Below, piece by piece: positions 1-57,279 of a stretch of DNA of 57,279 nucleotides. Where the stretch lies: IMG/VR virus record IMGVR_UViG_3300017716_003587, positions 1 through 57,279 of that record. One strand, 5' to 3'. The notes below the pieces were generated by a model, which saw nothing but the letters and a program-made list of their open reading frames with translations, had not been told where the DNA came from and did no database searches. How positions within the stretch are numbered: the first letter of the stretch is position 1; the number at the start of each line of letters is the position of its first letter. The position numbers and the translations under genes are program-made. The stretch comes from a virus (Duplodnaviria; Caudoviricetes).

Positions 1-453
1 CACATCGGTCACGAGCCGCGTGCGGATCATCTCGGTTCCGGGAGTGCCAGTGTCGACGGATTCGACCACAGTCGCCGCGTGCTCGGCCTTGCGGTAGCGG
101 GCCGCGGCCGGGAGTTCGTATCGGGTGACGCCATGGCGTGCGATCTGGTCGGGCGCGACCTGTGGTTGCCGCGTGTACCGGTGAACCGTGTCGATGTGGT
201 GGAGTCCCGGTTCCCGGATCGAACCGTCCGCCGCGGCGTAGGGCTCCGGTGCGAGGTTCCATGCGGCCAGGTCTCCAGCTTCCCGGATGAGGGCCGTAGC
301 GGCCCGCTCAAGGTCCGCGCCGGTCCGGTCGTCCCAGTCGAACCGACGCACCGCAGGGATCACTGGGCGGTCGACGCCATCGGACGCGAGAACGTCCGAC
401 AGAGGACGCCGCGGTCCCTCGGTTCCGATGGTGGGGATGTGTGAGTGATGCAT
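1..453 (-). CDS. Hypothetical protein, truncated at left window edge
   Basis: Not in the ORF track because it has no stop in the window. ATG at 453 preceded by GAAGGGA; frame open for 151 codons (MHHSHIPTIGTEGPRRPLSDVLASDG...MIRTRLVTDV). Confidence 0.65.
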   Translation of the reverse strand, partial: MHHSHIPTIGTEGPRRPLSDVLASDGVDRPVIPAVRRFDWDDRTGADLERAATALIREAGDLAAWNLAPEPYAAADGSIREPGLHHIDTVHRYTRQPQVAPDQIARHGVTRYELPAAARYRKAEHAATVVESVDTGTPGTEMIRTRLVTDV

Positions 454-507
454 TGCTGTCCCTTCATCGTCCGGACCATCCGGACGATTGGGACAAGTGT
501 ACGACAC

Positions 508-592
508 CCCCGGAAGAAATGCACGAACTACGCGCCATAGAGCGGGAGAAATGCCCGGGGTGGTCGGAACGTCCGGCGCCCCGGAAGAAATG
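508..592. repeat. 14-bp direct repeat CCCCGGAAGAAATG (508-521, 579-592) with partial copy at 542-553
   Basis: Read directly from sequence in the divergent intergenic region. Confidence 0.75.
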
Positions 593-717
593 GCGCAACA
601 TGGCGCCATGTGGTGCGGGCGCCGGTTCGGCCGCTCGCCCCGGTTGCGTCCGTTGCGTTGCGCAACGATGTGCCGGCACCGTGTGCATGGCCATTCATGG
701 CAGCGCATGACCATGCT

Positions 718-776
718 CGAACGCCTGTTCGGCGAACCCGTGTTCGACGAACGCCCGTTCGACGAACGTACGTTCG
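718..776. promoter_or_regulatory. Four tandem LexA (SOS/Cheo) boxes CGAAC-N4-GTTCG at 15-bp period
   Basis: 718-731 CGAACgcctGTTCG, 733-746 CGAACccgtGTTCG, 748-761 CGAACgcccGTTCG, 763-776 CGAACgtacGTTCG; matches the Gram-positive/actinobacterial LexA consensus. Confidence 0.8.
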
Positions 777-1066
777 ATCGGGAGGAGGAGGATTTAAAGA
801 ATCCGGGGGGGTCACCCACCCCCCCACCCCCCCTCTGACCAGGAGAAACAGCACCGAGGGCGAGGCCCATTGGGGCTTTGTGATGGTTTCTGGGGGGCTA
901 CCTCTCCCCAGGTGGGGTGGTTGTGGGCCGGTGGGCCGGCTATCTCACATCGTGGGATAGGGGAAGTAGGTCTGTTGGTGTGTGCCGGGTGTAGGGGTGT
1001 GATGGGTTCTTTGGGTCTCCTGATCCAGCGGTCCCATGACAGCCTTGGACCCGATGGGAGGTGCTG

Positions 1067-1324
1067 ATGATGTACGAGGTGGAGTGGAACAACGCCATCC
1101 GCCGTGTGGAACGGTGGGCCGATGAGAGCGATGTGCCGGTGACGGCCGCTTACATGGGTGAGTGCGAGCAGGTGACGGTCGTGACGACCGGCCCTCGGGA
1201 GTCGAGGATCGTGTCGTCGATGGCGGCCACCCATGAACGGTGGTTCGAGGACGACCTCCGGATGCGAGCCACCAACGCCGGTTCGGTCACATCCACCAGT
1301 GGAGGGTTCGGTACCAGGCGATGA
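1067..1324 (+). CDS. Hypothetical protein (first rightward gene)
   Basis: GGGAGG RBS; ATGA overlap with next gene. Confidence 0.6.
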   Translation: MMYEVEWNNAIRRVERWADESDVPVTAAYMGECEQVTVVTTGPRESRIVSSMAATHERWFEDDLRMRATNAGSVTSTSGGFGTRR

Positions 1325-1512
1325 GCCAGGAACTCGGCCTCTACCACCTGTGTGCCGGCGCGACCTCGATGGATCAACTGCGAGGGTACGGCGGCGATCA
1401 GGGGCTCCGACCGGTCTATGCGACCTGGGACGGCGACGGCCGGCTGCTCGAGGTGCAGTTCGCCTCCAGCTACAGCGGCAACCTCGCCGCCAAGTACACC
1501 TACGAAAGGTGA
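1321..1512 (+). CDS. Hypothetical protein
   Basis: MSQELGLYHL...; coupled to upstream stop; GC3-rich codons. Confidence 0.6.
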   Translation: MSQELGLYHLCAGATSMDQLRGYGGDQGLRPVYATWDGDGRLLEVQFASSYSGNLAAKYTYER

Positions 1513-1525
1513 GAACCATCCCCCT

Positions 1526-1660
1526 GTGACCTGTAGAGCAGCACCCCTGGCCAACCGCCCGACGGTCGGGGTGCTGCTCTGTGGGTCACCGGGAACGTGA
1601 GAACCCGGCCAGCCGACCATCGGCTGCGAGGGGGGAATCCGGGCACCCCACCCTCCCCCC
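1526..1660 (+). ncRNA. Candidate structured RNA / leader (multi-hairpin)
   Basis: Long stem 1526-1589 containing G-U pairs, followed by hairpins at 1589-1608, 1610-1626 and ~1628-1660 in a 175-bp intergenic gap. Confidence 0.45.
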
Positions 1661-1688
1661 GACCCCCACTCATCGAGATGGGAGAATC

Positions 1689-2255
1689 ATGACCACCAAC
1701 TTCTACACCGTGAAAGGCGGGCAGGGCGCGACGACACTCGCTGCAGCAGCAGCAGTGCGAACCGCCCGACTGCTCCCCGATCACACGACGACCATCGTGG
1801 TCGCCGACCAGGGTGAGCTCGAGGATCTCGCCGCAGCGTTCGGCGTCTCGATGCCGACCTGGGATGGGATCATCGAGGTCCCAACCGCACAAGGCACCAT
1901 CATGGCCTACACCCGTGAGGCCGCGATGTGTGTCGACCTGATCGAGCCGGACTACACCGTCGGCCACGAGTGGAGGGCGGGCACCAACAACGTGCTCGTC
2001 GTCCGAGCGTGCTACATCGGTCTGCGCCGAGCGGTCAGCCGAGACGACAAGCCGGACCTCGCCGTGTTCATCCCCGAACCCGGCCGAGCGCTCGGCCGTG
2101 ACGACATCGAGCGTTCCCTCGGCTGCAAGGTCATCGAGGCGCCCTGGGATCCGGCAGTGAGCCGTGCGGTTGACGCCGGCATCCTCGCCTACAAGATCCC
2201 GGCGACGCTCGAAGCGACCATCGACGAGATCTCCAAGCACCCTGCGAGGTACTGA
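1689..2255 (+). CDS. Ssd/TadZ(CpaE)/MinD-like protein with deviant P-loop
   Basis: N-terminal VKGGQGATTLA Walker-A-like motif; C-terminal LVVRACYIGLRRA...EPGRALGRDDIE...DPAVSRAVDAG resembles actinobacterial Tad-locus proteins; GGAGA RBS. Confidence 0.65.
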   Translation: MTTNFYTVKGGQGATTLAAAAAVRTARLLPDHTTTIVVADQGELEDLAAAFGVSMPTWDGIIEVPTAQGTIMAYTREAAMCVDLIEPDYTVGHEWRAGTNNVLVVRACYIGLRRAVSRDDKPDLAVFIPEPGRALGRDDIERSLGCKVIEAPWDPAVSRAVDAGILAYKIPATLEATIDEISKHPARY

Positions 2256-2257
2256 CC

Positions 2258-2533
2258 ATGGCCACGAAGTGGCGCATCACCGTGCCCGTCGAGGTCACCA
2301 TCCAGGTGTCCGACGAGTTCGATCACCTGTTCGAGGATCCGGGCGAGCTGGATCAGCACGCCGAGTGGCTCTACGACCAGGCGTGCAACGCGATCCCCTA
2401 CATGCGTCCCACGACGTATGCGGCGATCTACGGCGAGGATCCGGCCGAGCTCATCGGTTCGACCACAGCGATCAACACCGACTTCGACGACTACCACGAT
2501 CGCATCATCATCAAGGAACTGAGGCCACGATGA
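2258..2533 (+). CDS. Acidic hypothetical protein
   Basis: ORF, codon bias, coupling. Confidence 0.7.
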   Translation: MATKWRITVPVEVTIQVSDEFDHLFEDPGELDQHAEWLYDQACNAIPYMRPTTYAAIYGEDPAELIGSTTAINTDFDDYHDRIIIKELRPR

Positions 2534-2646
2534 GCCGCCGAACCGCCTACCGCATGACCCTGATCGGGCTGGTGCTCATGGGCTACATCGGACTCGCACT
2601 CGTGCTCTGGGGCATCCAGTGGATGCTCGCCCCGAACCGGAGGTGA
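2530..2646 (+). CDS. Small membrane protein
   Basis: MSRRTAYRMTLIGLVLMGYIGLALVLWGIQWML, single hydrophobic helix; AAGGA upstream. Confidence 0.6.
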   Translation: MSRRTAYRMTLIGLVLMGYIGLALVLWGIQWMLAPNRR

Positions 2647-2648
2647 CC

Positions 2649-2990
2649 ATGACCATCACGGTCTACGACAACGACGGCAACGACGTCGAGCTCCCGTCCA
2701 TCAAGATCGTCTGCCCGCGGTGTCGCGGCAACGGCCAACACATCAACCCGAGCATCGACGGACACGGCATTAGCGGTGACGACGAATGCTGGGACGACGA
2801 CGAGTTCCGAGAGATGTACTTCGGCGGCGGCTACGACGTCACCTGCTACGAGTGCAAGGGCGCCAACGTCATCGACGACATCGACGAGGACCGCTGCACG
2901 CCCGAACAGATGGAGCTGTGGTGGGATCACCTGCAGTGCCAGTACGAGGATCGGCTGATCGCTGAAGGCGAACGCCGGATGGGAGCCTGA
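2649..2990 (+). CDS. DnaJ-like CxxCxGxG zinc-finger phage protein
   Basis: CPRCRGNG and CYECKGAN motifs; GGAGG RBS. Confidence 0.75.
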   Translation: MTITVYDNDGNDVELPSIKIVCPRCRGNGQHINPSIDGHGISGDDECWDDDEFREMYFGGGYDVTCYECKGANVIDDIDEDRCTPEQMELWWDHLQCQYEDRLIAEGERRMGA

Positions 2991-2991
2991 C

Positions 2992-3210
2992 ATGGCCCAG
3001 ATCATCGAGCCGCTCGACGTGTGGCTCCGCTTCATCTCCGACGACGACGAGGACGCCGAGGCTGACGCCATCACCTTCCGTGACGGCGACCAGTTCCGAG
3101 TCGACTGGTCCCTGACCAGTGTCGGCCTGGTGACCTCCCGATGGTTCCCGACCTACGACGAGGCCGCAGCGTGGCTGACGGCCGAAGGGTTCCGCGACTA
3201 CACGTCCTGA
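2992..3210 (+). CDS. Acidic hypothetical protein
   Basis: ORF, RBS, codon bias. Confidence 0.7.
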   Translation: MAQIIEPLDVWLRFISDDDEDAEADAITFRDGDQFRVDWSLTSVGLVTSRWFPTYDEAAAWLTAEGFRDYTS

Positions 3211-3223
3211 CCGAAAGGACACC

Positions 3224-3595
3224 ATGAGACACTTCGACATCGACGCCATCCTCGCCGGCTACATCGAGTGCGAGCTGTGGACAGCGATCGTCCGTCTCGA
3301 CGACGACGACGACGTCCACGCCGACTCGCTCGACTTCGAACCGTGCCCCGACAGCATGGGCCGTGCCCGCGCTGACATCGAGCAGTTCCTCGACGACGAG
3401 GTGCAGGACATCTGCGAGCGTCGCAACATCGACGACGGGCAGATCGGCCACGACTTCTCCCTCACCCGCAACCATCACGGCGCCGGGTTCTGGGATCGAG
3501 GCCACGGCTACGACGGCCAGCGCCTCACCGACATCGCACACACCTTCGGCGAAACCTCCTGGTTCGTCGAAGGCGACACCCTCCGACTGGAGTGA
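3224..3595 (+). CDS. Conserved phage early protein (GHDFxLTRNxHGAGFWDR type), function unknown
   Basis: Motif recalled from phage hypothetical proteins; GAAAGGA RBS. Confidence 0.75.
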   Translation: MRHFDIDAILAGYIECELWTAIVRLDDDDDVHADSLDFEPCPDSMGRARADIEQFLDDEVQDICERRNIDDGQIGHDFSLTRNHHGAGFWDRGHGYDGQRLTDIAHTFGETSWFVEGDTLRLE

Positions 3596-3597
3596 TC

Positions 3598-3867
3598 ATG
3601 ATCCTCGCCGACTGCAAGCCCGGCACCTACGTGCGCTGCGATCGTTTCCGCGGCGTCGCCTGCATCATCGTCGGCCCTCACTTCGAGTACGTCCTGCACT
3701 CGTGGGACAGCGACGAGGAGGAGGTCGAATCCGGCCAGGTCATCGTCCGCATGTACGGCGACGACCGGCACCACATCGTCGATCCCGACGACTGCACACC
3801 ACTCGACACCGACGACGACCTCGTCTGTGACTGCGGCCAGATCGGCTGCGGATGGGGGCAAGCATGA
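3598..3867 (+). CDS. Hypothetical protein, C-terminal Cys cluster
   Basis: GGAG RBS; CDCGQIGC. Confidence 0.65.
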   Translation: MILADCKPGTYVRCDRFRGVACIIVGPHFEYVLHSWDSDEEEVESGQVIVRMYGDDRHHIVDPDDCTPLDTDDDLVCDCGQIGCGWGQA

Positions 3868-4289
3868 GCTACACCATGGTCAACGAGCAGCCGATGGAGA
3901 CCGGCTGCTACTGCGAAGGGTCTCGCGGCCAGTACGCGATCGATCACCTCGCCGAGCTGGCCGACTCGATCCTGATCGACAGCGACTACGCCAAGATGGT
4001 CGCCGCCGTCCGGTTCGTCGAGTCGTCCTACAGCGGCTGGATCGAGATGGGCGAGATCCTCAACGATCTTGACGAGCAGATCATCAACGCGCTCAACGAC
4101 GTGACGGCCGGCAGGTTCTGCTGGTCATGGGAGGACGGCGAGGTGTTCCTGATGGAACTACCCAACGACGAGGACGACCCGGGCGACGACAACCTCCCGT
4201 GCATCGACTGCGGACGCATCGACATGCCCCTCCATGTCGACTACCGGTGCCCGGACTGTCACCCGCTCAACACCGACGAAGGAGGATGA
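3864..4289 (+). CDS. Acidic hypothetical protein with C-terminal zinc ribbon
   Basis: CIDC...CPDC; ATGA coupling. Confidence 0.7.
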   Translation: MSYTMVNEQPMETGCYCEGSRGQYAIDHLAELADSILIDSDYAKMVAAVRFVESSYSGWIEMGEILNDLDEQIINALNDVTAGRFCWSWEDGEVFLMELPNDEDDPGDDNLPCIDCGRIDMPLHVDYRCPDCHPLNTDEGG

Positions 4290-4969
4290 TGAGACTCTCT
4301 GAGAGCACGATCGACCGCATCTGCCGACGCTTCGGCTGGGCCTGGTGCGGCAAGTACGGCGAGCGGGGCTACGGCTCCTACAGCGGTGAGGGCACGACAC
4401 GAGTCGTGCTCGGCTACTACTGGCTTCACCCCGGCGACGACGGGTGGCACGAGAAGCTGCGAGACCCGAACAGCACTCACCAGCTCGAAGGCATGGGCAA
4501 GCGCTGGCCGATGCTGTTCGCACAGCTCGAGGAGCAAGGCGTTGAGCTCGAATGGGCCGACGAGTGGGAGATCGACCGCGAGCACAGCAAGGCGTACCGC
4601 AAGACCGGTGACAGCTACGGCTGGACCCGATCGTTCGTGTGGGACGACTACGGCAACATGCTCACCCCCGACAGCGACATCGACGAGTGGATGGGTTGGG
4701 CGATCAACAGCTACGACCGATGCCTCGCCGACTCGATGGTCGGCGACGTGAACGCCAAGCTGACCGCCGCCGGCTACGAACGCTGGAACGACGACCCGCT
4801 GGAGAACGGCTGGCACCCGGGACAGGACGACACCCCGCAGGAAGCTGCCCGACGCATCCGCATCGAGCATCCGAACGCCGACGTGATCTTCACCCTCGAC
4901 GAGGCCAGCCAGTTCTACAGCCGGTTCTCGGCCTGGTACCGCAACGACACCGAGGAGGTGGCCGCCTGA
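4286..4969 (+). CDS. Phage hypothetical protein
   Basis: GAAGGAGG RBS; Trp/acidic-rich; ENGWHPGQDD motif. Confidence 0.75.
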   Translation: MMRLSESTIDRICRRFGWAWCGKYGERGYGSYSGEGTTRVVLGYYWLHPGDDGWHEKLRDPNSTHQLEGMGKRWPMLFAQLEEQGVELEWADEWEIDREHSKAYRKTGDSYGWTRSFVWDDYGNMLTPDSDIDEWMGWAINSYDRCLADSMVGDVNAKLTAAGYERWNDDPLENGWHPGQDDTPQEAARRIRIEHPNADVIFTLDEASQFYSRFSAWYRNDTEEVAA

Positions 4970-5259
4970 TGGCCAAGTACCGCGATCAGATGAGGGCGAG
5001 CGAGATCGCCACGACCCTCGTCAACGGCAACATCACCGAGGCCCGCTCCGGGCTCGTCGGACGACGCTCGCCGCAGGGCAACGCCCGGCTCGGCGTGCTC
5101 GTCCTCGAGACCGTCGAGGAACTGGTCGACAGCCACGACCACACCTGGCCCGACGCCATCGAGCGCGTCGCCCGGCTCATCAAGGGCGACGCCGACTACG
5201 TGGCCGACGCCGACTACGAGAACGAGACCGAACGAGACAACGAACCGAGGTACGTGTGA
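4969..5259 (+). CDS. Hypothetical protein
   Basis: MAKYRDQMRASEIA...; GGAGG RBS; TGATG coupling. Confidence 0.7.
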   Translation: MAKYRDQMRASEIATTLVNGNITEARSGLVGRRSPQGNARLGVLVLETVEELVDSHDHTWPDAIERVARLIKGDADYVADADYENETERDNEPRYV

Positions 5260-5558
5260 TGCACGGCTGGATGAGCGACTACGTCTACACGCTCGACGAG
5301 TTGGAGGCGATGGAGGTGCTCGAGGAGGGCTACACGGCCAACCTGGTCGAGGATGCCACCTTCGCTGGCGTGCGGGTGTGGTGGGAACGCACGGGCGTCG
5401 CCGACGGTGAGCCGTGGGAGGAGACGGTGACCGTCGAGGCTCGCACGGTAGACGGCGCATGGCGCGACGCGTTTCGGTACAACGCCGAAGACGTGAGCGA
5501 GTTCATCATCGTCGGCGACGACGAGGACTTCGAGATCGACGCCACGGAAGGACCATGA
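5259..5558 (+). CDS. Highly acidic hypothetical protein
   Basis: About 27 D/E versus 5 R and 0 K in ~100 aa (hand count). Confidence 0.7.
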   Translation: MHGWMSDYVYTLDELEAMEVLEEGYTANLVEDATFAGVRVWWERTGVADGEPWEETVTVEARTVDGAWRDAFRYNAEDVSEFIIVGDDEDFEIDATEGP

Positions 5559-5779
5559 GGGTCGTCCGCACCCGGTCGATCCCGAACGTGCCGACACGGC
5601 GACTGCTGGACGACCTCCGGTTCCTGCACAACACCTACCACACCCCTGACGGGCTCTCGAAGCACGAAGGGGCACGCCGATCACTGGTCGACAACGGCCG
5701 GAAGATCCTGGCGATTCGAGCCGAACTGACCGCGCGCTGCGAGACCTCGGGCATCCCGTGCCAGTGGTGCGGCCCGTAG
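5555..5779 (+). CDS. Small basic hypothetical protein
   Basis: MRVVRTRSIPNV...CQWCGP; GGAAGGA RBS. Confidence 0.6.
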   Translation: MRVVRTRSIPNVPTRRLLDDLRFLHNTYHTPDGLSKHEGARRSLVDNGRKILAIRAELTARCETSGIPCQWCGP

Positions 5780-5782
5780 CAA

Positions 5783-5801
5783 CGTTTGCGACGTGCAAAC
5801 G
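5783..5801. promoter_or_regulatory. Palindromic operator candidate CGTTTGC-N5-GCAAACG
   Basis: Perfect 7-5-7 palindrome in a 40-bp intergenic gap; same arms at 21891-21909. Confidence 0.6.
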
Positions 5802-5819
5802 CCGCAGGAAGGACCAACG

Positions 5820-6095
5820 ATGGAAGGCACGACCGAACGGCTCGTGTGGGCGTCTCAGGAGCCTGGCGAGGCCGGCTACCTGAAGTTCGACTGGGAGGCG
5901 CTCGGCCGCTTGATGGGCACGTCCTGCATCAGCTCCGACGAGGCCTACAGGATCTCGCGGCTCCTCGACGACCTCGGCTACGACTACACGCTCGAGGTGG
6001 TCGAGGTGTACCTGGATGATCAGATTCCCGCCGCCACCATCGCCGCCGAATGGGCGAAGGCATGGGACGAACTCGCACGGGAGGTGCGCAAGTGA
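5820..6095 (+). CDS. Hypothetical protein
   Basis: GGAAGGA RBS; codon bias. Confidence 0.7.
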   Translation: MEGTTERLVWASQEPGEAGYLKFDWEALGRLMGTSCISSDEAYRISRLLDDLGYDYTLEVVEVYLDDQIPAATIAAEWAKAWDELAREVRK

Positions 6096-6946
6096 TGGAC
6101 GTCATCGAGAACAAGTACGAGCCGAACGGCTACCGCATCGAGATCTACCACGATCCCGATGTCTCCAACCCGCGAGACGACAACCCGGAGACGGAGTTCC
6201 CGTTCCTCGGGTTCCCGCACCGCTCCTACAAGATCGGCGACGAGGCGTGGGATCCGCGCCACGACCAGATCGAATGCGGCGACTGCCACGGCTCCGGTGA
6301 GCTCGAGAACGAAGACAGCGGCAACGCCATCATCGACTGCGAGCGCTGCTACGGCCGAGGCTTCCTCACCTACAGCGACGACGGCGTCTCGCTCACCGAC
6401 GTCATCGAGGCGAAGGCGAAGGACATGGGCGCCATCCTGTGGCGCAAGGTCGGCATGATCGACCACTCCTCGGTCCACTACTACCTCGGCGACGGCCCGC
6501 ACGCCTTCGACCCGCAAGGCTGGGACTCGGGAACGTGCGGTGTCATGTTCGTCACCCACGACGTCGTCAATCACCGGTGGGGTCCGCTCCCCGGCAGCTA
6601 TGCGGTCGCCCCTGGCGACCCGGGCTGGGAGACCTCGCCGAACAACGAGGAGTTCCTCATCGAATGCATGCGGGGCGACCTGCAGCTGTACGACGACTGG
6701 GCGAACGGCTACGCCTACGGCTTCACGGTGTACGACCGCAACGGCGACGAGATCGACTCCTGCGGCGGCTACCTCGGCGACTGGGAGACCTCGGGGCTCC
6801 TTGACCAGGCTCGGGCCTGCATCCCTGACGAACCGCCCGCCCTGCTCTACACCGTTCGGCTCACCGAGTTCGAGATCAGCGACATCCTGTCCCGCACCTG
6901 CGCCTCCGACCCCTGGTATCACAAGATGAAGGAGGCGATCCGATGA
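6095..6946 (+). CDS. Conserved phage protein (DHS/WDSG/DSCxG type) with inserted DnaJ-like zinc finger
   Basis: DHSS, WDSGTCG, YDDWANGYAYGF, IDSCGGYLG; CGDCHGSG...CERCYGRG. Confidence 0.75.
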   Translation: MDVIENKYEPNGYRIEIYHDPDVSNPRDDNPETEFPFLGFPHRSYKIGDEAWDPRHDQIECGDCHGSGELENEDSGNAIIDCERCYGRGFLTYSDDGVSLTDVIEAKAKDMGAILWRKVGMIDHSSVHYYLGDGPHAFDPQGWDSGTCGVMFVTHDVVNHRWGPLPGSYAVAPGDPGWETSPNNEEFLIECMRGDLQLYDDWANGYAYGFTVYDRNGDEIDSCGGYLGDWETSGLLDQARACIPDEPPALLYTVRLTEFEISDILSRTCASDPWYHKMKEAIR

Positions 6947-7290
6947 GGACCGACAACCGCTACGCACCCGGCTCGTCCTGGGTGGCCGAGCCCGACGACG
7001 TGCTCGCCGCCTACTCGGGCCGCTGGATCGACCAGGGCGATTTGGCGCCCGCCGGCATCGTCGCCGACCGCCAGGGCTATGCCTGCGACCACCAGCAGTA
7101 CATGTCCATCCTCGGCGGCGAGCTGGGGAAGAAGGCGCCGCACAACTCGGTCGGCGCTCTCGACCGTGACATCACCGTCATCCCGTGGGATGGCGTCGAA
7201 GTGCTGGGCGGTCACGACGGGTTCAAGCTGACCATCGCACTGCGACGCGCCGGCGGCTACGTCTACTGCGACGCCTACCTGCATCGCTGA
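6943..7290 (+). CDS. Hypothetical protein
   Basis: AAGGAGG RBS; coupling. Confidence 0.7.
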   Translation: MRTDNRYAPGSSWVAEPDDVLAAYSGRWIDQGDLAPAGIVADRQGYACDHQQYMSILGGELGKKAPHNSVGALDRDITVIPWDGVEVLGGHDGFKLTIALRRAGGYVYCDAYLHR

Positions 7291-7300
7291 TCGGAGGATC

Positions 7301-7780
7301 ATGTCCAAGCAGCTCACCACCTGGCTCGAGCGCGTCAACGCACCGACCATCTCGCACGCCAACGTCATCCAGCTCTACAGCTGCATCTACCCGCTGTCGC
7401 GTGGAGCACATCCCGGCGGCAAGAAGACGAACCTCGACCGGGAGGAGGCGCAGGAGATCATCCAGGCGGTCTTCCATCGGGCCCGGCTCAACAACGGCAT
7501 CCGCGCCGAGGCCGCCAACGAGCAGCGCGCCCGGGACTGGCTGACGGAGAACCGGCGGCAGTTCGATCTGCCCGACGTCGACTACCGGTCGATCGTCGAG
7601 TTCCGGCTCGTCGGCTTCCACATCTACAGCGAGAACGACGGCTGGATGACGTGCTCGCCGGTGTGGCGTTGCGCCTTCCCCGACGGCTCACAGCTCGACT
7701 ACGCCCCGACCGCCTGGCAGGCGTCGATGGCGAAGCAGAAGCGCCAGTTCTGGTGGCGCTGGGAGTCGAAGCCGCGATGA
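7301..7780 (+). CDS. Hypothetical protein
   Basis: GGAGG RBS; codon bias. Confidence 0.75.
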   Translation: MSKQLTTWLERVNAPTISHANVIQLYSCIYPLSRGAHPGGKKTNLDREEAQEIIQAVFHRARLNNGIRAEAANEQRARDWLTENRRQFDLPDVDYRSIVEFRLVGFHIYSENDGWMTCSPVWRCAFPDGSQLDYAPTAWQASMAKQKRQFWWRWESKPR

Positions 7781-7902
7781 GCCGCCGGCAGACGTTGCGA
7801 GACCTGGCTCGAGTCGTGGAGCTCACCACGATCGCGGCCTGGCCGCTGTTCGTCGGTGTCGGCCTCGTCGGCGTCGGCCTCGCGTTGCTCGTCCTGACCT
7901 GA
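7777..7902 (+). CDS. Small membrane protein
   Basis: MSRRQTLRDLARVVELTTIAAWPLFVGVGLVGVGLALLVLT. Confidence 0.6.
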   Translation: MSRRQTLRDLARVVELTTIAAWPLFVGVGLVGVGLALLVLT

Positions 7903-7914
7903 GAGGGGGCCGTC

Positions 7915-8100
7915 ATGGCTCAGCTGAAGTTCATCGTCACCGTCGACGTCGATGGTGACGCCGAGGAGATGGCGCGCATCTTCGACCAGTACCTCACCCA
8001 CGAGGAGTTCCCGTTCCGTGACGACTACAGCCGGGGCGCGTGGGGCGGCTGGGATGGACCGTTCGTCACCGATGTCACCGTCGAAAGGATCACACCATGA
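7915..8100 (+). CDS. Hypothetical protein
   Basis: GAGAGG RBS. Confidence 0.65.
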   Translation: MAQLKFIVTVDVDGDAEEMARIFDQYLTHEEFPFRDDYSRGAWGGWDGPFVTDVTVERITP

Positions 8101-8474
8101 TCAGTGAGCGCCGCAAGCTGCTGTTCGACCTGTTCACCACCGCCTGCGAGGGCGGCATCAACTACTGGGCCGACGTGGACGCGTACCACCTGTGGCTGCC
8201 GGACTCGGAGTACGACCCGGACTACAACGGGTTCTACGCCGACCTCACCGACCACGTCGACGACGAGCGGCCCAACCCGCTGCACGTCGACCGGCTGGTC
8301 ATGTCGAGCGGCCTGACCCTCGCCTCCCGGGCGTGGCGTCACAAGGTGTCCTGGTCGACGGCACCGCCGCCGGTCGCGATCACCGCCGAAGCCCGGGATC
8401 GCTGGGACTTCGACGCCGGTGACGCCGACGTCATCCTCCAGCTCGGCCTGTTCAAGGACGTGGTGTACGGATGA
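8097..8474 (+). CDS. Conserved phage hypothetical protein (EGGINYW...DADVILQLGLF type)
   Basis: Recalled motif pair; GAAAGGA RBS. Confidence 0.75.
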   Translation: MISERRKLLFDLFTTACEGGINYWADVDAYHLWLPDSEYDPDYNGFYADLTDHVDDERPNPLHVDRLVMSSGLTLASRAWRHKVSWSTAPPPVAITAEARDRWDFDAGDADVILQLGLFKDVVYG

Positions 8475-8749
8475 GCGCATCCGCCGTCGAGCGGCTGGTG
8501 GCCGCCGGCTACCAGCTCACGACCAGCCGGAAGACCACGAAGGCGTGGCCGACGGGATCAGGTCCGGATCATCGGGACTTGCTTCTGCAGGTCAGACGAC
8601 CCGACTGGGACGAGGGTCGGGCGCTCATCTACGAGGCGCAGCTCAACCCGTCCATGCGCCCCGCCGTGTCGGCGATCGAGGCAATGGAGGAGTGCGCCGA
8701 CCGAGCGGTCACCTGGCTGCTCGAGAACTTCACCGGGAGGCAACCGTGA
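8471..8749 (+). CDS. Hypothetical protein
   Basis: Coupled by overlaps at both ends. Confidence 0.65.
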   Translation: MSASAVERLVAAGYQLTTSRKTTKAWPTGSGPDHRDLLLQVRRPDWDEGRALIYEAQLNPSMRPAVSAIEAMEECADRAVTWLLENFTGRQP

Positions 8750-9318
8750 ACATGTGGTGCGACGGCTGCGGCCGTCTCGGCAACGAAGAAGACATGCTGG
8801 TCGTCGGCGACGAGTGCGTCATGGACGACTGCAACGGCACGATCCACGTCGACCTGAAGTGGCTGGACCGCAACGACCTGGAAGGGCTCGACGAGTTCGA
8901 CCTGTTGCGGGTCGCCAACGACATCCGCATCCAGTACGGCGAGGCCATCGGCGGCGCGGCCAGCCCACCGGCGAAGATCACGCGCGTCGCCCAGCTGCAC
9001 GCAGCGAGCCGAGAGGCGGCCGCGAAGATCACAGCGCTCGTCGTCGAGGACCCCTTCCCGCCGAACGGGGTGTGTGTCGAGTGTAACGGCGAGTCGTTCG
9101 CTGTGGTCGAGACCGGCTACGAGCGCAGCACGCAGATCGACCTCGAGTTCGCCGACGACGACGACGATCCCGATGGTGAGCCGTCACAGATATACACGCA
9201 GGCGTTCGGCCTGACGAACGGGTGGTCGGACTTCTCCGACGACGGCGACATCGAAACCTGTGCCTGCACCGAATGCGGGCACATCTACGAACTTCCAGGG
9301 GTGTTCGAATGGAACTGA
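8746..9318 (+). CDS. Acidic Cys-rich hypothetical protein
   Basis: CDGC, CVEC, CTEC motifs; GGGAGG RBS. Confidence 0.7.
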   Translation: MNMWCDGCGRLGNEEDMLVVGDECVMDDCNGTIHVDLKWLDRNDLEGLDEFDLLRVANDIRIQYGEAIGGAASPPAKITRVAQLHAASREAAAKITALVVEDPFPPNGVCVECNGESFAVVETGYERSTQIDLEFADDDDDPDGEPSQIYTQAFGLTNGWSDFSDDGDIETCACTECGHIYELPGVFEWN

Positions 9319-9581
9319 ACGGCGTGACGCTCGACCCGATCCTCGTCAACCGCATCGAGCAGTGGATGGGCGAGATGGTTGAGATCCAGGCGATGTACGA
9401 CGCGATCGAAGGCGACGACACGTTCGAGCCTCAGTCCTACTACCGCGCCGATGAACGGTCGACGTACGCCAACGAAGACGCCGGCCAGATCCTCGCATGG
9501 CTACTGAATCAGCTCGGCCTATGGCCCGGACGACAAGGAGCGCCAGATGATCATGAAGCTGATCCCACCCCCGGAGGGTGA
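9309..9581 (+). CDS. Hypothetical protein
   Basis: MELNGVTLDP...; codon bias. Confidence 0.6.
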   Translation: MELNGVTLDPILVNRIEQWMGEMVEIQAMYDAIEGDDTFEPQSYYRADERSTYANEDAGQILAWLLNQLGLWPGRQGAPDDHEADPTPGG

Positions 9582-9813
9582 GTCCGAAGTCCTGCAGAAG
9601 TGGCTCGACATGTGCCAGGGCTACGTCGTCACGGTCCGGCTGAAGGACCACGGGAAGCGTCACGACGTGGTCCTGTGGGACTTCTGCGAGACCGACGACG
9701 ACGGCTACCTGTGCATCAACGCCGCCGACTTCACCGAAGACGACCCGACGGACGACCGCACCAACCGGCGCAAGATCCGCACCATCGACATCTCAACCCT
9801 GGAGGTCTACTGA
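9553..9813 (+). CDS. Hypothetical protein
   Basis: AAGGAG RBS; start may be 9547. Confidence 0.65.
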   Translation: MKLIPPPEGESEVLQKWLDMCQGYVVTVRLKDHGKRHDVVLWDFCETDDDGYLCINAADFTEDDPTDDRTNRRKIRTIDISTLEVY

Positions 9814-10337
9814 TGCCTCTCATCGACTTCCCGAACTTCCCGTTCGGCCACGACATCTGCAATGACGACCGGGCCGACATGGCGCTGCCGGCCGCGCAGG
9901 CGTTCCACGACGCGTACTACTACCACGCGGGCGGTGAGCCGCTCGCCACGGTGATTCGCGACCTGATCGTCGACCTCCTCCACCTCCACGAACGGCTCGG
10001 CGAGGAGGAGCGGGACCTGGTCCCGACCGACCGGGTGTTGGCCGCCTGCGCCGACGACTACGAGACCGAGCGCAACGAGGAGCTGCCTGGCTGCTCGGAG
10101 TGCGGCCACACCGGCTACCTGCTCGGGCAGACCTACGAGAACATCGAGGTGCCCGACGGCTGGTTGCCGGTGCAGCGCTGCGACACCTGCGACGAGTTCG
10201 ACGGTGACGACAAGGCCGCCGAGTTTGTCGCGATGCGCTACGGCACCGAGTTTCGCTGGGTCGAGGGCAACAGCGAAGGCCGCTGGCCGACGATCCCCGG
10301 CGACTACATCGTCCGACTCCCCGAGGAGACCCCATGA
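9813..10337 (+). CDS. Hypothetical protein with zinc ribbon
   Basis: GGAGG RBS; IRDLIVDLLHL, CSEC...CDTC. Confidence 0.7.
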   Translation: MPLIDFPNFPFGHDICNDDRADMALPAAQAFHDAYYYHAGGEPLATVIRDLIVDLLHLHERLGEEERDLVPTDRVLAACADDYETERNEELPGCSECGHTGYLLGQTYENIEVPDGWLPVQRCDTCDEFDGDDKAAEFVAMRYGTEFRWVEGNSEGRWPTIPGDYIVRLPEETP

Positions 10338-10699
10338 GCAACAACCCACCCGCCCCGCCAGCGATCGTCGCTGCCACTCACCCCGAGCAGGGGGTGATCC
10401 GCTACTTCATGCTCGAAGACGAGGATCAGATCGGATCGGCTCGCGCCGACCTTGAGGCCAACGGCTACCAGTGGGTCCACCTCATCGACATCTACGACGC
10501 CGTCCCTCGCCGGCCGTTCATGACGGTGCGCGACGTGATCGCCACCCTCTCGAAGTGCGACCCCGATCTGCCGGTCCTGATGGACGACGGCGACGGCTGG
10601 TTCACCCATCCGAGCCAACTGATCCTGCCCTCCGAGGAGGAGGGCTACGTCCTGCCCACATTCATCACAGGTCAGGCATACGACTGCCGGGCCTGGTGA
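10334..10699 (+). CDS. Hypothetical protein
   Basis: GAGGAG RBS; MTVRDVIATLSKCDPDLPVLM motif common in phage proteins. Confidence 0.7.
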   Translation: MSNNPPAPPAIVAATHPEQGVIRYFMLEDEDQIGSARADLEANGYQWVHLIDIYDAVPRRPFMTVRDVIATLSKCDPDLPVLMDDGDGWFTHPSQLILPSEEEGYVLPTFITGQAYDCRAW

Positions 10700-10709
10700 A
10701 AGGAACATC

Positions 10710-10961
10710 ATGAAGACCATCGACCTCGGCGACAGCGCCCACACCGTCGACGACCGCGGCGTGCTCAACTACGTCGCCGGTGACTACCGGTACGCGGTCA
10801 GGCTGCCGATCCGCGCCGCCTGCGTCAGCGTCCACCCGCTCAAGGGCGACCGAGCCCAACTCAGCCTCGGCTCGCTCGAGAAGACCACGGTCGTGCTGAC
10901 TGGCCCGACCACCACCATCGACGCACTGTTCACCCAGTGCGGGGGAGCGCCCATTGCCTGA
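10710..10961 (+). CDS. Hypothetical protein
   Basis: GAAAGGA RBS. Confidence 0.7.
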   Translation: MKTIDLGDSAHTVDDRGVLNYVAGDYRYAVRLPIRAACVSVHPLKGDRAQLSLGSLEKTTVVLTGPTTTIDALFTQCGGAPIA

Positions 10962-11208
10962 CCTCGACATCATCAAGCTGCTCGAAGATCGCGCCTTCGG
11001 GATGCGCGCCATCGAGGAGATCGACTTCGGTCTGCTCGACGATCCTGACGACCTCCCCCCGGTCGTCGTGCTCCGTTCCGGGCGCGTCCAGATCGTGCTG
11101 ATCCCGACCGTCGATGACGACCTCATCGACTTCGAGGTGCACGCGTTCGGTGACGGCATGAAGTACGACCACGACGTCCACGCGTACACGGTCCGGTTGC
11201 AGACATAG
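10954..11208 (+). CDS. Acidic hypothetical protein (TTG start)
   Basis: GGGGAG RBS then TTG at 10954. Confidence 0.65.
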   Translation: MPDLDIIKLLEDRAFGMRAIEEIDFGLLDDPDDLPPVVVLRSGRVQIVLIPTVDDDLIDFEVHAFGDGMKYDHDVHAYTVRLQT

Positions 11209-11235
11209 AACAGATGTACTAACATCTGATACACG
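11207..11235. promoter_or_regulatory. Candidate promoter/operator: SOS-like AGAACagatGTACT overlapping palindrome CAGATGT-acta-ACATCTG and TAACAT -10
   Basis: AT-rich intergenic gap before the recombination/regulation block. Confidence 0.5.
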
Positions 11236-11247
11236 AAAGGTGGTGCG

Positions 11248-11754
11248 GTGCGAAAGAAGCAGATCGAACTCGAGCAGGCCGTCATCCGAGCCGCGCGCGC
11301 GTACGTCTCGGGGTCTTGGTCTGCGTCGAGCAGCGCGACCCTGAGCGAAGCAGTTGCGGCAAGCCGGGCCTTGAGCGAGGCAGTCGCCGAACTGGACGCG
11401 CACAAGCCGGCGAGGCGCCTGGACGCCCCCGGCCGCTGGGTCGAAGGCGCCCCCGAAACGTCGGAGCGAGCAGCCCAGCTGGCCCGTCCCGCCCTCGCGA
11501 CGACGCGTCGGCAGATCATCGAGCAGATCGCCGCCTACGGGCAGGGCGAGATGCGAGGGTTCACCGACCAGGAGCTCGAACGGCGGCTGAAGAAGTCGCA
11601 CACCACGGTGTCGTCGGCCCGCAACTTCCTTGTCGAGGGCGGCTGGCTGTGCGACTCCGGATACGTCCGCAAGAACATGTCCGGCCGTGACGCGGTGGTG
11701 TGGGAACTCACCCCGGCCGCACGTGTGGCCGTGACCGAATGGGCCTCGTCATGA
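11248..11754 (+). CDS. Winged-helix DNA-binding protein
   Basis: GFTDQELERRLKKSHTTVSSARNFLVEGGWLCDSG...SGRDAVVW. Confidence 0.7.
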   Translation: MRKKQIELEQAVIRAARAYVSGSWSASSSATLSEAVAASRALSEAVAELDAHKPARRLDAPGRWVEGAPETSERAAQLARPALATTRRQIIEQIAAYGQGEMRGFTDQELERRLKKSHTTVSSARNFLVEGGWLCDSGYVRKNMSGRDAVVWELTPAARVAVTEWASS

Positions 11755-11909
11755 GGGCGGCGCTGTTCTCAACCCGCACCGCCCTCACCGGGTTCACTCT
11801 CGGCCTGTCCGGCGTGACCCAGGGATTCACCTGGCTCCACACCACGCTGCTGTGTATCTGCATCGTCGCAGTGATCGAGCTGGCCATCTACGAAGCGAAG
11901 GAGGGCTGA
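11751..11909 (+). CDS. Small membrane protein
   Basis: Two hydrophobic segments; coupling. Confidence 0.55.
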   Translation: MRAALFSTRTALTGFTLGLSGVTQGFTWLHTTLLCICIVAVIELAIYEAKEG

Positions 11910-12253
11910 TGCCGAAGGGCACATCCGGGAAGCTGCGAGCGACCCGCAAGCCGCCAGCGAAAGCTGAGGCGAAGGAGTACCACATCCAGACCGGCACGAG
12001 GAACCACCTCGCCCCGGTGCTGCACTACGCCACGATCACCTCGGTGAAGGACCGGGCGCTCGCCGCCCTGTACGAGTGGGAGACGTGGTGCCGTCGACAC
12101 AACAACGCCGGCATCCCGGCGATCGCCGCGGCACGCGACGAGGTCAACAAGTTCAACGAGGTGCCGGACGGGCAGCGGCACCGCATCGAGTGCGATTTCG
12201 ATCCAGACGTGACGGGGAGCCACCTCGTCATCATCAAGTGGAAGGGGAAGTGA
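11909..12253 (+). CDS. Hypothetical protein
   Basis: AAGGAGG RBS; TGATG coupling. Confidence 0.7.
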   Translation: MPKGTSGKLRATRKPPAKAEAKEYHIQTGTRNHLAPVLHYATITSVKDRALAALYEWETWCRRHNNAGIPAIAAARDEVNKFNEVPDGQRHRIECDFDPDVTGSHLVIIKWKGK

Positions 12254-13167
12254 TGGCAGTAGCCAAGAAGTCAGAGCCGGTCGCCGAGGCGCCGGTGGAA
12301 CCGGAGGCGGTGGAACCGCCGAAGCCGGCGCCGCGCAACGTGATCGAAGCGATCGCACGTGTGGAGCTGGAGATCGGCGGCATCGCCAAGCTGACGCCGG
12401 AACAGCGACGGCGCCTCACCGGGGTGGCCGGGGAGAGCGGCGGGATCTCGTTCGCCTACCGTGGCATCGACCAGATCGCGGCCGCCGCGCAGCAGCTGTT
12501 CGGCGAGTACGGGGTGGTTCTGGTGCCGAACATCGTCTCGATGGATGTCGAGAAGGTGCTCAAGGGCTTCAACGCCACGGCGGAGAGCACCCAGTGGACC
12601 CGCACCACGCTGACGGTCCGCTACGACATGTACGGGCCCGGTGGCGTCGACGACATGATCTCGTCGACCGTGATCGGTGTCGGTGACGACAACTCCGACA
12701 AGGGCGCGAACAAGGCGGCGACGGCAGCGTTCAAGAACCTGCTGTTGCGCATCCTCTGCATCGGCGACCCGCAGGACGACACCGACCAGTACCAGGACCC
12801 GAACCCGGGCAACGGGCACGCCCCTGCGCCTGCGCCGGCCGACCCGATCAAGGTGCTGTTCGATCGGGTGAAGCAGTACGGGGGCACCCCATTCGCTGAC
12901 GAGATGATGGATGCGGCGAAGGCGTCGAACCTGAAGCTGACCGAGAAGAACCTGAAGGACAACACGGTCCTGCGCACGAAGATCACCGAGATCCTCGACG
13001 CCGCCGACGCGTGGGCCGAGCAGGAACGTGCCCGGGAAGCCGATGAGGCGAACGCGCCGGTGACCGAGGACGCCGCGGTCGAGATGGTCACCGAGATCCT
13101 CGGAGCCGAAGCGGTCCAGGCCGGGCTCGACGAGGTCGCCGACGGTGAAGCGAGGGATGCGGGCTGA
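12253..13167 (+). CDS. erf: ERF-family ssDNA-annealing recombinase
   Basis: FAYRGIDQI...GVVLVP...GVGDDNSDKGANKAATAAFKNLLLRILCI...DDTD. Confidence 0.8.
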   Translation: MAVAKKSEPVAEAPVEPEAVEPPKPAPRNVIEAIARVELEIGGIAKLTPEQRRRLTGVAGESGGISFAYRGIDQIAAAAQQLFGEYGVVLVPNIVSMDVEKVLKGFNATAESTQWTRTTLTVRYDMYGPGGVDDMISSTVIGVGDDNSDKGANKAATAAFKNLLLRILCIGDPQDDTDQYQDPNPGNGHAPAPAPADPIKVLFDRVKQYGGTPFADEMMDAAKASNLKLTEKNLKDNTVLRTKITEILDAADAWAEQERAREADEANAPVTEDAAVEMVTEILGAEAVQAGLDEVADGEARDAG

Positions 13168-13658
13168 TGGCCGACCAGATCACCCAGGGTGACGTCGAAG
13201 CGTTCGTCGACGTCCTCACCCTCATCACCGAACAGTCCGACGAGTACAGCCTCGAAGCGGCGATCACGCTGAAGACCGAACTCGAAGCGGTCATCAAGGC
13301 GGCGAAGGAGACGTGCTCGCTGCTGGAGACGCAGATCCGCAAGCAGCTCGACGGCGCCACCACGGCGGTCGTCGGCACGAAGAAGGCGACGCTGAAGCCG
13401 AACGCTCCGAAGTGGGAGCCGAACCACGGCAAGATCCGCAAGCTGGTCGTGTCCCGGTCGCTCGTCGACGAAGACGGAGAGCGTGTCGCACTCCCGCAGG
13501 AGGCGGCCGAGCAGGCGGTCGAGATCATGTACCAGATGTTCGTCGCCCCGTCCGACATGCCGAAGGCCGGCGCCCTGAAGGCGCTGCGGATCTTCCAGGA
13601 AGACGTCGCCGACAAGAAGGACACGGGCGACAAGCTGGTGATCTCCGATGCTGAGTGA
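13167..13658 (+). CDS. Hypothetical protein in recombination module
   Basis: Coupled ORF with helical N-terminus. Confidence 0.75.
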   Translation: MADQITQGDVEAFVDVLTLITEQSDEYSLEAAITLKTELEAVIKAAKETCSLLETQIRKQLDGATTAVVGTKKATLKPNAPKWEPNHGKIRKLVVSRSLVDEDGERVALPQEAAEQAVEIMYQMFVAPSDMPKAGALKALRIFQEDVADKKDTGDKLVISDAE

Positions 13659-14010
13659 GCTCCCGCTCACCCCGGTCGACTACATCTCGCTGCCGCCGTA
13701 CACGCTGCTCGAGGAGTATCGGGGTGGCGCGCACCACGCGCAGATCATCTACGACATCGAGTCGGCTGCGATCTACGCCTGGAACCGGATGAACAGTTCG
13801 GCCGACTGCCTGATGCTCACCGACGCACGCGGGCAGCTGATTCTCGGTCGGCTCGACCGGCTCTACGTGGTGACCGAGGAGATGTTCATCGTCACCCGTC
13901 ATGTCCTGCCCGACCAGCTGGCCGAGTCGGTCGACGAGTGGGAGATGATGGTCCGTCAGGTGCGGGTGAGTGCCGAGTTCTTGAAGGAGCAGGGCGCATG
14001 GCCACTGTGA
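13648..14010 (+). CDS. Hypothetical protein
   Basis: ORF, codon bias. Confidence 0.65.
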   Translation: MLSELPLTPVDYISLPPYTLLEEYRGGAHHAQIIYDIESAAIYAWNRMNSSADCLMLTDARGQLILGRLDRLYVVTEEMFIVTRHVLPDQLAESVDEWEMMVRQVRVSAEFLKEQGAWPL

Positions 14011-14387
14011 CCTTCGAGGGCTCGTTCCCCGCTGCGCTGTTGAACATGAACGACGGCAACGGCACGCCGTGGGAGCGAAGGCAGCTGAAGGAGCGGCGCG
14101 AGGCCTGGCACCAGCTCGGCTGGGCGATGGGCAACTCGCGCCGGCCGAAGCCCCGACCGGTCGGGGTGGCGGTGGTGACGTTGGAGATCGGGACGAACCG
14201 CCCGAACCAGCGTCGAGACCCGCACAACTTCATGCCGACGATGAAGTACCTGATCGACGGGTTCACGTCGGCCGGCATCTGGCCCGACGACGACTCGAAG
14301 CATGTCCGGACGAACGAGCCGGTGTTCACGACAGCGATCCCACCGAAGACGGTGCGGGTCACGATCCAATGGGAGGAACCCGCATGA
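13998..14387 (+). CDS. rusA: RusA-like Holliday junction resolvase
   Basis: RRDPHNFMPTMKYLIDGFTSAGIWPDDDSKHV fits the RusA D-x-x-N...K...D...DD signature. Confidence 0.75.
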   Translation: MATVTFEGSFPAALLNMNDGNGTPWERRQLKERREAWHQLGWAMGNSRRPKPRPVGVAVVTLEIGTNRPNQRRDPHNFMPTMKYLIDGFTSAGIWPDDDSKHVRTNEPVFTTAIPPKTVRVTIQWEEPA

Positions 14388-14965
14388 CGGACGCGGAGAG
14401 CCGATGGTGGGATTCGCTCGGCGAGTACATGTTCGACAACGCCTACGGCGTCCCGCACTACGACGTCGAAGCGGTCGGCCTGTTCGTCGTCGAGCAACTG
14501 TCGATCGGGCTGCGGCACAGGGTGCTCGACATCGGCTGCGGCCCTGGCCGTCTCGCTCGCGACGTCATCACCCGGTCCGGCTGTGCGCTGGTCGGCATCG
14601 ATGTGGCGCCGAGCATGGTCACGGTCGCCCAGGATGGCGGGCTCGGGACGTACCTGGTGTCGGACGGCTTCAGCATCCCGGTCATGGGCCCGTTCGATGC
14701 GATCTACGCAGTCACCGTCTTCCAGCACATCCGCCACACCATCGTGCGCGGCTACATGCGCCAGGCGCTCGACCGGCTGGCGCCGGGCGGGCGGATGCTG
14801 TTCAGCTACGCCGACGGCGACGAGGAGGGGTTCCTCTCCCATCAGGCGACGACGGCGAGCATGATGGCGTGGATGTACGAGGCCGGCTTCGGCAACGTGC
14901 GCCAGGTCCCCACCCCGCCCACTCATCCCGCCTGGGGTTGGATGATCGCCGAGGCCCCCCGATGA
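14384..14965 (+). CDS. Class I SAM-dependent methyltransferase
   Basis: VLDIGCGPG, GIDVAPSM, FDAIYAVTVFQH, LAPGGRMLF. Confidence 0.85.
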   Translation: MTDAESRWWDSLGEYMFDNAYGVPHYDVEAVGLFVVEQLSIGLRHRVLDIGCGPGRLARDVITRSGCALVGIDVAPSMVTVAQDGGLGTYLVSDGFSIPVMGPFDAIYAVTVFQHIRHTIVRGYMRQALDRLAPGGRMLFSYADGDEEGFLSHQATTASMMAWMYEAGFGNVRQVPTPPTHPAWGWMIAEAPR

Positions 14966-15639
14966 CCGACGAGATCTACGCGGCGACGTCGTGGCCGACG
15001 AACGCCGACATGATGGTCGACGTCGTCCGGCTCGGGATCATCCGACCGACCGACTCGGTGATCGACATGACCTACGGGCGGGGCATCTGGTGGAAGAAGT
15101 ACACCCACCCCGGAGAGTTCGTCGCGATGTGCGGCATGGCGAAGCATCAGCCACCGCCGGCCGACAACGTGACGGCGATGGTCGGCTTCGACTTTCGCGA
15201 CACCCGCCTGCCAGACGCCCTGTTCAACGTCGCCTGCTACGACCCGCCGTACGTGTCGAAGGGTGGTCGCGAGACGTCGACGATCCCCGACTTCGATGGC
15301 CGCTACGGGCTCGTCGAAGCCCCGTCGACCCCGCGGGACCTCCACGACTACAACGCCGACGGCTTCCGTGAGGCGGTCCGGATCACGAAGCCGGGCGGCT
15401 TCATCCTCGTGAAGTGCATGGACTACATCAGCTCAGGGAAGCTGCAGATGGGGTCGGTGTGGATGTACGAGGAGGCCGAGTCGATGGGCATCCAGGTCTA
15501 CGATCGTCTGATACACGTTGGGTCACCCGGCCCGCAACCGAAAGACAACCTCGACGGCTCTGCCAGACGGCAGGTCCACGCCCGCAACAACTACTCGACC
15601 CTCTGGGTCTTCAAGAAGCCCGGGAGGCGACGCAAGTGA
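14962..15639 (+). CDS. Probable DNA amino-methyltransferase (N6A/N4C)
   Basis: VIDMTYGRG SAM motif; DPPY catalytic motif; RITKPGGFILVKCMD. Confidence 0.75.
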   Translation: MTDEIYAATSWPTNADMMVDVVRLGIIRPTDSVIDMTYGRGIWWKKYTHPGEFVAMCGMAKHQPPPADNVTAMVGFDFRDTRLPDALFNVACYDPPYVSKGGRETSTIPDFDGRYGLVEAPSTPRDLHDYNADGFREAVRITKPGGFILVKCMDYISSGKLQMGSVWMYEEAESMGIQVYDRLIHVGSPGPQPKDNLDGSARRQVHARNNYSTLWVFKKPGRRRK

Positions 15640-15917
15640 GCAACCGACCAGCACACCGCACCTACGATGAGAGCGGCCTGATCGCTCTCCGATTCATCAA
15701 GCGGATGGTCGCCGAGCGCGGCTACCCGCCGTCCCGGCAGGAGATCGCCGAGGAACTCGAGCTTTCGTCCAAGAGTTCGACGCAGCCGATCATGGAACGC
15801 CTTGTCGAGCGCGGCCTGCTGCGGGTCGCGAACGGCGACTACAAGGCCCGCAACCGGGCCATCACCATCACCGAGGCCGGCATGAAGGCCATCACAGAGG
15901 AGGCAGGAAGTGCCTGA
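15636..15917 (+). CDS. Stand-alone LexA-like DNA-binding domain (no peptidase S24 domain)
   Basis: FIKRMVAERGYPPSRQEIAEELELSSKSSTQPIMERLVERGLLR...RAITI; 93 aa. Confidence 0.8.
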   Translation: MSNRPAHRTYDESGLIALRFIKRMVAERGYPPSRQEIAEELELSSKSSTQPIMERLVERGLLRVANGDYKARNRAITITEAGMKAITEEAGSA

Positions 15918-16398
15918 CAACACCATCACCATCGTCGGGAACATCACCCGCGACCCGGAACTCCGGTTCACCACCGGCGGCAAGGGCATCGCCAGCTTCG
16001 GGCTCGCGTGCAACCGGCGCTGGCAGCAGAACGGCGAGTGGCAGGAGAAGGTGTCGTTCTTCAACGTCACCGCCTGGGACACGCTCGGCGAGAACGCTGC
16101 GGCCAGCTTCACGAAGGGTGACCGGGTCATCGTCACCGGCCGCCTCGAGCAGCGCGAGTACGAGACGAAGGAAGGCGAGAAGCGCAACGTCGTCGAGATC
16201 GTCGCCGACGAGATCGGTGCGTCGATCAAGTGGGCGACCGTCACGGTCCAGCGCACCGAGCGCACCTCGCAGGGCGGCGGCGCCCGCAAGGGTGGTGGCC
16301 GACAGCCGACCGGCGAGCCGGTGTACGGCGACGAGGAGCCGTTCGCCGACCTCGGCGCTCACCGCTTCGAGTTCCGGAACATGGCGGCTGAGCTGTGA
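15910..16398 (+). CDS. ssb: Single-stranded DNA-binding protein
   Basis: TITIVGNITRDPELRFT...GDRVIVTGRLEQREYETKEGEKR...DEEPF plus extension. Confidence 0.95.
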   Translation: MPDNTITIVGNITRDPELRFTTGGKGIASFGLACNRRWQQNGEWQEKVSFFNVTAWDTLGENAAASFTKGDRVIVTGRLEQREYETKEGEKRNVVEIVADEIGASIKWATVTVQRTERTSQGGGARKGGGRQPTGEPVYGDEEPFADLGAHRFEFRNMAAEL

Positions 16399-16700
16399 TG
16401 GACATCGAGACGATCCACACCCTCGCCGCCGACGCCACCCGGGCAAGCGGCAACCGCTACACGGCGAAGCGCCGGCTGCTCATCGACACCCTGTTCCGGC
16501 TGGGGGAGGCGACGGTGCCGCAGATCCTCGAAGCGGAGCCGGGCCTCGCTCAGTCGTCGACGTACCGCCAGCTGCTCGAGTTCTTCAACTGCGGGCTCAC
16601 CCGCTACCTCGGCCGGACCGGGATCCACGCTGTGTGGGTGCTCGCTCCGACGGTGAAGCGCTGCGACTGCTGCGGCCAGATCCTGATCGGAGAGTCGTGA
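16398..16700 (+). CDS. Fur-like winged-helix protein
   Basis: RYTAKRRLLIDTL...TVPQILEAEPGLAQSSTYRQL; C-terminal CDCCG. Confidence 0.6.
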   Translation: MDIETIHTLAADATRASGNRYTAKRRLLIDTLFRLGEATVPQILEAEPGLAQSSTYRQLLEFFNCGLTRYLGRTGIHAVWVLAPTVKRCDCCGQILIGES

Positions 16701-16978
16701 GCGACAATCGCGACGAGACGCCGGGCATCCGCATGGTGCCCGAGGCAGTGATGCCACCGCAGATCACCTCCCACTACGTCGAGTCGTGTGCGATGCACTC
16801 CCGGTCGCAGGGCTGGATCCCTGCGGTGCGGCTGCTGATCGAGCTCGAAGACGGGACGGGGATCGTCGGCGTCATCACTTCGGCCGACGTGCCCGCCCTT
16901 CAGGCTGCGCTCGGGACCGCGGCTGCGAGGGCCGTGCTCGACGTCGCCATCTTCGAGGTCGAAGGGCCGCGGCCATGA
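16697..16978 (+). CDS. Hypothetical protein
   Basis: GGAGAG RBS, GTGA overlap. Confidence 0.65.
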   Translation: MSDNRDETPGIRMVPEAVMPPQITSHYVESCAMHSRSQGWIPAVRLLIELEDGTGIVGVITSADVPALQAALGTAAARAVLDVAIFEVEGPRP

Positions 16979-17199
16979 GCGACACGTCCGAGCGGCTGGA
17001 GCGGATGCGGAAGCTGAACGACATGCGGCGCGAGTCGCCCGACGTCGCCGCGATGGTGCGGGGGGTGCTCGCCGCCGAGGAGCTGGAGTCGCTGTCCGGG
17101 CTCGTCGAGCGCGACCCGGAGGTGTTCGATGCCCTGTACGAGATGTGCGAGGAGTTCCTCGGGCTCGAGGTCTCCAACCCCGACCAGTGGAGGCTGTGA
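16975..17199 (+). CDS. Hypothetical protein
   Basis: MSDTSERLERMRK...; ATGA overlap. Confidence 0.65.
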   Translation: MSDTSERLERMRKLNDMRRESPDVAAMVRGVLAAEELESLSGLVERDPEVFDALYEMCEEFLGLEVSNPDQWRL

Positions 17200-17579
17200 T
17201 GAGCTGGGATGCCGACCTGTCGTGTGACTGTTGTGGTCACGACGTGGGTGAGTGGAACTACACCCACAACACGAACGGGATGATCGCTGCTGCCCGCGAG
17301 GCGATCGGTCATGCCGACGCCCACGAGTTGGGCAGCACCCACCCGATCATGCAGGCCATCGGGCCGCCCTGGTGGAAGGTGCTCGACGGGATGTCGGGGG
17401 CCGCTGGTGCCCGCTACCTGGGCGACATCATCACCTCACTTGAGGCTGACCCGGAGCGGTACCGGGCGATGAACCCCGAGAACGGCTGGGGGTCGTACGA
17501 CTCGCTGCTCGGCATACTGCGGGACATGCGGGACCACTCGGCCGCGGAGCACCCGATGACGTGGCGGTGCTCGGGATGA
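17199..17579 (+). CDS. Conserved phage hypothetical protein
   Basis: MSWDADL...NYTHN...RAMNPENGWGSYD motif. Confidence 0.7.
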   Translation: MSWDADLSCDCCGHDVGEWNYTHNTNGMIAAAREAIGHADAHELGSTHPIMQAIGPPWWKVLDGMSGAAGARYLGDIITSLEADPERYRAMNPENGWGSYDSLLGILRDMRDHSAAEHPMTWRCSG

Positions 17580-18160
17580 TCGTTCGGCTCACCGACAAGC
17601 AGTACAAGACGTTCGGGAACTACGTGCCCGACGACATCGCCCACCTGTTCACCCACGACTCGTGGCGAACCAACGACACGACCGTCGATGTCCGGGCGCC
17701 GTATGTGGCGTGGGAGATCGCGCTCGAGGGGATCTCCCACCGACTGTTCGTGCAGGGCTTGGGTAGAAACCCCGGCGATCGGAAGCGGATGAAGTCGCTG
17801 TTGATGCGGATCTCGAAGCCGATGAACGTCATCCTGATGCATCCGGCGCTGCGGGGGCAGGCGATGGTCGGGTCGCTGATGGACATCTTCTGCGGCTGGC
17901 CGATCGAGCAGGACCGGTTCGGCCGGCGGTGGTTGCCGTCGATCCGCAACGTCACCACCGCGCTGCCCGACGCCCACTTCCAGATGCTCACCCCGCAGTG
18001 GGGGTTCATCAACGGCGCCGAGTACACCGAGTGGACGTGGGCGAACCCGGTGGTCGCGCCGCCGCTGTGGATCTACGCCCCGCCGCTGAACGAGGCGCTC
18101 AACCAGCGAACAGCGCTTCCAACCCTCCGTCCAGCATCGCCATCTGGCGCTCCAGGCTGA
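17576..18160 (+). CDS. Hypothetical protein (last rightward gene)
   Basis: ATGA overlap; 3' end overlaps convergent terminase. Confidence 0.65.
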   Translation: MIVRLTDKQYKTFGNYVPDDIAHLFTHDSWRTNDTTVDVRAPYVAWEIALEGISHRLFVQGLGRNPGDRKRMKSLLMRISKPMNVILMHPALRGQAMVGSLMDIFCGWPIEQDRFGRRWLPSIRNVTTALPDAHFQMLTPQWGFINGAEYTEWTWANPVVAPPLWIYAPPLNEALNQRTALPTLRPASPSGAPG

Positions 18161-19667
18161 TCGTCGGCATGTCGACACCCGGGATGAACATCTCGGTGGC
18201 GCCGTGGCCGAGGAGCTCCATCGTCGCGTAGGCGGCGGTGTCGATCTGGTCGTCGTGCTTCGGCTTGCGGCCGTCGCCCATCATGCCGGCGTGCTCGGTG
18301 ATGAACGCCTGCACATCCCAGCCGACCGAGCCCTTGTTCGGCAGGTGGAAGTTGCCCTTGTGGACCTCGGCTGAGTACGGGGTGGCGCGCGACTCCTTGT
18401 CGCCCTCGGCCTTCGCCGGGTCAACGACGTGGCCGATGAGCAGCCGGCGCATCGACTCGGTGACCGTCTTGCCCGAGCCGCCCTTCTCCTCCTCGAACAT
18501 CACCTTCACGCCGAAGCCGTCGAGCGCAGCCACGCGTTCCACTTCGTCGTAGACGGCACCCGAGTTCTTCCTGAACCGGCGCACGTCCAGCACGTAGAAC
18601 TTGCGGCCCTTGCGTCCGACGAGCGTGCCGACCGTCCAGTCGCCGCCGCCGTCGGTCGCGGCGATGTCCCAGACGCGCACTGCCTTGTCCATGTCGTCGA
18701 CGTTGATCTCGGCCGGGTCGTAGAACTGCCACTTCTCCCGAGGGAACATCCCACCTTCGCGTGACGACGGCCGCTGCTGGTACAGGCACGACCAGGTGAA
18801 CACGTCCATGCTCGACCGCGCCTTGCGGAAGAAGTCGGACGGGTCGCGGCCGGGGATGCGGGAGAACCGGCAGTCGAGCACCTCACCTTCGAGCCGGCCG
18901 AGGATGTCGCGCCACTTCTCCTGCTCGTCGTCGGTGAGCTCGACGTCGTCGGGCGGCATCGCGAACGCCGGGAACTCGAGCACCTCCCACTGCGGGCCGT
19001 CGTAGCCGGGCTCGGCCATGCGTGCCTGCAGGGCGCCCGACAGGTCGTCTTCGGCCCAGCGCGTCGCGATGATGATGACGGTGCCGCCCGGCTGCATGCG
19101 CCGGTTGATGGTGCCGTCCCACTCTGCGAGGTGCAGCTTCTTCGTGGCGACCGACGCCGCCTCCTGCGCGTTCTTGATGAGGTCGTCGATGATGATGACG
19201 TGGCCGGGCTTGCCGGTGATGAGGCCGCCGATGCCGACCGAGAGCATGCCGCCACGGTGGCCGGCGATCCGCCAGTCGGTGGCGGTCTGGAAGTCGGGAT
19301 CGATCGAGGTGCCGAACAGCTCCTGGCCGTACACGTTGTGAAGGCCTCGCACGTCCTTGCCGCGTGCGGTCGAGAAGTCGTCGGAGTACGAGATGTACAT
19401 CAGGTTCTTGTCGGGGAACATCCCGGTCACCCAGAACGGCAGCAGCATCCCGCACCAGCTCGACTTCCCGGTCTGTGGCGGGGCGTTGATGATGATGTAC
19501 CGTTCGTGCGTGTCGTCCGCGATGGCGTCGATGACGCGCTGCTCCATGTAGGAGATCCACGGGTACAGCACCCACGGGTGACCGAAGATCCGTTCGCCGT
19601 AGTGGATGCCGATCGCCGAGGGCAGGGCAATCTTCTTGAGGTGCTCGAGTTCGTCAGTCGTCGCCAT
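18099..19667 (-). CDS. terL: Terminase large subunit
   Basis: INAPPQTGKS Walker A, IIIDDLIK Walker B, IATRWAEDD coupling motif, WDIA and HDDQID nuclease motifs. Confidence 0.93.
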   Translation of the reverse strand: MATTDELEHLKKIALPSAIGIHYGERIFGHPWVLYPWISYMEQRVIDAIADDTHERYIIINAPPQTGKSSWCGMLLPFWVTGMFPDKNLMYISYSDDFSTARGKDVRGLHNVYGQELFGTSIDPDFQTATDWRIAGHRGGMLSVGIGGLITGKPGHVIIIDDLIKNAQEAASVATKKLHLAEWDGTINRRMQPGGTVIIIATRWAEDDLSGALQARMAEPGYDGPQWEVLEFPAFAMPPDDVELTDDEQEKWRDILGRLEGEVLDCRFSRIPGRDPSDFFRKARSSMDVFTWSCLYQQRPSSREGGMFPREKWQFYDPAEINVDDMDKAVRVWDIAATDGGGDWTVGTLVGRKGRKFYVLDVRRFRKNSGAVYDEVERVAALDGFGVKVMFEEEKGGSGKTVTESMRRLLIGHVVDPAKAEGDKESRATPYSAEVHKGNFHLPNKGSVGWDVQAFITEHAGMMGDGRKPKHDDQIDTAAYATMELLGHGATEMFIPGVDMPTISLERQMAMLDGGLEALFAG

Positions 19668-20127
19668 CGTCGTCTTCCACCAGTTCGGCCTCGATGATCT
19701 CCTCGACGCCCTGGTTGAGCGCCTGCATGCCGCTGGCCCCATGGGTGGCGAGGAGCGCTCGGGCTGCTTCCTTCACGGACTCGACGGACTGGATGGTGAC
19801 GGTGGCATCGGTGCGGACCTCGATGCGCTTCACGTCACGCCAGCGGTCGGCGCGCCGGTTGAACAGCACCATCGTGATCGCCGCCATGTTGCCCTCTTGG
19901 GCCTTGCGGACCAGGGTTGCTTCGACGGTGTCGATGCTGCGCTCGATGGATGCAGAGACGAGTTCAGCGAACTCGGGGTCGGCCATGATCTCGCGGACCT
20001 TCTTCGGGTTCCACTGGAGTTCGTGGCCGGCGAGGAGCGGGGGGCAGCCGTTGGCGACGCGTTCGAGGAAGGTCTCCTTCTCCGCGATGTCCAAGAACAT
20101 CTGGTCGTCGAAGCCGCCGTCGCTCAT
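19654..20127 (-). CDS. Probable terminase small subunit
   Basis: Immediately upstream of terL; HTH-like N-terminus, DPEFAE...VEATLVRKAQEGNMAAITMVLFNRRADRWRD. Confidence 0.7.
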   Translation of the reverse strand: MSDGGFDDQMFLDIAEKETFLERVANGCPPLLAGHELQWNPKKVREIMADPEFAELVSASIERSIDTVEATLVRKAQEGNMAAITMVLFNRRADRWRDVKRIEVRTDATVTIQSVESVKEAARALLATHGASGMQALNQGVEEIIEAELVEDDDGDD

Positions 20128-20411
20128 GCTTCGATCCACCGCCACACGATGAGCGACCCGGAGCAGGCGGCCAGCCACACGAACACGGGCAGCGGCACGC
20201 TGACGTACGCGTCGGCGGTAGCGGTCGCGCCGGCCGCCACCCAGACGGAGAAGCAGAACGGGCAGGTGAGCAGTTCGTACACCTTCAGGCGCAGCCCTCG
20301 ACCGGCGAGCAGCCACCCGTAGATGGACGCCCGCGGCGCTTCGATGAGCGAGTCGGTGATGAAGAAGCGGGTCACCCGGTAGGTGACGAGCGACAAGACG
20401 GCGATGAGCAT
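20124..20411 (-). CDS. DUF1360-like membrane protein
   Basis: LVTYRVTRFFITDSLIEAPR...ELLTCPFCFSVWVA. Confidence 0.75.
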   Translation of the reverse strand: MLIAVLSLVTYRVTRFFITDSLIEAPRASIYGWLLAGRGLRLKVYELLTCPFCFSVWVAAGATATADAYVSVPLPVFVWLAACSGSLIVWRWIEA

Positions 20412-20707
20412 CAGCACGTCTGGCACCCTCGCGGTTCGATGCGGACCGTGATGCGGGCCTCGCCGACCTTGACGCCCCCTTCGCCGATCAGCTGGGCGGA
20501 GGTGCCGGTCGCTTCGATGCGGCCGTCGCGCAGCTCCTCGACGGTGGCGTTGGTGAGGGTGTCCATCTCCTCGAACCGGCCCTTCGTCGGGTTGTAGGTC
20601 GAGACCTTCACCGTGTCGCCGAGGATGCTGAGCATGGACCGGCGCGAGGTCTGGTCGTCGTTGATGCCGCCGATCCACTGGACGGGGCCCTTGTAGGTGC
20701 TGTTCAT
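20411..20707 (-). CDS. Hypothetical protein
   Basis: ORF, codon bias, leaderless-type start. Confidence 0.7.
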   Translation of the reverse strand: MNSTYKGPVQWIGGINDDQTSRRSMLSILGDTVKVSTYNPTKGRFEEMDTLTNATVEELRDGRIEATGTSAQLIGEGGVKVGEARITVRIEPRGCQTC

Positions 20708-20716
20708 GGAAACATG

Positions 20717-21202
20717 TTAGGCGGCGTCGGCGGCGTCGGCCAGCGCTCGGAGGCGAGGAATCCATTGCTGCAGCGGGACGCCTTCCTCCTCGGCGAGAGC
20801 GATGAGCGCCTCGAAGTCGTCCTGCTTCGCGAGCCACGTCAGGTCGATGATCTTCATCGACCACGTGCCGGCCAGCATCCGGGCCCGCACCGCGTAGGTG
20901 GCGCAGGCGTACTGGACGGGGCAGGAGTGGCACGACATCAACGCCAACTCGATCAGCTCCGAGCCGCGCAGGGTGACCTTGCGCCCGCCGTCGACGATGG
21001 TGACCCGCTGCTTCGGGTCGAACTGCCAGGGCGTCGGGGTGAGTTCGTCCTCGGCGTTCCAGCCTCGGCACTTCCCACGTGACGCCCAGGTGCGATCGTG
21101 TTCGTATGCGGCGGTGATCAGGACACCGAGTTCTTCGATGTCGCCGTCACACAGCTTGAGCCTGGTCAACTGGCGCGTATCATACCGATGTGGGAGATCC
21201 AT
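20717..21202 (-). CDS. WhiB-like (Wbl) Fe-S transcription factor, divergent
   Basis: WASRGKCRG...CHSCPVQYAC...AGTWS. Confidence 0.7.
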   Translation of the reverse strand: MDLPHRYDTRQLTRLKLCDGDIEELGVLITAAYEHDRTWASRGKCRGWNAEDELTPTPWQFDPKQRVTIVDGGRKVTLRGSELIELALMSCHSCPVQYACATYAVRARMLAGTWSMKIIDLTWLAKQDDFEALIALAEEEGVPLQQWIPRLRALADAADAA

Positions 21203-21462
21203 CGGAGGGACCGGACGCCAGGCGCCGCAAGGTGTACATGCTGGCGAAGCAGCTGGGGATGACCCGCGAGGACCGGGTCCAGTTCGCCGAGGTGCTGCTG
21301 TGGAAGGACGTCGGGTCGTGGAAAGACCTCGTCGACGAGGACATCCAGCGGCTGCTCGACGCCTTCGAGGGCTACGCGCTGATCAGCTACCTGCGTACAC
21401 AGCAAGAACCGCCTCGTCGCACAGAGCCGACGTCGGGACGTTCTCCAGCGACGACGACCTGA
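21190..21462 (+). CDS. Small helical protein, weakly GemA/Mu gp16-like
   Basis: RRKVYMLAKQLGMTREDR...SWKDLVDEDIQRLLD; TATCAT 6 nt before GTG. Confidence 0.6.
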   Translation: MGDPSEGPDARRRKVYMLAKQLGMTREDRVQFAEVLLWKDVGSWKDLVDEDIQRLLDAFEGYALISYLRTQQEPPRRTEPTSGRSPATTT

Positions 21463-21652
21463 TCTCCCGGGCGTAGGCGGCGGCCTCGACCAGTTTGTCC
21501 TTGCGGAACAGCCGTTCCTGGTCGGTGCCTCGGGCGACGACGTAGATGGAGCGGCCGGCGTACGGGCCGGTGCTGTGCAGCTTGGTGCAGTCCGGGTACG
21601 CGGCCAGCCGGTAGGAGCCCTGGCTGCTCGGGCGAGTCGTTGTGACGCTCAC
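21383..21652 (-). CDS. Hypothetical protein
   Basis: ORF with good codon bias; 3' end overlaps the convergent gene. Confidence 0.5.
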   Translation of the reverse strand: MSVTTTRPSSQGSYRLAAYPDCTKLHSTGPYAGRSIYVVARGTDQERLFRKDKLVEAAAYAREIRSSSLENVPTSALCDEAVLAVYAGS

Positions 21653-21699
21653 GGCGTCACGCTTCTTCCCTCCGCCTCAACCCATCAGAGCATCACCCT

Positions 21700-21870
21700 C
21701 TACGGTTCGTGGACGACGGTGAGGCGAACCTGTGCGGCCGAGCCACGCAACGAACCGGCGAGAGCCGGGTCGAGCACCTCGAGACGATCCGCGGCGAGAC
21801 GAGACAGCTCGGTGAGGTCGTCGACCACCGAAGCGGGGACCACAACCATGCGTCCGTCGAGTGCGTTCAT
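21700..21870 (-). CDS. Small hypothetical protein
   Basis: MNALDGRMVVVPASVVDDL...; CATGAT 7 nt upstream. Confidence 0.55.
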   Translation of the reverse strand: MNALDGRMVVVPASVVDDLTELSRLAADRLEVLDPALAGSLRGSAAQVRLTVVHEP

Positions 21871-21890
21871 GCCCCCCATCATGCACGATT

Positions 21891-21909
21891 CGTTTGCGGT
21901 GCGCAAACG
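21891..21909. promoter_or_regulatory. Palindromic operator candidate CGTTTGC-N5-GCAAACG
   Basis: Same arms as 5783-5801; just upstream of the -10 of gene 21700-21870. Confidence 0.6.
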
Positions 21910-22006
21910 GGGATTACGGGATGGGTGGGCGTGCTGGGTGGGCAGCAGCAGCCTGATCGCCTGGAATCGAGCCCAAGCGATCAGGCTGCGGACCCTGCCG
22001 ACGGGG

Positions 22007-22324
22007 TCAGCTGCCGCCACCGATGCCCTTCGAAGGGGCGATCTTCGTGTCGATCGCGTGCGGCTTCCACAGGGAGATGTAGCCGACGTTCGCAGTGATG
22101 AACGAGATGACCGCGAACAGCAGCATCTCCTTGGTGAACAGCGCCGAGCCGTCTGCCTGTGTGGCCGCCACGACGAAACCGTTGACGGCGGCGAGGAAGG
22201 CGGTGACGAGCTGCTTCACGGTCGGGGATGCGGTCACCTTGGTGAGCAGCGCCGTGACGAGCGGGATCAGGTAGCTGATGAGCAGCGTCACGAGGAACGC
22301 CGACAGGGTGATGGTGGTGGTCAT
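22007..22324 (-). CDS. Holin
   Basis: Three hydrophobic helices, IPLVTALLTK motif, lysis-cassette position. Confidence 0.7.
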   Translation of the reverse strand: MTTTITLSAFLVTLLISYLIPLVTALLTKVTASPTVKQLVTAFLAAVNGFVVAATQADGSALFTKEMLLFAVISFITANVGYISLWKPHAIDTKIAPSKGIGGGS

Positions 22325-22333
22325 GCTTCTCCT

Positions 22334-22750
22334 TCAGTCCCCGCCACTGGCGGGATCGGTAACTGGGATCTCTCCGGACGGCCGTTCGTTCTCGAGCTGT
22401 TCGAGTCGCTGGTCACCGGACACGATGTGACGCCGGACCTCGTCCAGCTGCCGTTCGAGGCTGGCCAGACGCGTCAGGCATCGCTGCTCCGCCTCCTGAG
22501 CTCGACGGGCCTCGTCGCGGGCGAGGCGCGCGTCTTCTCGAGCGGCGCTGGCCGCCGTCTGCGCTTCGGCGGAGGCGGTCCTGGCGTGCTCGGCATCGGC
22601 CCTGGCGTCAGCTGCGTCTTCGCGTGCGGCGTTCAGCACGGCGCGCCAGCCGTCGCCCTGCTGCCAGAACGTCCGGAAGACCAGGAGTAGAACCGTGCCG
22701 GCGATGCTGAGCCCGATGATGCTGGAGCCGTCAAGTGTTTCGGCGAGCAT
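22334..22750 (-). CDS. Membrane-anchored coiled-coil lysis-cassette protein
   Basis: N-terminal TM helix followed by Ala/Arg/Glu coiled coil. Confidence 0.65.
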   Translation of the reverse strand: MLAETLDGSSIIGLSIAGTVLLLVFRTFWQQGDGWRAVLNAAREDAADARADAEHARTASAEAQTAASAAREDARLARDEARRAQEAEQRCLTRLASLERQLDEVRRHIVSGDQRLEQLENERPSGEIPVTDPASGGD

Positions 22751-23150
22751 TGTTCTCCTTGCGGTTACCCACCGCGATAGACCACGGCAGGATCGACTCC
22801 TGAAAGGCGACGAAGCCGAGGACTGCTGACATGATCCAGGTGGAGGCGGCGATCGTGAACGAGGCCAAGGTGGGTCCGTGCAGATGTCCGCTCAGCACTT
22901 CGTTGAAGATGGCGATGCCGCGGCCGAGTGAGCAGAACACGACAAGGGATCCCGCCGTGGCGACGACGGACCGCCGAGGGAAGACCGCCACGGCGACTGA
23001 GGCGGCGGCGGCGGCCATGGCGAAGACAGCCCACCAGCTGGCCCACAGCAGATAGTCGGGCGGGTAGACGAGGGTGCGTTGCGCGGTGATGCCGAAGCTG
23101 ATGGCGAGGATGCCGAGCACGAATCGGGGATGTATGTGGAGTCCACTCAT
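22731..23150 (-). CDS. Four-TM membrane protein (holin-like)
   Basis: MSGLHIHPRF...; hydrophobic; overlaps endolysin stop. Confidence 0.65.
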   Translation of the reverse strand: MSGLHIHPRFVLGILAISFGITAQRTLVYPPDYLLWASWWAVFAMAAAAASVAVAVFPRRSVVATAGSLVVFCSLGRGIAIFNEVLSGHLHGPTLASFTIAASTWIMSAVLGFVAFQESILPWSIAVGNRKENNARRNT

Positions 23151-23965
23151 ACGATGGGTGTTCCCGCATAGTGGTTGATGTCTGCACGCTTCATCCAGAA
23201 CGGGGTGGCGAGCGTGCCGTACTGCGGGTGGACCTCGAACAGCTTGTAGTCCGGGTGCTTGTAGAACGCGTTGAAGTCGGCCTCGGAGCGGAGATGGCTG
23301 ATGGACACGCCGTTCCAGACGCCGCGCCATCCGTTGGTGCGGTCCTCATCGATGCCGACGACGACGATCAGGTTGGGCATGGCAGGGTCCTCCGGGTTCG
23401 GCGGGATGGTGGGGAGCAGGTTGAGCAGCTCGACTTCGAAGACGTCCCACGGGAAGTTCGGGCCGACGTCGGTGTGGTCGGTGTCGCCCCACGCGTCGGA
23501 GACGTCGCCGTGGTCGCAGTACCCGCTGTCGCCGGCGAGCAGCTGGTTCGGGTTGAGGCGCACGAGCGGGAAGCCGTCGACGAGGTGCTTCTCGTAGACG
23601 AACTTGGCGGCGCCCCGGATGTGGTTGTAGCTGATCTGGTCGAGCCAGGCCTCGCGCGTCTGCGCTGCACGGCCCGGGATGCAGACGTGCCAGTGTGTCT
23701 TGTTCAGCGGCGGCGCCGCGTACGGGCCCGCCTGGGCGGTGGCGACCTCGATCCATCCGCCGACTCCATCGGTGACCCCGTGGTAGCCGGACCCGTACCT
23801 GCGAGGCGGGTTCGACCCAGGAATCACCCGGTCGCCGGGCAGCTTCAGGAAGGCGACGAGCGAGCCGGCGGCGTAGTCGCTGGACTCCGCGGTGTGCAGG
23901 ACGACGCCGGCCTTGCGGGTCGTGGACACGACCGAGTAGCGATCCGGGTGGAGGAGCATGCCCAT
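23147..23965 (-). CDS. Endolysin, N-acetylmuramoyl-L-alanine amidase (Amidase_2)
   Basis: VVLHTAE, YH, CDH, HTDVGPNFPW zinc-amidase motifs. Confidence 0.85.
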   Translation of the reverse strand: MGMLLHPDRYSVVSTTRKAGVVLHTAESSDYAAGSLVAFLKLPGDRVIPGSNPPRRYGSGYHGVTDGVGGWIEVATAQAGPYAAPPLNKTHWHVCIPGRAAQTREAWLDQISYNHIRGAAKFVYEKHLVDGFPLVRLNPNQLLAGDSGYCDHGDVSDAWGDTDHTDVGPNFPWDVFEVELLNLLPTIPPNPEDPAMPNLIVVVGIDEDRTNGWRGVWNGVSISHLRSEADFNAFYKHPDYKLFEVHPQYGTLATPFWMKRADINHYAGTPIV

Positions 23966-24004
23966 AGTGTGTCACTGGACGGGGCGATAGGTCGCCCCGT
24001 CGGG

Positions 24005-24592
24005 TCAGCTGGGGGTTCGCCAGTACGCCCAGAACTTGGCGTTGACGCCAGCAGCGTTGATGGCGCCGCCGCTGTTCTGGTAGGCCTGGAGCTCGACGTA
24101 GTCGCCTGCCACCAGCGTCAGATCGTCGTGGCCGTTGATGATCGTGCCCTGGCTGGCGTTCGGAATCTGGTGGTATCCGTAGCGCGTCGCTGCACCGTTG
24201 ACGATCAGCCAGCAGGTGGTGATGTTGGCCGCAGCGGCGAAGTCGACCTGGTAGCCGACGTGGTAGATCCCGCCGAGCCCTGTCGGGACGGTCAGGCGGG
24301 AGGTGTTCACGGAGGTGCTGTGGAAGGCGTCGGCGTCTTCCACTTCGGAGTCCCAGAGGACGGTGGTGTTGGTGTTGTTCGCAAGCGAGAACGTCCCGGT
24401 GCGCGTCACGCGTACTCGCGGCGCGCTTCCACCCATGAGGATCCAGTCGGTGCCGCTGTAGTACCAGAAGCGGTTGGTGTCGGTCTCGAAGATGACCCGG
24501 CCTTCGTACAGGCTGGTGCCGGTTGGGCGCGTCGACGAGGTGACGACGAGGACGTTGCCGATGTTCGAGAAGGAAGCAGGAAGGCAGCTCAT
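24005..24592 (-). CDS. Minor tail / fibre protein with C1q-like beta C-terminus
   Basis: VTSSTRPTG...GRVIFETDT; RLTVPTGLGGIY...LVAGDYVELQAYQNSG. Confidence 0.7.
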   Translation of the reverse strand: MSCLPASFSNIGNVLVVTSSTRPTGTSLYEGRVIFETDTNRFWYYSGTDWILMGGSAPRVRVTRTGTFSLANNTNTTVLWDSEVEDADAFHSTSVNTSRLTVPTGLGGIYHVGYQVDFAAAANITTCWLIVNGAATRYGYHQIPNASQGTIINGHDDLTLVAGDYVELQAYQNSGGAINAAGVNAKFWAYWRTPS

Positions 24593-25167
24593 GAGTAGCG
24601 GTCCACCATCCGGTAGCGGCCAGAGACGATGACGACGTCACTGACGGCCCAGGTGAACGGGATCGTCGACGACAGGTTCACGTTGCGAGCGTAGGTGCCG
24701 GACGCGTCGACAGCCGTCGGCGTGACGGTCGTGGTCGTGGTCGCGTACGCCGAGCCAGCGAAGCGCAAGATGCCGGACGCGTCGTAGAAGAACGACGAGG
24801 TGCCAGATTCGACGTCGTTGGCGCTGCCCTGGTACGCAAAGGGCAGCCCGACCACGAGGGCGCCCATGGTGGGAGCTGTGCCGAGTGTGATGCGAACCCA
24901 GAAGTCGACGAACCCGTCGGAGCGGTGTCGGGAGCCCTCGACGGTGCCGCCGCCACCGACGGTGAGCCCGGACGTCGTGGGAGTGTAGGTGCTGGGCGGC
25001 TCGGCCATCACGACCCAGCCGGTGCCGTCGTACATCAAGGTTCGGGCGGTGTCCGATTCGAAGATGTACTGGCCGGTGTAGCGGTTCGAGCCGGTCGGGC
25101 GCGTCGACGAGGTCACGTACATGACCTTGCCGATGAAGTCACCTCGGAGGCTGGCGTTGCAGGACAT
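24589..25167 (-). CDS. Minor tail / fibre protein
   Basis: Shares VTSSTRPTG...IFESDT N-terminus with neighbour; PFTWAVSD C-terminus. Confidence 0.7.
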   Translation of the reverse strand: MSCNASLRGDFIGKVMYVTSSTRPTGSNRYTGQYIFESDTARTLMYDGTGWVVMAEPPSTYTPTTSGLTVGGGGTVEGSRHRSDGFVDFWVRITLGTAPTMGALVVGLPFAYQGSANDVESGTSSFFYDASGILRFAGSAYATTTTTVTPTAVDASGTYARNVNLSSTIPFTWAVSDVVIVSGRYRMVDRYS

Positions 25168-25200
25168 CGCCGTCAGTCTCTCACGCGTCGACGGTGGAGG

Positions 25201-25716
25201 TCATGCGGCGACGTAGGTCAGGTGGCCGTGCCACTGATCATTGACCGCCCACGTCCACGGGCTGCCGGCTCCGAGCGCCGTGTTCGTGCCGATCGGGGCG
25301 GTCGCCGGGTAGTAGAACACGACGGATGTCGCCGAGAAGGTGTAGATCGTGCCTTCGCACGCGTTGCTGGTGTTCGAATCGAAAGCCCACCACTTGCCGG
25401 CGTGCTTGTAGGTGGTGTTCGCGTCGACCGGCAGGGTCATCCCGTAGAACCCGGACCCAGGGCTGTACCCGGAAGCCATCGTGATGCTGAACCACATGTT
25501 GACCATGTCGTCCTGGCGCACCCACACGGCTGTGAGGGTCGTGGCGGGGGTGGTGTTGCCGGGCTCGTAGCCGGTCGGGTTCGAGCCCGAACCGGTGAGC
25601 GACGGGGAGAAGCCGACCTTCGTGCTCGAGGGCGCGTAGCGACGGAGGCCAGCTTCGCCGAGTTGGCCTCCGCGCAGATTGTTGGCCAGGGCGTCGAAGG
25701 TGAACTTAGCCTTCAC
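25201..25716 (-). CDS. Minor tail protein
   Basis: GTG start overlapping upstream stop; PWTWAVND C-terminus like neighbour. Confidence 0.65.
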   Translation of the reverse strand: MKAKFTFDALANNLRGGQLGEAGLRRYAPSSTKVGFSPSLTGSGSNPTGYEPGNTTPATTLTAVWVRQDDMVNMWFSITMASGYSPGSGFYGMTLPVDANTTYKHAGKWWAFDSNTSNACEGTIYTFSATSVVFYYPATAPIGTNTALGAGSPWTWAVNDQWHGHLTYVAA

Positions 25717-27092
25717 TCGAGGTACCGGTTCCCGGTGTATGGGGGCGACGGGTCGACCCAGCCGTCGGGCAGCGTGCCGTCCCATTCTGCGGTCGGGGTG
25801 AGGCTGACCGTGACGCGTTCGGCGAGCGCGCCGCCGTCGCCGACGCCGACCTCGACATCGAGACGCTCGAGGCGGGCGGTCGTGATCGTTTCGCTCGACA
25901 CGGGGGTCGGCATCCACGCGTAGCGGTCGACGAACTGGTCGACGAGGATCTCCTCGGTCCACCAGTAGCGGTACTCGAGGACGGTCCCGACGTAGGGGAC
26001 GTCAAAGCCACAGGTGTCCTCATAGTCGATGTCGATGATCGCCCCGGGAACGAGGTTCGTCAGGTCTTCGCTGAGATGGCGGGCACCAAAGTTCTCGGAC
26101 AGGATCACCTGTTCGATCGTGAACTGGGGGGTGGCGGTCTGCGCGGCGAGGACCTGGGTGTAGACCTCGAGCTGCGTGGTGAACCCGTCGGAGATCCAGC
26201 GAGGATCGACCTCGGAGGTGCGGTCGAAGGACTGGCCGACTTCGAGGGTGCAGCTGAGGAACTCGCCTGCGTACGGGAACTTGGCGGACGTCACCGGATA
26301 GCCAGACTTGCCGGTGCCGAGCGAACCGCCGTACGCGATGGTCGACTGGGCGAGGCAGTCGACTTCGATGCCGGGCAGGTCGATGGTGGTGACTTCGTCG
26401 AGCACCGGGCGGTTGCCGATCGGGCCGAGCAGCGCCCGCACCGCGGCCTCGTCGACCCACAGCACGTCGCCGATCATCGTGAAGAAGATCGCGTCCTGAG
26501 CGACCAGCTGAGTGAGGGCGTCGTAGACGCGCTCGAGCCGATCGACGAGCACGGACGAATCGAGCTCGATGGTGTAGCGACTGTCGGCGCCGGCAAGGAC
26601 GGGCGGCGGGTCGGGGGGCACGAACTCGGTGAGGTCGGGAACCGTGAACGGGTACGGGTCGATCCCGAGCGTGCCGATCGCCGCGTCGACGATGACGTTG
26701 CGGAACAGCACGCCCGGGTCCTGCAGGCCGGTACGGTCGAGGGCGACGAGACGCTTCCAGGTGAGCACGAACCGGTCGTGCCCTCGGATGGTGACGGAGC
26801 GGTCGCCGCCGTTCGCGATCGACGGGCGCGACCAGCCGGTGATCGGCCCGTCCCAGACGACAGCACCGTTGCGTTCGATGCGGATCATCTGCGACCAGCC
26901 GCGCAGCCCACCGAAGACGCTGCAGCAGCCGATCCCGCCGTCGGCTTGGGCGATGGTGACGCTCGCGGTCGACACGTCGTTGCGGACGCGCGACCATGTG
27001 ATCCGGGACCAGGGGACCTGGAAGATCGTCTGCTGCGTGAGCGAGTCGACAATGAACGCCTCGTACTCCTCCGGGCATCCAAGGACGCCCAT
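25713..27092 (-). CDS. Minor tail (hub/Tal-like) protein
   Basis: WSRVRNDVSTASV...IERNGAVVWDGPI; second gene after tape measure. Confidence 0.75.
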   Translation of the reverse strand: MGVLGCPEEYEAFIVDSLTQQTIFQVPWSRITWSRVRNDVSTASVTIAQADGGIGCCSVFGGLRGWSQMIRIERNGAVVWDGPITGWSRPSIANGGDRSVTIRGHDRFVLTWKRLVALDRTGLQDPGVLFRNVIVDAAIGTLGIDPYPFTVPDLTEFVPPDPPPVLAGADSRYTIELDSSVLVDRLERVYDALTQLVAQDAIFFTMIGDVLWVDEAAVRALLGPIGNRPVLDEVTTIDLPGIEVDCLAQSTIAYGGSLGTGKSGYPVTSAKFPYAGEFLSCTLEVGQSFDRTSEVDPRWISDGFTTQLEVYTQVLAAQTATPQFTIEQVILSENFGARHLSEDLTNLVPGAIIDIDYEDTCGFDVPYVGTVLEYRYWWTEEILVDQFVDRYAWMPTPVSSETITTARLERLDVEVGVGDGGALAERVTVSLTPTAEWDGTLPDGWVDPSPPYTGNRYLE

Positions 27093-28879
27093 CAGCAGCA
27101 CCCCCAGCGCGACGCCGATTCGATCTCGACGGTCCAGGTCGACACGAAGTCGTCGGCGACACCGGCGAAGCTGTTGTACAGCCCGGCGTAGACCGGCTCG
27201 ACGTACACGCACCCTGAGTTGCAGGCGACGAACGACCACCAGCGCTTCACGGCCCGCATCTGGCGGGCCAGGTAGCGGCTGCCGTCCTGCCATTCCTCGC
27301 CGGACATCTGCTGCCGGTACCGGATCGAGCGGGCCGCCATGTCGATGACGATCTCCATCCCTGCGGCCTGATAGCCGGACAGGATCAGCTCACCAACCTT
27401 CGGTGACTGGCATGGGTCGCAGGTCGGCGCTCCGTTGTATTGGGCGAGGCCGAAGATCCGCAGGTCGGGCACGTGCTTCGGGGTGCCCGACGTCGTCGAC
27501 TCGTATGGCGAGGTGATCGTGATCTTCGGGGCGACGCTGCCGTAGTCGGGGACGACGAGGGTGGCCGACACCTGCCGGTCCGTGCCTGCCCAGCCGGCGC
27601 AGGCCACTTCGGAGGCGGCGGGCTGCGAGCCGACGAACCCTGCGGTCGACGTGGCGGTGGTGCCAGCAGCGATCGTGCCGTAGATGCACGGGTCGCCCGC
27701 ACCAAGGGTGAAGCTGACGCGACGGATGTAGCAGCCGGCGTCCACGGCGGGGGCCGCTTCCCAGGTGGGACCGTCGAGAAGGGCAACGCGCCGCATCCGA
27801 CCCCAGCCATCCTCGAACTCAGAGGCGATGTAGTGGGTGAGCACCGGGCACTTCTCGCGCAGGTACAGGTCCTGCGACCCGCACGCGGTGCAGCAGTTGA
27901 GGAGCTGCTGTTCGAGCCACCGGAACAGGTAGTTGAGGCCCCGTTCGCTGGTGCCGAGCAGCAGCAGGTTGATCTTCATGGTGCGGTGCTTGTGGCTCTG
28001 CGGCCCGAAGTAGGCGCCGCCGCGCAACGCGCCGACCGGGGTGACGGACCGGGCGTGGTGGGCGCCGTCGAGCCCGGTCCATTCCTCGATGTAGAAGCCG
28101 AGCGCTTCAGCAGCGTCGATCGACGAGTTGTCCCACGGGTTCGTCGCTTCGAACGTGACGGGCTGCCAGACGGTGGTCGCTTCGGAGCCGCCGCCGCCGA
28201 GCGCCCAGGTCTCGATCGTGTTGTCGGTGCCGGTGAAGATGATGCCGAGCGCGTCGACGAAGTGATCTTCGTTGGAAGCGCCGGTGCTCGTGACGACCGG
28301 GAGGACGGCGGCATAGCGAGCAGTGGCCGGCGCCGCGATCGAGTACGAATGCTCGGTCCATCCGGTGGTGGTGTCGACGATCGACCCGGTCCAGTCGTCA
28401 CTGATGTAGGTACCCGAGATGTCGTACCAGCGGACCTGGACGCGACAGGTGCGCGCCGAAACGGCGGCACGGAAGCGGCAGGTGATCGTGTAGTAGTAGC
28501 CGGGAATCACCGACACGCCCGACAGGCCCTGCAGGGTGCGGGCGCCCATCGTGCCGCCGGCCGCTGAGCGCAGACGGAACGAGGCGACCCCGTCGTATGC
28601 CTGGGTGGTCTGGCGGGTGACCGCACAGTTCGAATCGGTCTCGAAGCCGGTGGTGTCGGTCTCGGCCGACGACTGGTTCGCGGTCAACAGGTTGGTGACG
28701 CACACCGGCTCCCACGCGAGCGCCTCACAGCCGGCGTAGGCGAGCACGTTGGAGAACTGACCGGGCCCACACAGCGCCGCCGCCTCGAGGTTGTAGGCGA
28801 GACGCGCGCCGTTGACCAGTTCGGTCGGGTTGCCGTCAGGGTCGGCGAGGTACAGCAGCTGCTGGTGGTAGGTCGTCAT
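27092..28879 (-). CDS. Distal tail (Dit-like) protein with inserted carbohydrate-binding module
   Basis: First gene after tape measure; NLLTANQSSAETDTTG...APATARYA CBM-like insert. Confidence 0.75.
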   Translation of the reverse strand: MTTYHQQLLYLADPDGNPTELVNGARLAYNLEAAALCGPGQFSNVLAYAGCEALAWEPVCVTNLLTANQSSAETDTTGFETDSNCAVTRQTTQAYDGVASFRLRSAAGGTMGARTLQGLSGVSVIPGYYYTITCRFRAAVSARTCRVQVRWYDISGTYISDDWTGSIVDTTTGWTEHSYSIAAPATARYAAVLPVVTSTGASNEDHFVDALGIIFTGTDNTIETWALGGGGSEATTVWQPVTFEATNPWDNSSIDAAEALGFYIEEWTGLDGAHHARSVTPVGALRGGAYFGPQSHKHRTMKINLLLLGTSERGLNYLFRWLEQQLLNCCTACGSQDLYLREKCPVLTHYIASEFEDGWGRMRRVALLDGPTWEAAPAVDAGCYIRRVSFTLGAGDPCIYGTIAAGTTATSTAGFVGSQPAASEVACAGWAGTDRQVSATLVVPDYGSVAPKITITSPYESTTSGTPKHVPDLRIFGLAQYNGAPTCDPCQSPKVGELILSGYQAAGMEIVIDMAARSIRYRQQMSGEEWQDGSRYLARQMRAVKRWWSFVACNSGCVYVEPVYAGLYNSFAGVADDFVSTWTVEIESASRWGCC

Positions 28880-31800
28880 GGGATCAGTGCCGCCGCTGCC
28901 TGTGCGTTGGCGACGGCGAGCGCGACTGCCTGCGGGTCGCCGTCGGGGAGGTTGATGATGAAGTTCTGGACCGGCTTGAACCGCACGGGGTCAACGGTAG
29001 TCGCGTCGGTCTCGTCGCCCGGCTTCGGCGTCGGGGTGGCGGTGCTGGCCGTGGTGCCCAGGCTGTTGACCTGGTCGATGAACGCTGCGATCGCCTCGTC
29101 GGACAGGCCGAGCGTCGCGATGAGCGCGAGCAGCTCGTCCTGGTTGAAGCCGAGGTTCGTTGCCGTGGTCACCAGATCGTCGACGTAGGCCTGCAGCTTC
29201 GCCGACACCTGATCGAGCGGCACGCCCTGGGCGATGAGGGTCTCGCCGAACTCGGCGATGGCGTCAAGGCTCGTTGTGAGCGCCGAGACGTTGGAGGCGC
29301 CGAACACGGTGCTGGCGTCGAGGCTGAAGACGCTGGTGCCTGCGATCTCGCGCTCGGCTGCGGTCAAGTCCTTCAGCTTCTTCGCGTTGACCTCGAAGAT
29401 CTGCGACACGTTCGAGTCGAACGTCGACAGGAACCCCTGGAGCCCCTGGGTGACGTCGGCCTGTGCGCCTGCGATGCCACCGGCGTTGCCGCCTGCGATC
29501 ACCTTGTCGCTGCCAGTGAGCCCACCGAACAGCTGGGCGGCTGCGCTCGCGGTCGCGTTCTTCAGTGGGTCGCCGAGCTGCCCGATCTTCTGGAGCGAGT
29601 TGGTGACGGCGGTCGAGATGACGTTGCTGATGTCGGCTTCGCTGTCGGCGAGCCCGTCCGCGATGGCCTGGCCGATGTCCTTGCCGAACTCGTACCCGGT
29701 GCTGGTGGTCCCGGCAGTGCCGGCCATCGCCGACAGGGCGAGCTGATTCGCAGCCTGAGACACGACGGCGCTGCCCTCGCGGATGCCGAGCGCGAGACCC
29801 TGACTGATGAACCGGCCCATCTCCGTCGTCACCCTGGAGGGCGAGCCGAACTCGAAGACGCTATCGAACGCTGCGGCGACCGACCTGGCGACGGCGGCCG
29901 CTGCGTCGGCTGCCTTCTGGGCGCGAGCCCGCAGGCCCCGCTCGAAGCCATCTGCTGTGAGTCGGCCTGCCCGCTCGCCGGCCGCGCCGCCCTGGCGCGC
30001 CAGGGTGTCGGCGGTGCTGTTGAGGCTGGAGGCGTCGAGCTCAGCCTTCACCGGGATCGGCTCGGCCAGGCCGGCGGCGAGCTGGTCGTAGATGTTGACC
30101 GTATCGAGGACCGGCACGGCGTTGGCGATGCCGTCGTTGTAGGCAGCGGTGATCGCGTCGCGCAGCGCCTGGTCCTCGACGCCATCGAGCGCCGCGCCAA
30201 GGATGCCGAGAGTGGCAGCGGTGAGGCTGGCCTCGTCGAAGATGACGCCTTCGTTGATGCCAGCTTCGGTGACGCCGGACAGCTTCGTCTTCAGGTCTTC
30301 GAGGGCGATGTCGAGCGCCGCCTGGTCGACGATGCCGCCACCGACCTTGAGGTCGGTGAACTGGCCGGCGACCGCGACGACAGCGGCATCGAACGAGGCG
30401 GCAAGACCCTGCGGGTCCCGGTTGCCGAAGATCGAGTCGATCGCAGCCGACACGGCGTCGGCCTTGATCTTTGCGTCCTCGAGCGCCCGACCCATCGACT
30501 CGGTGAACCGAGGGGTCGCCTCGGTCTCGACGACCTCGCGCAGCCCCTTGTACCCGTCGGCGAACGGCCCGAACTTGTCGGACGCCTGGTCGATGCTGAG
30601 CCCGATCGACGAGAACAGCTTGGGCGTCGTGACCCCTGCGAATGCCGTCTCGGCGTTGGCGAGCGCAATCGCGTCCTTCAGCGCGACGTACGCAGCGGTG
30701 ACCGCGTCGACGGCCTCCTGGTTCTCGTAGATCGCCGTGGTGTTCGGTTCATTGAACGGATTGAAGTCGACGTCGAAGAACCCGCCGTTACTCGTGGACG
30801 ACACCTGCTGGCCGCCCACCCTGGCGATCAGATCGTCGAACGCGTCGCCGCCCTCGCGGAACGCAGCGATGACGTCCTGCTGCTTGATGCCCAGCTCGGT
30901 CAGCTGTGGCAGGATGCTGAGGAGCTGCTCCTTCAGGGCAGCGCCGAGCGCCGAGTCGGAGGCGTTGTCCAGGGCCTCCTTGAGGTCGATGGCTCCATCC
31001 TCGCCCGCCTTCAGCCCGTCGGCGAGGTCGTTCTGCAGGGCATCGGCGAGCGAGCGCGCTGCAGCCTCGGCGTCTTCGGCGGCCTTCTGAGCCTTGCCGA
31101 GCGCCGTACCGATCAGGGCGGCGCCACCACCGACGACGGCGGCGACGGGCCCGCCGATCGCCGCGCCGGTCAGCGACGCCGAGATGACGCTGATGAGTCC
31201 GCTGCCGCCGGCCGAACCTTCGGCCTTGCCGCCGATGAACCCGCCGACGCCCGAGACGATCGCCGAGCCGATGACGGCGCCGATCGCTGCGCCCTGCGAC
31301 TTGGCGATCTGAGTCAGCTCGGAGAGCCCGGAGCGGAAGCCGGTCGCGATCTGGCCTGCGCCGAACTTCACCCGGTCGCGGAAGCTGACCGTGAACTGGT
31401 CGCCCGCCACCGCTCCAGGGCGCTTGAACAGCGGGGCCTGGCGGGTGCCGGCCGATGCGAACTCGGCGAGGGCGGCGGCGATGCGGGTGCCGGCGTTCTG
31501 GAACGCCTGGCTGAACGCCGTACCGATCTGGCGGAAGCCGCCCGCGACCTGCGAGCCTCGCGCTGCGACGGTGGCGAACCCTCGCGAGACGGTGTCGCGG
31601 CACAGGATCCCCTTCAGGGTCGCCTCGTCGATGCCGTTCGTGATCTTCGCGATCTCGGCTCGGGCTGCGGCGAACCCGGCAGGGCTCAGCTTCACCTGGC
31701 TGTTCGACCCGAAGGCACGCAGCTTGCGCTGCAGATCGTCGAGCTCAGCGAACGCGCTCTTGAACACCGAGGCCGACGCCCGTGCACCGCCGCCGCCGAG

Positions 31801-34518
31801 ACCACCGATCCCGCTAAACAGGCCGTTGGTGAAGCCGCGGGCCGACGGCAGCCGGGAGGTGAACCCCTGAGCGAACGCGCCGGCGCCGTCCTGACCGAGC
31901 GTGCGGAAGCCGCGCAGCAGTCGCGGGAGGGCGAAGGCGGCGGCGAGAGCGACGGCGATGATCTGCGGGTCGAACGCAGCCTTGGCCAGGTCGCCGAACG
32001 CTCCGCTGACCAACGATGCGAGGCCGGGCAGGTTCTGGATGAAGGCCCGACCGAAGCCTTCGATGAACCGGATCGCGACGAGCGCTGCTGCGGCGGCGAT
32101 GGCGGCGAGGGCGGTGACGAACTTCGGGTTGGTGACGATCGAGCCGATCGCGAAGCCGATGGTCTCGACGATCTGCAGCGCACCCTTGCCGACCTCGAGC
32201 AGGTTGGCCTTCGTGAAGATCCCCTTGAAGAAGGCGAGGATCCGCTCACCCACGGGCTTCAGCGCAGGGATGATCTTGTCGGCCAGCGACGCGAACGCCG
32301 CAACGATGCCGCCGAGTGGCCCGCCGATGACGAACCCTGCGATGCCCGCGCCGGCGGCCGCCACGAGGCGGTTGCCGCCGACTGCTTCGGCGATCGTCTT
32401 GCCGACGTCGCCGATCTTGCTGGCCAGGCTCTGCAGCCGAGGCAGTGCGTCCTGCACGAACTCGACGACGGCGTCCTTGGCGGTGATGAGGGCCGAGGAG
32501 ATCGTCCGTCCGAACGCTGCGAGAACGGGCAGGACCCGCTCCTGCGCGAAGGTGACGAAGGTGCGCAGCGCCGGGATCAGCTTGTTCGTGATGAAGTCCT
32601 GGAAGCCAGACGTCGCGTCGGCCGCCTGAACGAACCGGTTGTTGACCTCTGCGCCGAGCTCCCCGATCCCAGCGACGACCTTGGTGCGGTCCGACACGAA
32701 GAAGTCGAGCACGCCGCTGAACAGATCCTTCAGCCGACCGAGCGGCCCGGCGACCAGCGTGCGGATGGTGTCGGCGAGGCCGCGGAACGCCTCGCCGATC
32801 TGGGGGAAGTCCCTCGCCAGGACCGACAGGGTGCCGCCGATCAGGCCGGCGGCGAGCACGAGCGCACCGAACGGGGTGGCGGCGAGCGCTGCAGCACGAC
32901 CGACAAGAGAGATGACCTCGATGGCCCCCTTCGCAGCGATGATCGCCCCGAGCCCCTTCGCGACGCCGCCGAGGAAGGTGCGCAGCACATCGAGCCCCGG
33001 GCCGACCTCACCCTTCACGAAGTTGGCGAGCCCCTGCAGTGTCGTCTGCGCTCCGAGCACAGCCACCTTCAGCGGCTCGGCGATCGACCCGATCAACGAC
33101 GCGCCGAAGTCAGCGAACGACTCCTTCAGGTTGGCCACCCGGCCACCGAGGGTCTCGGCGAGGTCCTGGCTGGCGCCCACCAGCCGCTCGTCCTGCTGCA
33201 ATCCGGTGATGAGCCCGGTGACGAACAGATCGGAGGTGATCTCGCCTGCCTCCTGCATCTCGACGAGCTGCCGGACGTTGCCGCCGGTCAGCTGGTCGGC
33301 GAGGATCTGGCGGATGTTGAGGCCGGGCAGGTTCTCGGCGAGCTGGTTGAGCTCGTCGCCCTGGAGGCGGCCGGCGGAGACGACCTGGCCGATGGCCCGC
33401 TGGATGCGGTTCAGCTCGTCCACCCCGCCGCCGGTGAGCGCGACAGCGTCGGCGATGGCGGTGACTCGAGGGATCACGTCTTCGGTGGCGGTGCCGATCG
33501 CGAGGAAGCCCTTGGCGAGATCGGCGACGCCGACGAGATCGAACGGGGTGGTCTTCGCGAACTCCTTGACCTGGCCGAGCAGCAGGTTGGTGTCCTCGAT
33601 GCTGCCGGTGAGCGCGAGGAACTGCTTGTTGATCCGCTCGAGGTCGGAGAATCGCTGGAACCCGGAGGTGAGGAGGCCGGCGACGCCGACGCCACCGGCC
33701 ACCCCACCCAGCCCGACGCCTGCTCCGCGACCCGTGACGCCGCCGAGCACGCCGCCGGACACCTGCCGGTTCAGCTGCTGGATGGTGCGCGACTGACGCG
33801 ACACCGTCTCCGACAGCAGCCGCTCCTGCCGATTGAACGACCCTCGGATCAACTGCTCGCGTCGGGTCAGCGCAGTCGAGGTGCCCTCGGTGAAGACCCG
33901 GTTCGTGTTCCGGATCTTCGCGGTGAACGAGTCGAACACCCGCCCGGCCGCGCCGGTCGCGGTGCGGGCCGTGCCCGCGATGATGGCGCCGAGACCCTTC
34001 TCCAGCCGGCCAATGTTCTCGATGACGGCGCGAGTGAGCTGGATGCGCTGCTGGCCGGCCTGACGCTGAGCGATGAGGCCGGACTGGGCGGCCTTCTGTG
34101 CTTCGATGTTGAGGCGGGCGTTCGCGGCGCGAGCCGATTCGATGTCGGCCTGGCGGGCGCGGTCGGCGGTGAGGCGCTGGTCGATGATCGCCTGCCGCTG
34201 CAGGGTCTTCGACTTCGTGATCTCCGTCTGCAGGTTGCGCAGGCCCTGATCGATCGACGACACCGCAGCGCCGACGGCGGTGAACGCCTGCTGCAGCTGG
34301 AAGGCCTCGCGCCCCGCCTTCGTCAGCCCGGAGTTGACCTTCGAGATCGAGGTGGCGACGCGGCCAGTGCCGACCTGCAGCTTCGAGGTGGTGGTGACGA
34401 GTCGCTGCGCGGCGGCGTTCGCCTTCTCGCTTCCCTCGCGAACGGCCTGCTCGGCCGCCTGGATGCCGCGCTGGTCGACGAGGTAGTCGACATTGACGAC
34501 GACATCAGGATCGGCCAC
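28876..34518 (-). CDS. Tape measure protein
   Basis: 1880 aa, Ala/Gly-rich; FAKTTPFDL...GRLQGDELNQLAE tape-measure domain. Confidence 0.93.
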   Translation of the reverse strand: MADPDVVVNVDYLVDQRGIQAAEQAVREGSEKANAAAQRLVTTTSKLQVGTGRVATSISKVNSGLTKAGREAFQLQQAFTAVGAAVSSIDQGLRNLQTEITKSKTLQRQAIIDQRLTADRARQADIESARAANARLNIEAQKAAQSGLIAQRQAGQQRIQLTRAVIENIGRLEKGLGAIIAGTARTATGAAGRVFDSFTAKIRNTNRVFTEGTSTALTRREQLIRGSFNRQERLLSETVSRQSRTIQQLNRQVSGGVLGGVTGRGAGVGLGGVAGGVGVAGLLTSGFQRFSDLERINKQFLALTGSIEDTNLLLGQVKEFAKTTPFDLVGVADLAKGFLAIGTATEDVIPRVTAIADAVALTGGGVDELNRIQRAIGQVVSAGRLQGDELNQLAENLPGLNIRQILADQLTGGNVRQLVEMQEAGEITSDLFVTGLITGLQQDERLVGASQDLAETLGGRVANLKESFADFGASLIGSIAEPLKVAVLGAQTTLQGLANFVKGEVGPGLDVLRTFLGGVAKGLGAIIAAKGAIEVISLVGRAAALAATPFGALVLAAGLIGGTLSVLARDFPQIGEAFRGLADTIRTLVAGPLGRLKDLFSGVLDFFVSDRTKVVAGIGELGAEVNNRFVQAADATSGFQDFITNKLIPALRTFVTFAQERVLPVLAAFGRTISSALITAKDAVVEFVQDALPRLQSLASKIGDVGKTIAEAVGGNRLVAAAGAGIAGFVIGGPLGGIVAAFASLADKIIPALKPVGERILAFFKGIFTKANLLEVGKGALQIVETIGFAIGSIVTNPKFVTALAAIAAAAALVAIRFIEGFGRAFIQNLPGLASLVSGAFGDLAKAAFDPQIIAVALAAAFALPRLLRGFRTLGQDGAGAFAQGFTSRLPSARGFTNGLFSGIGGLGGGGARASASVFKSAFAELDDLQRKLRAFGSNSQVKLSPAGFAAARAEIAKITNGIDEATLKGILCRDTVSRGFATVAARGSQVAGGFRQIGTAFSQAFQNAGTRIAAALAEFASAGTRQAPLFKRPGAVAGDQFTVSFRDRVKFGAGQIATGFRSGLSELTQIAKSQGAAIGAVIGSAIVSGVGGFIGGKAEGSAGGSGLISVISASLTGAAIGGPVAAVVGGGAALIGTALGKAQKAAEDAEAAARSLADALQNDLADGLKAGEDGAIDLKEALDNASDSALGAALKEQLLSILPQLTELGIKQQDVIAAFREGGDAFDDLIARVGGQQVSSTSNGGFFDVDFNPFNEPNTTAIYENQEAVDAVTAAYVALKDAIALANAETAFAGVTTPKLFSSIGLSIDQASDKFGPFADGYKGLREVVETEATPRFTESMGRALEDAKIKADAVSAAIDSIFGNRDPQGLAASFDAAVVAVAGQFTDLKVGGGIVDQAALDIALEDLKTKLSGVTEAGINEGVIFDEASLTAATLGILGAALDGVEDQALRDAITAAYNDGIANAVPVLDTVNIYDQLAAGLAEPIPVKAELDASSLNSTADTLARQGGAAGERAGRLTADGFERGLRARAQKAADAAAAVARSVAAAFDSVFEFGSPSRVTTEMGRFISQGLALGIREGSAVVSQAANQLALSAMAGTAGTTSTGYEFGKDIGQAIADGLADSEADISNVISTAVTNSLQKIGQLGDPLKNATASAAAQLFGGLTGSDKVIAGGNAGGIAGAQADVTQGLQGFLSTFDSNVSQIFEVNAKKLKDLTAAEREIAGTSVFSLDASTVFGASNVSALTTSLDAIAEFGETLIAQGVPLDQVSAKLQAYVDDLVTTATNLGFNQDELLALIATLGLSDEAIAAFIDQVNSLGTTASTATPTPKPGDETDATTVDPVRFKPVQNFIINLPDGDPQAVALAVANAQAAAALIP

Positions 34519-34528
34519 GGTGGGGATG

Positions 34529-34950
34529 CTAGTCGGTTGACGTCTTGCGTTTGCGCAGCTGGTCGAGGAGGTCGAGCTGCTGCTGCGGCACGGCAGCGAG
34601 TTCCGTGGTGGTCGACGGGGCCCTCAGCTCCTTCTTCGCGTTGCGCTGGGCACCCCTTGAATCGGCGGTCGCCTGGTCGTGGCGGCGCTTCTGTTCAGCG
34701 AGCACCTGCTCGACAGTGCGCTCCTCGTCGAAGCGCATGTGGGCCTTCATGACCTCGCGGTACTCCCACGGGTTCGACATCGAGCCGCCCTGCTTCAGCA
34801 GATGAGCCCAGCCGATCGAAATGAACTCGGCGGCGCTCAGCGAACTGAGCGCACGACCCGAGCCTTGGAGGAGGAGGGTGCCGCGGACTTCCGTGCGGAC
34901 GTCTTCTTGGCAGGCGTACGCGAGGATGCGGACGCCCGTGTCGTAGGGAC
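34529..34950 (-). CDS. Tail assembly chaperone C-terminal (frameshifted) segment
   Basis: No own start; -1 frame overlapping the upstream chaperone at GTC CCT ACG. Confidence 0.7.
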
Positions 34951-35238
34951 CTCGCTCACCACCTCGAACACTGCCTCGATGATGGCGACGAAGCGCTCGG
35001 CGGTGAGGCCCCGCTGGCGGAGCAGGGTGGTGTGCATCGCCTCGCGCTGCTCGGGCACCACCGTGTTCACGAGGTAGTCGCGATAGGCAGTGACGTCGCC
35101 GGACGCGAGCGCCGAGAGGGCGTAGGAGTTGGCGTCGCAAACGACCGTCCACTCCTGGCCGAACAGGATGATGTCCTTCGTGTGGATGGGTTCGTCGTCG
35201 AAGCCCAGCTTCGCGTCGAGGTCGAGTGCCTTGGTCAT
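34837..35238 (-). CDS. Tail assembly chaperone
   Basis: Position before tape measure; low-complexity Ser/Ala/Lys tail after ...EVPT. Confidence 0.75.
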   Translation of the reverse strand: MTKALDLDAKLGFDDEPIHTKDIILFGQEWTVVCDANSYALSALASGDVTAYRDYLVNTVVPEQREAMHTTLLRQRGLTAERFVAIIEAVFEVVSEVPTTRASASSRTPAKKTSARKSAAPSSSKARVVRSVR

Positions 35239-35275
35239 GGCGACATAATAGGAACTCGGCGCCGTCGCGTCCAGG

Positions 35276-35809
35276 TTAGAGATCCGGCGACCGGCCGATG
35301 GCGTTGCGGAACGCCGCTTCGAGGGCACGCTCCATGAACCGGCCCGGCTTCACGCCGGGGTGGTTGACCCGGTCGGTACGGACGATCTTGTTGATCCCGA
35401 GGTCGGGGCGGCCCGACTGGAACCGCTTGGCCTGACCTCGCGGCCGGAACGGCTTGGGCGCTGCCCGCTGCGGGAGGCCGGTGACGGTCGCCTGGAACTG
35501 GAGGAACTTCGCGTTCTTCGGCGTGATGACGTGCGGGGGCGCGCCGGCGTTGAGGATGCCGACATGGTCGACGCTCGACGACATGGTGATCTTCACCGGG
35601 AACTCGTTGCCGGACACCTGGGCGGTGATCGACCCCTTGCCGGCGCCGGTGCGCTCCTGGTAGTCGCGTGCGAACGTGGCGTTGGCGCGATTCTCGGCGT
35701 CGTTCGCGATCCCGTGGACGGTCGCGCCGACCTTCTTCTCGGCGGCACCCTCCAGCTTGGCGGCGAGCGACGAGCGGGTCGTCAGCGTGCGAGAGACGAC
35801 GTTGGCCAT
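35276..35809 (-). CDS. HK97 gp10-like neck/tail-completion protein
   Basis: PHVITPKNAKFLQF...VNHPGVKPGRFMERAL. Confidence 0.7.
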   Translation of the reverse strand: MANVVSRTLTTRSSLAAKLEGAAEKKVGATVHGIANDAENRANATFARDYQERTGAGKGSITAQVSGNEFPVKITMSSSVDHVGILNAGAPPHVITPKNAKFLQFQATVTGLPQRAAPKPFRPRGQAKRFQSGRPDLGINKIVRTDRVNHPGVKPGRFMERALEAAFRNAIGRSPDL

Positions 35810-36366
35810 CAGCCACCGCCGAACGGGACGTCGACCGTCACCGCCGTCACCCAGCCGACCACGCCACCACGAGGCGGCAGCGGGGTGAGTGGAGCGAGCG
35901 CGATGTTGCCGCAGCCGCGGACCGAGTCCGGCATCAGGCTGCGCTGAGAGTTCATGTGGAGCAGCTTGCGGTACATCGCCTCGCCGTGCGCGTACGACTG
36001 GCGGGCCGCCTCGTTCTGGGCAACCGGGTCCGGGGCGACGATCGTGCCCTCGGCGACCTGGGCGGTCGGCCAACCGGACTCGAGGAGCCGGATCGTGAAC
36101 TGGGCCCGCACCAACGGCAGCGGCAGCAGCCGGCCGCCGGGGGCCGACGCCTGCGACGGGCTCATCGTGGTGAACGCGACGCTGAGCGCATCAGCGACGC
36201 CGTCGTCGCCGTTGCCGAGCGTCACGTAGGCCTGCAGCGGGTCGCACTCGACCTCAGCGAAGCAGGGGAGGAGCGCGTCGAAGACGTTGGTGAGCAGATG
36301 CGTTGCGATCGCGTGCAGGTCGACGCAGCAGACGGCGGGCGGGTTGGCGCAATCGGAGACGAGCAT
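35809..36366 (-). CDS. Probable tail terminator
   Basis: Position; PLPPRGGVVGWV C-terminal motif. Confidence 0.6.
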   Translation of the reverse strand: MLVSDCANPPAVCCVDLHAIATHLLTNVFDALLPCFAEVECDPLQAYVTLGNGDDGVADALSVAFTTMSPSQASAPGGRLLPLPLVRAQFTIRLLESGWPTAQVAEGTIVAPDPVAQNEAARQSYAHGEAMYRKLLHMNSQRSLMPDSVRGCGNIALAPLTPLPPRGGVVGWVTAVTVDVPFGGG

Positions 36367-36385
36367 GACCGAAGCGTAGACGCGA

Positions 36386-36415
36386 CACCGCCCGAGGATC
36401 GCTCCTCGGGCGGTG
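36386..36415 (-). terminator. 13-bp GC-rich hairpin downstream of major tail gene
   Basis: CACCGCCCGAGGA-tcgc-TCCTCGGGCGGTG; weak U-tract. Confidence 0.6.
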
Positions 36416-36437
36416 CGCTCGAGCCCCCCTCGAAAGG

Positions 36438-37160
36438 TCAGCTGCCGGCGGGCAGATCCACGTAGCCGTCGGCGACGGCGGCGAGGATCGCGTCGTACTC
36501 GGCCTGGGTGTAGCCGACCTCGACGTACGCGCTGTTCGGGATGTACGTCGAGCCCGGGTAGTCGTTCCACGGGCCGTTGTACAGGTTGGGGTTGTTGGTC
36601 GCCTTGCCGGTGAAGGTGAGCAGCTTCACCTCGTTGGCGAAGTTCGAGGCGCCGCGCTGCAGCTTGACCTTGCCGAAGATGTGGCCGACGGCGACAGGGG
36701 TCGAGCCGTCGGAGGCGACACAGGAACCGGACCCGGCATAGATCGCCGAGGTGATGACCTCGAGGTACACGCCGTTGCGCTGGCCGGCCGAGTAGAGACG
36801 CTCGGCGAAACCGATCGTCTTGCCGGCGAAGCTGCCGCCGGCCTTGCCGAGGACGGCGGTGCCGCCGAACAGCATCACCATCGCCTCGTAGTCGTGGAAG
36901 CCGAACTCGCCCGACAGGTTGTAGCGCTTGGTGACGTCGTCCTGTTCGTAGGTGAACATGATGTCGCCGCACGCGTTCTTCGGCTCGAAGACGGTGCCTT
37001 CCTCGATGTCCGGATCGGCGTTGAGGGTGACGAGCGCGGCGGTCACGATGCCGCCGTTGACGCCACCGATGGGGGTGCAGTCGGTATCGAGCGCAGCGGC
37101 ACGCACGACGCATGCATTCAGCTGGCCAATGGCGACGCCGCCAGCAAGGTTCGTTGCCAT
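36438..37160 (-). CDS. Major tail (tube) protein
   Basis: 240 aa; IEEGTVFEPKNACG, YNGPWNDYP motifs; GAAAGGA RBS; position. Confidence 0.8.
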   Translation of the reverse strand: MATNLAGGVAIGQLNACVVRAAALDTDCTPIGGVNGGIVTAALVTLNADPDIEEGTVFEPKNACGDIMFTYEQDDVTKRYNLSGEFGFHDYEAMVMLFGGTAVLGKAGGSFAGKTIGFAERLYSAGQRNGVYLEVITSAIYAGSGSCVASDGSTPVAVGHIFGKVKLQRGASNFANEVKLLTFTGKATNNPNLYNGPWNDYPGSTYIPNSAYVEVGYTQAEYDAILAAVADGYVDLPAGS

Positions 37161-37233
37161 GAGGTCGGTCCTTTCGAGGGTGAAACCTGGATTGGACAGA
37201 TCTTCGCGACCGTCGTCGCGCTATGTCTACCGA

Positions 37234-37310
37234 TGGTGGCGGGGGGGAGATTCGAACTCCCGACCTGCGCCTGTTGAGAGCGCCGTGCTACCTGGCTGCA
37301 CCACCCCGCG
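37234..37310 (-). tRNA. Atypical tRNA, anticodon CAA, initiator-Met-like body, encoded CCA
   Basis: 77-nt cloverleaf: CGCGGGG TG GTGC AGCCAGGTA GCAC G GCGCT CTCAACA GGCGC AGGTC GGGAG TTCGAAT CTCCC CCCCGCC A CCA. Confidence 0.85.
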
Positions 37311-37317
37311 TCGTTGG

Positions 37318-37572
37318 CTACATCGTGACCGGTCCGGACCGGACGAGGAGGCCGAGTTCGTAAGACTTCGCCGGGTTCGCATGGACCCAGGTGTGGCAGT
37401 CGAGACAGAGGTGCGCGCAGTTCTCGGTGGTGCCACGCCCGCCGTGGGATCGCATCAGCCGATGGTGGAAGTGGGTGGCGCGACGGGCGCAGCCTTCCCG
37501 CTCGCACCTGCCGCCCGACCGTTTGCGCACCTCGGCCTTCACGGCCGACGAGAAGTCGGTGGAACGCTTCAC
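37318..37572 (-). CDS. HNH endonuclease
   Basis: CEREGC...HHRLMRSHGG...ENCAHLCLDCHTWVH. Confidence 0.85.
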   Translation of the reverse strand: MKRSTDFSSAVKAEVRKRSGGRCEREGCARRATHFHHRLMRSHGGRGTTENCAHLCLDCHTWVHANPAKSYELGLLVRSGPVTM

Positions 37573-38330
37573 GAACCGGCGGGGCCTTCGACCTCGACGA
37601 GCTGCCAGCCGTGGGTGAGCTCCGGGGTCCACACGCCGGATTGTGCGGCGCCGCCGTAGCCGTAGACGGAGAACCAGCGGGACAGGCGGGGAAGGCCGAC
37701 GTCGGCGCCGCCCGCTTCGAGCTGGTCGCGCAGCACGACGGTGGCGCCCTGGATGTTGGCCTGGGTGACGCCGGGGGCGATCGCCGCGGCCTGGTTGGTG
37801 CCGGCGGCGATCAGTTCGCAGATCAGCTCGAGCGCGGCCTGCTTCGTGATCAGGTCGATCGGGAAGCCGAACATCATGGTGATCTCGAAGACGCCGTCGG
37901 CGTTGGGGAGGAGTCGCAGGTTCGAGTTCGACGGCCACGACCCTTCACGGCGGAACAGGAACTCGTTGTCGATCAGCCCGTACTCGGATGGGTTGAGCTC
38001 GACGCCGTCGATGACGACGGAGATCACCTGGGGGCGGGGGCCGCGCAGTGGGATGACGTCCATGCCCCCGAAGCGAGCGTCGGGGTGGAGGCCGTACCCG
38101 TCTTCGAAGACGGACCCGAAGCAGTTGTTCCAGGTGCTGACGGGTCGCACGGTGACGGTGCAGCGTCCGTGGACTCGACCGTCGGAGAGCAGGGTGAGGA
38201 GGTCGGAGGCGGCGTCGATGGCGTAGCCGATGAGGGCCTCGTCGTCGTTCAGGTCGATCGCGCACTTGCAGCCGTCGGCGATCACTTCGGCGGGCGTGAC
38301 GAACGCCTCGCATGCGAACTGCAGGGTCAT
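37569..38330 (-). CDS. Head-to-tail adaptor
   Basis: AASDLLTLLS...CTVTVRP...VISVVIDG...AALELICEL pattern typical of actinophage adaptors. Confidence 0.75.
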   Translation of the reverse strand: MTLQFACEAFVTPAEVIADGCKCAIDLNDDEALIGYAIDAASDLLTLLSDGRVHGRCTVTVRPVSTWNNCFGSVFEDGYGLHPDARFGGMDVIPLRGPRPQVISVVIDGVELNPSEYGLIDNEFLFRREGSWPSNSNLRLLPNADGVFEITMMFGFPIDLITKQAALELICELIAAGTNQAAAIAPGVTQANIQGATVVLRDQLEAGGADVGLPRLSRWFSVYGYGGAAQSGVWTPELTHGWQLVEVEGPAGS

Positions 38331-38334
38331 GACG

Positions 38335-39291
38335 TCAAGAGTACCGCGAGTCGACCAGCTCAGTGATCCACTCGGCGGCGCGGTCGGCGGCCATCCCCAT
38401 CTGCGACCAGGGCGCGTACACGTCGGCCATCTGCGACTCGCGGAACTCGTCCTCGATGTCGAGCATGTCGTCGAGCTCCAACTTCAGCATCGACTCGACG
38501 TCGACGGAGTACCCGGGGATGTGGGACCAGAACCGGAGGCCGTGTTCGATGTGGCGCCGATACCAGGGGGCGTTCATCCAGATCGTGTGGCGGCCGAGGA
38601 GCGCGAACTCGTAGCCGATCGAGCTGTTGTCGACGACGAGCACTTCGCAATGCTGGAACACGTCGGCATCGGTCTCGAGGACGCACAGCCCGGCCTCGGT
38701 CATCGCCCGGTCGATGCTGCCACCCCAGCGCGGGTGGGAGTGGCCGAACACGGTCCAGCCTTGCTGCTCCCAGGCTTCGACGATCGACGGGAGGTAGTCG
38801 CGGTAGTGCTCCCATGCCCCACGCATCTCGGGGGAGAGGGTGAGGCGCTCGCCAGCGTCCCAGTGCCAGGCGAAGCAGACGGAACGGGGGACGTCGGGCT
38901 GGACGCCGATCCAGCGGTCCATCTTCGGGCAGCCGGCGGCGACGGCCGGGGCGGGGGCCCAGCGCTCGGCGACGGTGTCGGACGGGCAGATGTAGCCGAT
39001 CACGCCAGAGTGCCTGGATCCGCCGCCTGAGTAACCGGGCAGGGTCGCTGTCTTGGTGTCGCCGAGGTAGGCCTGGCCTGCTCCGTGTTCGACGTAGATC
39101 ATCTGGTTCATGTTCCGCAGGTGCTGGACGTCGACCCATCCGGCGACCATCGCGATGCGGCCGCGGTACGGGCGGTAGCAGGGCGATTCGACCGGGTGGA
39201 CGGTGCCTTGGAGGCGGGCGGGGAGCGCCGCGAAGATGGGCTCCATGTGGTCGAGGTAGTGCGGCTGCGATGCCGTCACGTCGATCTTCAC
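38335..39291 (-). CDS. GT-B fold TagB/TagF-like CDP-glycerol glycerophosphotransferase-like protein
   Basis: EHG, GCPKMD, HSHP, LVVDNSSIGYEFALLGRHTI. Confidence 0.65.
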   Translation of the reverse strand: MKIDVTASQPHYLDHMEPIFAALPARLQGTVHPVESPCYRPYRGRIAMVAGWVDVQHLRNMNQMIYVEHGAGQAYLGDTKTATLPGYSGGGSRHSGVIGYICPSDTVAERWAPAPAVAAGCPKMDRWIGVQPDVPRSVCFAWHWDAGERLTLSPEMRGAWEHYRDYLPSIVEAWEQQGWTVFGHSHPRWGGSIDRAMTEAGLCVLETDADVFQHCEVLVVDNSSIGYEFALLGRHTIWMNAPWYRRHIEHGLRFWSHIPGYSVDVESMLKLELDDMLDIEDEFRESQMADVYAPWSQMGMAADRAAEWITELVDSRYS

Positions 39292-40319
39292 CAGTGGCTC
39301 CGTTCGAGGTTCGTTAGGTAGGTGTCGCGCCACTTCGACCAGCGAGGCACCGTGGCCTCCGAGCGCTGCTGGAAGCTGTCGAGTGCTCGGCGGTTGCCGG
39401 CGAGGGTGTCGAGGGTCTCGCCGAGGTCGACGTAGTTCGTCGCTGCCTCCTTCACCGGCCCGCACGCCAGGTTCAGTAGGCGGCCGGCCTCTCGCCGGAC
39501 AGGGGTCAGGACGGAAGCGAGTTCGGAGTTGGGAGACGCGTCCGGCATGACGACGGCGAGGCCGCGAGCGGCAGCTTCGAGCGCCGGGAGGCAGAGGCCG
39601 CCGTACTTGCGAGGCAGCACGAGGACGTGCTGGTTCTCGTACATCGACCAGCGGTCGTCGACGACGTTCGGCTGCTTGATGATCTTGATGTTCCGCTGCC
39701 GCATCGGGTCGGGGATGTCGCCGGCGATGGTGTGGATCGTCACTTCGATCGGGTTGCGGGTGCGGCTCAGCGATCGCATGAACACGTCAGTGCCGTTGCG
39801 GTCGAAGGCTGCCCGTTTGCCGATGACGTGCAGGACGCGGAGGGGTCCGTCTTCGGGGTGAGCGGCGGTGCGGGCGACGTCGGGCATCGGGACCGGCATG
39901 ACGGTGCCGGCGGGAAGGTGGTCGAGCCGCCACGAGGTGGGCCACCACCAGATCGGCACGCCGTAGTGCTCGTAGCCGCGCTGGTCATGACGGTAGAACT
40001 CGGGGTTGCCCTGAACAATGAGCCGCACGTCCATCTCCCGGGCCCAGTGCGGCATCCGCCAGTCGTAGGGCGTCTCGACGGTGAAGACGACGTCGAGCCC
40101 ATCGAGCCATTCACGCACGGTCGCTTCGTCGAGGGTGTGGTCTTTCGGTTCGTAGGCGATGTGGGTCGGGTTCGGGCACCACGAGTCGTCGACCGCGCAG
40201 TCCGGTCGGGGCATGTCGATGACGAGGGTCCGCTCGACGGGCATGTGCTCGACGAAGTTGCGGGTCTGGATGGCGAGACCGCGAGCGATCTCGGTGCGGG
40301 CGATCACCCCGAGCCTCAT
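39288..40319 (-). CDS. Glycosyltransferase (GT4-like, GT-B)
   Basis: YENQHVLVLPRKYGGLCLPALEAAARGLAVVMPDASPNSE. Confidence 0.8.
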   Translation of the reverse strand: MRLGVIARTEIARGLAIQTRNFVEHMPVERTLVIDMPRPDCAVDDSWCPNPTHIAYEPKDHTLDEATVREWLDGLDVVFTVETPYDWRMPHWAREMDVRLIVQGNPEFYRHDQRGYEHYGVPIWWWPTSWRLDHLPAGTVMPVPMPDVARTAAHPEDGPLRVLHVIGKRAAFDRNGTDVFMRSLSRTRNPIEVTIHTIAGDIPDPMRQRNIKIIKQPNVVDDRWSMYENQHVLVLPRKYGGLCLPALEAAARGLAVVMPDASPNSELASVLTPVRREAGRLLNLACGPVKEAATNYVDLGETLDTLAGNRRALDSFQQRSEATVPRWSKWRDTYLTNLERSHW

Positions 40320-41953
40320 CAGAACACCTGGCTTTCATCGAACTTGGGCTCGCCCTGGCGGCCGTCGAGGTGATAGCTGCGCTTGATGTTGCCGCTGTCG
40401 GGATGGAAGATCGCGAGCCGATGCTGGCGGGGGTGCGCCTGGGCGACGGAGTGCATCCGATCCTCGATGAAGCAGGTTGCGTCGACGGAGAACTCGCGCC
40501 GCAGGATGTGGCGGTAGTAGTCGGCCGACGCAAGGTGAGGGCGCTGCGACCACTGGTGGGTGCGGCGTAGCGGCACACTCATCATCTCGATCGTGTCGTG
40601 GTCGACCATCAGGTGTTCGTGTTCGGGGTGAACCGCGGCCTCGTGATGGAACCGCAGCACGTCGACGGCGCCCTGAGAGACGAGCGCCTCGCATTCGGCC
40701 CACGGGATCGGCTCATCGACGACGAGCGGCGTGTCGTGTTCCATGAACAGCACGTTCGGGGTGGTCACCTCGAGGTTGAGTACCGAACGGGTGAGGCGGG
40801 CCTGGTGGACGTGGGTGTCGGACTGGATGACGTAGGCGTTGCCGACCTGCTTCTGCAGGATCCAGTGGAGGCGGCGCAGGTACTCGAGGTAGCCGTCGCG
40901 CAGGTGGCGCTGCTCGGCCCTGATTCCGTCGGCCATGACGAGCACCGGGGTGCCTTCGCCGACCACTTCGAGGGCGGAGTAGATGACCGACATGATCTGG
41001 TCGGTGGACGGATGCAGGATCGACGGCGAGGTCGACACGAGGATCGTGGTCTCCGGGCTGGCCGTGGCGGGGATGCCGATGCGGGTCCGGTCGGCGTTGA
41101 GGCGGCGGGCCATGCCGCGCTTGTAGGCGCCGTACCAGCATTGCCACTGGTTCGACCACCAGACGCGGTCGGAGAGGAGACCTTCGATGGTGCCGCCGAC
41201 GCCGTCCCAGTCGGAGACGAACGTGGCGGGCCCCGATCCGAAGGCGTGATGCCAGTACGGGTCGACTTCGATGATCGGGATCGCGCCGGCTTCGAGGGTC
41301 TCGAAGAACCGGAACGTGTCCTGTGTGGCGGGACCGCCGGGGCAGGGGACGACCCACGAGTCGACGAGTTCGGCGAGGTACTCCTCGCGCGGCATGCCCT
41401 GCGTGAAGCCGGTGGTTTGCGTGAGCCGACCGGGGACGCGTGCTCGTGCCCGCCTCAGCCCGTTTGCGGCACGTTTGCGACGCTCGTTGGTGATCTGCCC
41501 AGCGAAGGACCAGAGCGTCCCCTTCGTCGGCGGTTCGGCCGGCATCAACGACGGGGTGTCGGCCTTCCATCCGTCGCCGAAGAAGTAGGCCCACGGCATG
41601 TCGCCGTGGACCTTCACGTCGGGCAGCATCACCCACAGCGCCAGGTTGTCGTGGCGCACCTGCTTCCACGGGAAGATGTGCTCCTCATCGCCGACGAGGA
41701 TGAGCAGCACGCCGGCCAGCTTGGCGAGTTCGGCGTTCAGCCGCTCGATGTCGTGCTCGGATGCGTGGTGGCGGGCCGGCAGGACGACGATGGCCCGCTC
41801 GACCCCTTCCGGGACGTGGTCGGTCTCCTGGTAGGCGTAGCTGTGGCCGGTATCCCACAGCTTGTTGCCGAACAGGTGGTCGAGCATCCCGGTGTCCCAC
41901 GGGCCGAGCGCCTGGATGTGCGGGTGGAAGCTGAGCCAGAGGACCCGCACCAT
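40319..41953 (-). CDS. Two-domain glycosyltransferase: exostosin/GT47-like plus GT-A-like
   Basis: WSFAGQ...PCPGG...DTFRFFETLEAGAIPII; then TILVSTSP...MADG...VTTPNVLFMEHD. Confidence 0.75.
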   Translation of the reverse strand: MVRVLWLSFHPHIQALGPWDTGMLDHLFGNKLWDTGHSYAYQETDHVPEGVERAIVVLPARHHASEHDIERLNAELAKLAGVLLILVGDEEHIFPWKQVRHDNLALWVMLPDVKVHGDMPWAYFFGDGWKADTPSLMPAEPPTKGTLWSFAGQITNERRKRAANGLRRARARVPGRLTQTTGFTQGMPREEYLAELVDSWVVPCPGGPATQDTFRFFETLEAGAIPIIEVDPYWHHAFGSGPATFVSDWDGVGGTIEGLLSDRVWWSNQWQCWYGAYKRGMARRLNADRTRIGIPATASPETTILVSTSPSILHPSTDQIMSVIYSALEVVGEGTPVLVMADGIRAEQRHLRDGYLEYLRRLHWILQKQVGNAYVIQSDTHVHQARLTRSVLNLEVTTPNVLFMEHDTPLVVDEPIPWAECEALVSQGAVDVLRFHHEAAVHPEHEHLMVDHDTIEMMSVPLRRTHQWSQRPHLASADYYRHILRREFSVDATCFIEDRMHSVAQAHPRQHRLAIFHPDSGNIKRSYHLDGRQGEPKFDESQVF

Positions 41954-42702
41954 CAGAACAGCGCCCGCTCGAAGTGCCAGTGCTCCTCGTGGTCGGTGCC
42001 GAGATGGGTCGCCATCCAGCCGGCGTCCGACATGAACTGACGCAGCTCGGTGTCGGTGTGGCCGAAGTTCTCCATCAGGTCCGGGTGGACCGACACCCAC
42101 ACGTTGCGGAGCCGCTCCAGCGGGTCGGTGAGCAGACCGATGGCGCCGCGCAGCACCATGAGCTCGGCGCCTTCGACGTCGATGTTCAGCGCGTGGGGCG
42201 CGTAGCCAGTGATATCGGCGAAGTCGTCGAGGGTGATCGAGTGGATGTCGCCCGGGTGTTCGAGCGAGCGGTAGGCCATGCCCCCGAGTTCGGGTGCGTC
42301 GATGTCGGCGCAGGCTGGCCAGTGGTCGAACGCGTCGGCGTTGATCAACCCTGGCATCGTGTCGCTGTGGTCGGCGACGAAGCCCTGGAAGCAGGCGAGC
42401 GGCGGGTCGATGTTGTTGTGGACCCAGGTGCGGCGGATGTTGCCCCAGAACTCAGGTGAGGGCTCGAACAGCACCATCGCCTCCGGGTTGACGAACTCGC
42501 GTGCGATGATCGCCGAGATCCAGCCGTGCTCGGCGCCGACGTCGAAGAAGCAGTCGTTCCAGTGGAGGTGCTTGCGGAACGACTCGAACCGCTCGTACTC
42601 CCAGCCGCGCTGGGCGACCGGGTCGCCGGTGATCGCATCCCACTCGGCGATCGAGTTGGGCAGCCAGATCTGCCACCGGCCGTTGACGATTGCCTTCTTC
42701 AT
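41953..42702 (-). CDS. FkbM-family methyltransferase
   Basis: FFDVGAEHG, LFEP, ITLDDF, NIDVEGAELMVLRGA. Confidence 0.85.
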   Translation of the reverse strand: MKKAIVNGRWQIWLPNSIAEWDAITGDPVAQRGWEYERFESFRKHLHWNDCFFDVGAEHGWISAIIAREFVNPEAMVLFEPSPEFWGNIRRTWVHNNIDPPLACFQGFVADHSDTMPGLINADAFDHWPACADIDAPELGGMAYRSLEHPGDIHSITLDDFADITGYAPHALNIDVEGAELMVLRGAIGLLTDPLERLRNVWVSVHPDLMENFGHTDTELRQFMSDAGWMATHLGTDHEEHWHFERALF

Positions 42703-42971
42703 CCCTCACTCGCTTCCCACATGTCGACGATCTCCTGTTCGATGGCGAATTGGTCGCGCAGCATTTCGATCCCGGCCTCCAGGGTCCGGGCCCGGAACGC
42801 CACGGTTGGATCGGCTGGCAGCTGCAGGTCGTTGATGCGCCAGCGGCCCTCGCACCAGAACGACTCGTTGGGGCCACTGACGATGTGCGTGATCTGGCTC
42901 ACGAACGTCATGCGGATCGCCAGGTTGCCGATGGCAATCTCCTCGGTGAAGACGACCTCGTTGTCGCTCAC
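42699..42971 (-). CDS. Hypothetical protein within GT cassette
   Basis: GAAAGGGA RBS; overlaps both neighbours. Confidence 0.65.
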   Translation of the reverse strand: MSDNEVVFTEEIAIGNLAIRMTFVSQITHIVSGPNESFWCEGRWRINDLQLPADPTVAFRARTLEAGIEMLRDQFAIEQEIVDMWEASEG

Positions 42972-43984
42972 AGCATGTCCCTTTCGAGGAGGAGGTCGAC
43001 GAGCTGATCCATCCGCACGTCGTAGGTGTGGTGCTGCTGCACGTGGACGCAGCCGGCATCGGCAATCTCGTGGGCCCGGTCGGTGTTCTTCATGAAGAAC
43101 TCGATGTCGGTACCGAGCTGATCCCAGTCGCCAGCGTTCCAACAGCCGAGGTGGTCGCCGATCGCGAAGTGCTGCTCGAGGCCGGGGACCATCGGGTGGA
43201 GCAGGAAGCCGCCGCGACCGAGGGTCTCGGGGATGCGGTCCGACCAGTAGTTGGCGAGGCCGCTGCCGGCGAAGCACGAGTCGCCGACGACGACATCGAC
43301 GGACGCGTACAGGTCGCGTAGTTCCTGGCCTCGGATCGCGTGCTCGCCGAGTCGCGGGTAGAACTCGCAGACGTTGCGAAAGTGCTTCTTCAGGAAGGCG
43401 ACCAACTCGAAGCGGTGCTGGTGCTCGTCGTGGTAGGAGCCCTGCCAGGAGCCGACGAAGGCCAGCTTCGACTGGAAGATGTAGCGACGCTCGCCGACGT
43501 GTGCTTCGCGAGCGGAGACGCCAGGGGGGAACCAGACGTGGTTGACGCCGGCCTCGGCCCACTGTTCATCGTGGCCGCCGTCGGCAGTGATGACGAGGTT
43601 CGCGCGGAAGAAGGGTTCCTCGAGGATCTGGCGTTGACGCTTGAGGCCCCACCAGATGTCGAGGTGGTAGCCGACGACGGGGATGTGGAGGTCGTCGGCG
43701 CGTTGCATCATCTGGATCTCGGCGATGCGATGCGCGCGAACGTCGGGCCAGGGGAACCCGGTGCGGGTCCACAGGATCAGGTCGGGCTTGCCGCCGAGCG
43801 TCGTCCAGTCGTTGGAGGCGAGGGCGTCCCAGGTGGCTTGCGCCGACTCCTGCAGGCCGACGACGAAGTGACCTCGGTCGACGAGCGCGGCACGGATGTG
43901 GTTCTCCGTGGAGTGCGGTGGTTCGAAGTTCCCGATGTAGAGGACTTTCAGGGATGGGCGGGAGGGCTTCTTCTTCGGAGGCAC
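42968..43984 (-). CDS. Glycosyltransferase (YkvP/CgeB, Glyco_trans_1_2-like)
   Basis: LAFVGS...LRDLYAS...YWSDRIPETLGRGGFLL...IADAG...HHTYDVR. Confidence 0.8.
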   Translation of the reverse strand: MPPKKKPSRPSLKVLYIGNFEPPHSTENHIRAALVDRGHFVVGLQESAQATWDALASNDWTTLGGKPDLILWTRTGFPWPDVRAHRIAEIQMMQRADDLHIPVVGYHLDIWWGLKRQRQILEEPFFRANLVITADGGHDEQWAEAGVNHVWFPPGVSAREAHVGERRYIFQSKLAFVGSWQGSYHDEHQHRFELVAFLKKHFRNVCEFYPRLGEHAIRGQELRDLYASVDVVVGDSCFAGSGLANYWSDRIPETLGRGGFLLHPMVPGLEQHFAIGDHLGCWNAGDWDQLGTDIEFFMKNTDRAHEIADAGCVHVQQHHTYDVRMDQLVDLLLERDML

Positions 43985-44033
43985 GGCAGCATCGTACACG
44001 ACCGTCTGATACACGCAAGCTATGATCGCGGCC
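43985..44033. promoter_or_regulatory. Back-to-back leaderless-type promoters (TACGAT on minus, TATGAT on plus)
   Basis: -10 hexamers 6 and 7 nt from starts at 43984 and 44034; TCTGATACACG motif between them. Confidence 0.6.
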
Positions 44034-44297
44034 ATGAGCGACGTGCCCCTCGACCAGCCCGCCCCGATGCAGCCGATGCGCCCCCATCCGCTGCCAATGC
44101 AGTTCTCCGCGCAGCCGACGATGGACGGCAAGATCGTCCTTCAGTTCTTCACGCCGCAGGGTCAGACGATCCTGTTCGTCGACGAAGAAGGCGCCGAGTC
44201 GATCGCCACGTCGATCATGCAGGCCGCGGCCGCAGCGGGGATGCAGGCGGGCGGGTTGATCAAGCCGCCCGCCGCCGGGCTCATCATCCCGAGGTAG
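44034..44297 (+). CDS. Small hypothetical protein, antisense to late operon
   Basis: MSDVPLDQPAPMQP...; good codon bias; own -10. Confidence 0.65.
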   Translation: MSDVPLDQPAPMQPMRPHPLPMQFSAQPTMDGKIVLQFFTPQGQTILFVDEEGAESIATSIMQAAAAAGMQAGGLIKPPAAGLIIPR

Positions 44298-44637
44298 GCG
44301 CCGCCAGCACCGTCAGCGATGGCAAGGCGCCCTCGCGGAACACGCTCTCCCGGTTGGTCGACGTCTCCTTCGCGACGAGGCGCAGACGGAACTTGCCGAC
44401 CTTGTCGGCCAGTTCGCCGACAGCCCACGACACCGCGATGTTCGGCGACGTCGAAGCTCCAACGATGCCCGCTGTCTTCGTGTAGAGGACGCGCTTGGTG
44501 CGGGCCGTGAGGAACTCGACCCGGAACGTGTAGCCGTTCGAGAAGTCTCGGATCTCGCCGCTGCTGTCGCGCCACTCGACCGCCCAGGGCGGATCCTCGC
44601 GGTCGGCGTAGATGGTCATCATGTCGGCTCGCTCCAT
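44284..44637 (-). CDS. Small beta-rich virion protein (BppU N-terminal-like)
   Basis: Beta-strand pattern; structural context. Confidence 0.5.
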   Translation of the reverse strand: MERADMMTIYADREDPPWAVEWRDSSGEIRDFSNGYTFRVEFLTARTKRVLYTKTAGIVGASTSPNIAVSWAVGELADKVGKFRLRLVAKETSTNRESVFREGALPSLTVLAAPTSG

Positions 44638-44978
44638 TCGTCGATCAGCCCACCATTGTCGGCTGGGCAGGACGGTTCAGTCCACCGGTCAGGTCCGGGC
44701 TCGGACCACACCATCACCTGCTGGGTCTCGGCCGTCCCGAGCGTCGCGGGCTCCGACCACCATGCGATCCGGTCGTCGCCGCCCGAGATGCGCTCGAGCT
44801 CCACGCCGACAGGAGCGGAAGGTTCGGCCCACCAGTCGATGCCGGGTTCGGTCCAGACGTCGACAGCGGTCTCGTCGATGACGACGACGGGCGGGGTGAC
44901 GTTGACGGTGATGCCGAGGCCGAACGCGACGATCGCCCCTGCTGCGGGACGACCGAGACCGCGGCCGACGATGGTCAC
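44619..44978 (-). CDS. Hypothetical protein with W-x-E-P repeats
   Basis: WTEP/WAEP/WSEP occurs six times. Confidence 0.65.
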   Translation of the reverse strand: MTIVGRGLGRPAAGAIVAFGLGITVNVTPPVVVIDETAVDVWTEPGIDWWAEPSAPVGVELERISGGDDRIAWWSEPATLGTAETQQVMVWSEPGPDRWTEPSCPADNGGLIDEWSEPT

Positions 44979-46033
44979 GTCAGCCTCTCTCGCCGCTCGG
45001 CGCCAGCGCCCGAGTACGGGGTGGTGCCGTCAGCATCCTCGAACAGGTCGGCCTGAAGGAGCACTGTGGTGCCGTCCTCGGCGTAGACGGTGAAGGTGCC
45101 AGCGACCGGATCGGTGACCGTCTTGTTCCGCAGGATCGCGAGCGCAAGGTTGAGTGCTTGCCCGGTGGTGCCAGCGGTGTTGACGTCTTCGGCGATCGTG
45201 TTCCACACGGCCGCCGCGAGCGCTTCAGGGGTGAGCGGGTCGGAGGAGAGGGCGACGCTGATGTTCGCCTCCATGAACCCGTCGGCGCGCATCGTCCCGG
45301 TTGCCGCCCCCGTGCCGGTGAGCGCTGCCACGGCGTTCGCGAGGGCGGTGAGGGTGCCGGTCATGCTGCCGGCACCTGCGAGCGAAGCTGCCGCGTCGAC
45401 GGTTGCCGTGAGGGTGGCGGTGATTCCGCCGACGCCGGACAGGTTCGCTGCGGCCGCGACGGCACCTGCGAGGGTGGCGGTGATGCTGCTGGTGCCTGCG
45501 AGGGTGGCGATGGCGTTGACGACCGACTGGATGTCGGCGGTACTGATCGTGCCTGACCCGCTGAGGGTGGCCGAGGCGTTCAGGACGGCGATCAGGTCGG
45601 CGGTGAGGGCGCCGGTGCCGCCGAGCGAGGCATCGAGCCGGCCGGTCGCTTCGAGGGTGGCGGTGAGTGCAGCGAGACCTGCGAGGGTGGCGGTGATCGG
45701 GGCTCGGCCGGTGATGAGCGCTGCGAGCGCCCCGGCGCCTGTGAGCGTCGCTTCGCCGTTGATGCCGCCTGCGAGGTTCGCTGCGCCGATGCCGCCGGTG
45801 CCGACGACGAGGGTGTACGAGGAGAGCCCGCCGGTTTCCTGGGGGATGATCCAGGTGTACGGGGGTCGGTATCCGTTGGGGGTGCCGGCGGTGTCGTCGT
45901 AGTTCGGGTCGATGTACCGGTTGCGGACGGCGCCCGACTTGTTCCACTGCGACCGGTTGTCAGAGATCGTGGACCCGGAGAAGGCGCGTCCCGGGTTCTT
46001 CGCGAGGACCGTGTAGTTCCCGATGAGGGCCAT
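44975..46033 (-). CDS. Ala/Gly/Thr-repeat virion fibre-like protein
   Basis: About 18-aa repeats A-x-L-x-G-x-G-x-[LI]-T-A-x-L. Confidence 0.7.
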   Translation of the reverse strand: MALIGNYTVLAKNPGRAFSGSTISDNRSQWNKSGAVRNRYIDPNYDDTAGTPNGYRPPYTWIIPQETGGLSSYTLVVGTGGIGAANLAGGINGEATLTGAGALAALITGRAPITATLAGLAALTATLEATGRLDASLGGTGALTADLIAVLNASATLSGSGTISTADIQSVVNAIATLAGTSSITATLAGAVAAAANLSGVGGITATLTATVDAAASLAGAGSMTGTLTALANAVAALTGTGAATGTMRADGFMEANISVALSSDPLTPEALAAAVWNTIAEDVNTAGTTGQALNLALAILRNKTVTDPVAGTFTVYAEDGTTVLLQADLFEDADGTTPYSGAGAERRERLT

Positions 46034-46036
46034 CGG

Positions 46037-47188
46037 TCACCCCCAGCCGAAGTCGATGTGCCCGTAGAACGCCGAGTTGGTCGGGGTGTTCGCTCCCGCG
46101 TAGATCAGCCAGTGGAGCACGGCGCCGTCTTGGATGCGGGGCAGCGACGGGATCTGGTTGAGGAGGTCGCGTTCGCCTGCGACGCCGAGGGTGGTGAGGG
46201 GCAGGGTGAGGAGCGGCTTGCAGAGCGCGATGTTGCCGACACCGGAGGTGCGGGTGGCGCTGTACTGGATCGACTGGATCGAGCGGATGCCGGCGTCACC
46301 GGAGGCCTGTGGGATGAACGGGCCGTACTTGCCTGCGCCGGTGCCGGAATGGTCGATCATGCCGACCGGGGCGGCGGTGGTGAGCGCGGGCAGGGCGGGG
46401 GCGGTGGGGATGGCGCGACCGGCGGTGCCTGCCGAGTTGGTGTAGCCGGACGAGCCGAACGACAGGTTCGGGGTGCCGGCGCCCATCACGGTCGACGGGA
46501 CGTGGAACGCCTGGACGCCTGCGCCGTCGGTGTAGCGGGGGAGGCCGGGGCGGATCGTGTGGGTGCCGGTGCCGGCGTCGGTGATGTCGATCGTGGTGTT
46601 CGCGACGGCGTTCGCGAGTGACGTCGCCAGCTTCGAGGTGGTGGCTGACTGGCGCACCGTCCAGTAGTCGGTGACCAACGCGAGGCCGGCAGGGAGGGTG
46701 GTGGTCGTGGTGAGCTGCACCCGGGAGAACGTCGGGATGTCGTAGCCGGTGTGGGTGATGACGTCGGTGCCGGCGTCGGCGGTGAACGTCGCCGAGTTGA
46801 TCGTCGCCTGCGAGGTCGCGGTGGTGACGGTGGTGATCGGGTAGTGGGCGAGCATGTCGACGAGCATCAGCACGCACGGCATCGTGGTGGCCGCGGCGGA
46901 GAACCCGGAGACGTTCAGGATGTGCTTCGTGTCCGGGGAGACGGCGCCGCCATGCTGGATGCCGTTCGCATTGGGGGTGACGTCATGCCAGCCGCCCTGG
47001 AACGACAGGTTGGTCCCGGCGCCGAGGAGCGACTGGGCGGGCGGGTTGCCGGCGCCACCGGCGAGCGAGTACCAGACGCCTGCGGCCTGAGCGGTGGTCG
47101 GCAGGGCGTTCTTGTTCCAGTCGGCCCGCCAGAACTTCCCGTTGACCGTCGTCTCGTTGATGAAGTCGTCGTGCGACGCGAATCCCAT
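46037..47188 (-). CDS. Virion structural protein (LPRYTDG type)
   Basis: Thr/Ala/Gly-rich; paralogous to 47194-48054. Confidence 0.7.
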   Translation of the reverse strand: MGFASHDDFINETTVNGKFWRADWNKNALPTTAQAAGVWYSLAGGAGNPPAQSLLGAGTNLSFQGGWHDVTPNANGIQHGGAVSPDTKHILNVSGFSAAATTMPCVLMLVDMLAHYPITTVTTATSQATINSATFTADAGTDVITHTGYDIPTFSRVQLTTTTTLPAGLALVTDYWTVRQSATTSKLATSLANAVANTTIDITDAGTGTHTIRPGLPRYTDGAGVQAFHVPSTVMGAGTPNLSFGSSGYTNSAGTAGRAIPTAPALPALTTAAPVGMIDHSGTGAGKYGPFIPQASGDAGIRSIQSIQYSATRTSGVGNIALCKPLLTLPLTTLGVAGERDLLNQIPSLPRIQDGAVLHWLIYAGANTPTNSAFYGHIDFGWG

Positions 47189-47193
47189 GCTGA

Positions 47194-48054
47194 TCAGCTC
47201 CAGACCGTCTTGATCGTCCCGTAGATGGTAACCCCATTGAGTGAGCCGGACGGGCAGCACATCCAGTTGAGGTAGGCGTTGTTCTCGATCGTCGGGGCCT
47301 GCGCGAAGTCGCGGAGGTAGTCGACCTCGACGGGCGCGTCGATGCCGCGGATCTGCATCTGCGCCAGGGGCTTCACGAGGACGAGGGTGACGAGGCCGAC
47401 GTCGGCCCCGGAGATCATCTGGAACGAGTCGATCGAGCGCACCCCGACATCGCCGGACTGCAACGGCAGGAACGGCCCGCGGGCGCCTGCGACCGCACGG
47501 TCCGAAGTTGCGATCGCCCCGACGTACGCTGCGGCGTTCAGGGTGACGAGGTCCGTCGAGCGACCAGCGACACCATCGGAGTTCGTGTAGGTCACCTGGA
47601 AGGTCTGCCCACCGAGCCCTGCGGCGACACCGACGGCGACCATCTGCACCCCAACGCCGTCGGTGTAGCGGGGGAGACCTACGTCGTTGGTCATCACCTG
47701 CTCATCGGTGGTGCCCTGGTCGACGAACGGGTAGTAGAGCAGGTAGTCGCAGAGCAACATCGGCATCGGCAACGGCGTCGCCGAGTTCGACAGCGCCATC
47801 ACCTCGCGCAGATGCTTCGACGTCGACACGTCCTGACCGTGATCAAGGCCGATGTCGTCGGAGCGGGTCAGCGCCTTCGCTTCGAGCGGCGAGGACGCGT
47901 AATACTGCGGGACGGGGTTGCCCGGCGACATCGACAGGTCGAACCAGATGCCGATCGTCGTCGGCTGCACCGGCGCCTTGCGCCAGCCGGCGAAGCGGAA
48001 CTGCCCGTTCTCCTCGGCGTCGACGAGCGCCCGGACGCCCGAGAACCCGCTCAC
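47194..48054 (-). CDS. Virion structural protein (LPRYTDG type)
   Basis: LPRYTDGVGVQ, GPFLPLQSGDVGVRSI, LVKPL. Confidence 0.7.
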   Translation of the reverse strand: MSGFSGVRALVDAEENGQFRFAGWRKAPVQPTTIGIWFDLSMSPGNPVPQYYASSPLEAKALTRSDDIGLDHGQDVSTSKHLREVMALSNSATPLPMPMLLCDYLLYYPFVDQGTTDEQVMTNDVGLPRYTDGVGVQMVAVGVAAGLGGQTFQVTYTNSDGVAGRSTDLVTLNAAAYVGAIATSDRAVAGARGPFLPLQSGDVGVRSIDSFQMISGADVGLVTLVLVKPLAQMQIRGIDAPVEVDYLRDFAQAPTIENNAYLNWMCCPSGSLNGVTIYGTIKTVWS

Positions 48055-48197
48055 TCGGGCGCCTTGATGCCCCCGCGACCGGCCAGCGCGGCGGAGGCGT
48101 TCGCGAGGATCGCCGCGTCACACGAGCAAGCGCGGATCGGTTCGTGGTCGGGCAGCACGATGACCGCGAGGCCGCACCCTGCGCACTCGTAGGTCAC
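48051..48197 (-). CDS. 48-aa Cys-containing protein (below ORF-track cut-off)
   Basis: MTYECAGCGLAVIVLPDHEPIRACSCDAAILANASAALAGRGGIKAPE; GAGGA RBS; fills gap and overlaps next start. Confidence 0.65.
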   Translation of the reverse strand: MTYECAGCGLAVIVLPDHEPIRACSCDAAILANASAALAGRGGIKAPE

Positions 48198-48198
48198 G

Positions 48199-48603
48199 TC
48201 AGTCCTCGGTGATGACGAGCGCCGTCGCAGCGAACTGAGGCTGGATGCCGGACGACACGTTCAGTGTCGCGGACAGGGCGCCCGAGTAGAGGATCTGGGT
48301 GGAGCTCGCAGGGGTGATCGACACGTGGGTGAGGGCGTTCACGCCACCGGTCGCCTGCGGGAACTGGATGATCGCGTCGTTCGAGCACGAGTTGCCCGAC
48401 ACCGTCCAGCCGGATGCGGACCGGGAAACGGTCACGGCGGCGTACGAGGTGTACGTCGCTTCCGACGTCGTCGAGTTGCCCGCCTCGCCGGGGTCGGCGG
48501 TGTGGAGGTGGATCTCGAGGTCGGTCGCCGCGTCCCACGGCAACGCGGTCGCCGTGAAGATCTTGGCGAGCATGTCGGTTTCGGTCGTGTTGCCCTTGCT
48601 CAT
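48199..48603 (-). CDS. Conserved virion/fibre-associated protein
   Basis: LHTADPGEAG...EATYTSYA...IQFPQATGG...PQFAA. Confidence 0.75.
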   Translation of the reverse strand: MSKGNTTETDMLAKIFTATALPWDAATDLEIHLHTADPGEAGNSTTSEATYTSYAAVTVSRSASGWTVSGNSCSNDAIIQFPQATGGVNALTHVSITPASSTQILYSGALSATLNVSSGIQPQFAATALVITED

Positions 48604-48665
48604 CGGATGCTCCTGTGGGGTCGATCAGGGCGATGATCGCACGTCGAAGCCCCGAATGGCGAGTG

Positions 48666-49817
48666 TCAGAGGTCCGGTTGGGCTGGGCGGTTCTTCGCGA
48701 GGGCGAACATCTTGGCCCCGGCGACCGATGGGCCGTACTGGGTGTCGTAGAACGCCGAGCCGTTCTGGGTGCGCAGCACGTAGCTGTCGTTGCGGTTGCC
48801 GGCGCCCCACCAGAACACGCAGCCGACACCGAGCTCATCGGCCTGGGCGAGGGTCGCCTCGAACGACGAGGTGGTGCCTTCGGCGAGGGTGGCGCCTGCT
48901 TCACCGACGATCAGCGCGACGCCCTGCTCCTGCGCCCGTCGGATGACGGAGGCGACGTCGCCCATCGCGTAGTTGTGGAAGCCGAGCACGCAGCCGGTCG
49001 TCCGCTTCGCCACCCAGCCGGGGGCCCGGTCGGCGGCGTACGCGATGCCCTGGGCCCACTGGGGGAGGTCGATGACGATGATGCCCTGCCAGCCGAGCGT
49101 GGTGCGCAGCAGCTGGTATTGGGATTCGGCGGTCGCTTCCCACTGGTCCCATGCGGAGCCGATCGGTTCGTTCAGCGGGTTCGCCCACACCATCGGGTTC
49201 GTCTTGTACTTCGTCGCGATCTCCGACCAGATCGTCTGGTAGTCGGAGTTCGCTGCGAGCTGGGCGGGGGTCGGGTTGGTGCCCGGACCGATCTGATGGG
49301 AGGCGATCATCACGACGATCCCACGGGCGAGGTACTCGTCGACGCAGTCGAACAGGCCGTTCTGGAAGTCGGCGAAGGTGTACGCGCCGTAGTCGCGCAT
49401 GATGTTGATGCGGACGAAGTTGTAGCCCTGGTCGACGTACAGCTGGGAGCGGCCGTTGAGCACCGCCATGCCGGTGTCGTTCCACCAGGTGCCCTTCGGT
49501 GCGGAGCGGGCGGTGGGGACGCCGTTGAGGCCGATCGGGACGAACTGCTTGCCGCCGCGGCCGATGCGCCCGTTCTTCAAGTAGAAGCCGGCGGTCGGCT
49601 CGGGCTTCGGCGGGACCGGCGCGGCCGGGATGGTGGATTCGTCGACGTGGATGACCTGGCCGACGTACAGCCGCGACGACAGCGTCAGCCCGTTGGTCGT
49701 CGCGAGCGTCTGGGCGAAGCGGAAGATGACGGCCGAGTCGACGCCGGGGGGCGAGATGCGGCGGGCGACCGCTGTCCAGCCTTCACCGCTGCGGATCTGT
49801 TCGTGGACGATTCCCAT
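48666..49817 (-). CDS. Glycoside hydrolase family 5 (cellulase/mannanase-like) with N-terminal LysM-like segment
   Basis: YNFVRINI, ASH, WANPLNEP (acid/base), GFHNY, LIVGEAG (nucleophile), FWW; LYVGQVIHV then Pro linker. Confidence 0.8.
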   Translation of the reverse strand: MGIVHEQIRSGEGWTAVARRISPPGVDSAVIFRFAQTLATTNGLTLSSRLYVGQVIHVDESTIPAAPVPPKPEPTAGFYLKNGRIGRGGKQFVPIGLNGVPTARSAPKGTWWNDTGMAVLNGRSQLYVDQGYNFVRINIMRDYGAYTFADFQNGLFDCVDEYLARGIVVMIASHQIGPGTNPTPAQLAANSDYQTIWSEIATKYKTNPMVWANPLNEPIGSAWDQWEATAESQYQLLRTTLGWQGIIVIDLPQWAQGIAYAADRAPGWVAKRTTGCVLGFHNYAMGDVASVIRRAQEQGVALIVGEAGATLAEGTTSSFEATLAQADELGVGCVFWWGAGNRNDSYVLRTQNGSAFYDTQYGPSVAGAKMFALAKNRPAQPDL

Positions 49818-49854
49818 GTGGTGACGGTACCAGCACGGTCAACACTGAGAGCGG

Positions 49855-51657
49855 TCACAGCACCTTCCACTTGGCGTCGAGGTAGTCCTCGACCTGCGCA
49901 ATCTCACCAGCCGACAGCGCCTTCAGGTAGACGACGATCTCGCAGACGTATCCGGAGAACCAGAACGTCGCCTGAAACCCGGAGTCGGCGGCGTTGCGGA
50001 GCGCGCCCAGGTAGAGCGACTGGGCGATGTCACGACTTGAGGCGCTGTCCGGGGTGAATGTGTTGGTGCCGTTGTTGGCCTTTGCTGTGCGCTGCGTCAC
50101 CGTGCCAGCGACGCGGTCCACGACAGTGCCTACCACGCGCGCGTCCGTGGTCGTGTAGGCGCCCGTGGTCGTGTTGAGCGTTCCTGGGTCGAAGATGGTC
50201 GAGAGGGTCGACGAGTTGAAGTAGAGCAGCCATGAGCCGTCGTTGGGCGTGACCTTGTACTTGCCGATCAGCGTGTTCGATCCTGACGGCGTGTTGACCC
50301 GACAGACTGCGAACACCGACAGGGAGTTGGTGCCGAGGTCGAGGGTGTCGCCAGCGGTCATCCAGTTGTCAATGCCATCGAACTGCACAGCCTTGAGCGC
50401 GCCGACTGACACCGAGCGGGTCGGCTGGTTGCCCGTCGCGCCCTGGGTGAAGTGACGGACGTTGCCGCTGCGGTCGTTCCACTGGGAGACGAGTGTTCCA
50501 CTGCTGTAGGTGAACGATGCGTCGTCCGATGCGTCCCACCAGCCGGCCAGGTTGGAGATGTCGGTCGGGATGAACGTGATCGGTGCGGACGGATCGACAG
50601 TTTCGACGACGAAGTCGGCGATGATGCGCGCGTAGTCGGCGTGCCCGGCGTCGCTGGGATGAACGTTGTCGAAGTAGTAGGGCGTGTTTGCCGCGTAGGA
50701 CGTCCAGTAGTCGGCGAGATCGAGGAAGCCAACGTCGTTGGCATCAGCGACTTCTTCCATTGCGACACGAAACGTCGACCACGTCACTTCGCTGATGAAC
50801 GACGTGTTGGGCGGCGGGGACGCAACGATCAGGACCGACGAGTCGAGCGCCTTCATGTCGGTCACCAGCGTCGTGAGGTGCGTCTTGAAGGTGGCGGTGG
50901 TGGTGCCGTTCAGCGCTTCGTTCAGCCCGAACGCGATGATCGCAAGATTGGGGGCCAGCTCGAGGTAGCACTGGCGTGACGAGATGCCGGTGGCATCGAC
51001 GACCAGTTCCGAACATTCAGCACCGCTGAGGGCGATGCGGGACACCTTGACGCCGGTCGTCTCGTTGTGGACCGCCTCGACAGCGACCGGGTAAGCGACC
51101 CCAGCGTCACCAGCCAGCACAAGCGTGTGGGAACCCGACGCACCTGCGTCCAGTTCGACGAACTCGACGCCTGCCGCTGCATTGCACGAGTACGTCGTCG
51201 GCGCACCTCCGTCGATCGTGGCCGTGAACGTGCCGCCACCGGGCGCGGTCAGATACATGATCTTGAACGCGGTGCAGGTGATCGGCCCTAGGGTGTAGGT
51301 GTCACCCGACGAGTTGGCGCTGAAGAACTGGGAGAAGAACCCGCCAGAGGTCTCTGAGTTCCACGTGCCGGCCGACGACGTGCGAGCATCGGTCAGTCCG
51401 AACTCCTCAACGGTCCGAATGACGCCTGTGCCTGTGGCTTGACCGTTGCGGGCGGTGAACTCGGTTCCGATGCGGCCCGCCCAGCCGTTGAGGTAGTAGG
51501 GCTCCGTCGCGTAGTAGCCCTGTGACACGGAGTCGCCGAAGCAGACAATGTGGGCTTGGCCGGCGCCTGCAGCCTGACGCGCGTACGCCTCATCCCACGC
51601 GCCGAACCACGGCCGCGACCCTGCCGAGTTGAGCATCTGCATCGACGGGACAGGCAT
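49855..51657 (-). CDS. SGNH/GDSL hydrolase fused to LamG/ConA-like domain
   Basis: FGDSVSQG, AFGLNEA, DNVHPSDAGH; then WWDASD...SQWNDRSGN...EIVVY...YLDAKW. Confidence 0.8.
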   Translation of the reverse strand: MPVPSMQMLNSAGSRPWFGAWDEAYARQAAGAGQAHIVCFGDSVSQGYYATEPYYLNGWAGRIGTEFTARNGQATGTGVIRTVEEFGLTDARTSSAGTWNSETSGGFFSQFFSANSSGDTYTLGPITCTAFKIMYLTAPGGGTFTATIDGGAPTTYSCNAAAGVEFVELDAGASGSHTLVLAGDAGVAYPVAVEAVHNETTGVKVSRIALSGAECSELVVDATGISSRQCYLELAPNLAIIAFGLNEALNGTTTATFKTHLTTLVTDMKALDSSVLIVASPPPNTSFISEVTWSTFRVAMEEVADANDVGFLDLADYWTSYAANTPYYFDNVHPSDAGHADYARIIADFVVETVDPSAPITFIPTDISNLAGWWDASDDASFTYSSGTLVSQWNDRSGNVRHFTQGATGNQPTRSVSVGALKAVQFDGIDNWMTAGDTLDLGTNSLSVFAVCRVNTPSGSNTLIGKYKVTPNDGSWLLYFNSSTLSTIFDPGTLNTTTGAYTTTDARVVGTVVDRVAGTVTQRTAKANNGTNTFTPDSASSRDIAQSLYLGALRNAADSGFQATFWFSGYVCEIVVYLKALSAGEIAQVEDYLDAKWKVL

Positions 51658-52064
51658 CAGCCATACGCCTTGCCAGCGCGCGAGCCAAGCCAGGTGGTGC
51701 CGGCGTCGAGGGTCAGGAACGTGTACACGCTGGGGGTGCCGTAGGTTGGCGGCGTGGCGTCGGGCCAGTCGACGCTGGCAGGCCACGTCGGGGTGAACGC
51801 GCCACGGAGGATCAGCGTGAACAGCGTCGCCTTGCCCGACGGGGCCGGGTTCGAGAACGTGAACGTGCAGTTCTGATCCATCGTCACGTTGAAGACGCCG
51901 TAGGTGGCGGTGTCGAGCGTCTCGGTGGCGCCTGTGGCCGCGACCGTCAGGACATTCGACTCGATCGCACCGACGTTCTCGACGGACGCGCCGCCAGCGA
52001 CGAGAGGCAGATAGCTACCACCGCCTCCACCTCCGCCGCCGGGGATGATGAGGCCTACGCCCAT
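51657..52064 (-). CDS. Small fibre-like virion protein
   Basis: Poly-Gly linker; TFTFSNP...TWPASVDW...DAGTTW tail-fibre-type C-terminus. Confidence 0.65.
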   Translation of the reverse strand: MGVGLIIPGGGGGGGGSYLPLVAGGASVENVGAIESNVLTVAATGATETLDTATYGVFNVTMDQNCTFTFSNPAPSGKATLFTLILRGAFTPTWPASVDWPDATPPTYGTPSVYTFLTLDAGTTWLGSRAGKAYG

Positions 52065-52076
52065 GTCGTGCTCCGA

Positions 52077-52934
52077 TCAGGCCGGGTCGTACGAGGTGAG
52101 CACTGCGGTCACCGGGCACGAGTCGAATACGAGGATGCCATGCGCCTGAGCGAACGCCGTGATCGTGTTGTGGTCGACACCGGGGCGCTGGCGGGCCTGC
52201 TCGAGGTCGAGGCCCGACGTCTGGTAGGCGACAGCGCCCGAGGCGTACACCCACTCCTCCGCGGCCGACGAAGCGCTCTCGCCGGTCGGAGCGGCGGCGT
52301 TGTAGAAGCCGGGGTCGACGATGATCCGGTTGCCGGCCGGGGTGCGATACGCCCCGTCGCGCCACTCGACTGCGTAGTGGTCGATCGCGTTCGCGATGAG
52401 GCCCGGGGTGAGGAAGATCAGCCCGCCGCGGCCGTACATGCGCTCCGCGAACTCGGCCTCGATGTTCGAGAGGGCGTTGTACAGCGGAGTGGCCGCCGAG
52501 CCGAACGCGATGCCCGCCGGCGCGGACGCCTCCGACGGGAGGGTGTTCACGCCAGCGACGATCGAGGTGAGGACGTCGGCGAAGACCCACGACGTCATCT
52601 CGGCGAACCGGCCACGCAGCAGGTCGAGCAGCTCCGACTCGGTGAGATCGAGGTTCGAGCCCTTCAGCCGGTCCTTGATCGTGAACGCCGCCTGGGTCTC
52701 GAACGCGTTGCATTCGCGGATCGGGTCGTCCTCGAAGAAGTCGTCCTCGCACGCCGTGGCGAGCACCCGGACGGACTCCATGTCGCGGCTGCAGATGCGC
52801 GGCTGCCACGTCACGCCCTCGTTGAGCCAGCGCTCCGCGATCTCCCCGCCCATCTCGAACTGGGGGATCTGGTCGAGGAGCAGGCCACGGTCGAGGAGTG
52901 GCGTCTCGGGCAGGTTGATGATCGGCTTCGCCAT
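52077..52934 (-). CDS. Capsid-associated (decoration/minor capsid) protein
   Basis: Directly after the major capsid gene; RTPAGNRIIVDPGF...WVYASG. Confidence 0.6.
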   Translation of the reverse strand: MAKPIINLPETPLLDRGLLLDQIPQFEMGGEIAERWLNEGVTWQPRICSRDMESVRVLATACEDDFFEDDPIRECNAFETQAAFTIKDRLKGSNLDLTESELLDLLRGRFAEMTSWVFADVLTSIVAGVNTLPSEASAPAGIAFGSAATPLYNALSNIEAEFAERMYGRGGLIFLTPGLIANAIDHYAVEWRDGAYRTPAGNRIIVDPGFYNAAAPTGESASSAAEEWVYASGAVAYQTSGLDLEQARQRPGVDHNTITAFAQAHGILVFDSCPVTAVLTSYDPA

Positions 52935-52954
52935 GTTCGTGTCTCCTCATGCAA

Positions 52955-52984
52955 CGGGGGCCGGGTCGTGCGACCCGACCCCCG
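52955..52984 (-). terminator. Hairpin between major capsid and next gene
   Basis: CGGGGGTCGGGTCG-CA-CGACCCGGCCCCCG on the minus strand. Confidence 0.55.
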
Positions 52985-53011
52985 AAGGTAGTGCTTCCTG
53001 GTGAAGGAAGG

Positions 53012-54646
53012 TCAGCTCTGGTAGCCGGCCTCGTCGCCACCCTGGCAGTTGATCACGACGTCGTCGATCTGCGCACCGTTCCAGCAAGCCGGGATGTCCA
53101 AGATGTGGGCGGGGCAGCTGGTGGTGTCCACGATGCCTTCGAAGTTCTCGAAGAAGAGCGTGAACTCGTTGCGGGAGTTCGACTGGTTGTCGCGGTAGAT
53201 GTTGTTGCCGGTCACGCCGATGGCGAGCTCACCACGGTCCATGACGGCGAACTTGCCGGCAGGGGCGAGGAGGATCTGCACCGAGGCGGGCAGCAGGTTC
53301 AGGTTGCCGCCGGACGCCACGCCCGGGATGGCGACCGCGTACGACGGGGTGTCCATGTACCAGGTCGGCGAGACACCGACGTCGGCGAACATGCCGTTGA
53401 TGGTGCCGTCCGACGGGACGCTGAAGTCGCCTGCGGTGCGACGGCGCCGCATCAGGTCGATCTTCATCGCCCACATGACCCAGCGGGGCAGCCAGGCGTG
53501 CATGGCCGGAACGTCCCAGCGCTCGGTCTCGTTGTAGAGCGCCAGGTAGTTCATGATCGTCGACACGATCGACACCGAGCCGCCGTAGCCGAGCGCCGGG
53601 GCGTTGATCTCGGTGGCGCGGGTCGCCATCAGGTTGAGCAGGCGCTGCTCGGCGAGACGGGCGTGGGCGGCACCGAGACGGTTCAGCCACGCCTCCACCA
53701 GCTCCGGGTAGGACATGGCGAGCATGTTCTTCACGGTGAGGCAGCGGTACACGCCGTACATCACGAACTCGGTGGGCGTGCCACACGTGATCGTCTGGCA
53801 GGCTTCCTTCACCGCGTTGGCGTCGGCGTCGTCGTCCGCGGTCCACACACCGACACCGGTGGTGATGTCGCTGAGCGACGGCGACTCGGGGATCGACACC
53901 TTCATGCGAGGCGCCTGGAACTGCGACATCGAGTTGAACACCGGCCGGCGCAGGACGTTGGCGCAGGCGAGCCCGTAGTACGGGGTGGCCGGGGCACACA
54001 GGGCGGCCTGGATCTCGTCCGGCTCGAACTTCGCCATGTTCAGCACCGCCGAGTCGCCGAGGATGCGGTCCTGCGGGTACTCGGCCTTGATGCGGGCGAC
54101 CTCGAACTTCTCCGAGGCGTTCGCCCGGATGTTCTGGGCGCGAGCGACGGTCGCCTTCGCGAGGTCGGCCCACGACTCGAAGCCTTCGCCCGGGGCGTGG
54201 CCGGCGACACCGTCGACTGCGTGGAGCATCTCGAGGGTCGAGACCGGCTTGGCCGGGGCGGCGGGCTTCGACTTCATGCCGAAGCCGACCTTCGGGGCCT
54301 TGCCCTGGAGCTCGGGGTCCTCGTCGGCGGCGGGCTCGTCGGCCACGGGCTCCTCGACTGCGGCCTCGGTGCTCGGCGCCGGCGCGGGCGGGTCGGCGGG
54401 GGCCGGGTCCTCGTCGGAGTCGTCGGCTGCGAGGGCGGCAGCGCGTGCGGCGTCGGCGTCCTTCTGGTCGGCGAGCGTGCGGGCCTCGTCGCGGATGGCG
54501 AGGTACTGGTCGACCTCGGTCCTGGTCTCGGCGGTCAGCTCGGGGGAGAGCAGCGCAGTCGTGGCCGCGGACTTGATCTCACGCGCCAGCGCACGCAGCG
54601 CCGAGGCGGAGAGCGCCTGCAGGTTCTCGGGGATCTTGGGCCACAT
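53012..54646 (-). CDS. Major capsid protein with N-terminal scaffold-like region
   Basis: Coiled-coil/Pro-acidic N-terminus; CAPATPYY, YPELV, NEFTLFFENFEG; position after protease; AGGAGG RBS. Confidence 0.85.
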   Translation of the reverse strand: MWPKIPENLQALSASALRALAREIKSAATTALLSPELTAETRTEVDQYLAIRDEARTLADQKDADAARAAALAADDSDEDPAPADPPAPAPSTEAAVEEPVADEPAADEDPELQGKAPKVGFGMKSKPAAPAKPVSTLEMLHAVDGVAGHAPGEGFESWADLAKATVARAQNIRANASEKFEVARIKAEYPQDRILGDSAVLNMAKFEPDEIQAALCAPATPYYGLACANVLRRPVFNSMSQFQAPRMKVSIPESPSLSDITTGVGVWTADDDADANAVKEACQTITCGTPTEFVMYGVYRCLTVKNMLAMSYPELVEAWLNRLGAAHARLAEQRLLNLMATRATEINAPALGYGGSVSIVSTIMNYLALYNETERWDVPAMHAWLPRWVMWAMKIDLMRRRRTAGDFSVPSDGTINGMFADVGVSPTWYMDTPSYAVAIPGVASGGNLNLLPASVQILLAPAGKFAVMDRGELAIGVTGNNIYRDNQSNSRNEFTLFFENFEGIVDTTSCPAHILDIPACWNGAQIDDVVINCQGGDEAGYQS

Positions 54647-54718
54647 GATGGCGCCTCCTGGTTCGGTCGGAACGTTGTTCGTCAGATTGGCATGGGGTGA
54701 CGGTGGAAAGTCAAACGA

Positions 54719-56062
54719 TCAGTCGTCGTCTTCGAGCAGCAGCGCCAGCACTGCGGCGTTGGCTCGCACCTGGAGCAGCTCGTCGGTGGTCGACGCCGCC
54801 TCGTCGGCTGCGGGCTCGGTCTCGACGACCGGCTCCTCCACGGCGGCAGGCTCGGTGGTGGCCATGCACGGCGGGAAGCCTGCGATCAGCTCACTGACAC
54901 CCTGGTCGTTGATGCTGAACGCGAAGCCGGCGGCGAGGTCGTCCCACATCGGGTCTTCGCCCGAGCCGGGCACGTCGTAGCCTTCGGCGTTGACGGAGAC
55001 GATCGCCTTCAGGCGGCCACCGAGCCAGTGACCGGAGATGCGCGAGGCGCGGGCCGCGTACACGGCTTCGTCGGGGACGCCGGGACGGACGACACCCGAG
55101 ATCCATGGCCCGAGACGACCGGCGGTCATGCGAACATCGGCCCATGCGTTCTCGATGCCGCCGTACGCCTGCGCGAGATCGGGCACACCCTTCCCGGGGC
55201 GATGGCCGCCGTACGCGAAGATCGGGCCGGTCTCGACGATGCCGCGATCGGTGAGCACGCCGGGCTTGTTGTACGAGGCGTAGTTGTCGGCGGGCCGCGG
55301 GATGCGGACGCACTGACCTTCGATGCCGTCATGGCACGAATCCCACATGCCGAGATGGCCGTACACGTGGCCGTTGGCGTCGACGACGATCTTCGTCGGC
55401 GTGTCGGTCTCGGGGCGGAAGAAGAACTCGTACGGCTGGACGATGCCCGACGCGAGCAGCTCCTCGGGGACTTCCTCGATGACGGCGGGGCTCGGGACGC
55501 TGTTGATCGAGAAGTCGACCGCGTCGGAGATGAGCACCTCGTCGCCGTCGAAGAACGACGCGATGATCTCGGCGTCGTCGGCGACGATCTCCGCTCGAGC
55601 ATCGGCGAACGCCGGGGTGCCGACACCGGTGGTGGCGCCGATCGTCCATTCGGTGAAGCGGATGCGGTACGCGTACTCGGGGCCGTCGAGGTCTTCCTCG
55701 AAGCGGGCCTTCGCCTTCGTCAGGTCGATCGAGTTGCCGCGCATCGCCCCGGTCTTCACGTACACGGCGTGGCGCCGGCCGTTGTCGTCGTCGAGGAGGA
55801 AGCCGTCACCGGAGATGATCCCGGTCTCCGGGTCGAACGAGATCTGGTGCAGCGCACCGGTGACGAGCGCACCGTCGTGGCCGAACGTCGACGCGAACTG
55901 GGCGCGGATCGACAGCGGCAGGTCGCGAGTGTCGCCGCCGCCCGAGTCGAGCAGGCGGTGGTCGTCGGTCTCGGTGTCCATGCGGGCGAGCACCGGGAAG
56001 TGGATGCGGGCACCCATCCCCTCGGGCTTCTTCTTCGGCATCTGGCCAAACGTGCGGATCAT
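54719..56062 (-). CDS. Capsid maturation protease
   Basis: ETDDHR...LPL...GHDGA...SID...GTPAFADA; ISGHW; lies between portal and capsid. Confidence 0.75.
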   Translation of the reverse strand: MIRTFGQMPKKKPEGMGARIHFPVLARMDTETDDHRLLDSGGGDTRDLPLSIRAQFASTFGHDGALVTGALHQISFDPETGIISGDGFLLDDDNGRRHAVYVKTGAMRGNSIDLTKAKARFEEDLDGPEYAYRIRFTEWTIGATTGVGTPAFADARAEIVADDAEIIASFFDGDEVLISDAVDFSINSVPSPAVIEEVPEELLASGIVQPYEFFFRPETDTPTKIVVDANGHVYGHLGMWDSCHDGIEGQCVRIPRPADNYASYNKPGVLTDRGIVETGPIFAYGGHRPGKGVPDLAQAYGGIENAWADVRMTAGRLGPWISGVVRPGVPDEAVYAARASRISGHWLGGRLKAIVSVNAEGYDVPGSGEDPMWDDLAAGFAFSINDQGVSELIAGFPPCMATTEPAAVEEPVVETEPAADEAASTTDELLQVRANAAVLALLLEDDD

Positions 56063-56073
56063 CTCGGTTCCTC

Positions 56074-57279
56074 TCAGGCGGGACGCAGCCGTCGCGGCGT
56101 GTCGGTTTCACTGTCGTCGGGGGTCCCGGAACTCGAACCGGGGCCCACCTTCGGATCGTCCGCGGTGGAGGCCGGGTCGGGCCCGTCCTTCTTCGCAGAG
56201 ACGGCCTTCTCGAAGTCGATCTTGTCGGCGATGTCCATCTGGAACGTCGCCAGGTACGGGTCCTTCATCTGGCGACCCAGCTCGCGGATGTACTCGACTT
56301 CGGAAGGAGCGTCGGACTCGTCGAAGCCGGTGTAGCGGCGGCCGGCGGCTGCGCTGATCCAGATCCGGTCACCAGCCTGGCGGGCATCCTCGGCGAGGTT
56401 CGTCTTGACGTTCGCCTTCGTCAGGTCGTACCACAGGACGGTCTTCGCGATGCGGCCCGGGGGGACACCAGCGGCTTCCATCTCGACGTGGAGGATCATG
56501 TTGGTGAGCGCCCAGCAGAGCGTCTCCATGTCGGGCTGGATGTTGACGCGCCGCTCGTCGTCGGACACCGCCCAAGCGGACCAGTGGTTCGCGTCGCCCA
56601 TGCCCTTCACGTCCTGCGGCTGGACGTCGAGGCCCATGAGGATGCGGTCGATGAGCTCGGCCCGCAGCTCCATGTCGGTCTTCCAGATCTCCCGGTCCAT
56701 CACGATGTGCTTGATGGCGTCGGCGTACTGGGCGGGGCCGGTGACGAACGCCGGCAGGGCGGCGGCTGGGTCGTCGAAGTTCTGCATCATGTACAGGCCG
56801 GCGTTGAGGAGCCGGTCGATGACCTTCGAGTCCGAGATCTTGTCGGCGTTGCCCTTCGGGGTGCCGGTGCGGATGTCGTTGATCTCCGACGGGATGTACA
56901 CGATGCCGTTCGACACGAGCCGGTTCAGCATCTTCGCCTTCAGCCCGCGGGTGAGGAGGTCGAGGAGTTCGCAGTTGGTCTCCGAAGCGCGCATCGGCGA
57001 GTCGGACTGGTCGACGAACTGCATCGCCGGGCGCCAGACGCGACCGAGGAAGTCGCGTGGCTCGATGTCGACGACCATCTGCTCGTTGCCGGACGTCTTC
57101 GGGAGGGTGATCCGCTTGATGGGCTGGCCGGACTGGATGACGGTGTCGGTGGTGATCGTGTCGAGCGACGCGAGGTCGATCTCATCGGCGGAGATGAAGT
57201 CGTAGCCGACCACTTCGTCGTCGACGCGGCAGCGGATCAGGTAGGCGTCGCCGGGGACCTTCATCAGCGTGATGTAGCG
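56074..57279 (-). CDS. Portal protein, 5' end beyond the window
   Basis: VPGDAYL, RVWRP, DSPMRA, NHWSAW, LWYDLT actinophage portal motifs. Confidence 0.85.
   Translation of the reverse strand, partial: RYITLMKVPGDAYLIRCRVDDEVVGYDFISADEIDLASLDTITTDTVIQSGQPIKRITLPKTSGNEQMVVDIEPRDFLGRVWRPAMQFVDQSDSPMRASETNCELLDLLTRGLKAKMLNRLVSNGIVYIPSEINDIRTGTPKGNADKISDSKVIDRLLNAGLYMMQNFDDPAAALPAFVTGPAQYADAIKHIVMDREIWKTDMELRAELIDRILMGLDVQPQDVKGMGDANHWSAWAVSDDERRVNIQPDMETLCWALTNMILHVEMEAAGVPPGRIAKTVLWYDLTKANVKTNLAEDARQAGDRIWISAAAGRRYTGFDESDAPSEVEYIRELGRQMKDPYLATFQMDIADKIDFEKAVSAKKDGPDPASTADDPKVGPGSSSGTPDDSETDTPRRLRPA

Follow-up and report, generated by a model that had tools for sequence, protein, structure and literature searches.

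The main control region of an uncultured tailed phage carries a compact array of LexA-type palindromes, which raises the question of which protein reads these sites and what is controlled through them. The window, i.e. the whole stretch of DNA that was analysed (57,279 bases), is a linear IMG/VR virus record estimated to be 75% complete, with a GC content of 66-67%. A motif scan of the whole window returned exactly four CGAAC-N4-GTTCG palindromes, all of them perfect matches and all located within positions 718-776: box 1 at 718-731 (spacer GCCT), box 2 at 733-746 (CCGT), box 3 at 748-761 (GCCC) and box 4 at 763-776 (GTAC). The box starts (718, 733, 748 and 763) follow a 15-bp period, the arms are identical and the four spacers all differ, while the linker base common to neighbouring boxes gives each box one consensus T/A flank. 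In 100 dinucleotide-preserving shuffles the motif was matched 0.10 times on average and at most once, none of the shuffles reaching four matches, so that scan and shuffles together confirm the first-pass annotation in its description of four perfect palindromes at a 15-bp period with invariant arms and differing spacers. Near-matches with up to two mismatches are also more frequent in the whole window than in shuffled sequence (81 versus 51.4 ± 7.05), although this excess may be an effect of codon usage rather than a sign of extra sites. In the classical Gram-positive LexA box a purine and a pyrimidine at the outer spacer positions extend the palindrome, a feature that is present in three of the four window boxes and half present in the remaining one. 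The motif CGAAC-N4-GTTCG is the Bacillus subtilis LexA consensus as quoted in PMC4551915, and it also fits the Streptomyces venezuelae ChIP-seq consensus tCGAAC-N4-GNNCGa as given in PMC9380542.

The array is situated in a divergent intergenic control region of 607 bp (454-1060), which separates a leftward from a rightward operon. The first gene of the leftward operon (1-453, minus strand, start at 453) is cut by the contig end and has no PHROG, Pfam or NCBIfam match; according to the layout of two relatives, G048 and G051, this operon continues to the portal gene. The rightward early operon (1061-18160) is opened by a plus-strand gene at 1061-1324, to which no function is assigned by PHROG or Pfam. 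The distance of about 270-290 bp to the nearest start on either side that had been proposed for the array agrees with the measured values, which are 265 bp to the minus-strand start at 453 and about 285-294 bp to the plus-strand start, depending on whether the GTG at 1061 or the ATG at 1070 is used. None of the ORFs across the array passes the third-position GC test that recovers the neighbouring genes, and the array region is accordingly regarded as intergenic. A promoter scan of positions 300-1300 found no sigma-70-like promoter, and an Rfam scan of positions 1-3000 gave only sub-threshold noise. Among the sequencing runs listed for this DNA there was no RNA run, the entries being DNA-type freshwater runs and one run with a 5% share.

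Comparison with related phages indicates how this region has been conserved. A clade of six records was defined by a TerL profile search of viral contigs together with whole-record comparison, and TerL identity to the window across this clade is 48-70%. Its other members are G048 (27 kb, 40% complete, TerL 48% identical to that of the window), with four perfect boxes at a 15-bp period (15599-15657); G051 (67 kb, 100% complete, TerL 70%), with seven perfect boxes and one with a single mismatch (10656-10908); G053 (72 kb, 95% complete, TerL 51%), with two perfect boxes and five to six one-mismatch boxes (38371-38534); and G052 (40 kb, 69% complete, TerL 67%) and G054 (61 kb, 84% complete, TerL 49%), which have no box and whose contigs, judged from synteny, end before the control gap. 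Arrays of four to eight boxes with varying spacing are thus present in all four members that hold the divergent gap, including the distant G048 and G053 (TerL 48-51%), and each lies between diverging operons in the same layout. The spacers in G048 are AGGT, ACGC, TGGT and TGGT, and the start-to-start spacings in G051 are 26, 26, 35, 26, 34, 52 and 40 bp.

A closer comparison is provided by two metagenome contigs, L347 and L351, which encode a homologue of the leftward gene with 86% identity and carry three boxes. Box 1 is base-for-base the same in these contigs, boxes 2 and 3 keep their arms while their spacers are altered at three and at one of the four positions, respectively, and box 4 is without a counterpart, its absence corresponding to an 11-base length difference. 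Over the three common boxes, 0 of 30 arm positions differ as compared with 5 of 14 spacer or linker positions (Fisher p 0.0018), within flanking DNA that is 76-83% identical. The search for related phage contigs with conserved arms and variable N4, which the first-pass annotation had suggested, thus found them in all four informative clade members, and its view of the boxes as LexA-type operators is borne out, with selection seen in arms that stay fixed while spacers drift among relatives. Judged by motif and conservation, the four boxes form a genuine array of LexA-type operators that is under selection.

Several further elements accompany the boxes in the control region. Between the array and the early operon, at 805-833, lies an element made up of G7, C7 and C7 runs that recurs beside arrays in relatives and in other phage-like contigs; in full it reads GAATCC-G7-N7-C7-A-C4 (C7 in the window), occupies positions 800-833 and is conserved in L347 and L351. 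Runs of G6-10 followed by at least one C run, at most 150 bp from the array on its early-operon side, are observed in the window, G048 (15525-15593), G051 (10603-10629) and G053 (38222-38357), and the same arrangement is seen near the arrays of L340, L341, L342, L343, L353 and L347. The share of a record's G/C runs that sit near the array amounts to 4 of 18 in the window, 5 of 5 in L353 and 2 of 2 in L343, and GAATCCGGGGGGGT is common to the window, L347 and G051. The element is terminator-like on the minus strand, and the fold energy of the G7/C7 hairpin is no better than that of shuffled sequence (z -0.9 and -0.25); it might terminate leftward transcription, form a 5' hairpin, a G-quadruplex or an i-motif, or mark a genome end. 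A 12-bp perfect palindrome, CATGGCGCCATG (599-610), is likewise conserved in L347 and L351 and could be considered a candidate site for a second regulator, and the stretch GGAGGAGGAG is also conserved in these contigs. The motif CGG(A/G)AGAAATG occurs three times between the array and the leftward gene (508-538, 543-557 and 579-609), with a copy also after the array in G051. A search of the window for another recurring palindrome that might serve the phage LexA-domain protein described below gave nothing convincing.

The same type of box arrangement is encountered in many other viral contigs. Two boxes at a 15-bp period were found in 67 viral-contig stretches, versus one for the reversed pattern; the spacers of the two boxes differ in 45 of these 67 tandem pairs, and the outer spacer positions are occupied by the purine in 131 of 134 cases and by the pyrimidine in 133 of 134. 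When the arrays of the clade and of phage-like contigs are taken together (55 boxes), 46 boxes have the purine...pyrimidine combination at the outer spacer positions and none has neither. Two boxes within 30 nt occur in at least 120 viral stretches, and in 80 of these loci spacings of 15 or 16 bp are the most frequent (18 pairs), while a cluster of at least five boxes is rare (3 of the 80). A search for a gene with a LexA DNA-binding domain (PF01726) took in 50 of the 67 tandem-box viral loci, and 48 of these 50 records, including all nine that are at least 90% complete, do not encode it, which implies that the host protein is the simplest candidate for the reader shared by such boxes.

Three or more boxes at a 15-bp period were found in 20 metagenome contigs, with a maximum of seven in a row (L342). 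At least eight of them are phage-like, namely L340, L347 and L351, in which homologues of the window are present, L350, which encodes a peptide that is also present in the viral contig L071, and L341, L342, L343 and L353, which carry the G/C-run element. At least six others are coding repeats with identical 15-bp units in long ORFs (L335, L337, L346, L348, L349 and L352); repeats of this kind encode pentapeptide repeats, for example in a DUF3071 protein and in an AP-endonuclease-type protein, and they are false positives for motif scans. In a further contig, L336 (GC 0.71), a full-length LexA gene (PF01726 plus PF00717) with an actinobacterial-style N-terminal extension is preceded by five boxes (3204-3342), of which four, three perfect and one imperfect, keep the 15-bp period and the remaining one is likewise imperfect. 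The gap that holds these boxes appears to be divergent, and the locus has the look of an unusually box-rich host lexA operator. The presence of such an array at a full-length lexA gene indicates that this operator architecture belongs to a cellular LexA regulon. Motif, 15-bp period and divergent gap are the same in L336 and in the window; on the other hand, the boxes of L336 regulate a cellular gene and have identical spacers, which suggests recent duplication, whereas the array of the window belongs to a phage and has diverged spacers. Textbook cases with multiple boxes are the lexA-yneA region of B. subtilis and the overlapping double boxes of colicin promoters. The statement in the first-pass annotation that ordinary promoters carry one or two boxes therefore needs softening, given these 20 contigs and the one among them in which the boxes precede a bacterial lexA gene.

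The phage also encodes a LexA-related protein of its own. The first-pass annotation had singled out the product of a plus-strand gene at 15636-15917 for binding experiments, and this product proved to be a truncated LexA homologue of 93 amino acids (P0001), with a winged-helix DNA-binding domain and a short C-terminal helix and with no S24 peptidase domain. [quoted passage not shown] Since the ORF ends at 93 residues, TIGR00498 stays below its cut-off and PF00717 (S24 peptidase) is absent from the window and four relatives, it is best described as a LexA-domain protein and not as a LexA repressor. Its best solved relatives by sequence are LexA repressors, and its AlphaFold model (mean pLDDT 77) comprises three helices, a two-strand wing and an extra C-terminal helix (80-91), for which the top Foldseek matches are LexA structures 3k2z and 3jsp (E about 2.5e-3 to 3e-3), none reaching 1e-3 and generic winged-helix regulators following close behind. 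Among cultured phages, this protein gave only weak Listeria and Staphylococcus matches. The gene is placed immediately before SSB, and its start overlaps with the stop of the preceding DNA methyltransferase gene; a short LexA-domain ORF is present in all six clade members, adjoining a methyltransferase homologue in five of them.

With regard to the remainder of the genome, the rightward early operon encodes ERF (12250-13167), RusA (13998-14387), two methyltransferases and SSB (15910-16398), as assigned by PHROG and Pfam. A long leftward operon, which starts from the portal gene at the right contig end, includes capsid, tail, tape measure (28876-34518), lysin and small and large terminase genes (18099-19742), and its terminase end converges on the early operon. 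Within the structural block, between head and neck genes (39288-44131, minus strand), two glycosyltransferase-like genes and one methyltransferase gene are found. The third early gene (1686-2255, plus strand) encodes a protein of 189 amino acids whose P-loop, KGGQGATT, is of the ParA/ArsA/MinD-like type but has another residue in place of the Walker lysine, and its similarity to ArsA (E 0.04) and BcsQ (E 0.003) is weak; it could be a degenerate partition-type ATPase, and a partition system based on this ORF was considered and found to be unsupported in view of the weak P-loop similarity and the replaced lysine. Megablast of positions 1-3000 against cultured phages returned no match, and all TerL matches among cultured phages are below 60% identity, the best among the matches listed being at about 32%. 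High GC content and motif type give the clade phages an actinobacterial look. A segment of the genome that is present in relatives and absent from the window encodes methylases, HTH proteins and a nuclease, as well as a DnaB-type helicase in G051. The earlier remark that the phage has no visible polymerase is, accordingly, misleading, as it is in part due to a record that is only 75% complete, and the complete G051 has its DnaB-type helicase in the segment outside the window. The other absence that had been pointed out, that of an integrase or CI-type repressor, has held up for the known families, though a repressor of a novel type could escape such searches: profiles for tyrosine integrase (PF00589), resolvase-type recombinase (PF00239) and S24 peptidase (PF00717) each match none of five clade records, including those that are 100% and 95% complete. 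These phages may be either lytic or kept extrachromosomally.

Taken together, these data make it probable that host LexA, through the array as a bank of operators, gates the two diverging phage operons and that the truncated LexA is a further regulator; as principal reader of the boxes, host LexA is more likely than the phage protein. As the boxes are perfect, they are presumably high-affinity operators. In an undamaged host, LexA dimers would occupy the boxes and hold down one or both of the outward promoters; with 15 bp per box, neighbouring sites would be about one and a half helical turns apart and so lie on roughly opposite faces of the DNA. Upon DNA damage, self-cleavage of LexA stimulated by RecA would lift the repression and allow transcription of the early operon, which supplies ERF, RusA, SSB, methyltransferases and the truncated LexA. 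The latter, which has neither a cleavage nor a dimerisation domain, should not be open to inactivation by RecA and could take over regulation in a second stage, by occupying either the vacated boxes or, like gp6 of phage GIL01, a separate site. From these sequence features we infer that LexA binds to the boxes and represses, that the system responds to the SOS signal and that the truncated LexA has a part in it, and it is assumed that the array overlaps with promoters, the boxes being 265-290 bp from both start codons. The authors of PMC4551915 questioned whether two LexA dimers can be present at once on the two possibly overlapping sites at the GIL01 promoter P1, so that full occupancy of boxes at a 15-bp period is not assured. 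What counts against gating by host LexA is that no prophage of this clade was detected in the genomes of 185,579 species (one genome each), where the best TerL identity was 38%.

The arrangement in the clade finds its closest parallel in GIL01, a tectivirus of Bacillus thuringiensis, in which host LexA, bound at tandem boxes, operates jointly with gp6, a truncated LexA homologue that acts at its own site at the late promoter P3 (both as described in PMC6182141). Both phages have tandem host-type LexA boxes at control promoters, which in the present case are putative, and both encode a LexA DNA-binding domain without a protease, gp6 and P0001 alike matching PF01726. The truncated-LexA gene lies late in the early gene set of both; GIL01 has no integrase or cleavable CI-type repressor, and none was recognised in five clade records. 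The two viruses are nevertheless unrelated: GIL01 is a 15-kb tectivirus while the clade consists of tailed phages of about 60-70 kb with 57-67% GC. GIL01 has paired imperfect boxes at two co-directional promoters (a single mismatch in each of the boxes at 4886 and 4919, which lie 33 bp from each other, and two in dinBox1 at 185), whereas the clade has four to eight mostly perfect boxes in one divergent gap. Moreover, plasmid-like lysogeny has been shown for GIL01, whereas the clade phages may be lytic or kept extrachromosomally. P0001 and gp6 gave no pairwise BLASTP alignment, and a search for homologues of the GIL01 proteins gp7, its LexA co-repressor, and gp1 in the six clade records produced tblastn noise only (E >=0.3; gp7 E >=2.2), although an analogue of gp7 that lacks sequence similarity may exist. 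The lack of pairwise similarity between P0001 and gp6 points to probably independent acquisitions, and the clade arrangement would parallel that of GIL01 while probably being of independent origin. For Streptomyces tectiviruses, PMC6950372, a study of actinobacterial tectiviruses, reports no LexA sites. Among the papers listed in the literature searches, none describes arrays of LexA boxes, or genes for a truncated LexA, in tailed phages of actinobacteria, and supplements may hold more on gp6 homologues.

Use of host LexA as a damage sensor is also known from the tum gene of coliphage 186 and from CTX phage, where one or two CTG-N10-CAG boxes are found beside a dedicated phage repressor. The use of host LexA as a phage damage sensor, which is proposed here, would be shared with these systems, from which the window differs in having at least four boxes, no recognisable dedicated repressor and an added phage LexA homologue.

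It is conceivable, albeit rather unlikely, that the array is read instead mainly or exclusively by the truncated LexA of the phage, which would serve for autoregulation or timing of the divergent operons, either as a repressor or as a class II-type activator; it might then also sit on host SOS boxes as a RecA-proof surrogate of LexA. Gene and array occur together in all four informative clade members, and the only two tandem-box viral records among the 50 searched that do encode PF01726 are the clade member G048 and G046, in which the gene is again directly upstream of SSB. G046 (L073, 1408-2173) has a GC content of 0.49 and no detected kinship to the window, and its four boxes, two in tandem and two single, lie about 10-12 kb from its LexA-domain gene. 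The recognition helix of the window protein reads S-K-S-S-T as compared with S-[PT]-S-[ST]-V in four full-length LexAs, and by keeping S-x-S-S like true LexAs this protein may be able to read the boxes itself. However, across the four array-bearing members the recognition helix varies (S-K-S-S-T-Q-P, S-P-N-T-G-H-A, S-P-A-S-T-N-A and S-P-G-S-I-Q-A) while the box arms are identical, and 11 further viral records with a LexA-domain homologue, two of them 97% complete, have no array and a single box among them. The 93-aa protein moreover lacks the LexA dimerisation domain, and gp6 of GIL01, the sole case that has been studied, binds a different palindrome according to PMC6182141.

The wider family bears on the same issue, as 27,591 proteins match the profile of the stand-alone LexA domain at E <=0.001 and many relatives are tandem domain duplications, which suggests that the domain works in pairs on palindromes. 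Among the best 153 family members, 54 fall in a band of 111-190 amino acids, many of them with two matched stretches, and P0007, P0009 and P0028 have two tandem LexA DNA-binding domains and no protease domain, i.e. they are single-chain 'dimers'. In the most far-reaching form of this proposal, a RecA-proof LexA domain would read the boxes of host LexA, and a non-integrating phage of high-GC Gram-positive bacteria would swap in an uncleavable repressor that times both operons and clamps host SOS functions and rival LexA-controlled prophages shut, the 15-bp packing allowing domain-only units to bind side by side; as a joint claim this is tentative and, in our view, doubtful. Gating by host LexA, with the truncated protein in second place, is retained as the preferred reading.

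It had further been suggested that the array is a LexA sponge, in which replicated phage DNA, with four to eight strong boxes per copy, would titrate host LexA and so de-repress SOS and recombination genes without damage. The boxes are indeed perfect palindromes and multiplied, the phage relies on recombination functions of the ERF, SSB and RusA type, and the finding of no integrase or repressor fits a lytic life style. However, a sink could sit anywhere, yet all four arrays are in the divergent gap beside the same G/C-run element and the rest of the window is free of boxes; in addition, a phage LexA DNA-binding domain would oppose de-repression if it bound the same sites, and none of the papers listed in the literature search describes such a LexA sponge. 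The claim is thus not supported by the present analysis and is judged improbable.

A comparably small chance is given to the idea that a phage initiator binds the repeats as iterons of a replication origin, or that they overlap with such an origin. As in the origins of lambda (ori) and P1 (oriR), there are four regular dyad repeats near an A+T-richer patch, the only one of the region (791-801), which adjoins the array; the PHROG search linked the truncated LexA weakly (E 3.9e-4) with a replication initiator, phrog_270, and G048 has five DnaA-box-like motifs with a TCCACA core within 60 bp of its array, out of 20 in its 27 kb. These motifs of G048 are located at 15664-15737 (L075, 1664-1737) and are followed by a long repeat rich in GTCGAC/GACGTC. 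Unlike the iterons of those origins, however, the repeat is the exact LexA consensus, which is encountered again in unrelated phages as well as at a bacterial lexA gene, no initiator family or gene adjoins the array according to PHROG and Pfam, no DnaA-box-like motif occurs within 400 bp of the array in the window, G051 and G053, and box spacing is irregular in G051 and G053.

That the array is a mere chance or coding 15-bp tandem repeat without operator function (for instance an FDERP-type peptide in the ORF 488-838) can practically be dismissed, for although such coding repeats exist, as in at least six of the 20 metagenome contigs described above, the window spacers all differ next to identical arms, relatives keep the arms and change the spacers, the ORFs across the array fail the third-position GC test, the ORF 488-838 has no Pfam match, and the G051 spacings of 26, 35 and 34 bp, not being multiples of three, break any reading frame, which rules out the conserved peptide that the first-pass annotation had named as the finding that would speak against operators.

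In conclusion, what is surprising is not so much the array as its occurrence together with a truncated LexA gene throughout a clade of tailed, uncultured phages without a detected integrase. LexA as the sole gatekeeper between lysis and lysogeny, combined with a phage-encoded LexA fragment, has so far been worked out only for GIL01, and the clade of tailed phages analysed here would have arrived at the same two-part logic on its own. The arrays also represent a natural test bed for the question of how many LexA dimers fit on operators that are 15 bp apart. Capture of host LexA would then be a recurrent phage strategy and not a curiosity, and the survey points the same way, with its at least 120 viral contigs with clustered boxes and its 27,591 stand-alone LexA-domain matches.

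What the first reader, a model, noticed from the sequence alone, without database searches (positions are those of the whole stretch)
37234..37310. Chimeric tRNA: initiator-fMet-like body with a CAA anticodon
Seen: full cloverleaf with CCA, unpaired C1:C72, G2-C71/C3-G70, A73, a 5' half close to bacterial tRNA-fMet (CGCGGGGTGG.GCAGCC.GGTAGC.CG), loop CTCAACA versus fMet CTCATAA, a pyrimidine at 37, a short variable loop, and no 3xG-C anticodon stem. Known: bacterial tRNA-Leu has a long variable arm; a 1:72 mismatch is a formylation determinant; VapC-type toxins cut the fMet anticodon loop. Inference: a nuclease-resistant decoy or anti-defence tRNA, a UUG-reading initiator (one TTG start with RBS at 10954), or a decaying gene.
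Basis: partly seen in the sequence, partly recalled or inferred. Interest (0 to 1): 0.7.

Follow-up and report, generated by a model that had tools for sequence, protein, structure and literature searches.

The report
Start-tRNA look-alike carrying a leucine anticodon
A freshwater phage carries one intact tRNA gene whose body looks like the bacterial start (initiator) tRNA but whose anticodon reads the leucine codon UUG; it is a real and rare anticodon switch whose working role is still untested.

Summary
Window 37234-37310 (minus strand) is a 77-nt tRNA gene with encoded CCA, anticodon CAA, C37, a 5-nt variable loop and an unpaired C1/C72. It is not an assembly error. A second assembly of the likely source sample and a contig from another study are identical. 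A roughly 95% relative from a third study keeps CAA and C37.

The body is initiator-like. The best E. coli match is the metZWV initiator genes. A home-made initiator-type model scores 72.4 bits, against 56.4 for a short-arm CAA model. Held-out short-arm CAA tRNAs score the other way round.

"Short arm plus CAA" is not new in itself. Streptomyces coelicolor has such a tRNA-Leu (PMC6614811), and at least 119 IMG/VR contigs carry one. Those keep leucine-type core features that this tRNA lacks.

Three relatives at 64-65% tail-protein identity have the same gene order but no tRNA.

Best reading (0.4): an anticodon-shifted initiator-type tRNA that pairs with UUG, is no longer a Met acceptor, and is charged, if at all, by LeuRS. 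Main rival (0.3): an inert mutant. It is a new variant of a known kind, of moderate interest.

The parts
37234..37310 (-). 77-nt tRNA gene with encoded CCA. It has an initiator-type acceptor and D arm, anticodon CAA, C37, a 5-nt variable loop and a C1/C72 mismatch.
   Evidence: ARAGORN. Rfam 52.3 bits. Cloverleaf is the minimum-energy fold. Model R1 gives 72.4 bits against R2 56.4. Contigs of runs X1 and X3 are identical.
37272..37278 (-). Anticodon loop CUCAACA. The anticodon CAA is at 37274-37276, C37 at 37273 and A38 at 37272.
   Evidence: Rfam alignment. Positions 37272-37276 are unchanged in the diverged X4 contig; differences at that distance from a contig end are listed elsewhere in the same table.
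37267..37283 (-). Anticodon arm. The X4 relative has C43>A (37267) and G40>C (37270). Their pairing partners, position 27 (37283) and position 30 (37280), lie too near the contig end to be reported.
   Evidence: tables 3 and 8.
37318..37572 (-). Small HNH endonuclease gene of 84 aa. Its GTG start overlaps the stop of the adaptor gene (GTGA). Its TAG stop lies 7 nt before the tRNA.
   Evidence: PHROG HNH families, best E 5.2e-19, and Pfam PF01844. Translation. The gene is conserved at the same place in L002-L004.
37315..37321 (-). Heptamer GTAGCCA holding the HNH stop codon. It is the left copy of a 6-of-7 direct repeat that flanks the tRNA.
   Evidence: Sequence. Alignment with relatives.
37224..37230 (-). 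Heptamer GTAGACA, the right copy of the repeat. In the three relatives without a tRNA this conserved heptamer holds the HNH stop codon.
   Evidence: TAGACA is invariant in alignment A1. Frames of the relatives.
36438..37160 (-). Major tail protein gene. Its ATG, with an AAGGA ribosome-binding site, lies 73 nt downstream of the tRNA.
   Evidence: phrog_792, E 1.8e-13. GC3 frame support. Ribosome-binding site.
37569..38330 (-). Head-tail adaptor gene upstream of the HNH gene.
   Evidence: phrog_783, E 8.6e-22.

Best explanation
SHOWN:
- This is a real, structurally intact tRNA gene of a 67% GC tailed phage related distantly to actinobacteriophages.
- Its body is of the initiator (tRNA-fMet) type. 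The anticodon loop reads CUCAACA instead of CUCAUAA, so it pairs with UUG.
- It lies in about 97-100 nt of extra DNA directly after the HNH stop codon, in the late structural operon. Three syntenic relatives lack this DNA.
- A roughly 95% identical relative in another sample keeps it with the same anticodon loop.

INFERRED:
- It is the product of an alloacceptor anticodon shift on a phage-borne initiator-type tRNA.
- Loss of U36 removes a main MetRS determinant, so it is no longer a Met/fMet tRNA.
- Among synthetases that serve A73 tRNAs, only LeuRS ignores the anticodon without needing G3:U70. If the tRNA is charged at all, it most likely carries Leu, which reads UUG synonymously.
- It would be co-transcribed with the late genes, cut out by RNase P and 3' processing, and serve as an auxiliary UUG decoder.
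For: - The gene is real and the sequence is confirmed.
- The body is initiator-type. E. coli metZWV is the best match, at 76.6% over all 77 nt. It has the highest identity among class I tRNAs in 1,713 ARAGORN calls. The initiator-like group gives the best 5'-half profile, 10.2 bits against 6.6 or less. R1 scores 72.4 against R2 56.4 bits. Five held-out short-arm CAA tRNAs score 26-38 bits the other way, and two held-out initiator-like tRNAs score +18.7 and +14.7.
- All four stems are fully paired except 1:72, and differences from E. coli tRNA-fMet in stems are pair-preserving.
- The two reportable changes in the X4 relative both fall in the 3' strand of the anticodon stem, which is the pattern expected of compensated pair changes. 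The loop is unchanged.
- Short-arm CAA tRNAs are common in phages: at least 119 IMG/VR contigs, with 78 of the first 80 confirmed by ARAGORN. One such tRNA is leucylated and essential in S. coelicolor (PMC6614811). A short-arm UUG reader is therefore a recurring phage cargo.
- A pyrimidine at 37 occurs in a conserved phage tRNA class: U37 in 25 of 1,500 tRNAs, mostly tRNA-Asp. It therefore does not by itself mean a dead gene.
- The same 5' half (U11:A24) occurs in IMG/VR with CAU (2 contigs) and CUG (5 contigs) anticodons.
Against: - There is no expression, processing or charging evidence.
- The tRNA lacks the leucine-type core that the 64 length-matched phage short-arm CAA tRNAs keep: A15 with U48, a Leu-type D arm, G1 and A37. 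By E. coli rules (as summarised in PMC6614811) these are LeuRS determinants.
- C37 destroys the A36-A37-A38 motif that UNN-reading tRNAs normally carry (my recalled knowledge). C37 is found in only 4 of 1,500 phage tRNAs.
- The 1:72 mismatch should weaken EF-Tu binding (recalled).
- UUG is rare in this phage: 55 of 931 Leu codons in a crude gene set, and 31 of those 55 sit in six doubtful short ORFs.
- The tRNA is absent from 3 of 3 relatives at 64-65% tail-protein identity.
- No homologue turned up in three targeted IMG/VR scans, two genome scans or one metagenome scan.
- The substitution rate in the X4 relative (2 in 43 reportable tRNA positions) is no lower than in the flanking coding DNA.
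Confidence: 0.4

Rival explanations
1. Inert mutant. A phage-borne initiator-type tRNA-Met gene suffered a UA-to-AC change at positions 36-37. That change abolished Met identity without creating a new one. It persists because it is small and young, and it has no decoding role.
For: [quoted passage not shown] - C37 is nearly unknown among working tRNAs: 4 of 1,500.
- The leucine core features are missing.
- 3 of 3 more distant relatives lack the gene, and no other homologue was found.
- The X4 relative shows no rate slowdown.
Against: - Every stem remains perfectly paired and all tertiary-contact bases are kept.
- The loop is unchanged in a lineage that has diverged 4-8% in neighbouring genes.
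- Both visible substitutions fall in one stem strand. By my own estimate that is about a 1 in 10 event for any one stem if changes were random.
- Phages usually shed useless DNA (general knowledge).
Confidence: 0.3
2. Non-decoding RNA. The tRNA shape is kept for something other than reading codons. One option is an RNase P / 3'-processing site that separates the head-connector and HNH message from the major-tail-protein message. Another is a decoy that occupies a host enzyme or toxin recognising the initiator acceptor end.
For: - The gene sits inside the late operon, 7 nt after the HNH stop and 73 nt before the tail gene. No promoter-like or terminator-like site lies within 36900-37800.
- The acceptor, D and T parts are conserved initiator-like, while the anticodon arm is the free-to-vary part.
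- Phage tRNAs acting against tRNA-targeting defences are documented (PMC10264068, passages; abstracts of PMC11555353 and PMC12409363 in the listing).
Against: - Relatives express the same operon without it.
- A decoy for a nuclease that reads the fMet anticodon arm should keep that arm, and this tRNA does not.
- There is no direct evidence for either variant of this reading.
Confidence: 0.15
3. A dedicated UUG initiator. The tRNA is charged, formylated through its retained acceptor determinants, and starts translation at UUG codons with perfect pairing.
For: - The 1:72 mismatch, G2:C71, C3:G70, G4:C69 and A73 are all retained.
- Many phage initiator-like CAU tRNAs also lack three G:C pairs and share U31.G39. 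The absence of the three pairs is therefore less damning in phages.
- Initiator anticodon mutants can start translation at matching codons in E. coli (recalled literature, not read here).
Against: - Only 2 plausible TTG starts with a ribosome-binding site, at 10954 and 44131, in about 50 genes.
- A11:U24 and two of the three G:C pairs are absent.
- MetRS needs CAU, and no synthetase is known to be directed by CAA (recalled identity rules).
- The normal initiator already reads UUG starts (recalled).
Confidence: 0.08
4. Integration-related tRNA. It is either an attP copy of a host tRNA, or a replacement tRNA-Leu(CAA) for a host gene destroyed by integration (tRNA-dependent lysogeny, as in mycobacteriophage Gaia).
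For: [quoted passage not shown]
Against: - There is no tyrosine or serine recombinase in the window by six-frame search. The record is only about 75% complete, so this is not conclusive.
- The gene is full-length and lies in the tail operon, not beside an integrase.
- Neither its 5' half nor its 3' half matches any of 185,579 species genomes exactly.
- Its body is not leucine-like.
Confidence: 0.03

Closest known systems
Bacterial initiator tRNA (tRNA-fMet), for example E. coli metZ/W/V
   Same: - The acceptor 5' strand CGCGGGG, the mismatch at 1:72, G2:C71, C3:G70, G4:C69 and A73.
- The D loop and the AGGUC variable loop.
- 59 of 77 bases identical.
   Different: - Anticodon CAA instead of CAU, and C37 instead of A37.
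- C72 instead of A72.
- U11:A24 instead of A11:U24.
- Only one of the three G:C pairs of the anticodon stem.
- T loop UUCGAAU instead of UUCAAAU.
Phage-encoded initiator-like tRNAs with CAU (26 phage-borne sequences from IMG/VR loci, aligned together with two E. coli copies, including L149 and L154 from 64-69% GC contigs)
   Same: - NGCGGG acceptor with 1:72 unpaired.
- Often no three G:C pairs, U31.G39 closing the anticodon stem, and a UUCGAAU T loop.
- L149 and L154 share U11:A24.
   Different: All of them keep CAU and a purine at 37. Identity to the window tRNA is only 54-55 of 74 for the two closest by D stem.
[quoted passage not shown]
   Same: A tRNA-Met body without a long arm whose anticodon became CAA through U36A. 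The isotype model and the anticodon disagree.
   Different: It is a eukaryotic elongator-Met body, keeps A37, and is thought to be silenced. The tRNA here is an initiator-type body in a phage, with an added A37C change.
Type I (short-arm) tRNA-Leu(CAA) of Streptomyces coelicolor (PMC6614811; sections read), and the phage short-arm CAA tRNAs found here
   Same: CAA anticodon, 5-nt variable loop, U8:A14 and an ACCA end. These are the features that paper found to matter for ScoLeuRS.
   Different: - No sequence kinship: at most 54 of 77 identical.
- It lacks A15 with U48, the Leu-type D arm, G1 and A37.
- It scores 16 bits lower on the short-arm CAA model than on the initiator-like model.
Alloacceptor anticodon shift, also called tRNA gene recruitment or remolding (concept recalled; no paper on it read here)
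   Same: A tRNA gene of one isotype acquires the anticodon of another by point mutation.
   Different: Known working cases involve synthetases that follow the anticodon or a retained identity set. Met-to-Leu removes the old identity without supplying leucine determinants.
Phage tRNAs with anticodon-loop changes predicted to resist host anticodon nucleases (PMC10264068; abstract and passages)
   Same: A phage-borne tRNA whose anticodon loop departs from the norm at a position next to the anticodon.
   Different: In those cases the anticodon still matches the isotype. Here the anticodon itself has changed, and the host tRNA is unknown.

Membership tests
Bacterial initiator tRNA (tRNA-fMet) | Anticodon CAU | tested here: not met
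   The anticodon is CAA. It is confirmed in runs X1, X3 and X4.
Bacterial initiator tRNA (tRNA-fMet) | No Watson-Crick pair at 1:72, with G2:C71, C3:G70, G4:C69 and A73 (formylation determinants; feature list recalled) | tested here: met
   C1 opposite C72, and the other pairs and A73 are present. The usual partner is A72; here it is C72.
Bacterial initiator tRNA (tRNA-fMet) | Three consecutive G:C pairs, 29:41, 30:40 and 31:39 (recalled) | tested here: not met
   The pairs are G29:C41, C30:G40 and U31.G39.
Bacterial initiator tRNA (tRNA-fMet) | A11:U24 in the D stem (recalled) | tested here: not met
   The pair is U11:A24. The same flip occurs in the phage CAU tRNAs L149 and L154.
Bacterial initiator tRNA (tRNA-fMet) | Overall body similarity (isotype-model test) | tested here: met
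   R1 (initiator-like) 72.4 bits against R2 (short-arm CAA) 56.4 bits. Held-out controls behave as expected. The models are home-made from phage tRNAs plus two E. coli copies; these are not the tRNAscan-SE isotype models.
Type I tRNA-Leu(CAA) (S. coelicolor and phage short-arm CAA tRNAs) | CAA anticodon, 5-nt variable loop, U8:A14 and ACCA | tested here: met
   The criteria come from PMC6614811.
Type I tRNA-Leu(CAA) (S. coelicolor and phage short-arm CAA tRNAs) | Leucine-type core: A15 with U48, Leu-type D arm, paired 1:72 and A37 | tested here: not met
   The window tRNA has G15 with C48, an initiator-type D arm, C1/C72 and C37. Compared with the consensus of 64 of the 100 unique phage short-arm CAA tRNAs, those of 77 nt. 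78 of 78 in the first set have 1:72 paired, and 77 of 78 have A37.
Type I tRNA-Leu(CAA) (S. coelicolor and phage short-arm CAA tRNAs) | Leucylation by LeuRS | not testable with these tools
   This needs an aminoacylation assay.
Canonical bacterial (type II) tRNA-Leu | Long variable arm | tested here: not met
   The variable loop is 5 nt.
attP or host-tRNA fragment at a phage integration site | An exact copy of part of a host tRNA, next to an integrase | tested here: not met
   0 exact matches of either half in genome contigs. No integrase family match in the window. The record is about 75% complete.
Nuclease-resistant phage tRNA (van den Berg et al. 2023 hypothesis) | The loop differs from the host's cognate tRNA at a nuclease recognition or cleavage site | not testable with these tools
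   The host and its tRNAs are unknown. No actinobacterial genome handle could be obtained.

The most novel reading that the evidence does not exclude
The phage has turned an initiator tRNA into a private start tRNA for UUG. The tRNA would be charged with a non-Met amino acid (probably Leu), formylated through its intact acceptor determinants, and used to start translation at UUG with full codon-anticodon pairing. That would give the phage its own start-codon channel, for example for the genes starting at 10954 and 44131.
Probability: 0.07. Interest if true: 0.85.

Novelty: new variant of a known kind. Interest (0 to 1): 0.45.

Why it matters
If the tRNA works, it is a natural Met-to-Leu anticodon shift on an initiator scaffold. 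That would show that an actinobacterial LeuRS can adopt a foreign short-arm tRNA, and that phages rebuild tRNA bodies, perhaps to escape tRNA-targeting defences. Such a tRNA would also interest people who design orthogonal tRNAs.

If it is inert, it is a clean dated example of how a single loop mutation orphans a tRNA.

The side result may matter more than the single gene. Short-arm CAA tRNAs with a leucine-type core are widespread in phage contigs. I found no paper describing this in three searches.

Tried and rejected
- **Wrong neighbour ORF.** The 434-aa ORF at 35809-37113 was first taken as the neighbouring gene. It has no family hit, no phage match and no relatives. Its frame lacks the GC3 signal, so I dropped it as spurious.
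- **Adaptor protein as a probe for relatives:** none found.
- **Exact or degenerate pattern scans for homologues of the tRNA.** IMG/VR gave 0 hits in each. Genome contigs gave 0 hits.
- **Metagenome scan for an initiator 5' half followed by CTCAANA**. It gave 21 stretches, and ARAGORN of 21 a tRNA. All 21 are ordinary initiator 5' parts (A11, U24) interrupted after CTCA by other sequence. Most look like a group I intron. They are not relatives.
- **BLAST against phages and plasmids at a loose E-value.** Only generic T-arm or weak whole-tRNA hits came back: tRNA-Val, Thr, Trp and Met.
- **Attempts to reach an actinobacterial genome, to compare host tRNAs.** A taxon name is not accepted as a centre. 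Two actinobacterial plasmid records gave only record-level handles, one accession was absent, and a protein probe of plasmids found nothing. As a result, no host-type tRNA set and no S. coelicolor tRNA-Leu(CAA) sequence could be compared.
- **Fold z-score**: uninformative at this GC content.
- **Promoter and terminator scan**: nothing found, so there is no sign of separate transcription.
- **Parts of the stretch without cover in runs X2-X4** are not evidence of absence.
- **Substitution counts near the ends of the X4 contig** cannot be resolved. The 4 unlisted differences fit both compensated and uncompensated models.
- **Codon supply.** UUG is not enriched, so simple codon compensation is rejected as the main reason for the gene.
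- **Earlier findings** by place and by sequence: nothing held.

Full report
**1. What is there**

ARAGORN finds one tRNA in the window, at 37234-37310 on the minus strand, with anticodon CAA. Rfam's tRNA model matches it end to end at 52.3 bits, E = 2.1e-08. The minimum-energy fold of the 77 nt is the cloverleaf with base 1 unpaired.

Reading the alignment gives these features:
- Acceptor stem with C1 opposite C72, then six Watson-Crick pairs, A73 and an encoded CCA.
- D stem G10:C25, U11:A24, G12:C23, C13:G22.
- Anticodon stem G27:C43, C28:G42, G29:C41, C30:G40, U31.G39.
- Loop CUCAACA, that is U33, CAA, C37 and A38.
- Variable loop AGGUC.
- T arm GGGAG-UUCGAAU-CUCCC.

The gene is on the minus strand.

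**2. Not an assembly error**

All of this comes from one call.
- A 53,210-nt Logan contig of run X1 (probably the source sample, so not independent) covers 36400-38400 at depth 607 with two differences, neither in the tRNA.
- Run X3, from a different study, has a 235-nt contig over 37130-37364 with no difference. The whole tRNA is therefore confirmed independently.
- Run X4, from a third study, holds a relative. Its three pieces over the tail gene and the tRNA show 11 differences in 223, 22 in 272 and 8 in 190 bases.
- In the piece covering 37117-37306, the reportable differences inside the tRNA are 37267 G>T (C43 to A in the tRNA) and 37270 C>G (G40 to C).
- The anticodon, C37 and A38 (37272-37276) show no difference. 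Differences at the same distance from a contig end (31 bases) are listed elsewhere in the table, so a change there would have been reported.
- Four further differences lie within 30 bases of the contig ends and are not reported. The pairing partners of positions 40 and 43 (37280 and 37283) fall in that blind zone.

**3. Context**

The window is an IMG/VR virus record, linear, about 75% complete, and 65-70% GC throughout. The major head protein has only distant relatives (under 31% identity), nearly all in phages of Gordonia, Microbacterium, Mycobacterium, Streptomyces and Arthrobacter. An actinobacterial host is therefore likely but not shown.

Reading the minus strand downwards, the genes are:
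- Portal, a head protein and the major head protein.
- Glycosyltransferases and a GDSL lipase.
- Head-tail adaptor, 37569-38330.
- An 84-aa HNH endonuclease, 37318-37572, whose GTG start overlaps the adaptor stop.
- The tRNA.
- The major tail protein, 36438-37160.
- The tape measure protein, 28876-34518.

No promoter-like or terminator-like site lies within 36900-37800. I infer that the tRNA is co-transcribed with the late genes. No integrase family matches the window.

**4. Relatives lack it**

The tail protein found three IMG/VR contigs at 64-65% identity. They share gene order on both sides, including the HNH gene. Neither their 10.7-kb loci nor their whole records hold any tRNA: 0 of 3 and 0 of 3.

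Alignment shows about 97-100 extra bases in the window. In the relatives the HNH gene ends at the TAG of a conserved heptamer, GTAGACA. In the window that heptamer lies just after the tRNA (37224-37230), and the HNH gene ends in a similar heptamer, GTAGCCA, just before it (37315-37321).

This looks like a small insertion with a short target duplication. A chance 6-of-7 repeat, or loss in the relatives by deletion between the repeats, is not excluded.

**5. What the body resembles**

- Against 5,426 E. coli genomes, the only full-length matches (76.6%) lie in the metZ-metW-metV initiator cluster between mltA and amiC.
- I removed the anticodon loop and scored the two halves against profiles of 22 anticodon groups built from 1,500 unique, mostly phage, tRNAs. 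The 5' half matched only three groups: CAU tRNAs with an unpaired 1:72 (10.2 bits), Pro (6.6) and Trp (0.7). The 3' half scored 18.0 on that group and 18.2 on the other CAU tRNAs, against 12.0 for Leu. The short-arm CAA subgroup gave no 5' match and 10.2 bits for the 3' half.
- Two covariance models gave the same answer. R1 was built from 28 initiator-like CAU tRNAs: 26 from phage contigs and 2 E. coli copies. R2 was built from 70 of the 100 unique short-arm CAA tRNAs. The window tRNA scores 72.4 bits on R1 and 56.4 on R2, even though its anticodon favours R2.
- Controls behave as expected. Five held-out short-arm CAA tRNAs score 26-38 bits higher on R2. Two held-out CAU tRNAs with an unpaired 1:72 score 18.7 and 14.7 bits higher on R1.

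It supports an initiator-type body.

**6. It is not a canonical initiator**

The anticodon is not CAU. A11:U24 is flipped to U11:A24. Only G29:C41 of the three G:C pairs remains.

These departures are common among phage initiator-like tRNAs. Many of the 26 with an NGCGGG acceptor have stems such as CCAGU/GCUGG, closed by U31.G39 as here, and a UUCGAAU T loop. A scan for the window's exact 5' end with the U11:A24 stem found 8 IMG/VR stretches, 7 of which are tRNAs:
- Two have CAU: L149 (69% GC, next to a terminase gene) and L154 (64% GC).
- Five have CUG, in contigs of about 5 kb that carry a Zot-type assembly ATPase.

The scaffold therefore occurs with more than one anticodon. I did not test that note.

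**7. Short arm plus CAA is not new**

S. coelicolor has a type I tRNA-Leu(CAA) with a 5-nt variable loop. Its LeuRS charges this tRNA, and the gene could not be deleted. Loop length, U8:A14 and C74 matter for charging, while A73 does not (PMC6614811; introduction, three results sections and the discussion read).

Of the first 80, ARAGORN a class I tRNA with CAA. Among those 78, position 37 is A in 77 and G in 1, and 1:72 is paired in all 78.

The 64 of length 77 share G1, A14, A15, a Leu-type D arm and U48 at 80% or more. The window tRNA differs at G1, A15, the D arm, A37 and U48. It is at most 54 of 77 identical to any of them. By homology it is not a member of that family.

**8. Which function**

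Most of the identity rules used here are recalled. A few come from the introduction of PMC6614811.
- MetRS depends on CAU.
- Among the synthetases serving A73 tRNAs, only AlaRS (which needs G3:U70, absent here) and LeuRS ignore the anticodon.

The switch therefore removes Met identity. Leu is the only plausible charge, and Leu would read UUG synonymously.

For a working tRNA:
- The stems are intact and stem differences from E. coli tRNA-fMet preserve pairing.
- The loop is retained in a diverged relative, and both visible substitutions fall in one stem strand.
- Short-arm UUG readers are frequent in phages.
- A conserved phage tRNA class carries a pyrimidine at 37: U37 in 25 of 1,500 tRNAs, mostly tRNA-Asp(GUC).

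Against a working tRNA:
- The leucine core is missing.
- C37 is found in only 4 of 1,500 phage tRNAs.
- The 1:72 mismatch remains.
- UUG is rare in the phage: 55 of 931 Leu codons in 51 crude ORFs, with 31 of the 55 in six doubtful short ORFs, and no UUA at all.
- Three relatives lack the gene.
- There is no rate slowdown in X4.
- The same U36A event in a human Met-type gene is read as a probable pseudogene (PMC8450103).

For a UUG initiator, the acceptor determinants remain. However, I found only two plausible TTG starts with a ribosome-binding site, at 10954 and 44131.

My weights are:
- Working UUG-pairing tRNA, probably Leu: 0.4.
- Inert mutant: 0.3.
- Non-decoding RNA (processing signal or decoy): 0.15.
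- UUG initiator: 0.08.
- Integration-related: 0.03.

**9. Novelty**

Anticodon/isotype conflicts, short-arm tRNA-Leu(CAA) and odd phage anticodon loops are each known. This combination, on an initiator scaffold with C37 and C1/C72 in a phage late operon, was not described in the papers my searches returned. Those searches cover open-access text only. I class it as a new variant of a known kind, with interest 0.45.

Noticed in passing
L028-L146 (IMG/VR loci): Short-arm (class I) tRNAs with anticodon CAA, A73 and encoded CCA are widespread in phage contigs. They keep a leucine-type D arm with A15 and U48, as if the long arm of tRNA-Leu had been deleted. Three literature searches found no description of this in phages.
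   Followed up: partly
Many loci among L040-L137, for example L041, L057, L060 and L074: A recurrent phage tRNA-Asp(GUC) carries U37 (loop YUGUCUA) instead of a purine. It accounts for most of the 25 U37 cases among 1,500 unique tRNAs. This may be an anticodon-loop escape variant.
   Followed up: no
L005-L025 (metagenome loci): 21 initiator-tRNA genes are interrupted directly after CTCA of the anticodon loop. Most carry sequence that looks like a group I intron, and a few (L016, L019, L021) carry unrelated sequence. ARAGORN calls none of them.
   Followed up: partly
L148, L150-L153 (contigs of about 4.6-5.8 kb): Small 40-43% GC viral contigs with a Zot-type assembly ATPase (inovirus-like) carry a tRNA with an initiator-type acceptor (C1/A72, A73), U11:A24 and a CUG (Gln) anticodon. 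I did not determine whether this is a host gene at an integration site or phage cargo.
   Followed up: partly
L034, L053, L084, L114 and others: Phage-encoded initiator-like CAU tRNAs commonly lack the three G:C pairs of the anticodon stem and close it with U31.G39. Some also have strongly shortened D arms.
   Followed up: no
window 37569-37572: The HNH gene's GTG start overlaps the adaptor gene's TGA stop (GTGA). A small HNH gene sits between the adaptor and the major tail gene in all four related phages, which is an unusual fixed position for an HNH gene.
   Followed up: partly
window 18099-19742 and 56074-57264: The large terminase gene lies about 36 kb from the portal gene and after the tail genes on the same strand. 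The portal ORF reaches within 15 bases of the record's end. The gene order therefore suggests a permuted or incomplete record.
   Followed up: no
window 39288-44131 and 49855-51786: At least two glycosyltransferase-like genes and a GDSL/SGNH lipase-like gene lie inside the virion structural module. This may point to virion glycosylation, as in some actinobacteriophages.
   Followed up: no
window 35809-37113: A 434-aa ORF overlapping the tail gene is an artefact of the high GC content. It has no GC3 signal and no homologues.
   Followed up: yes
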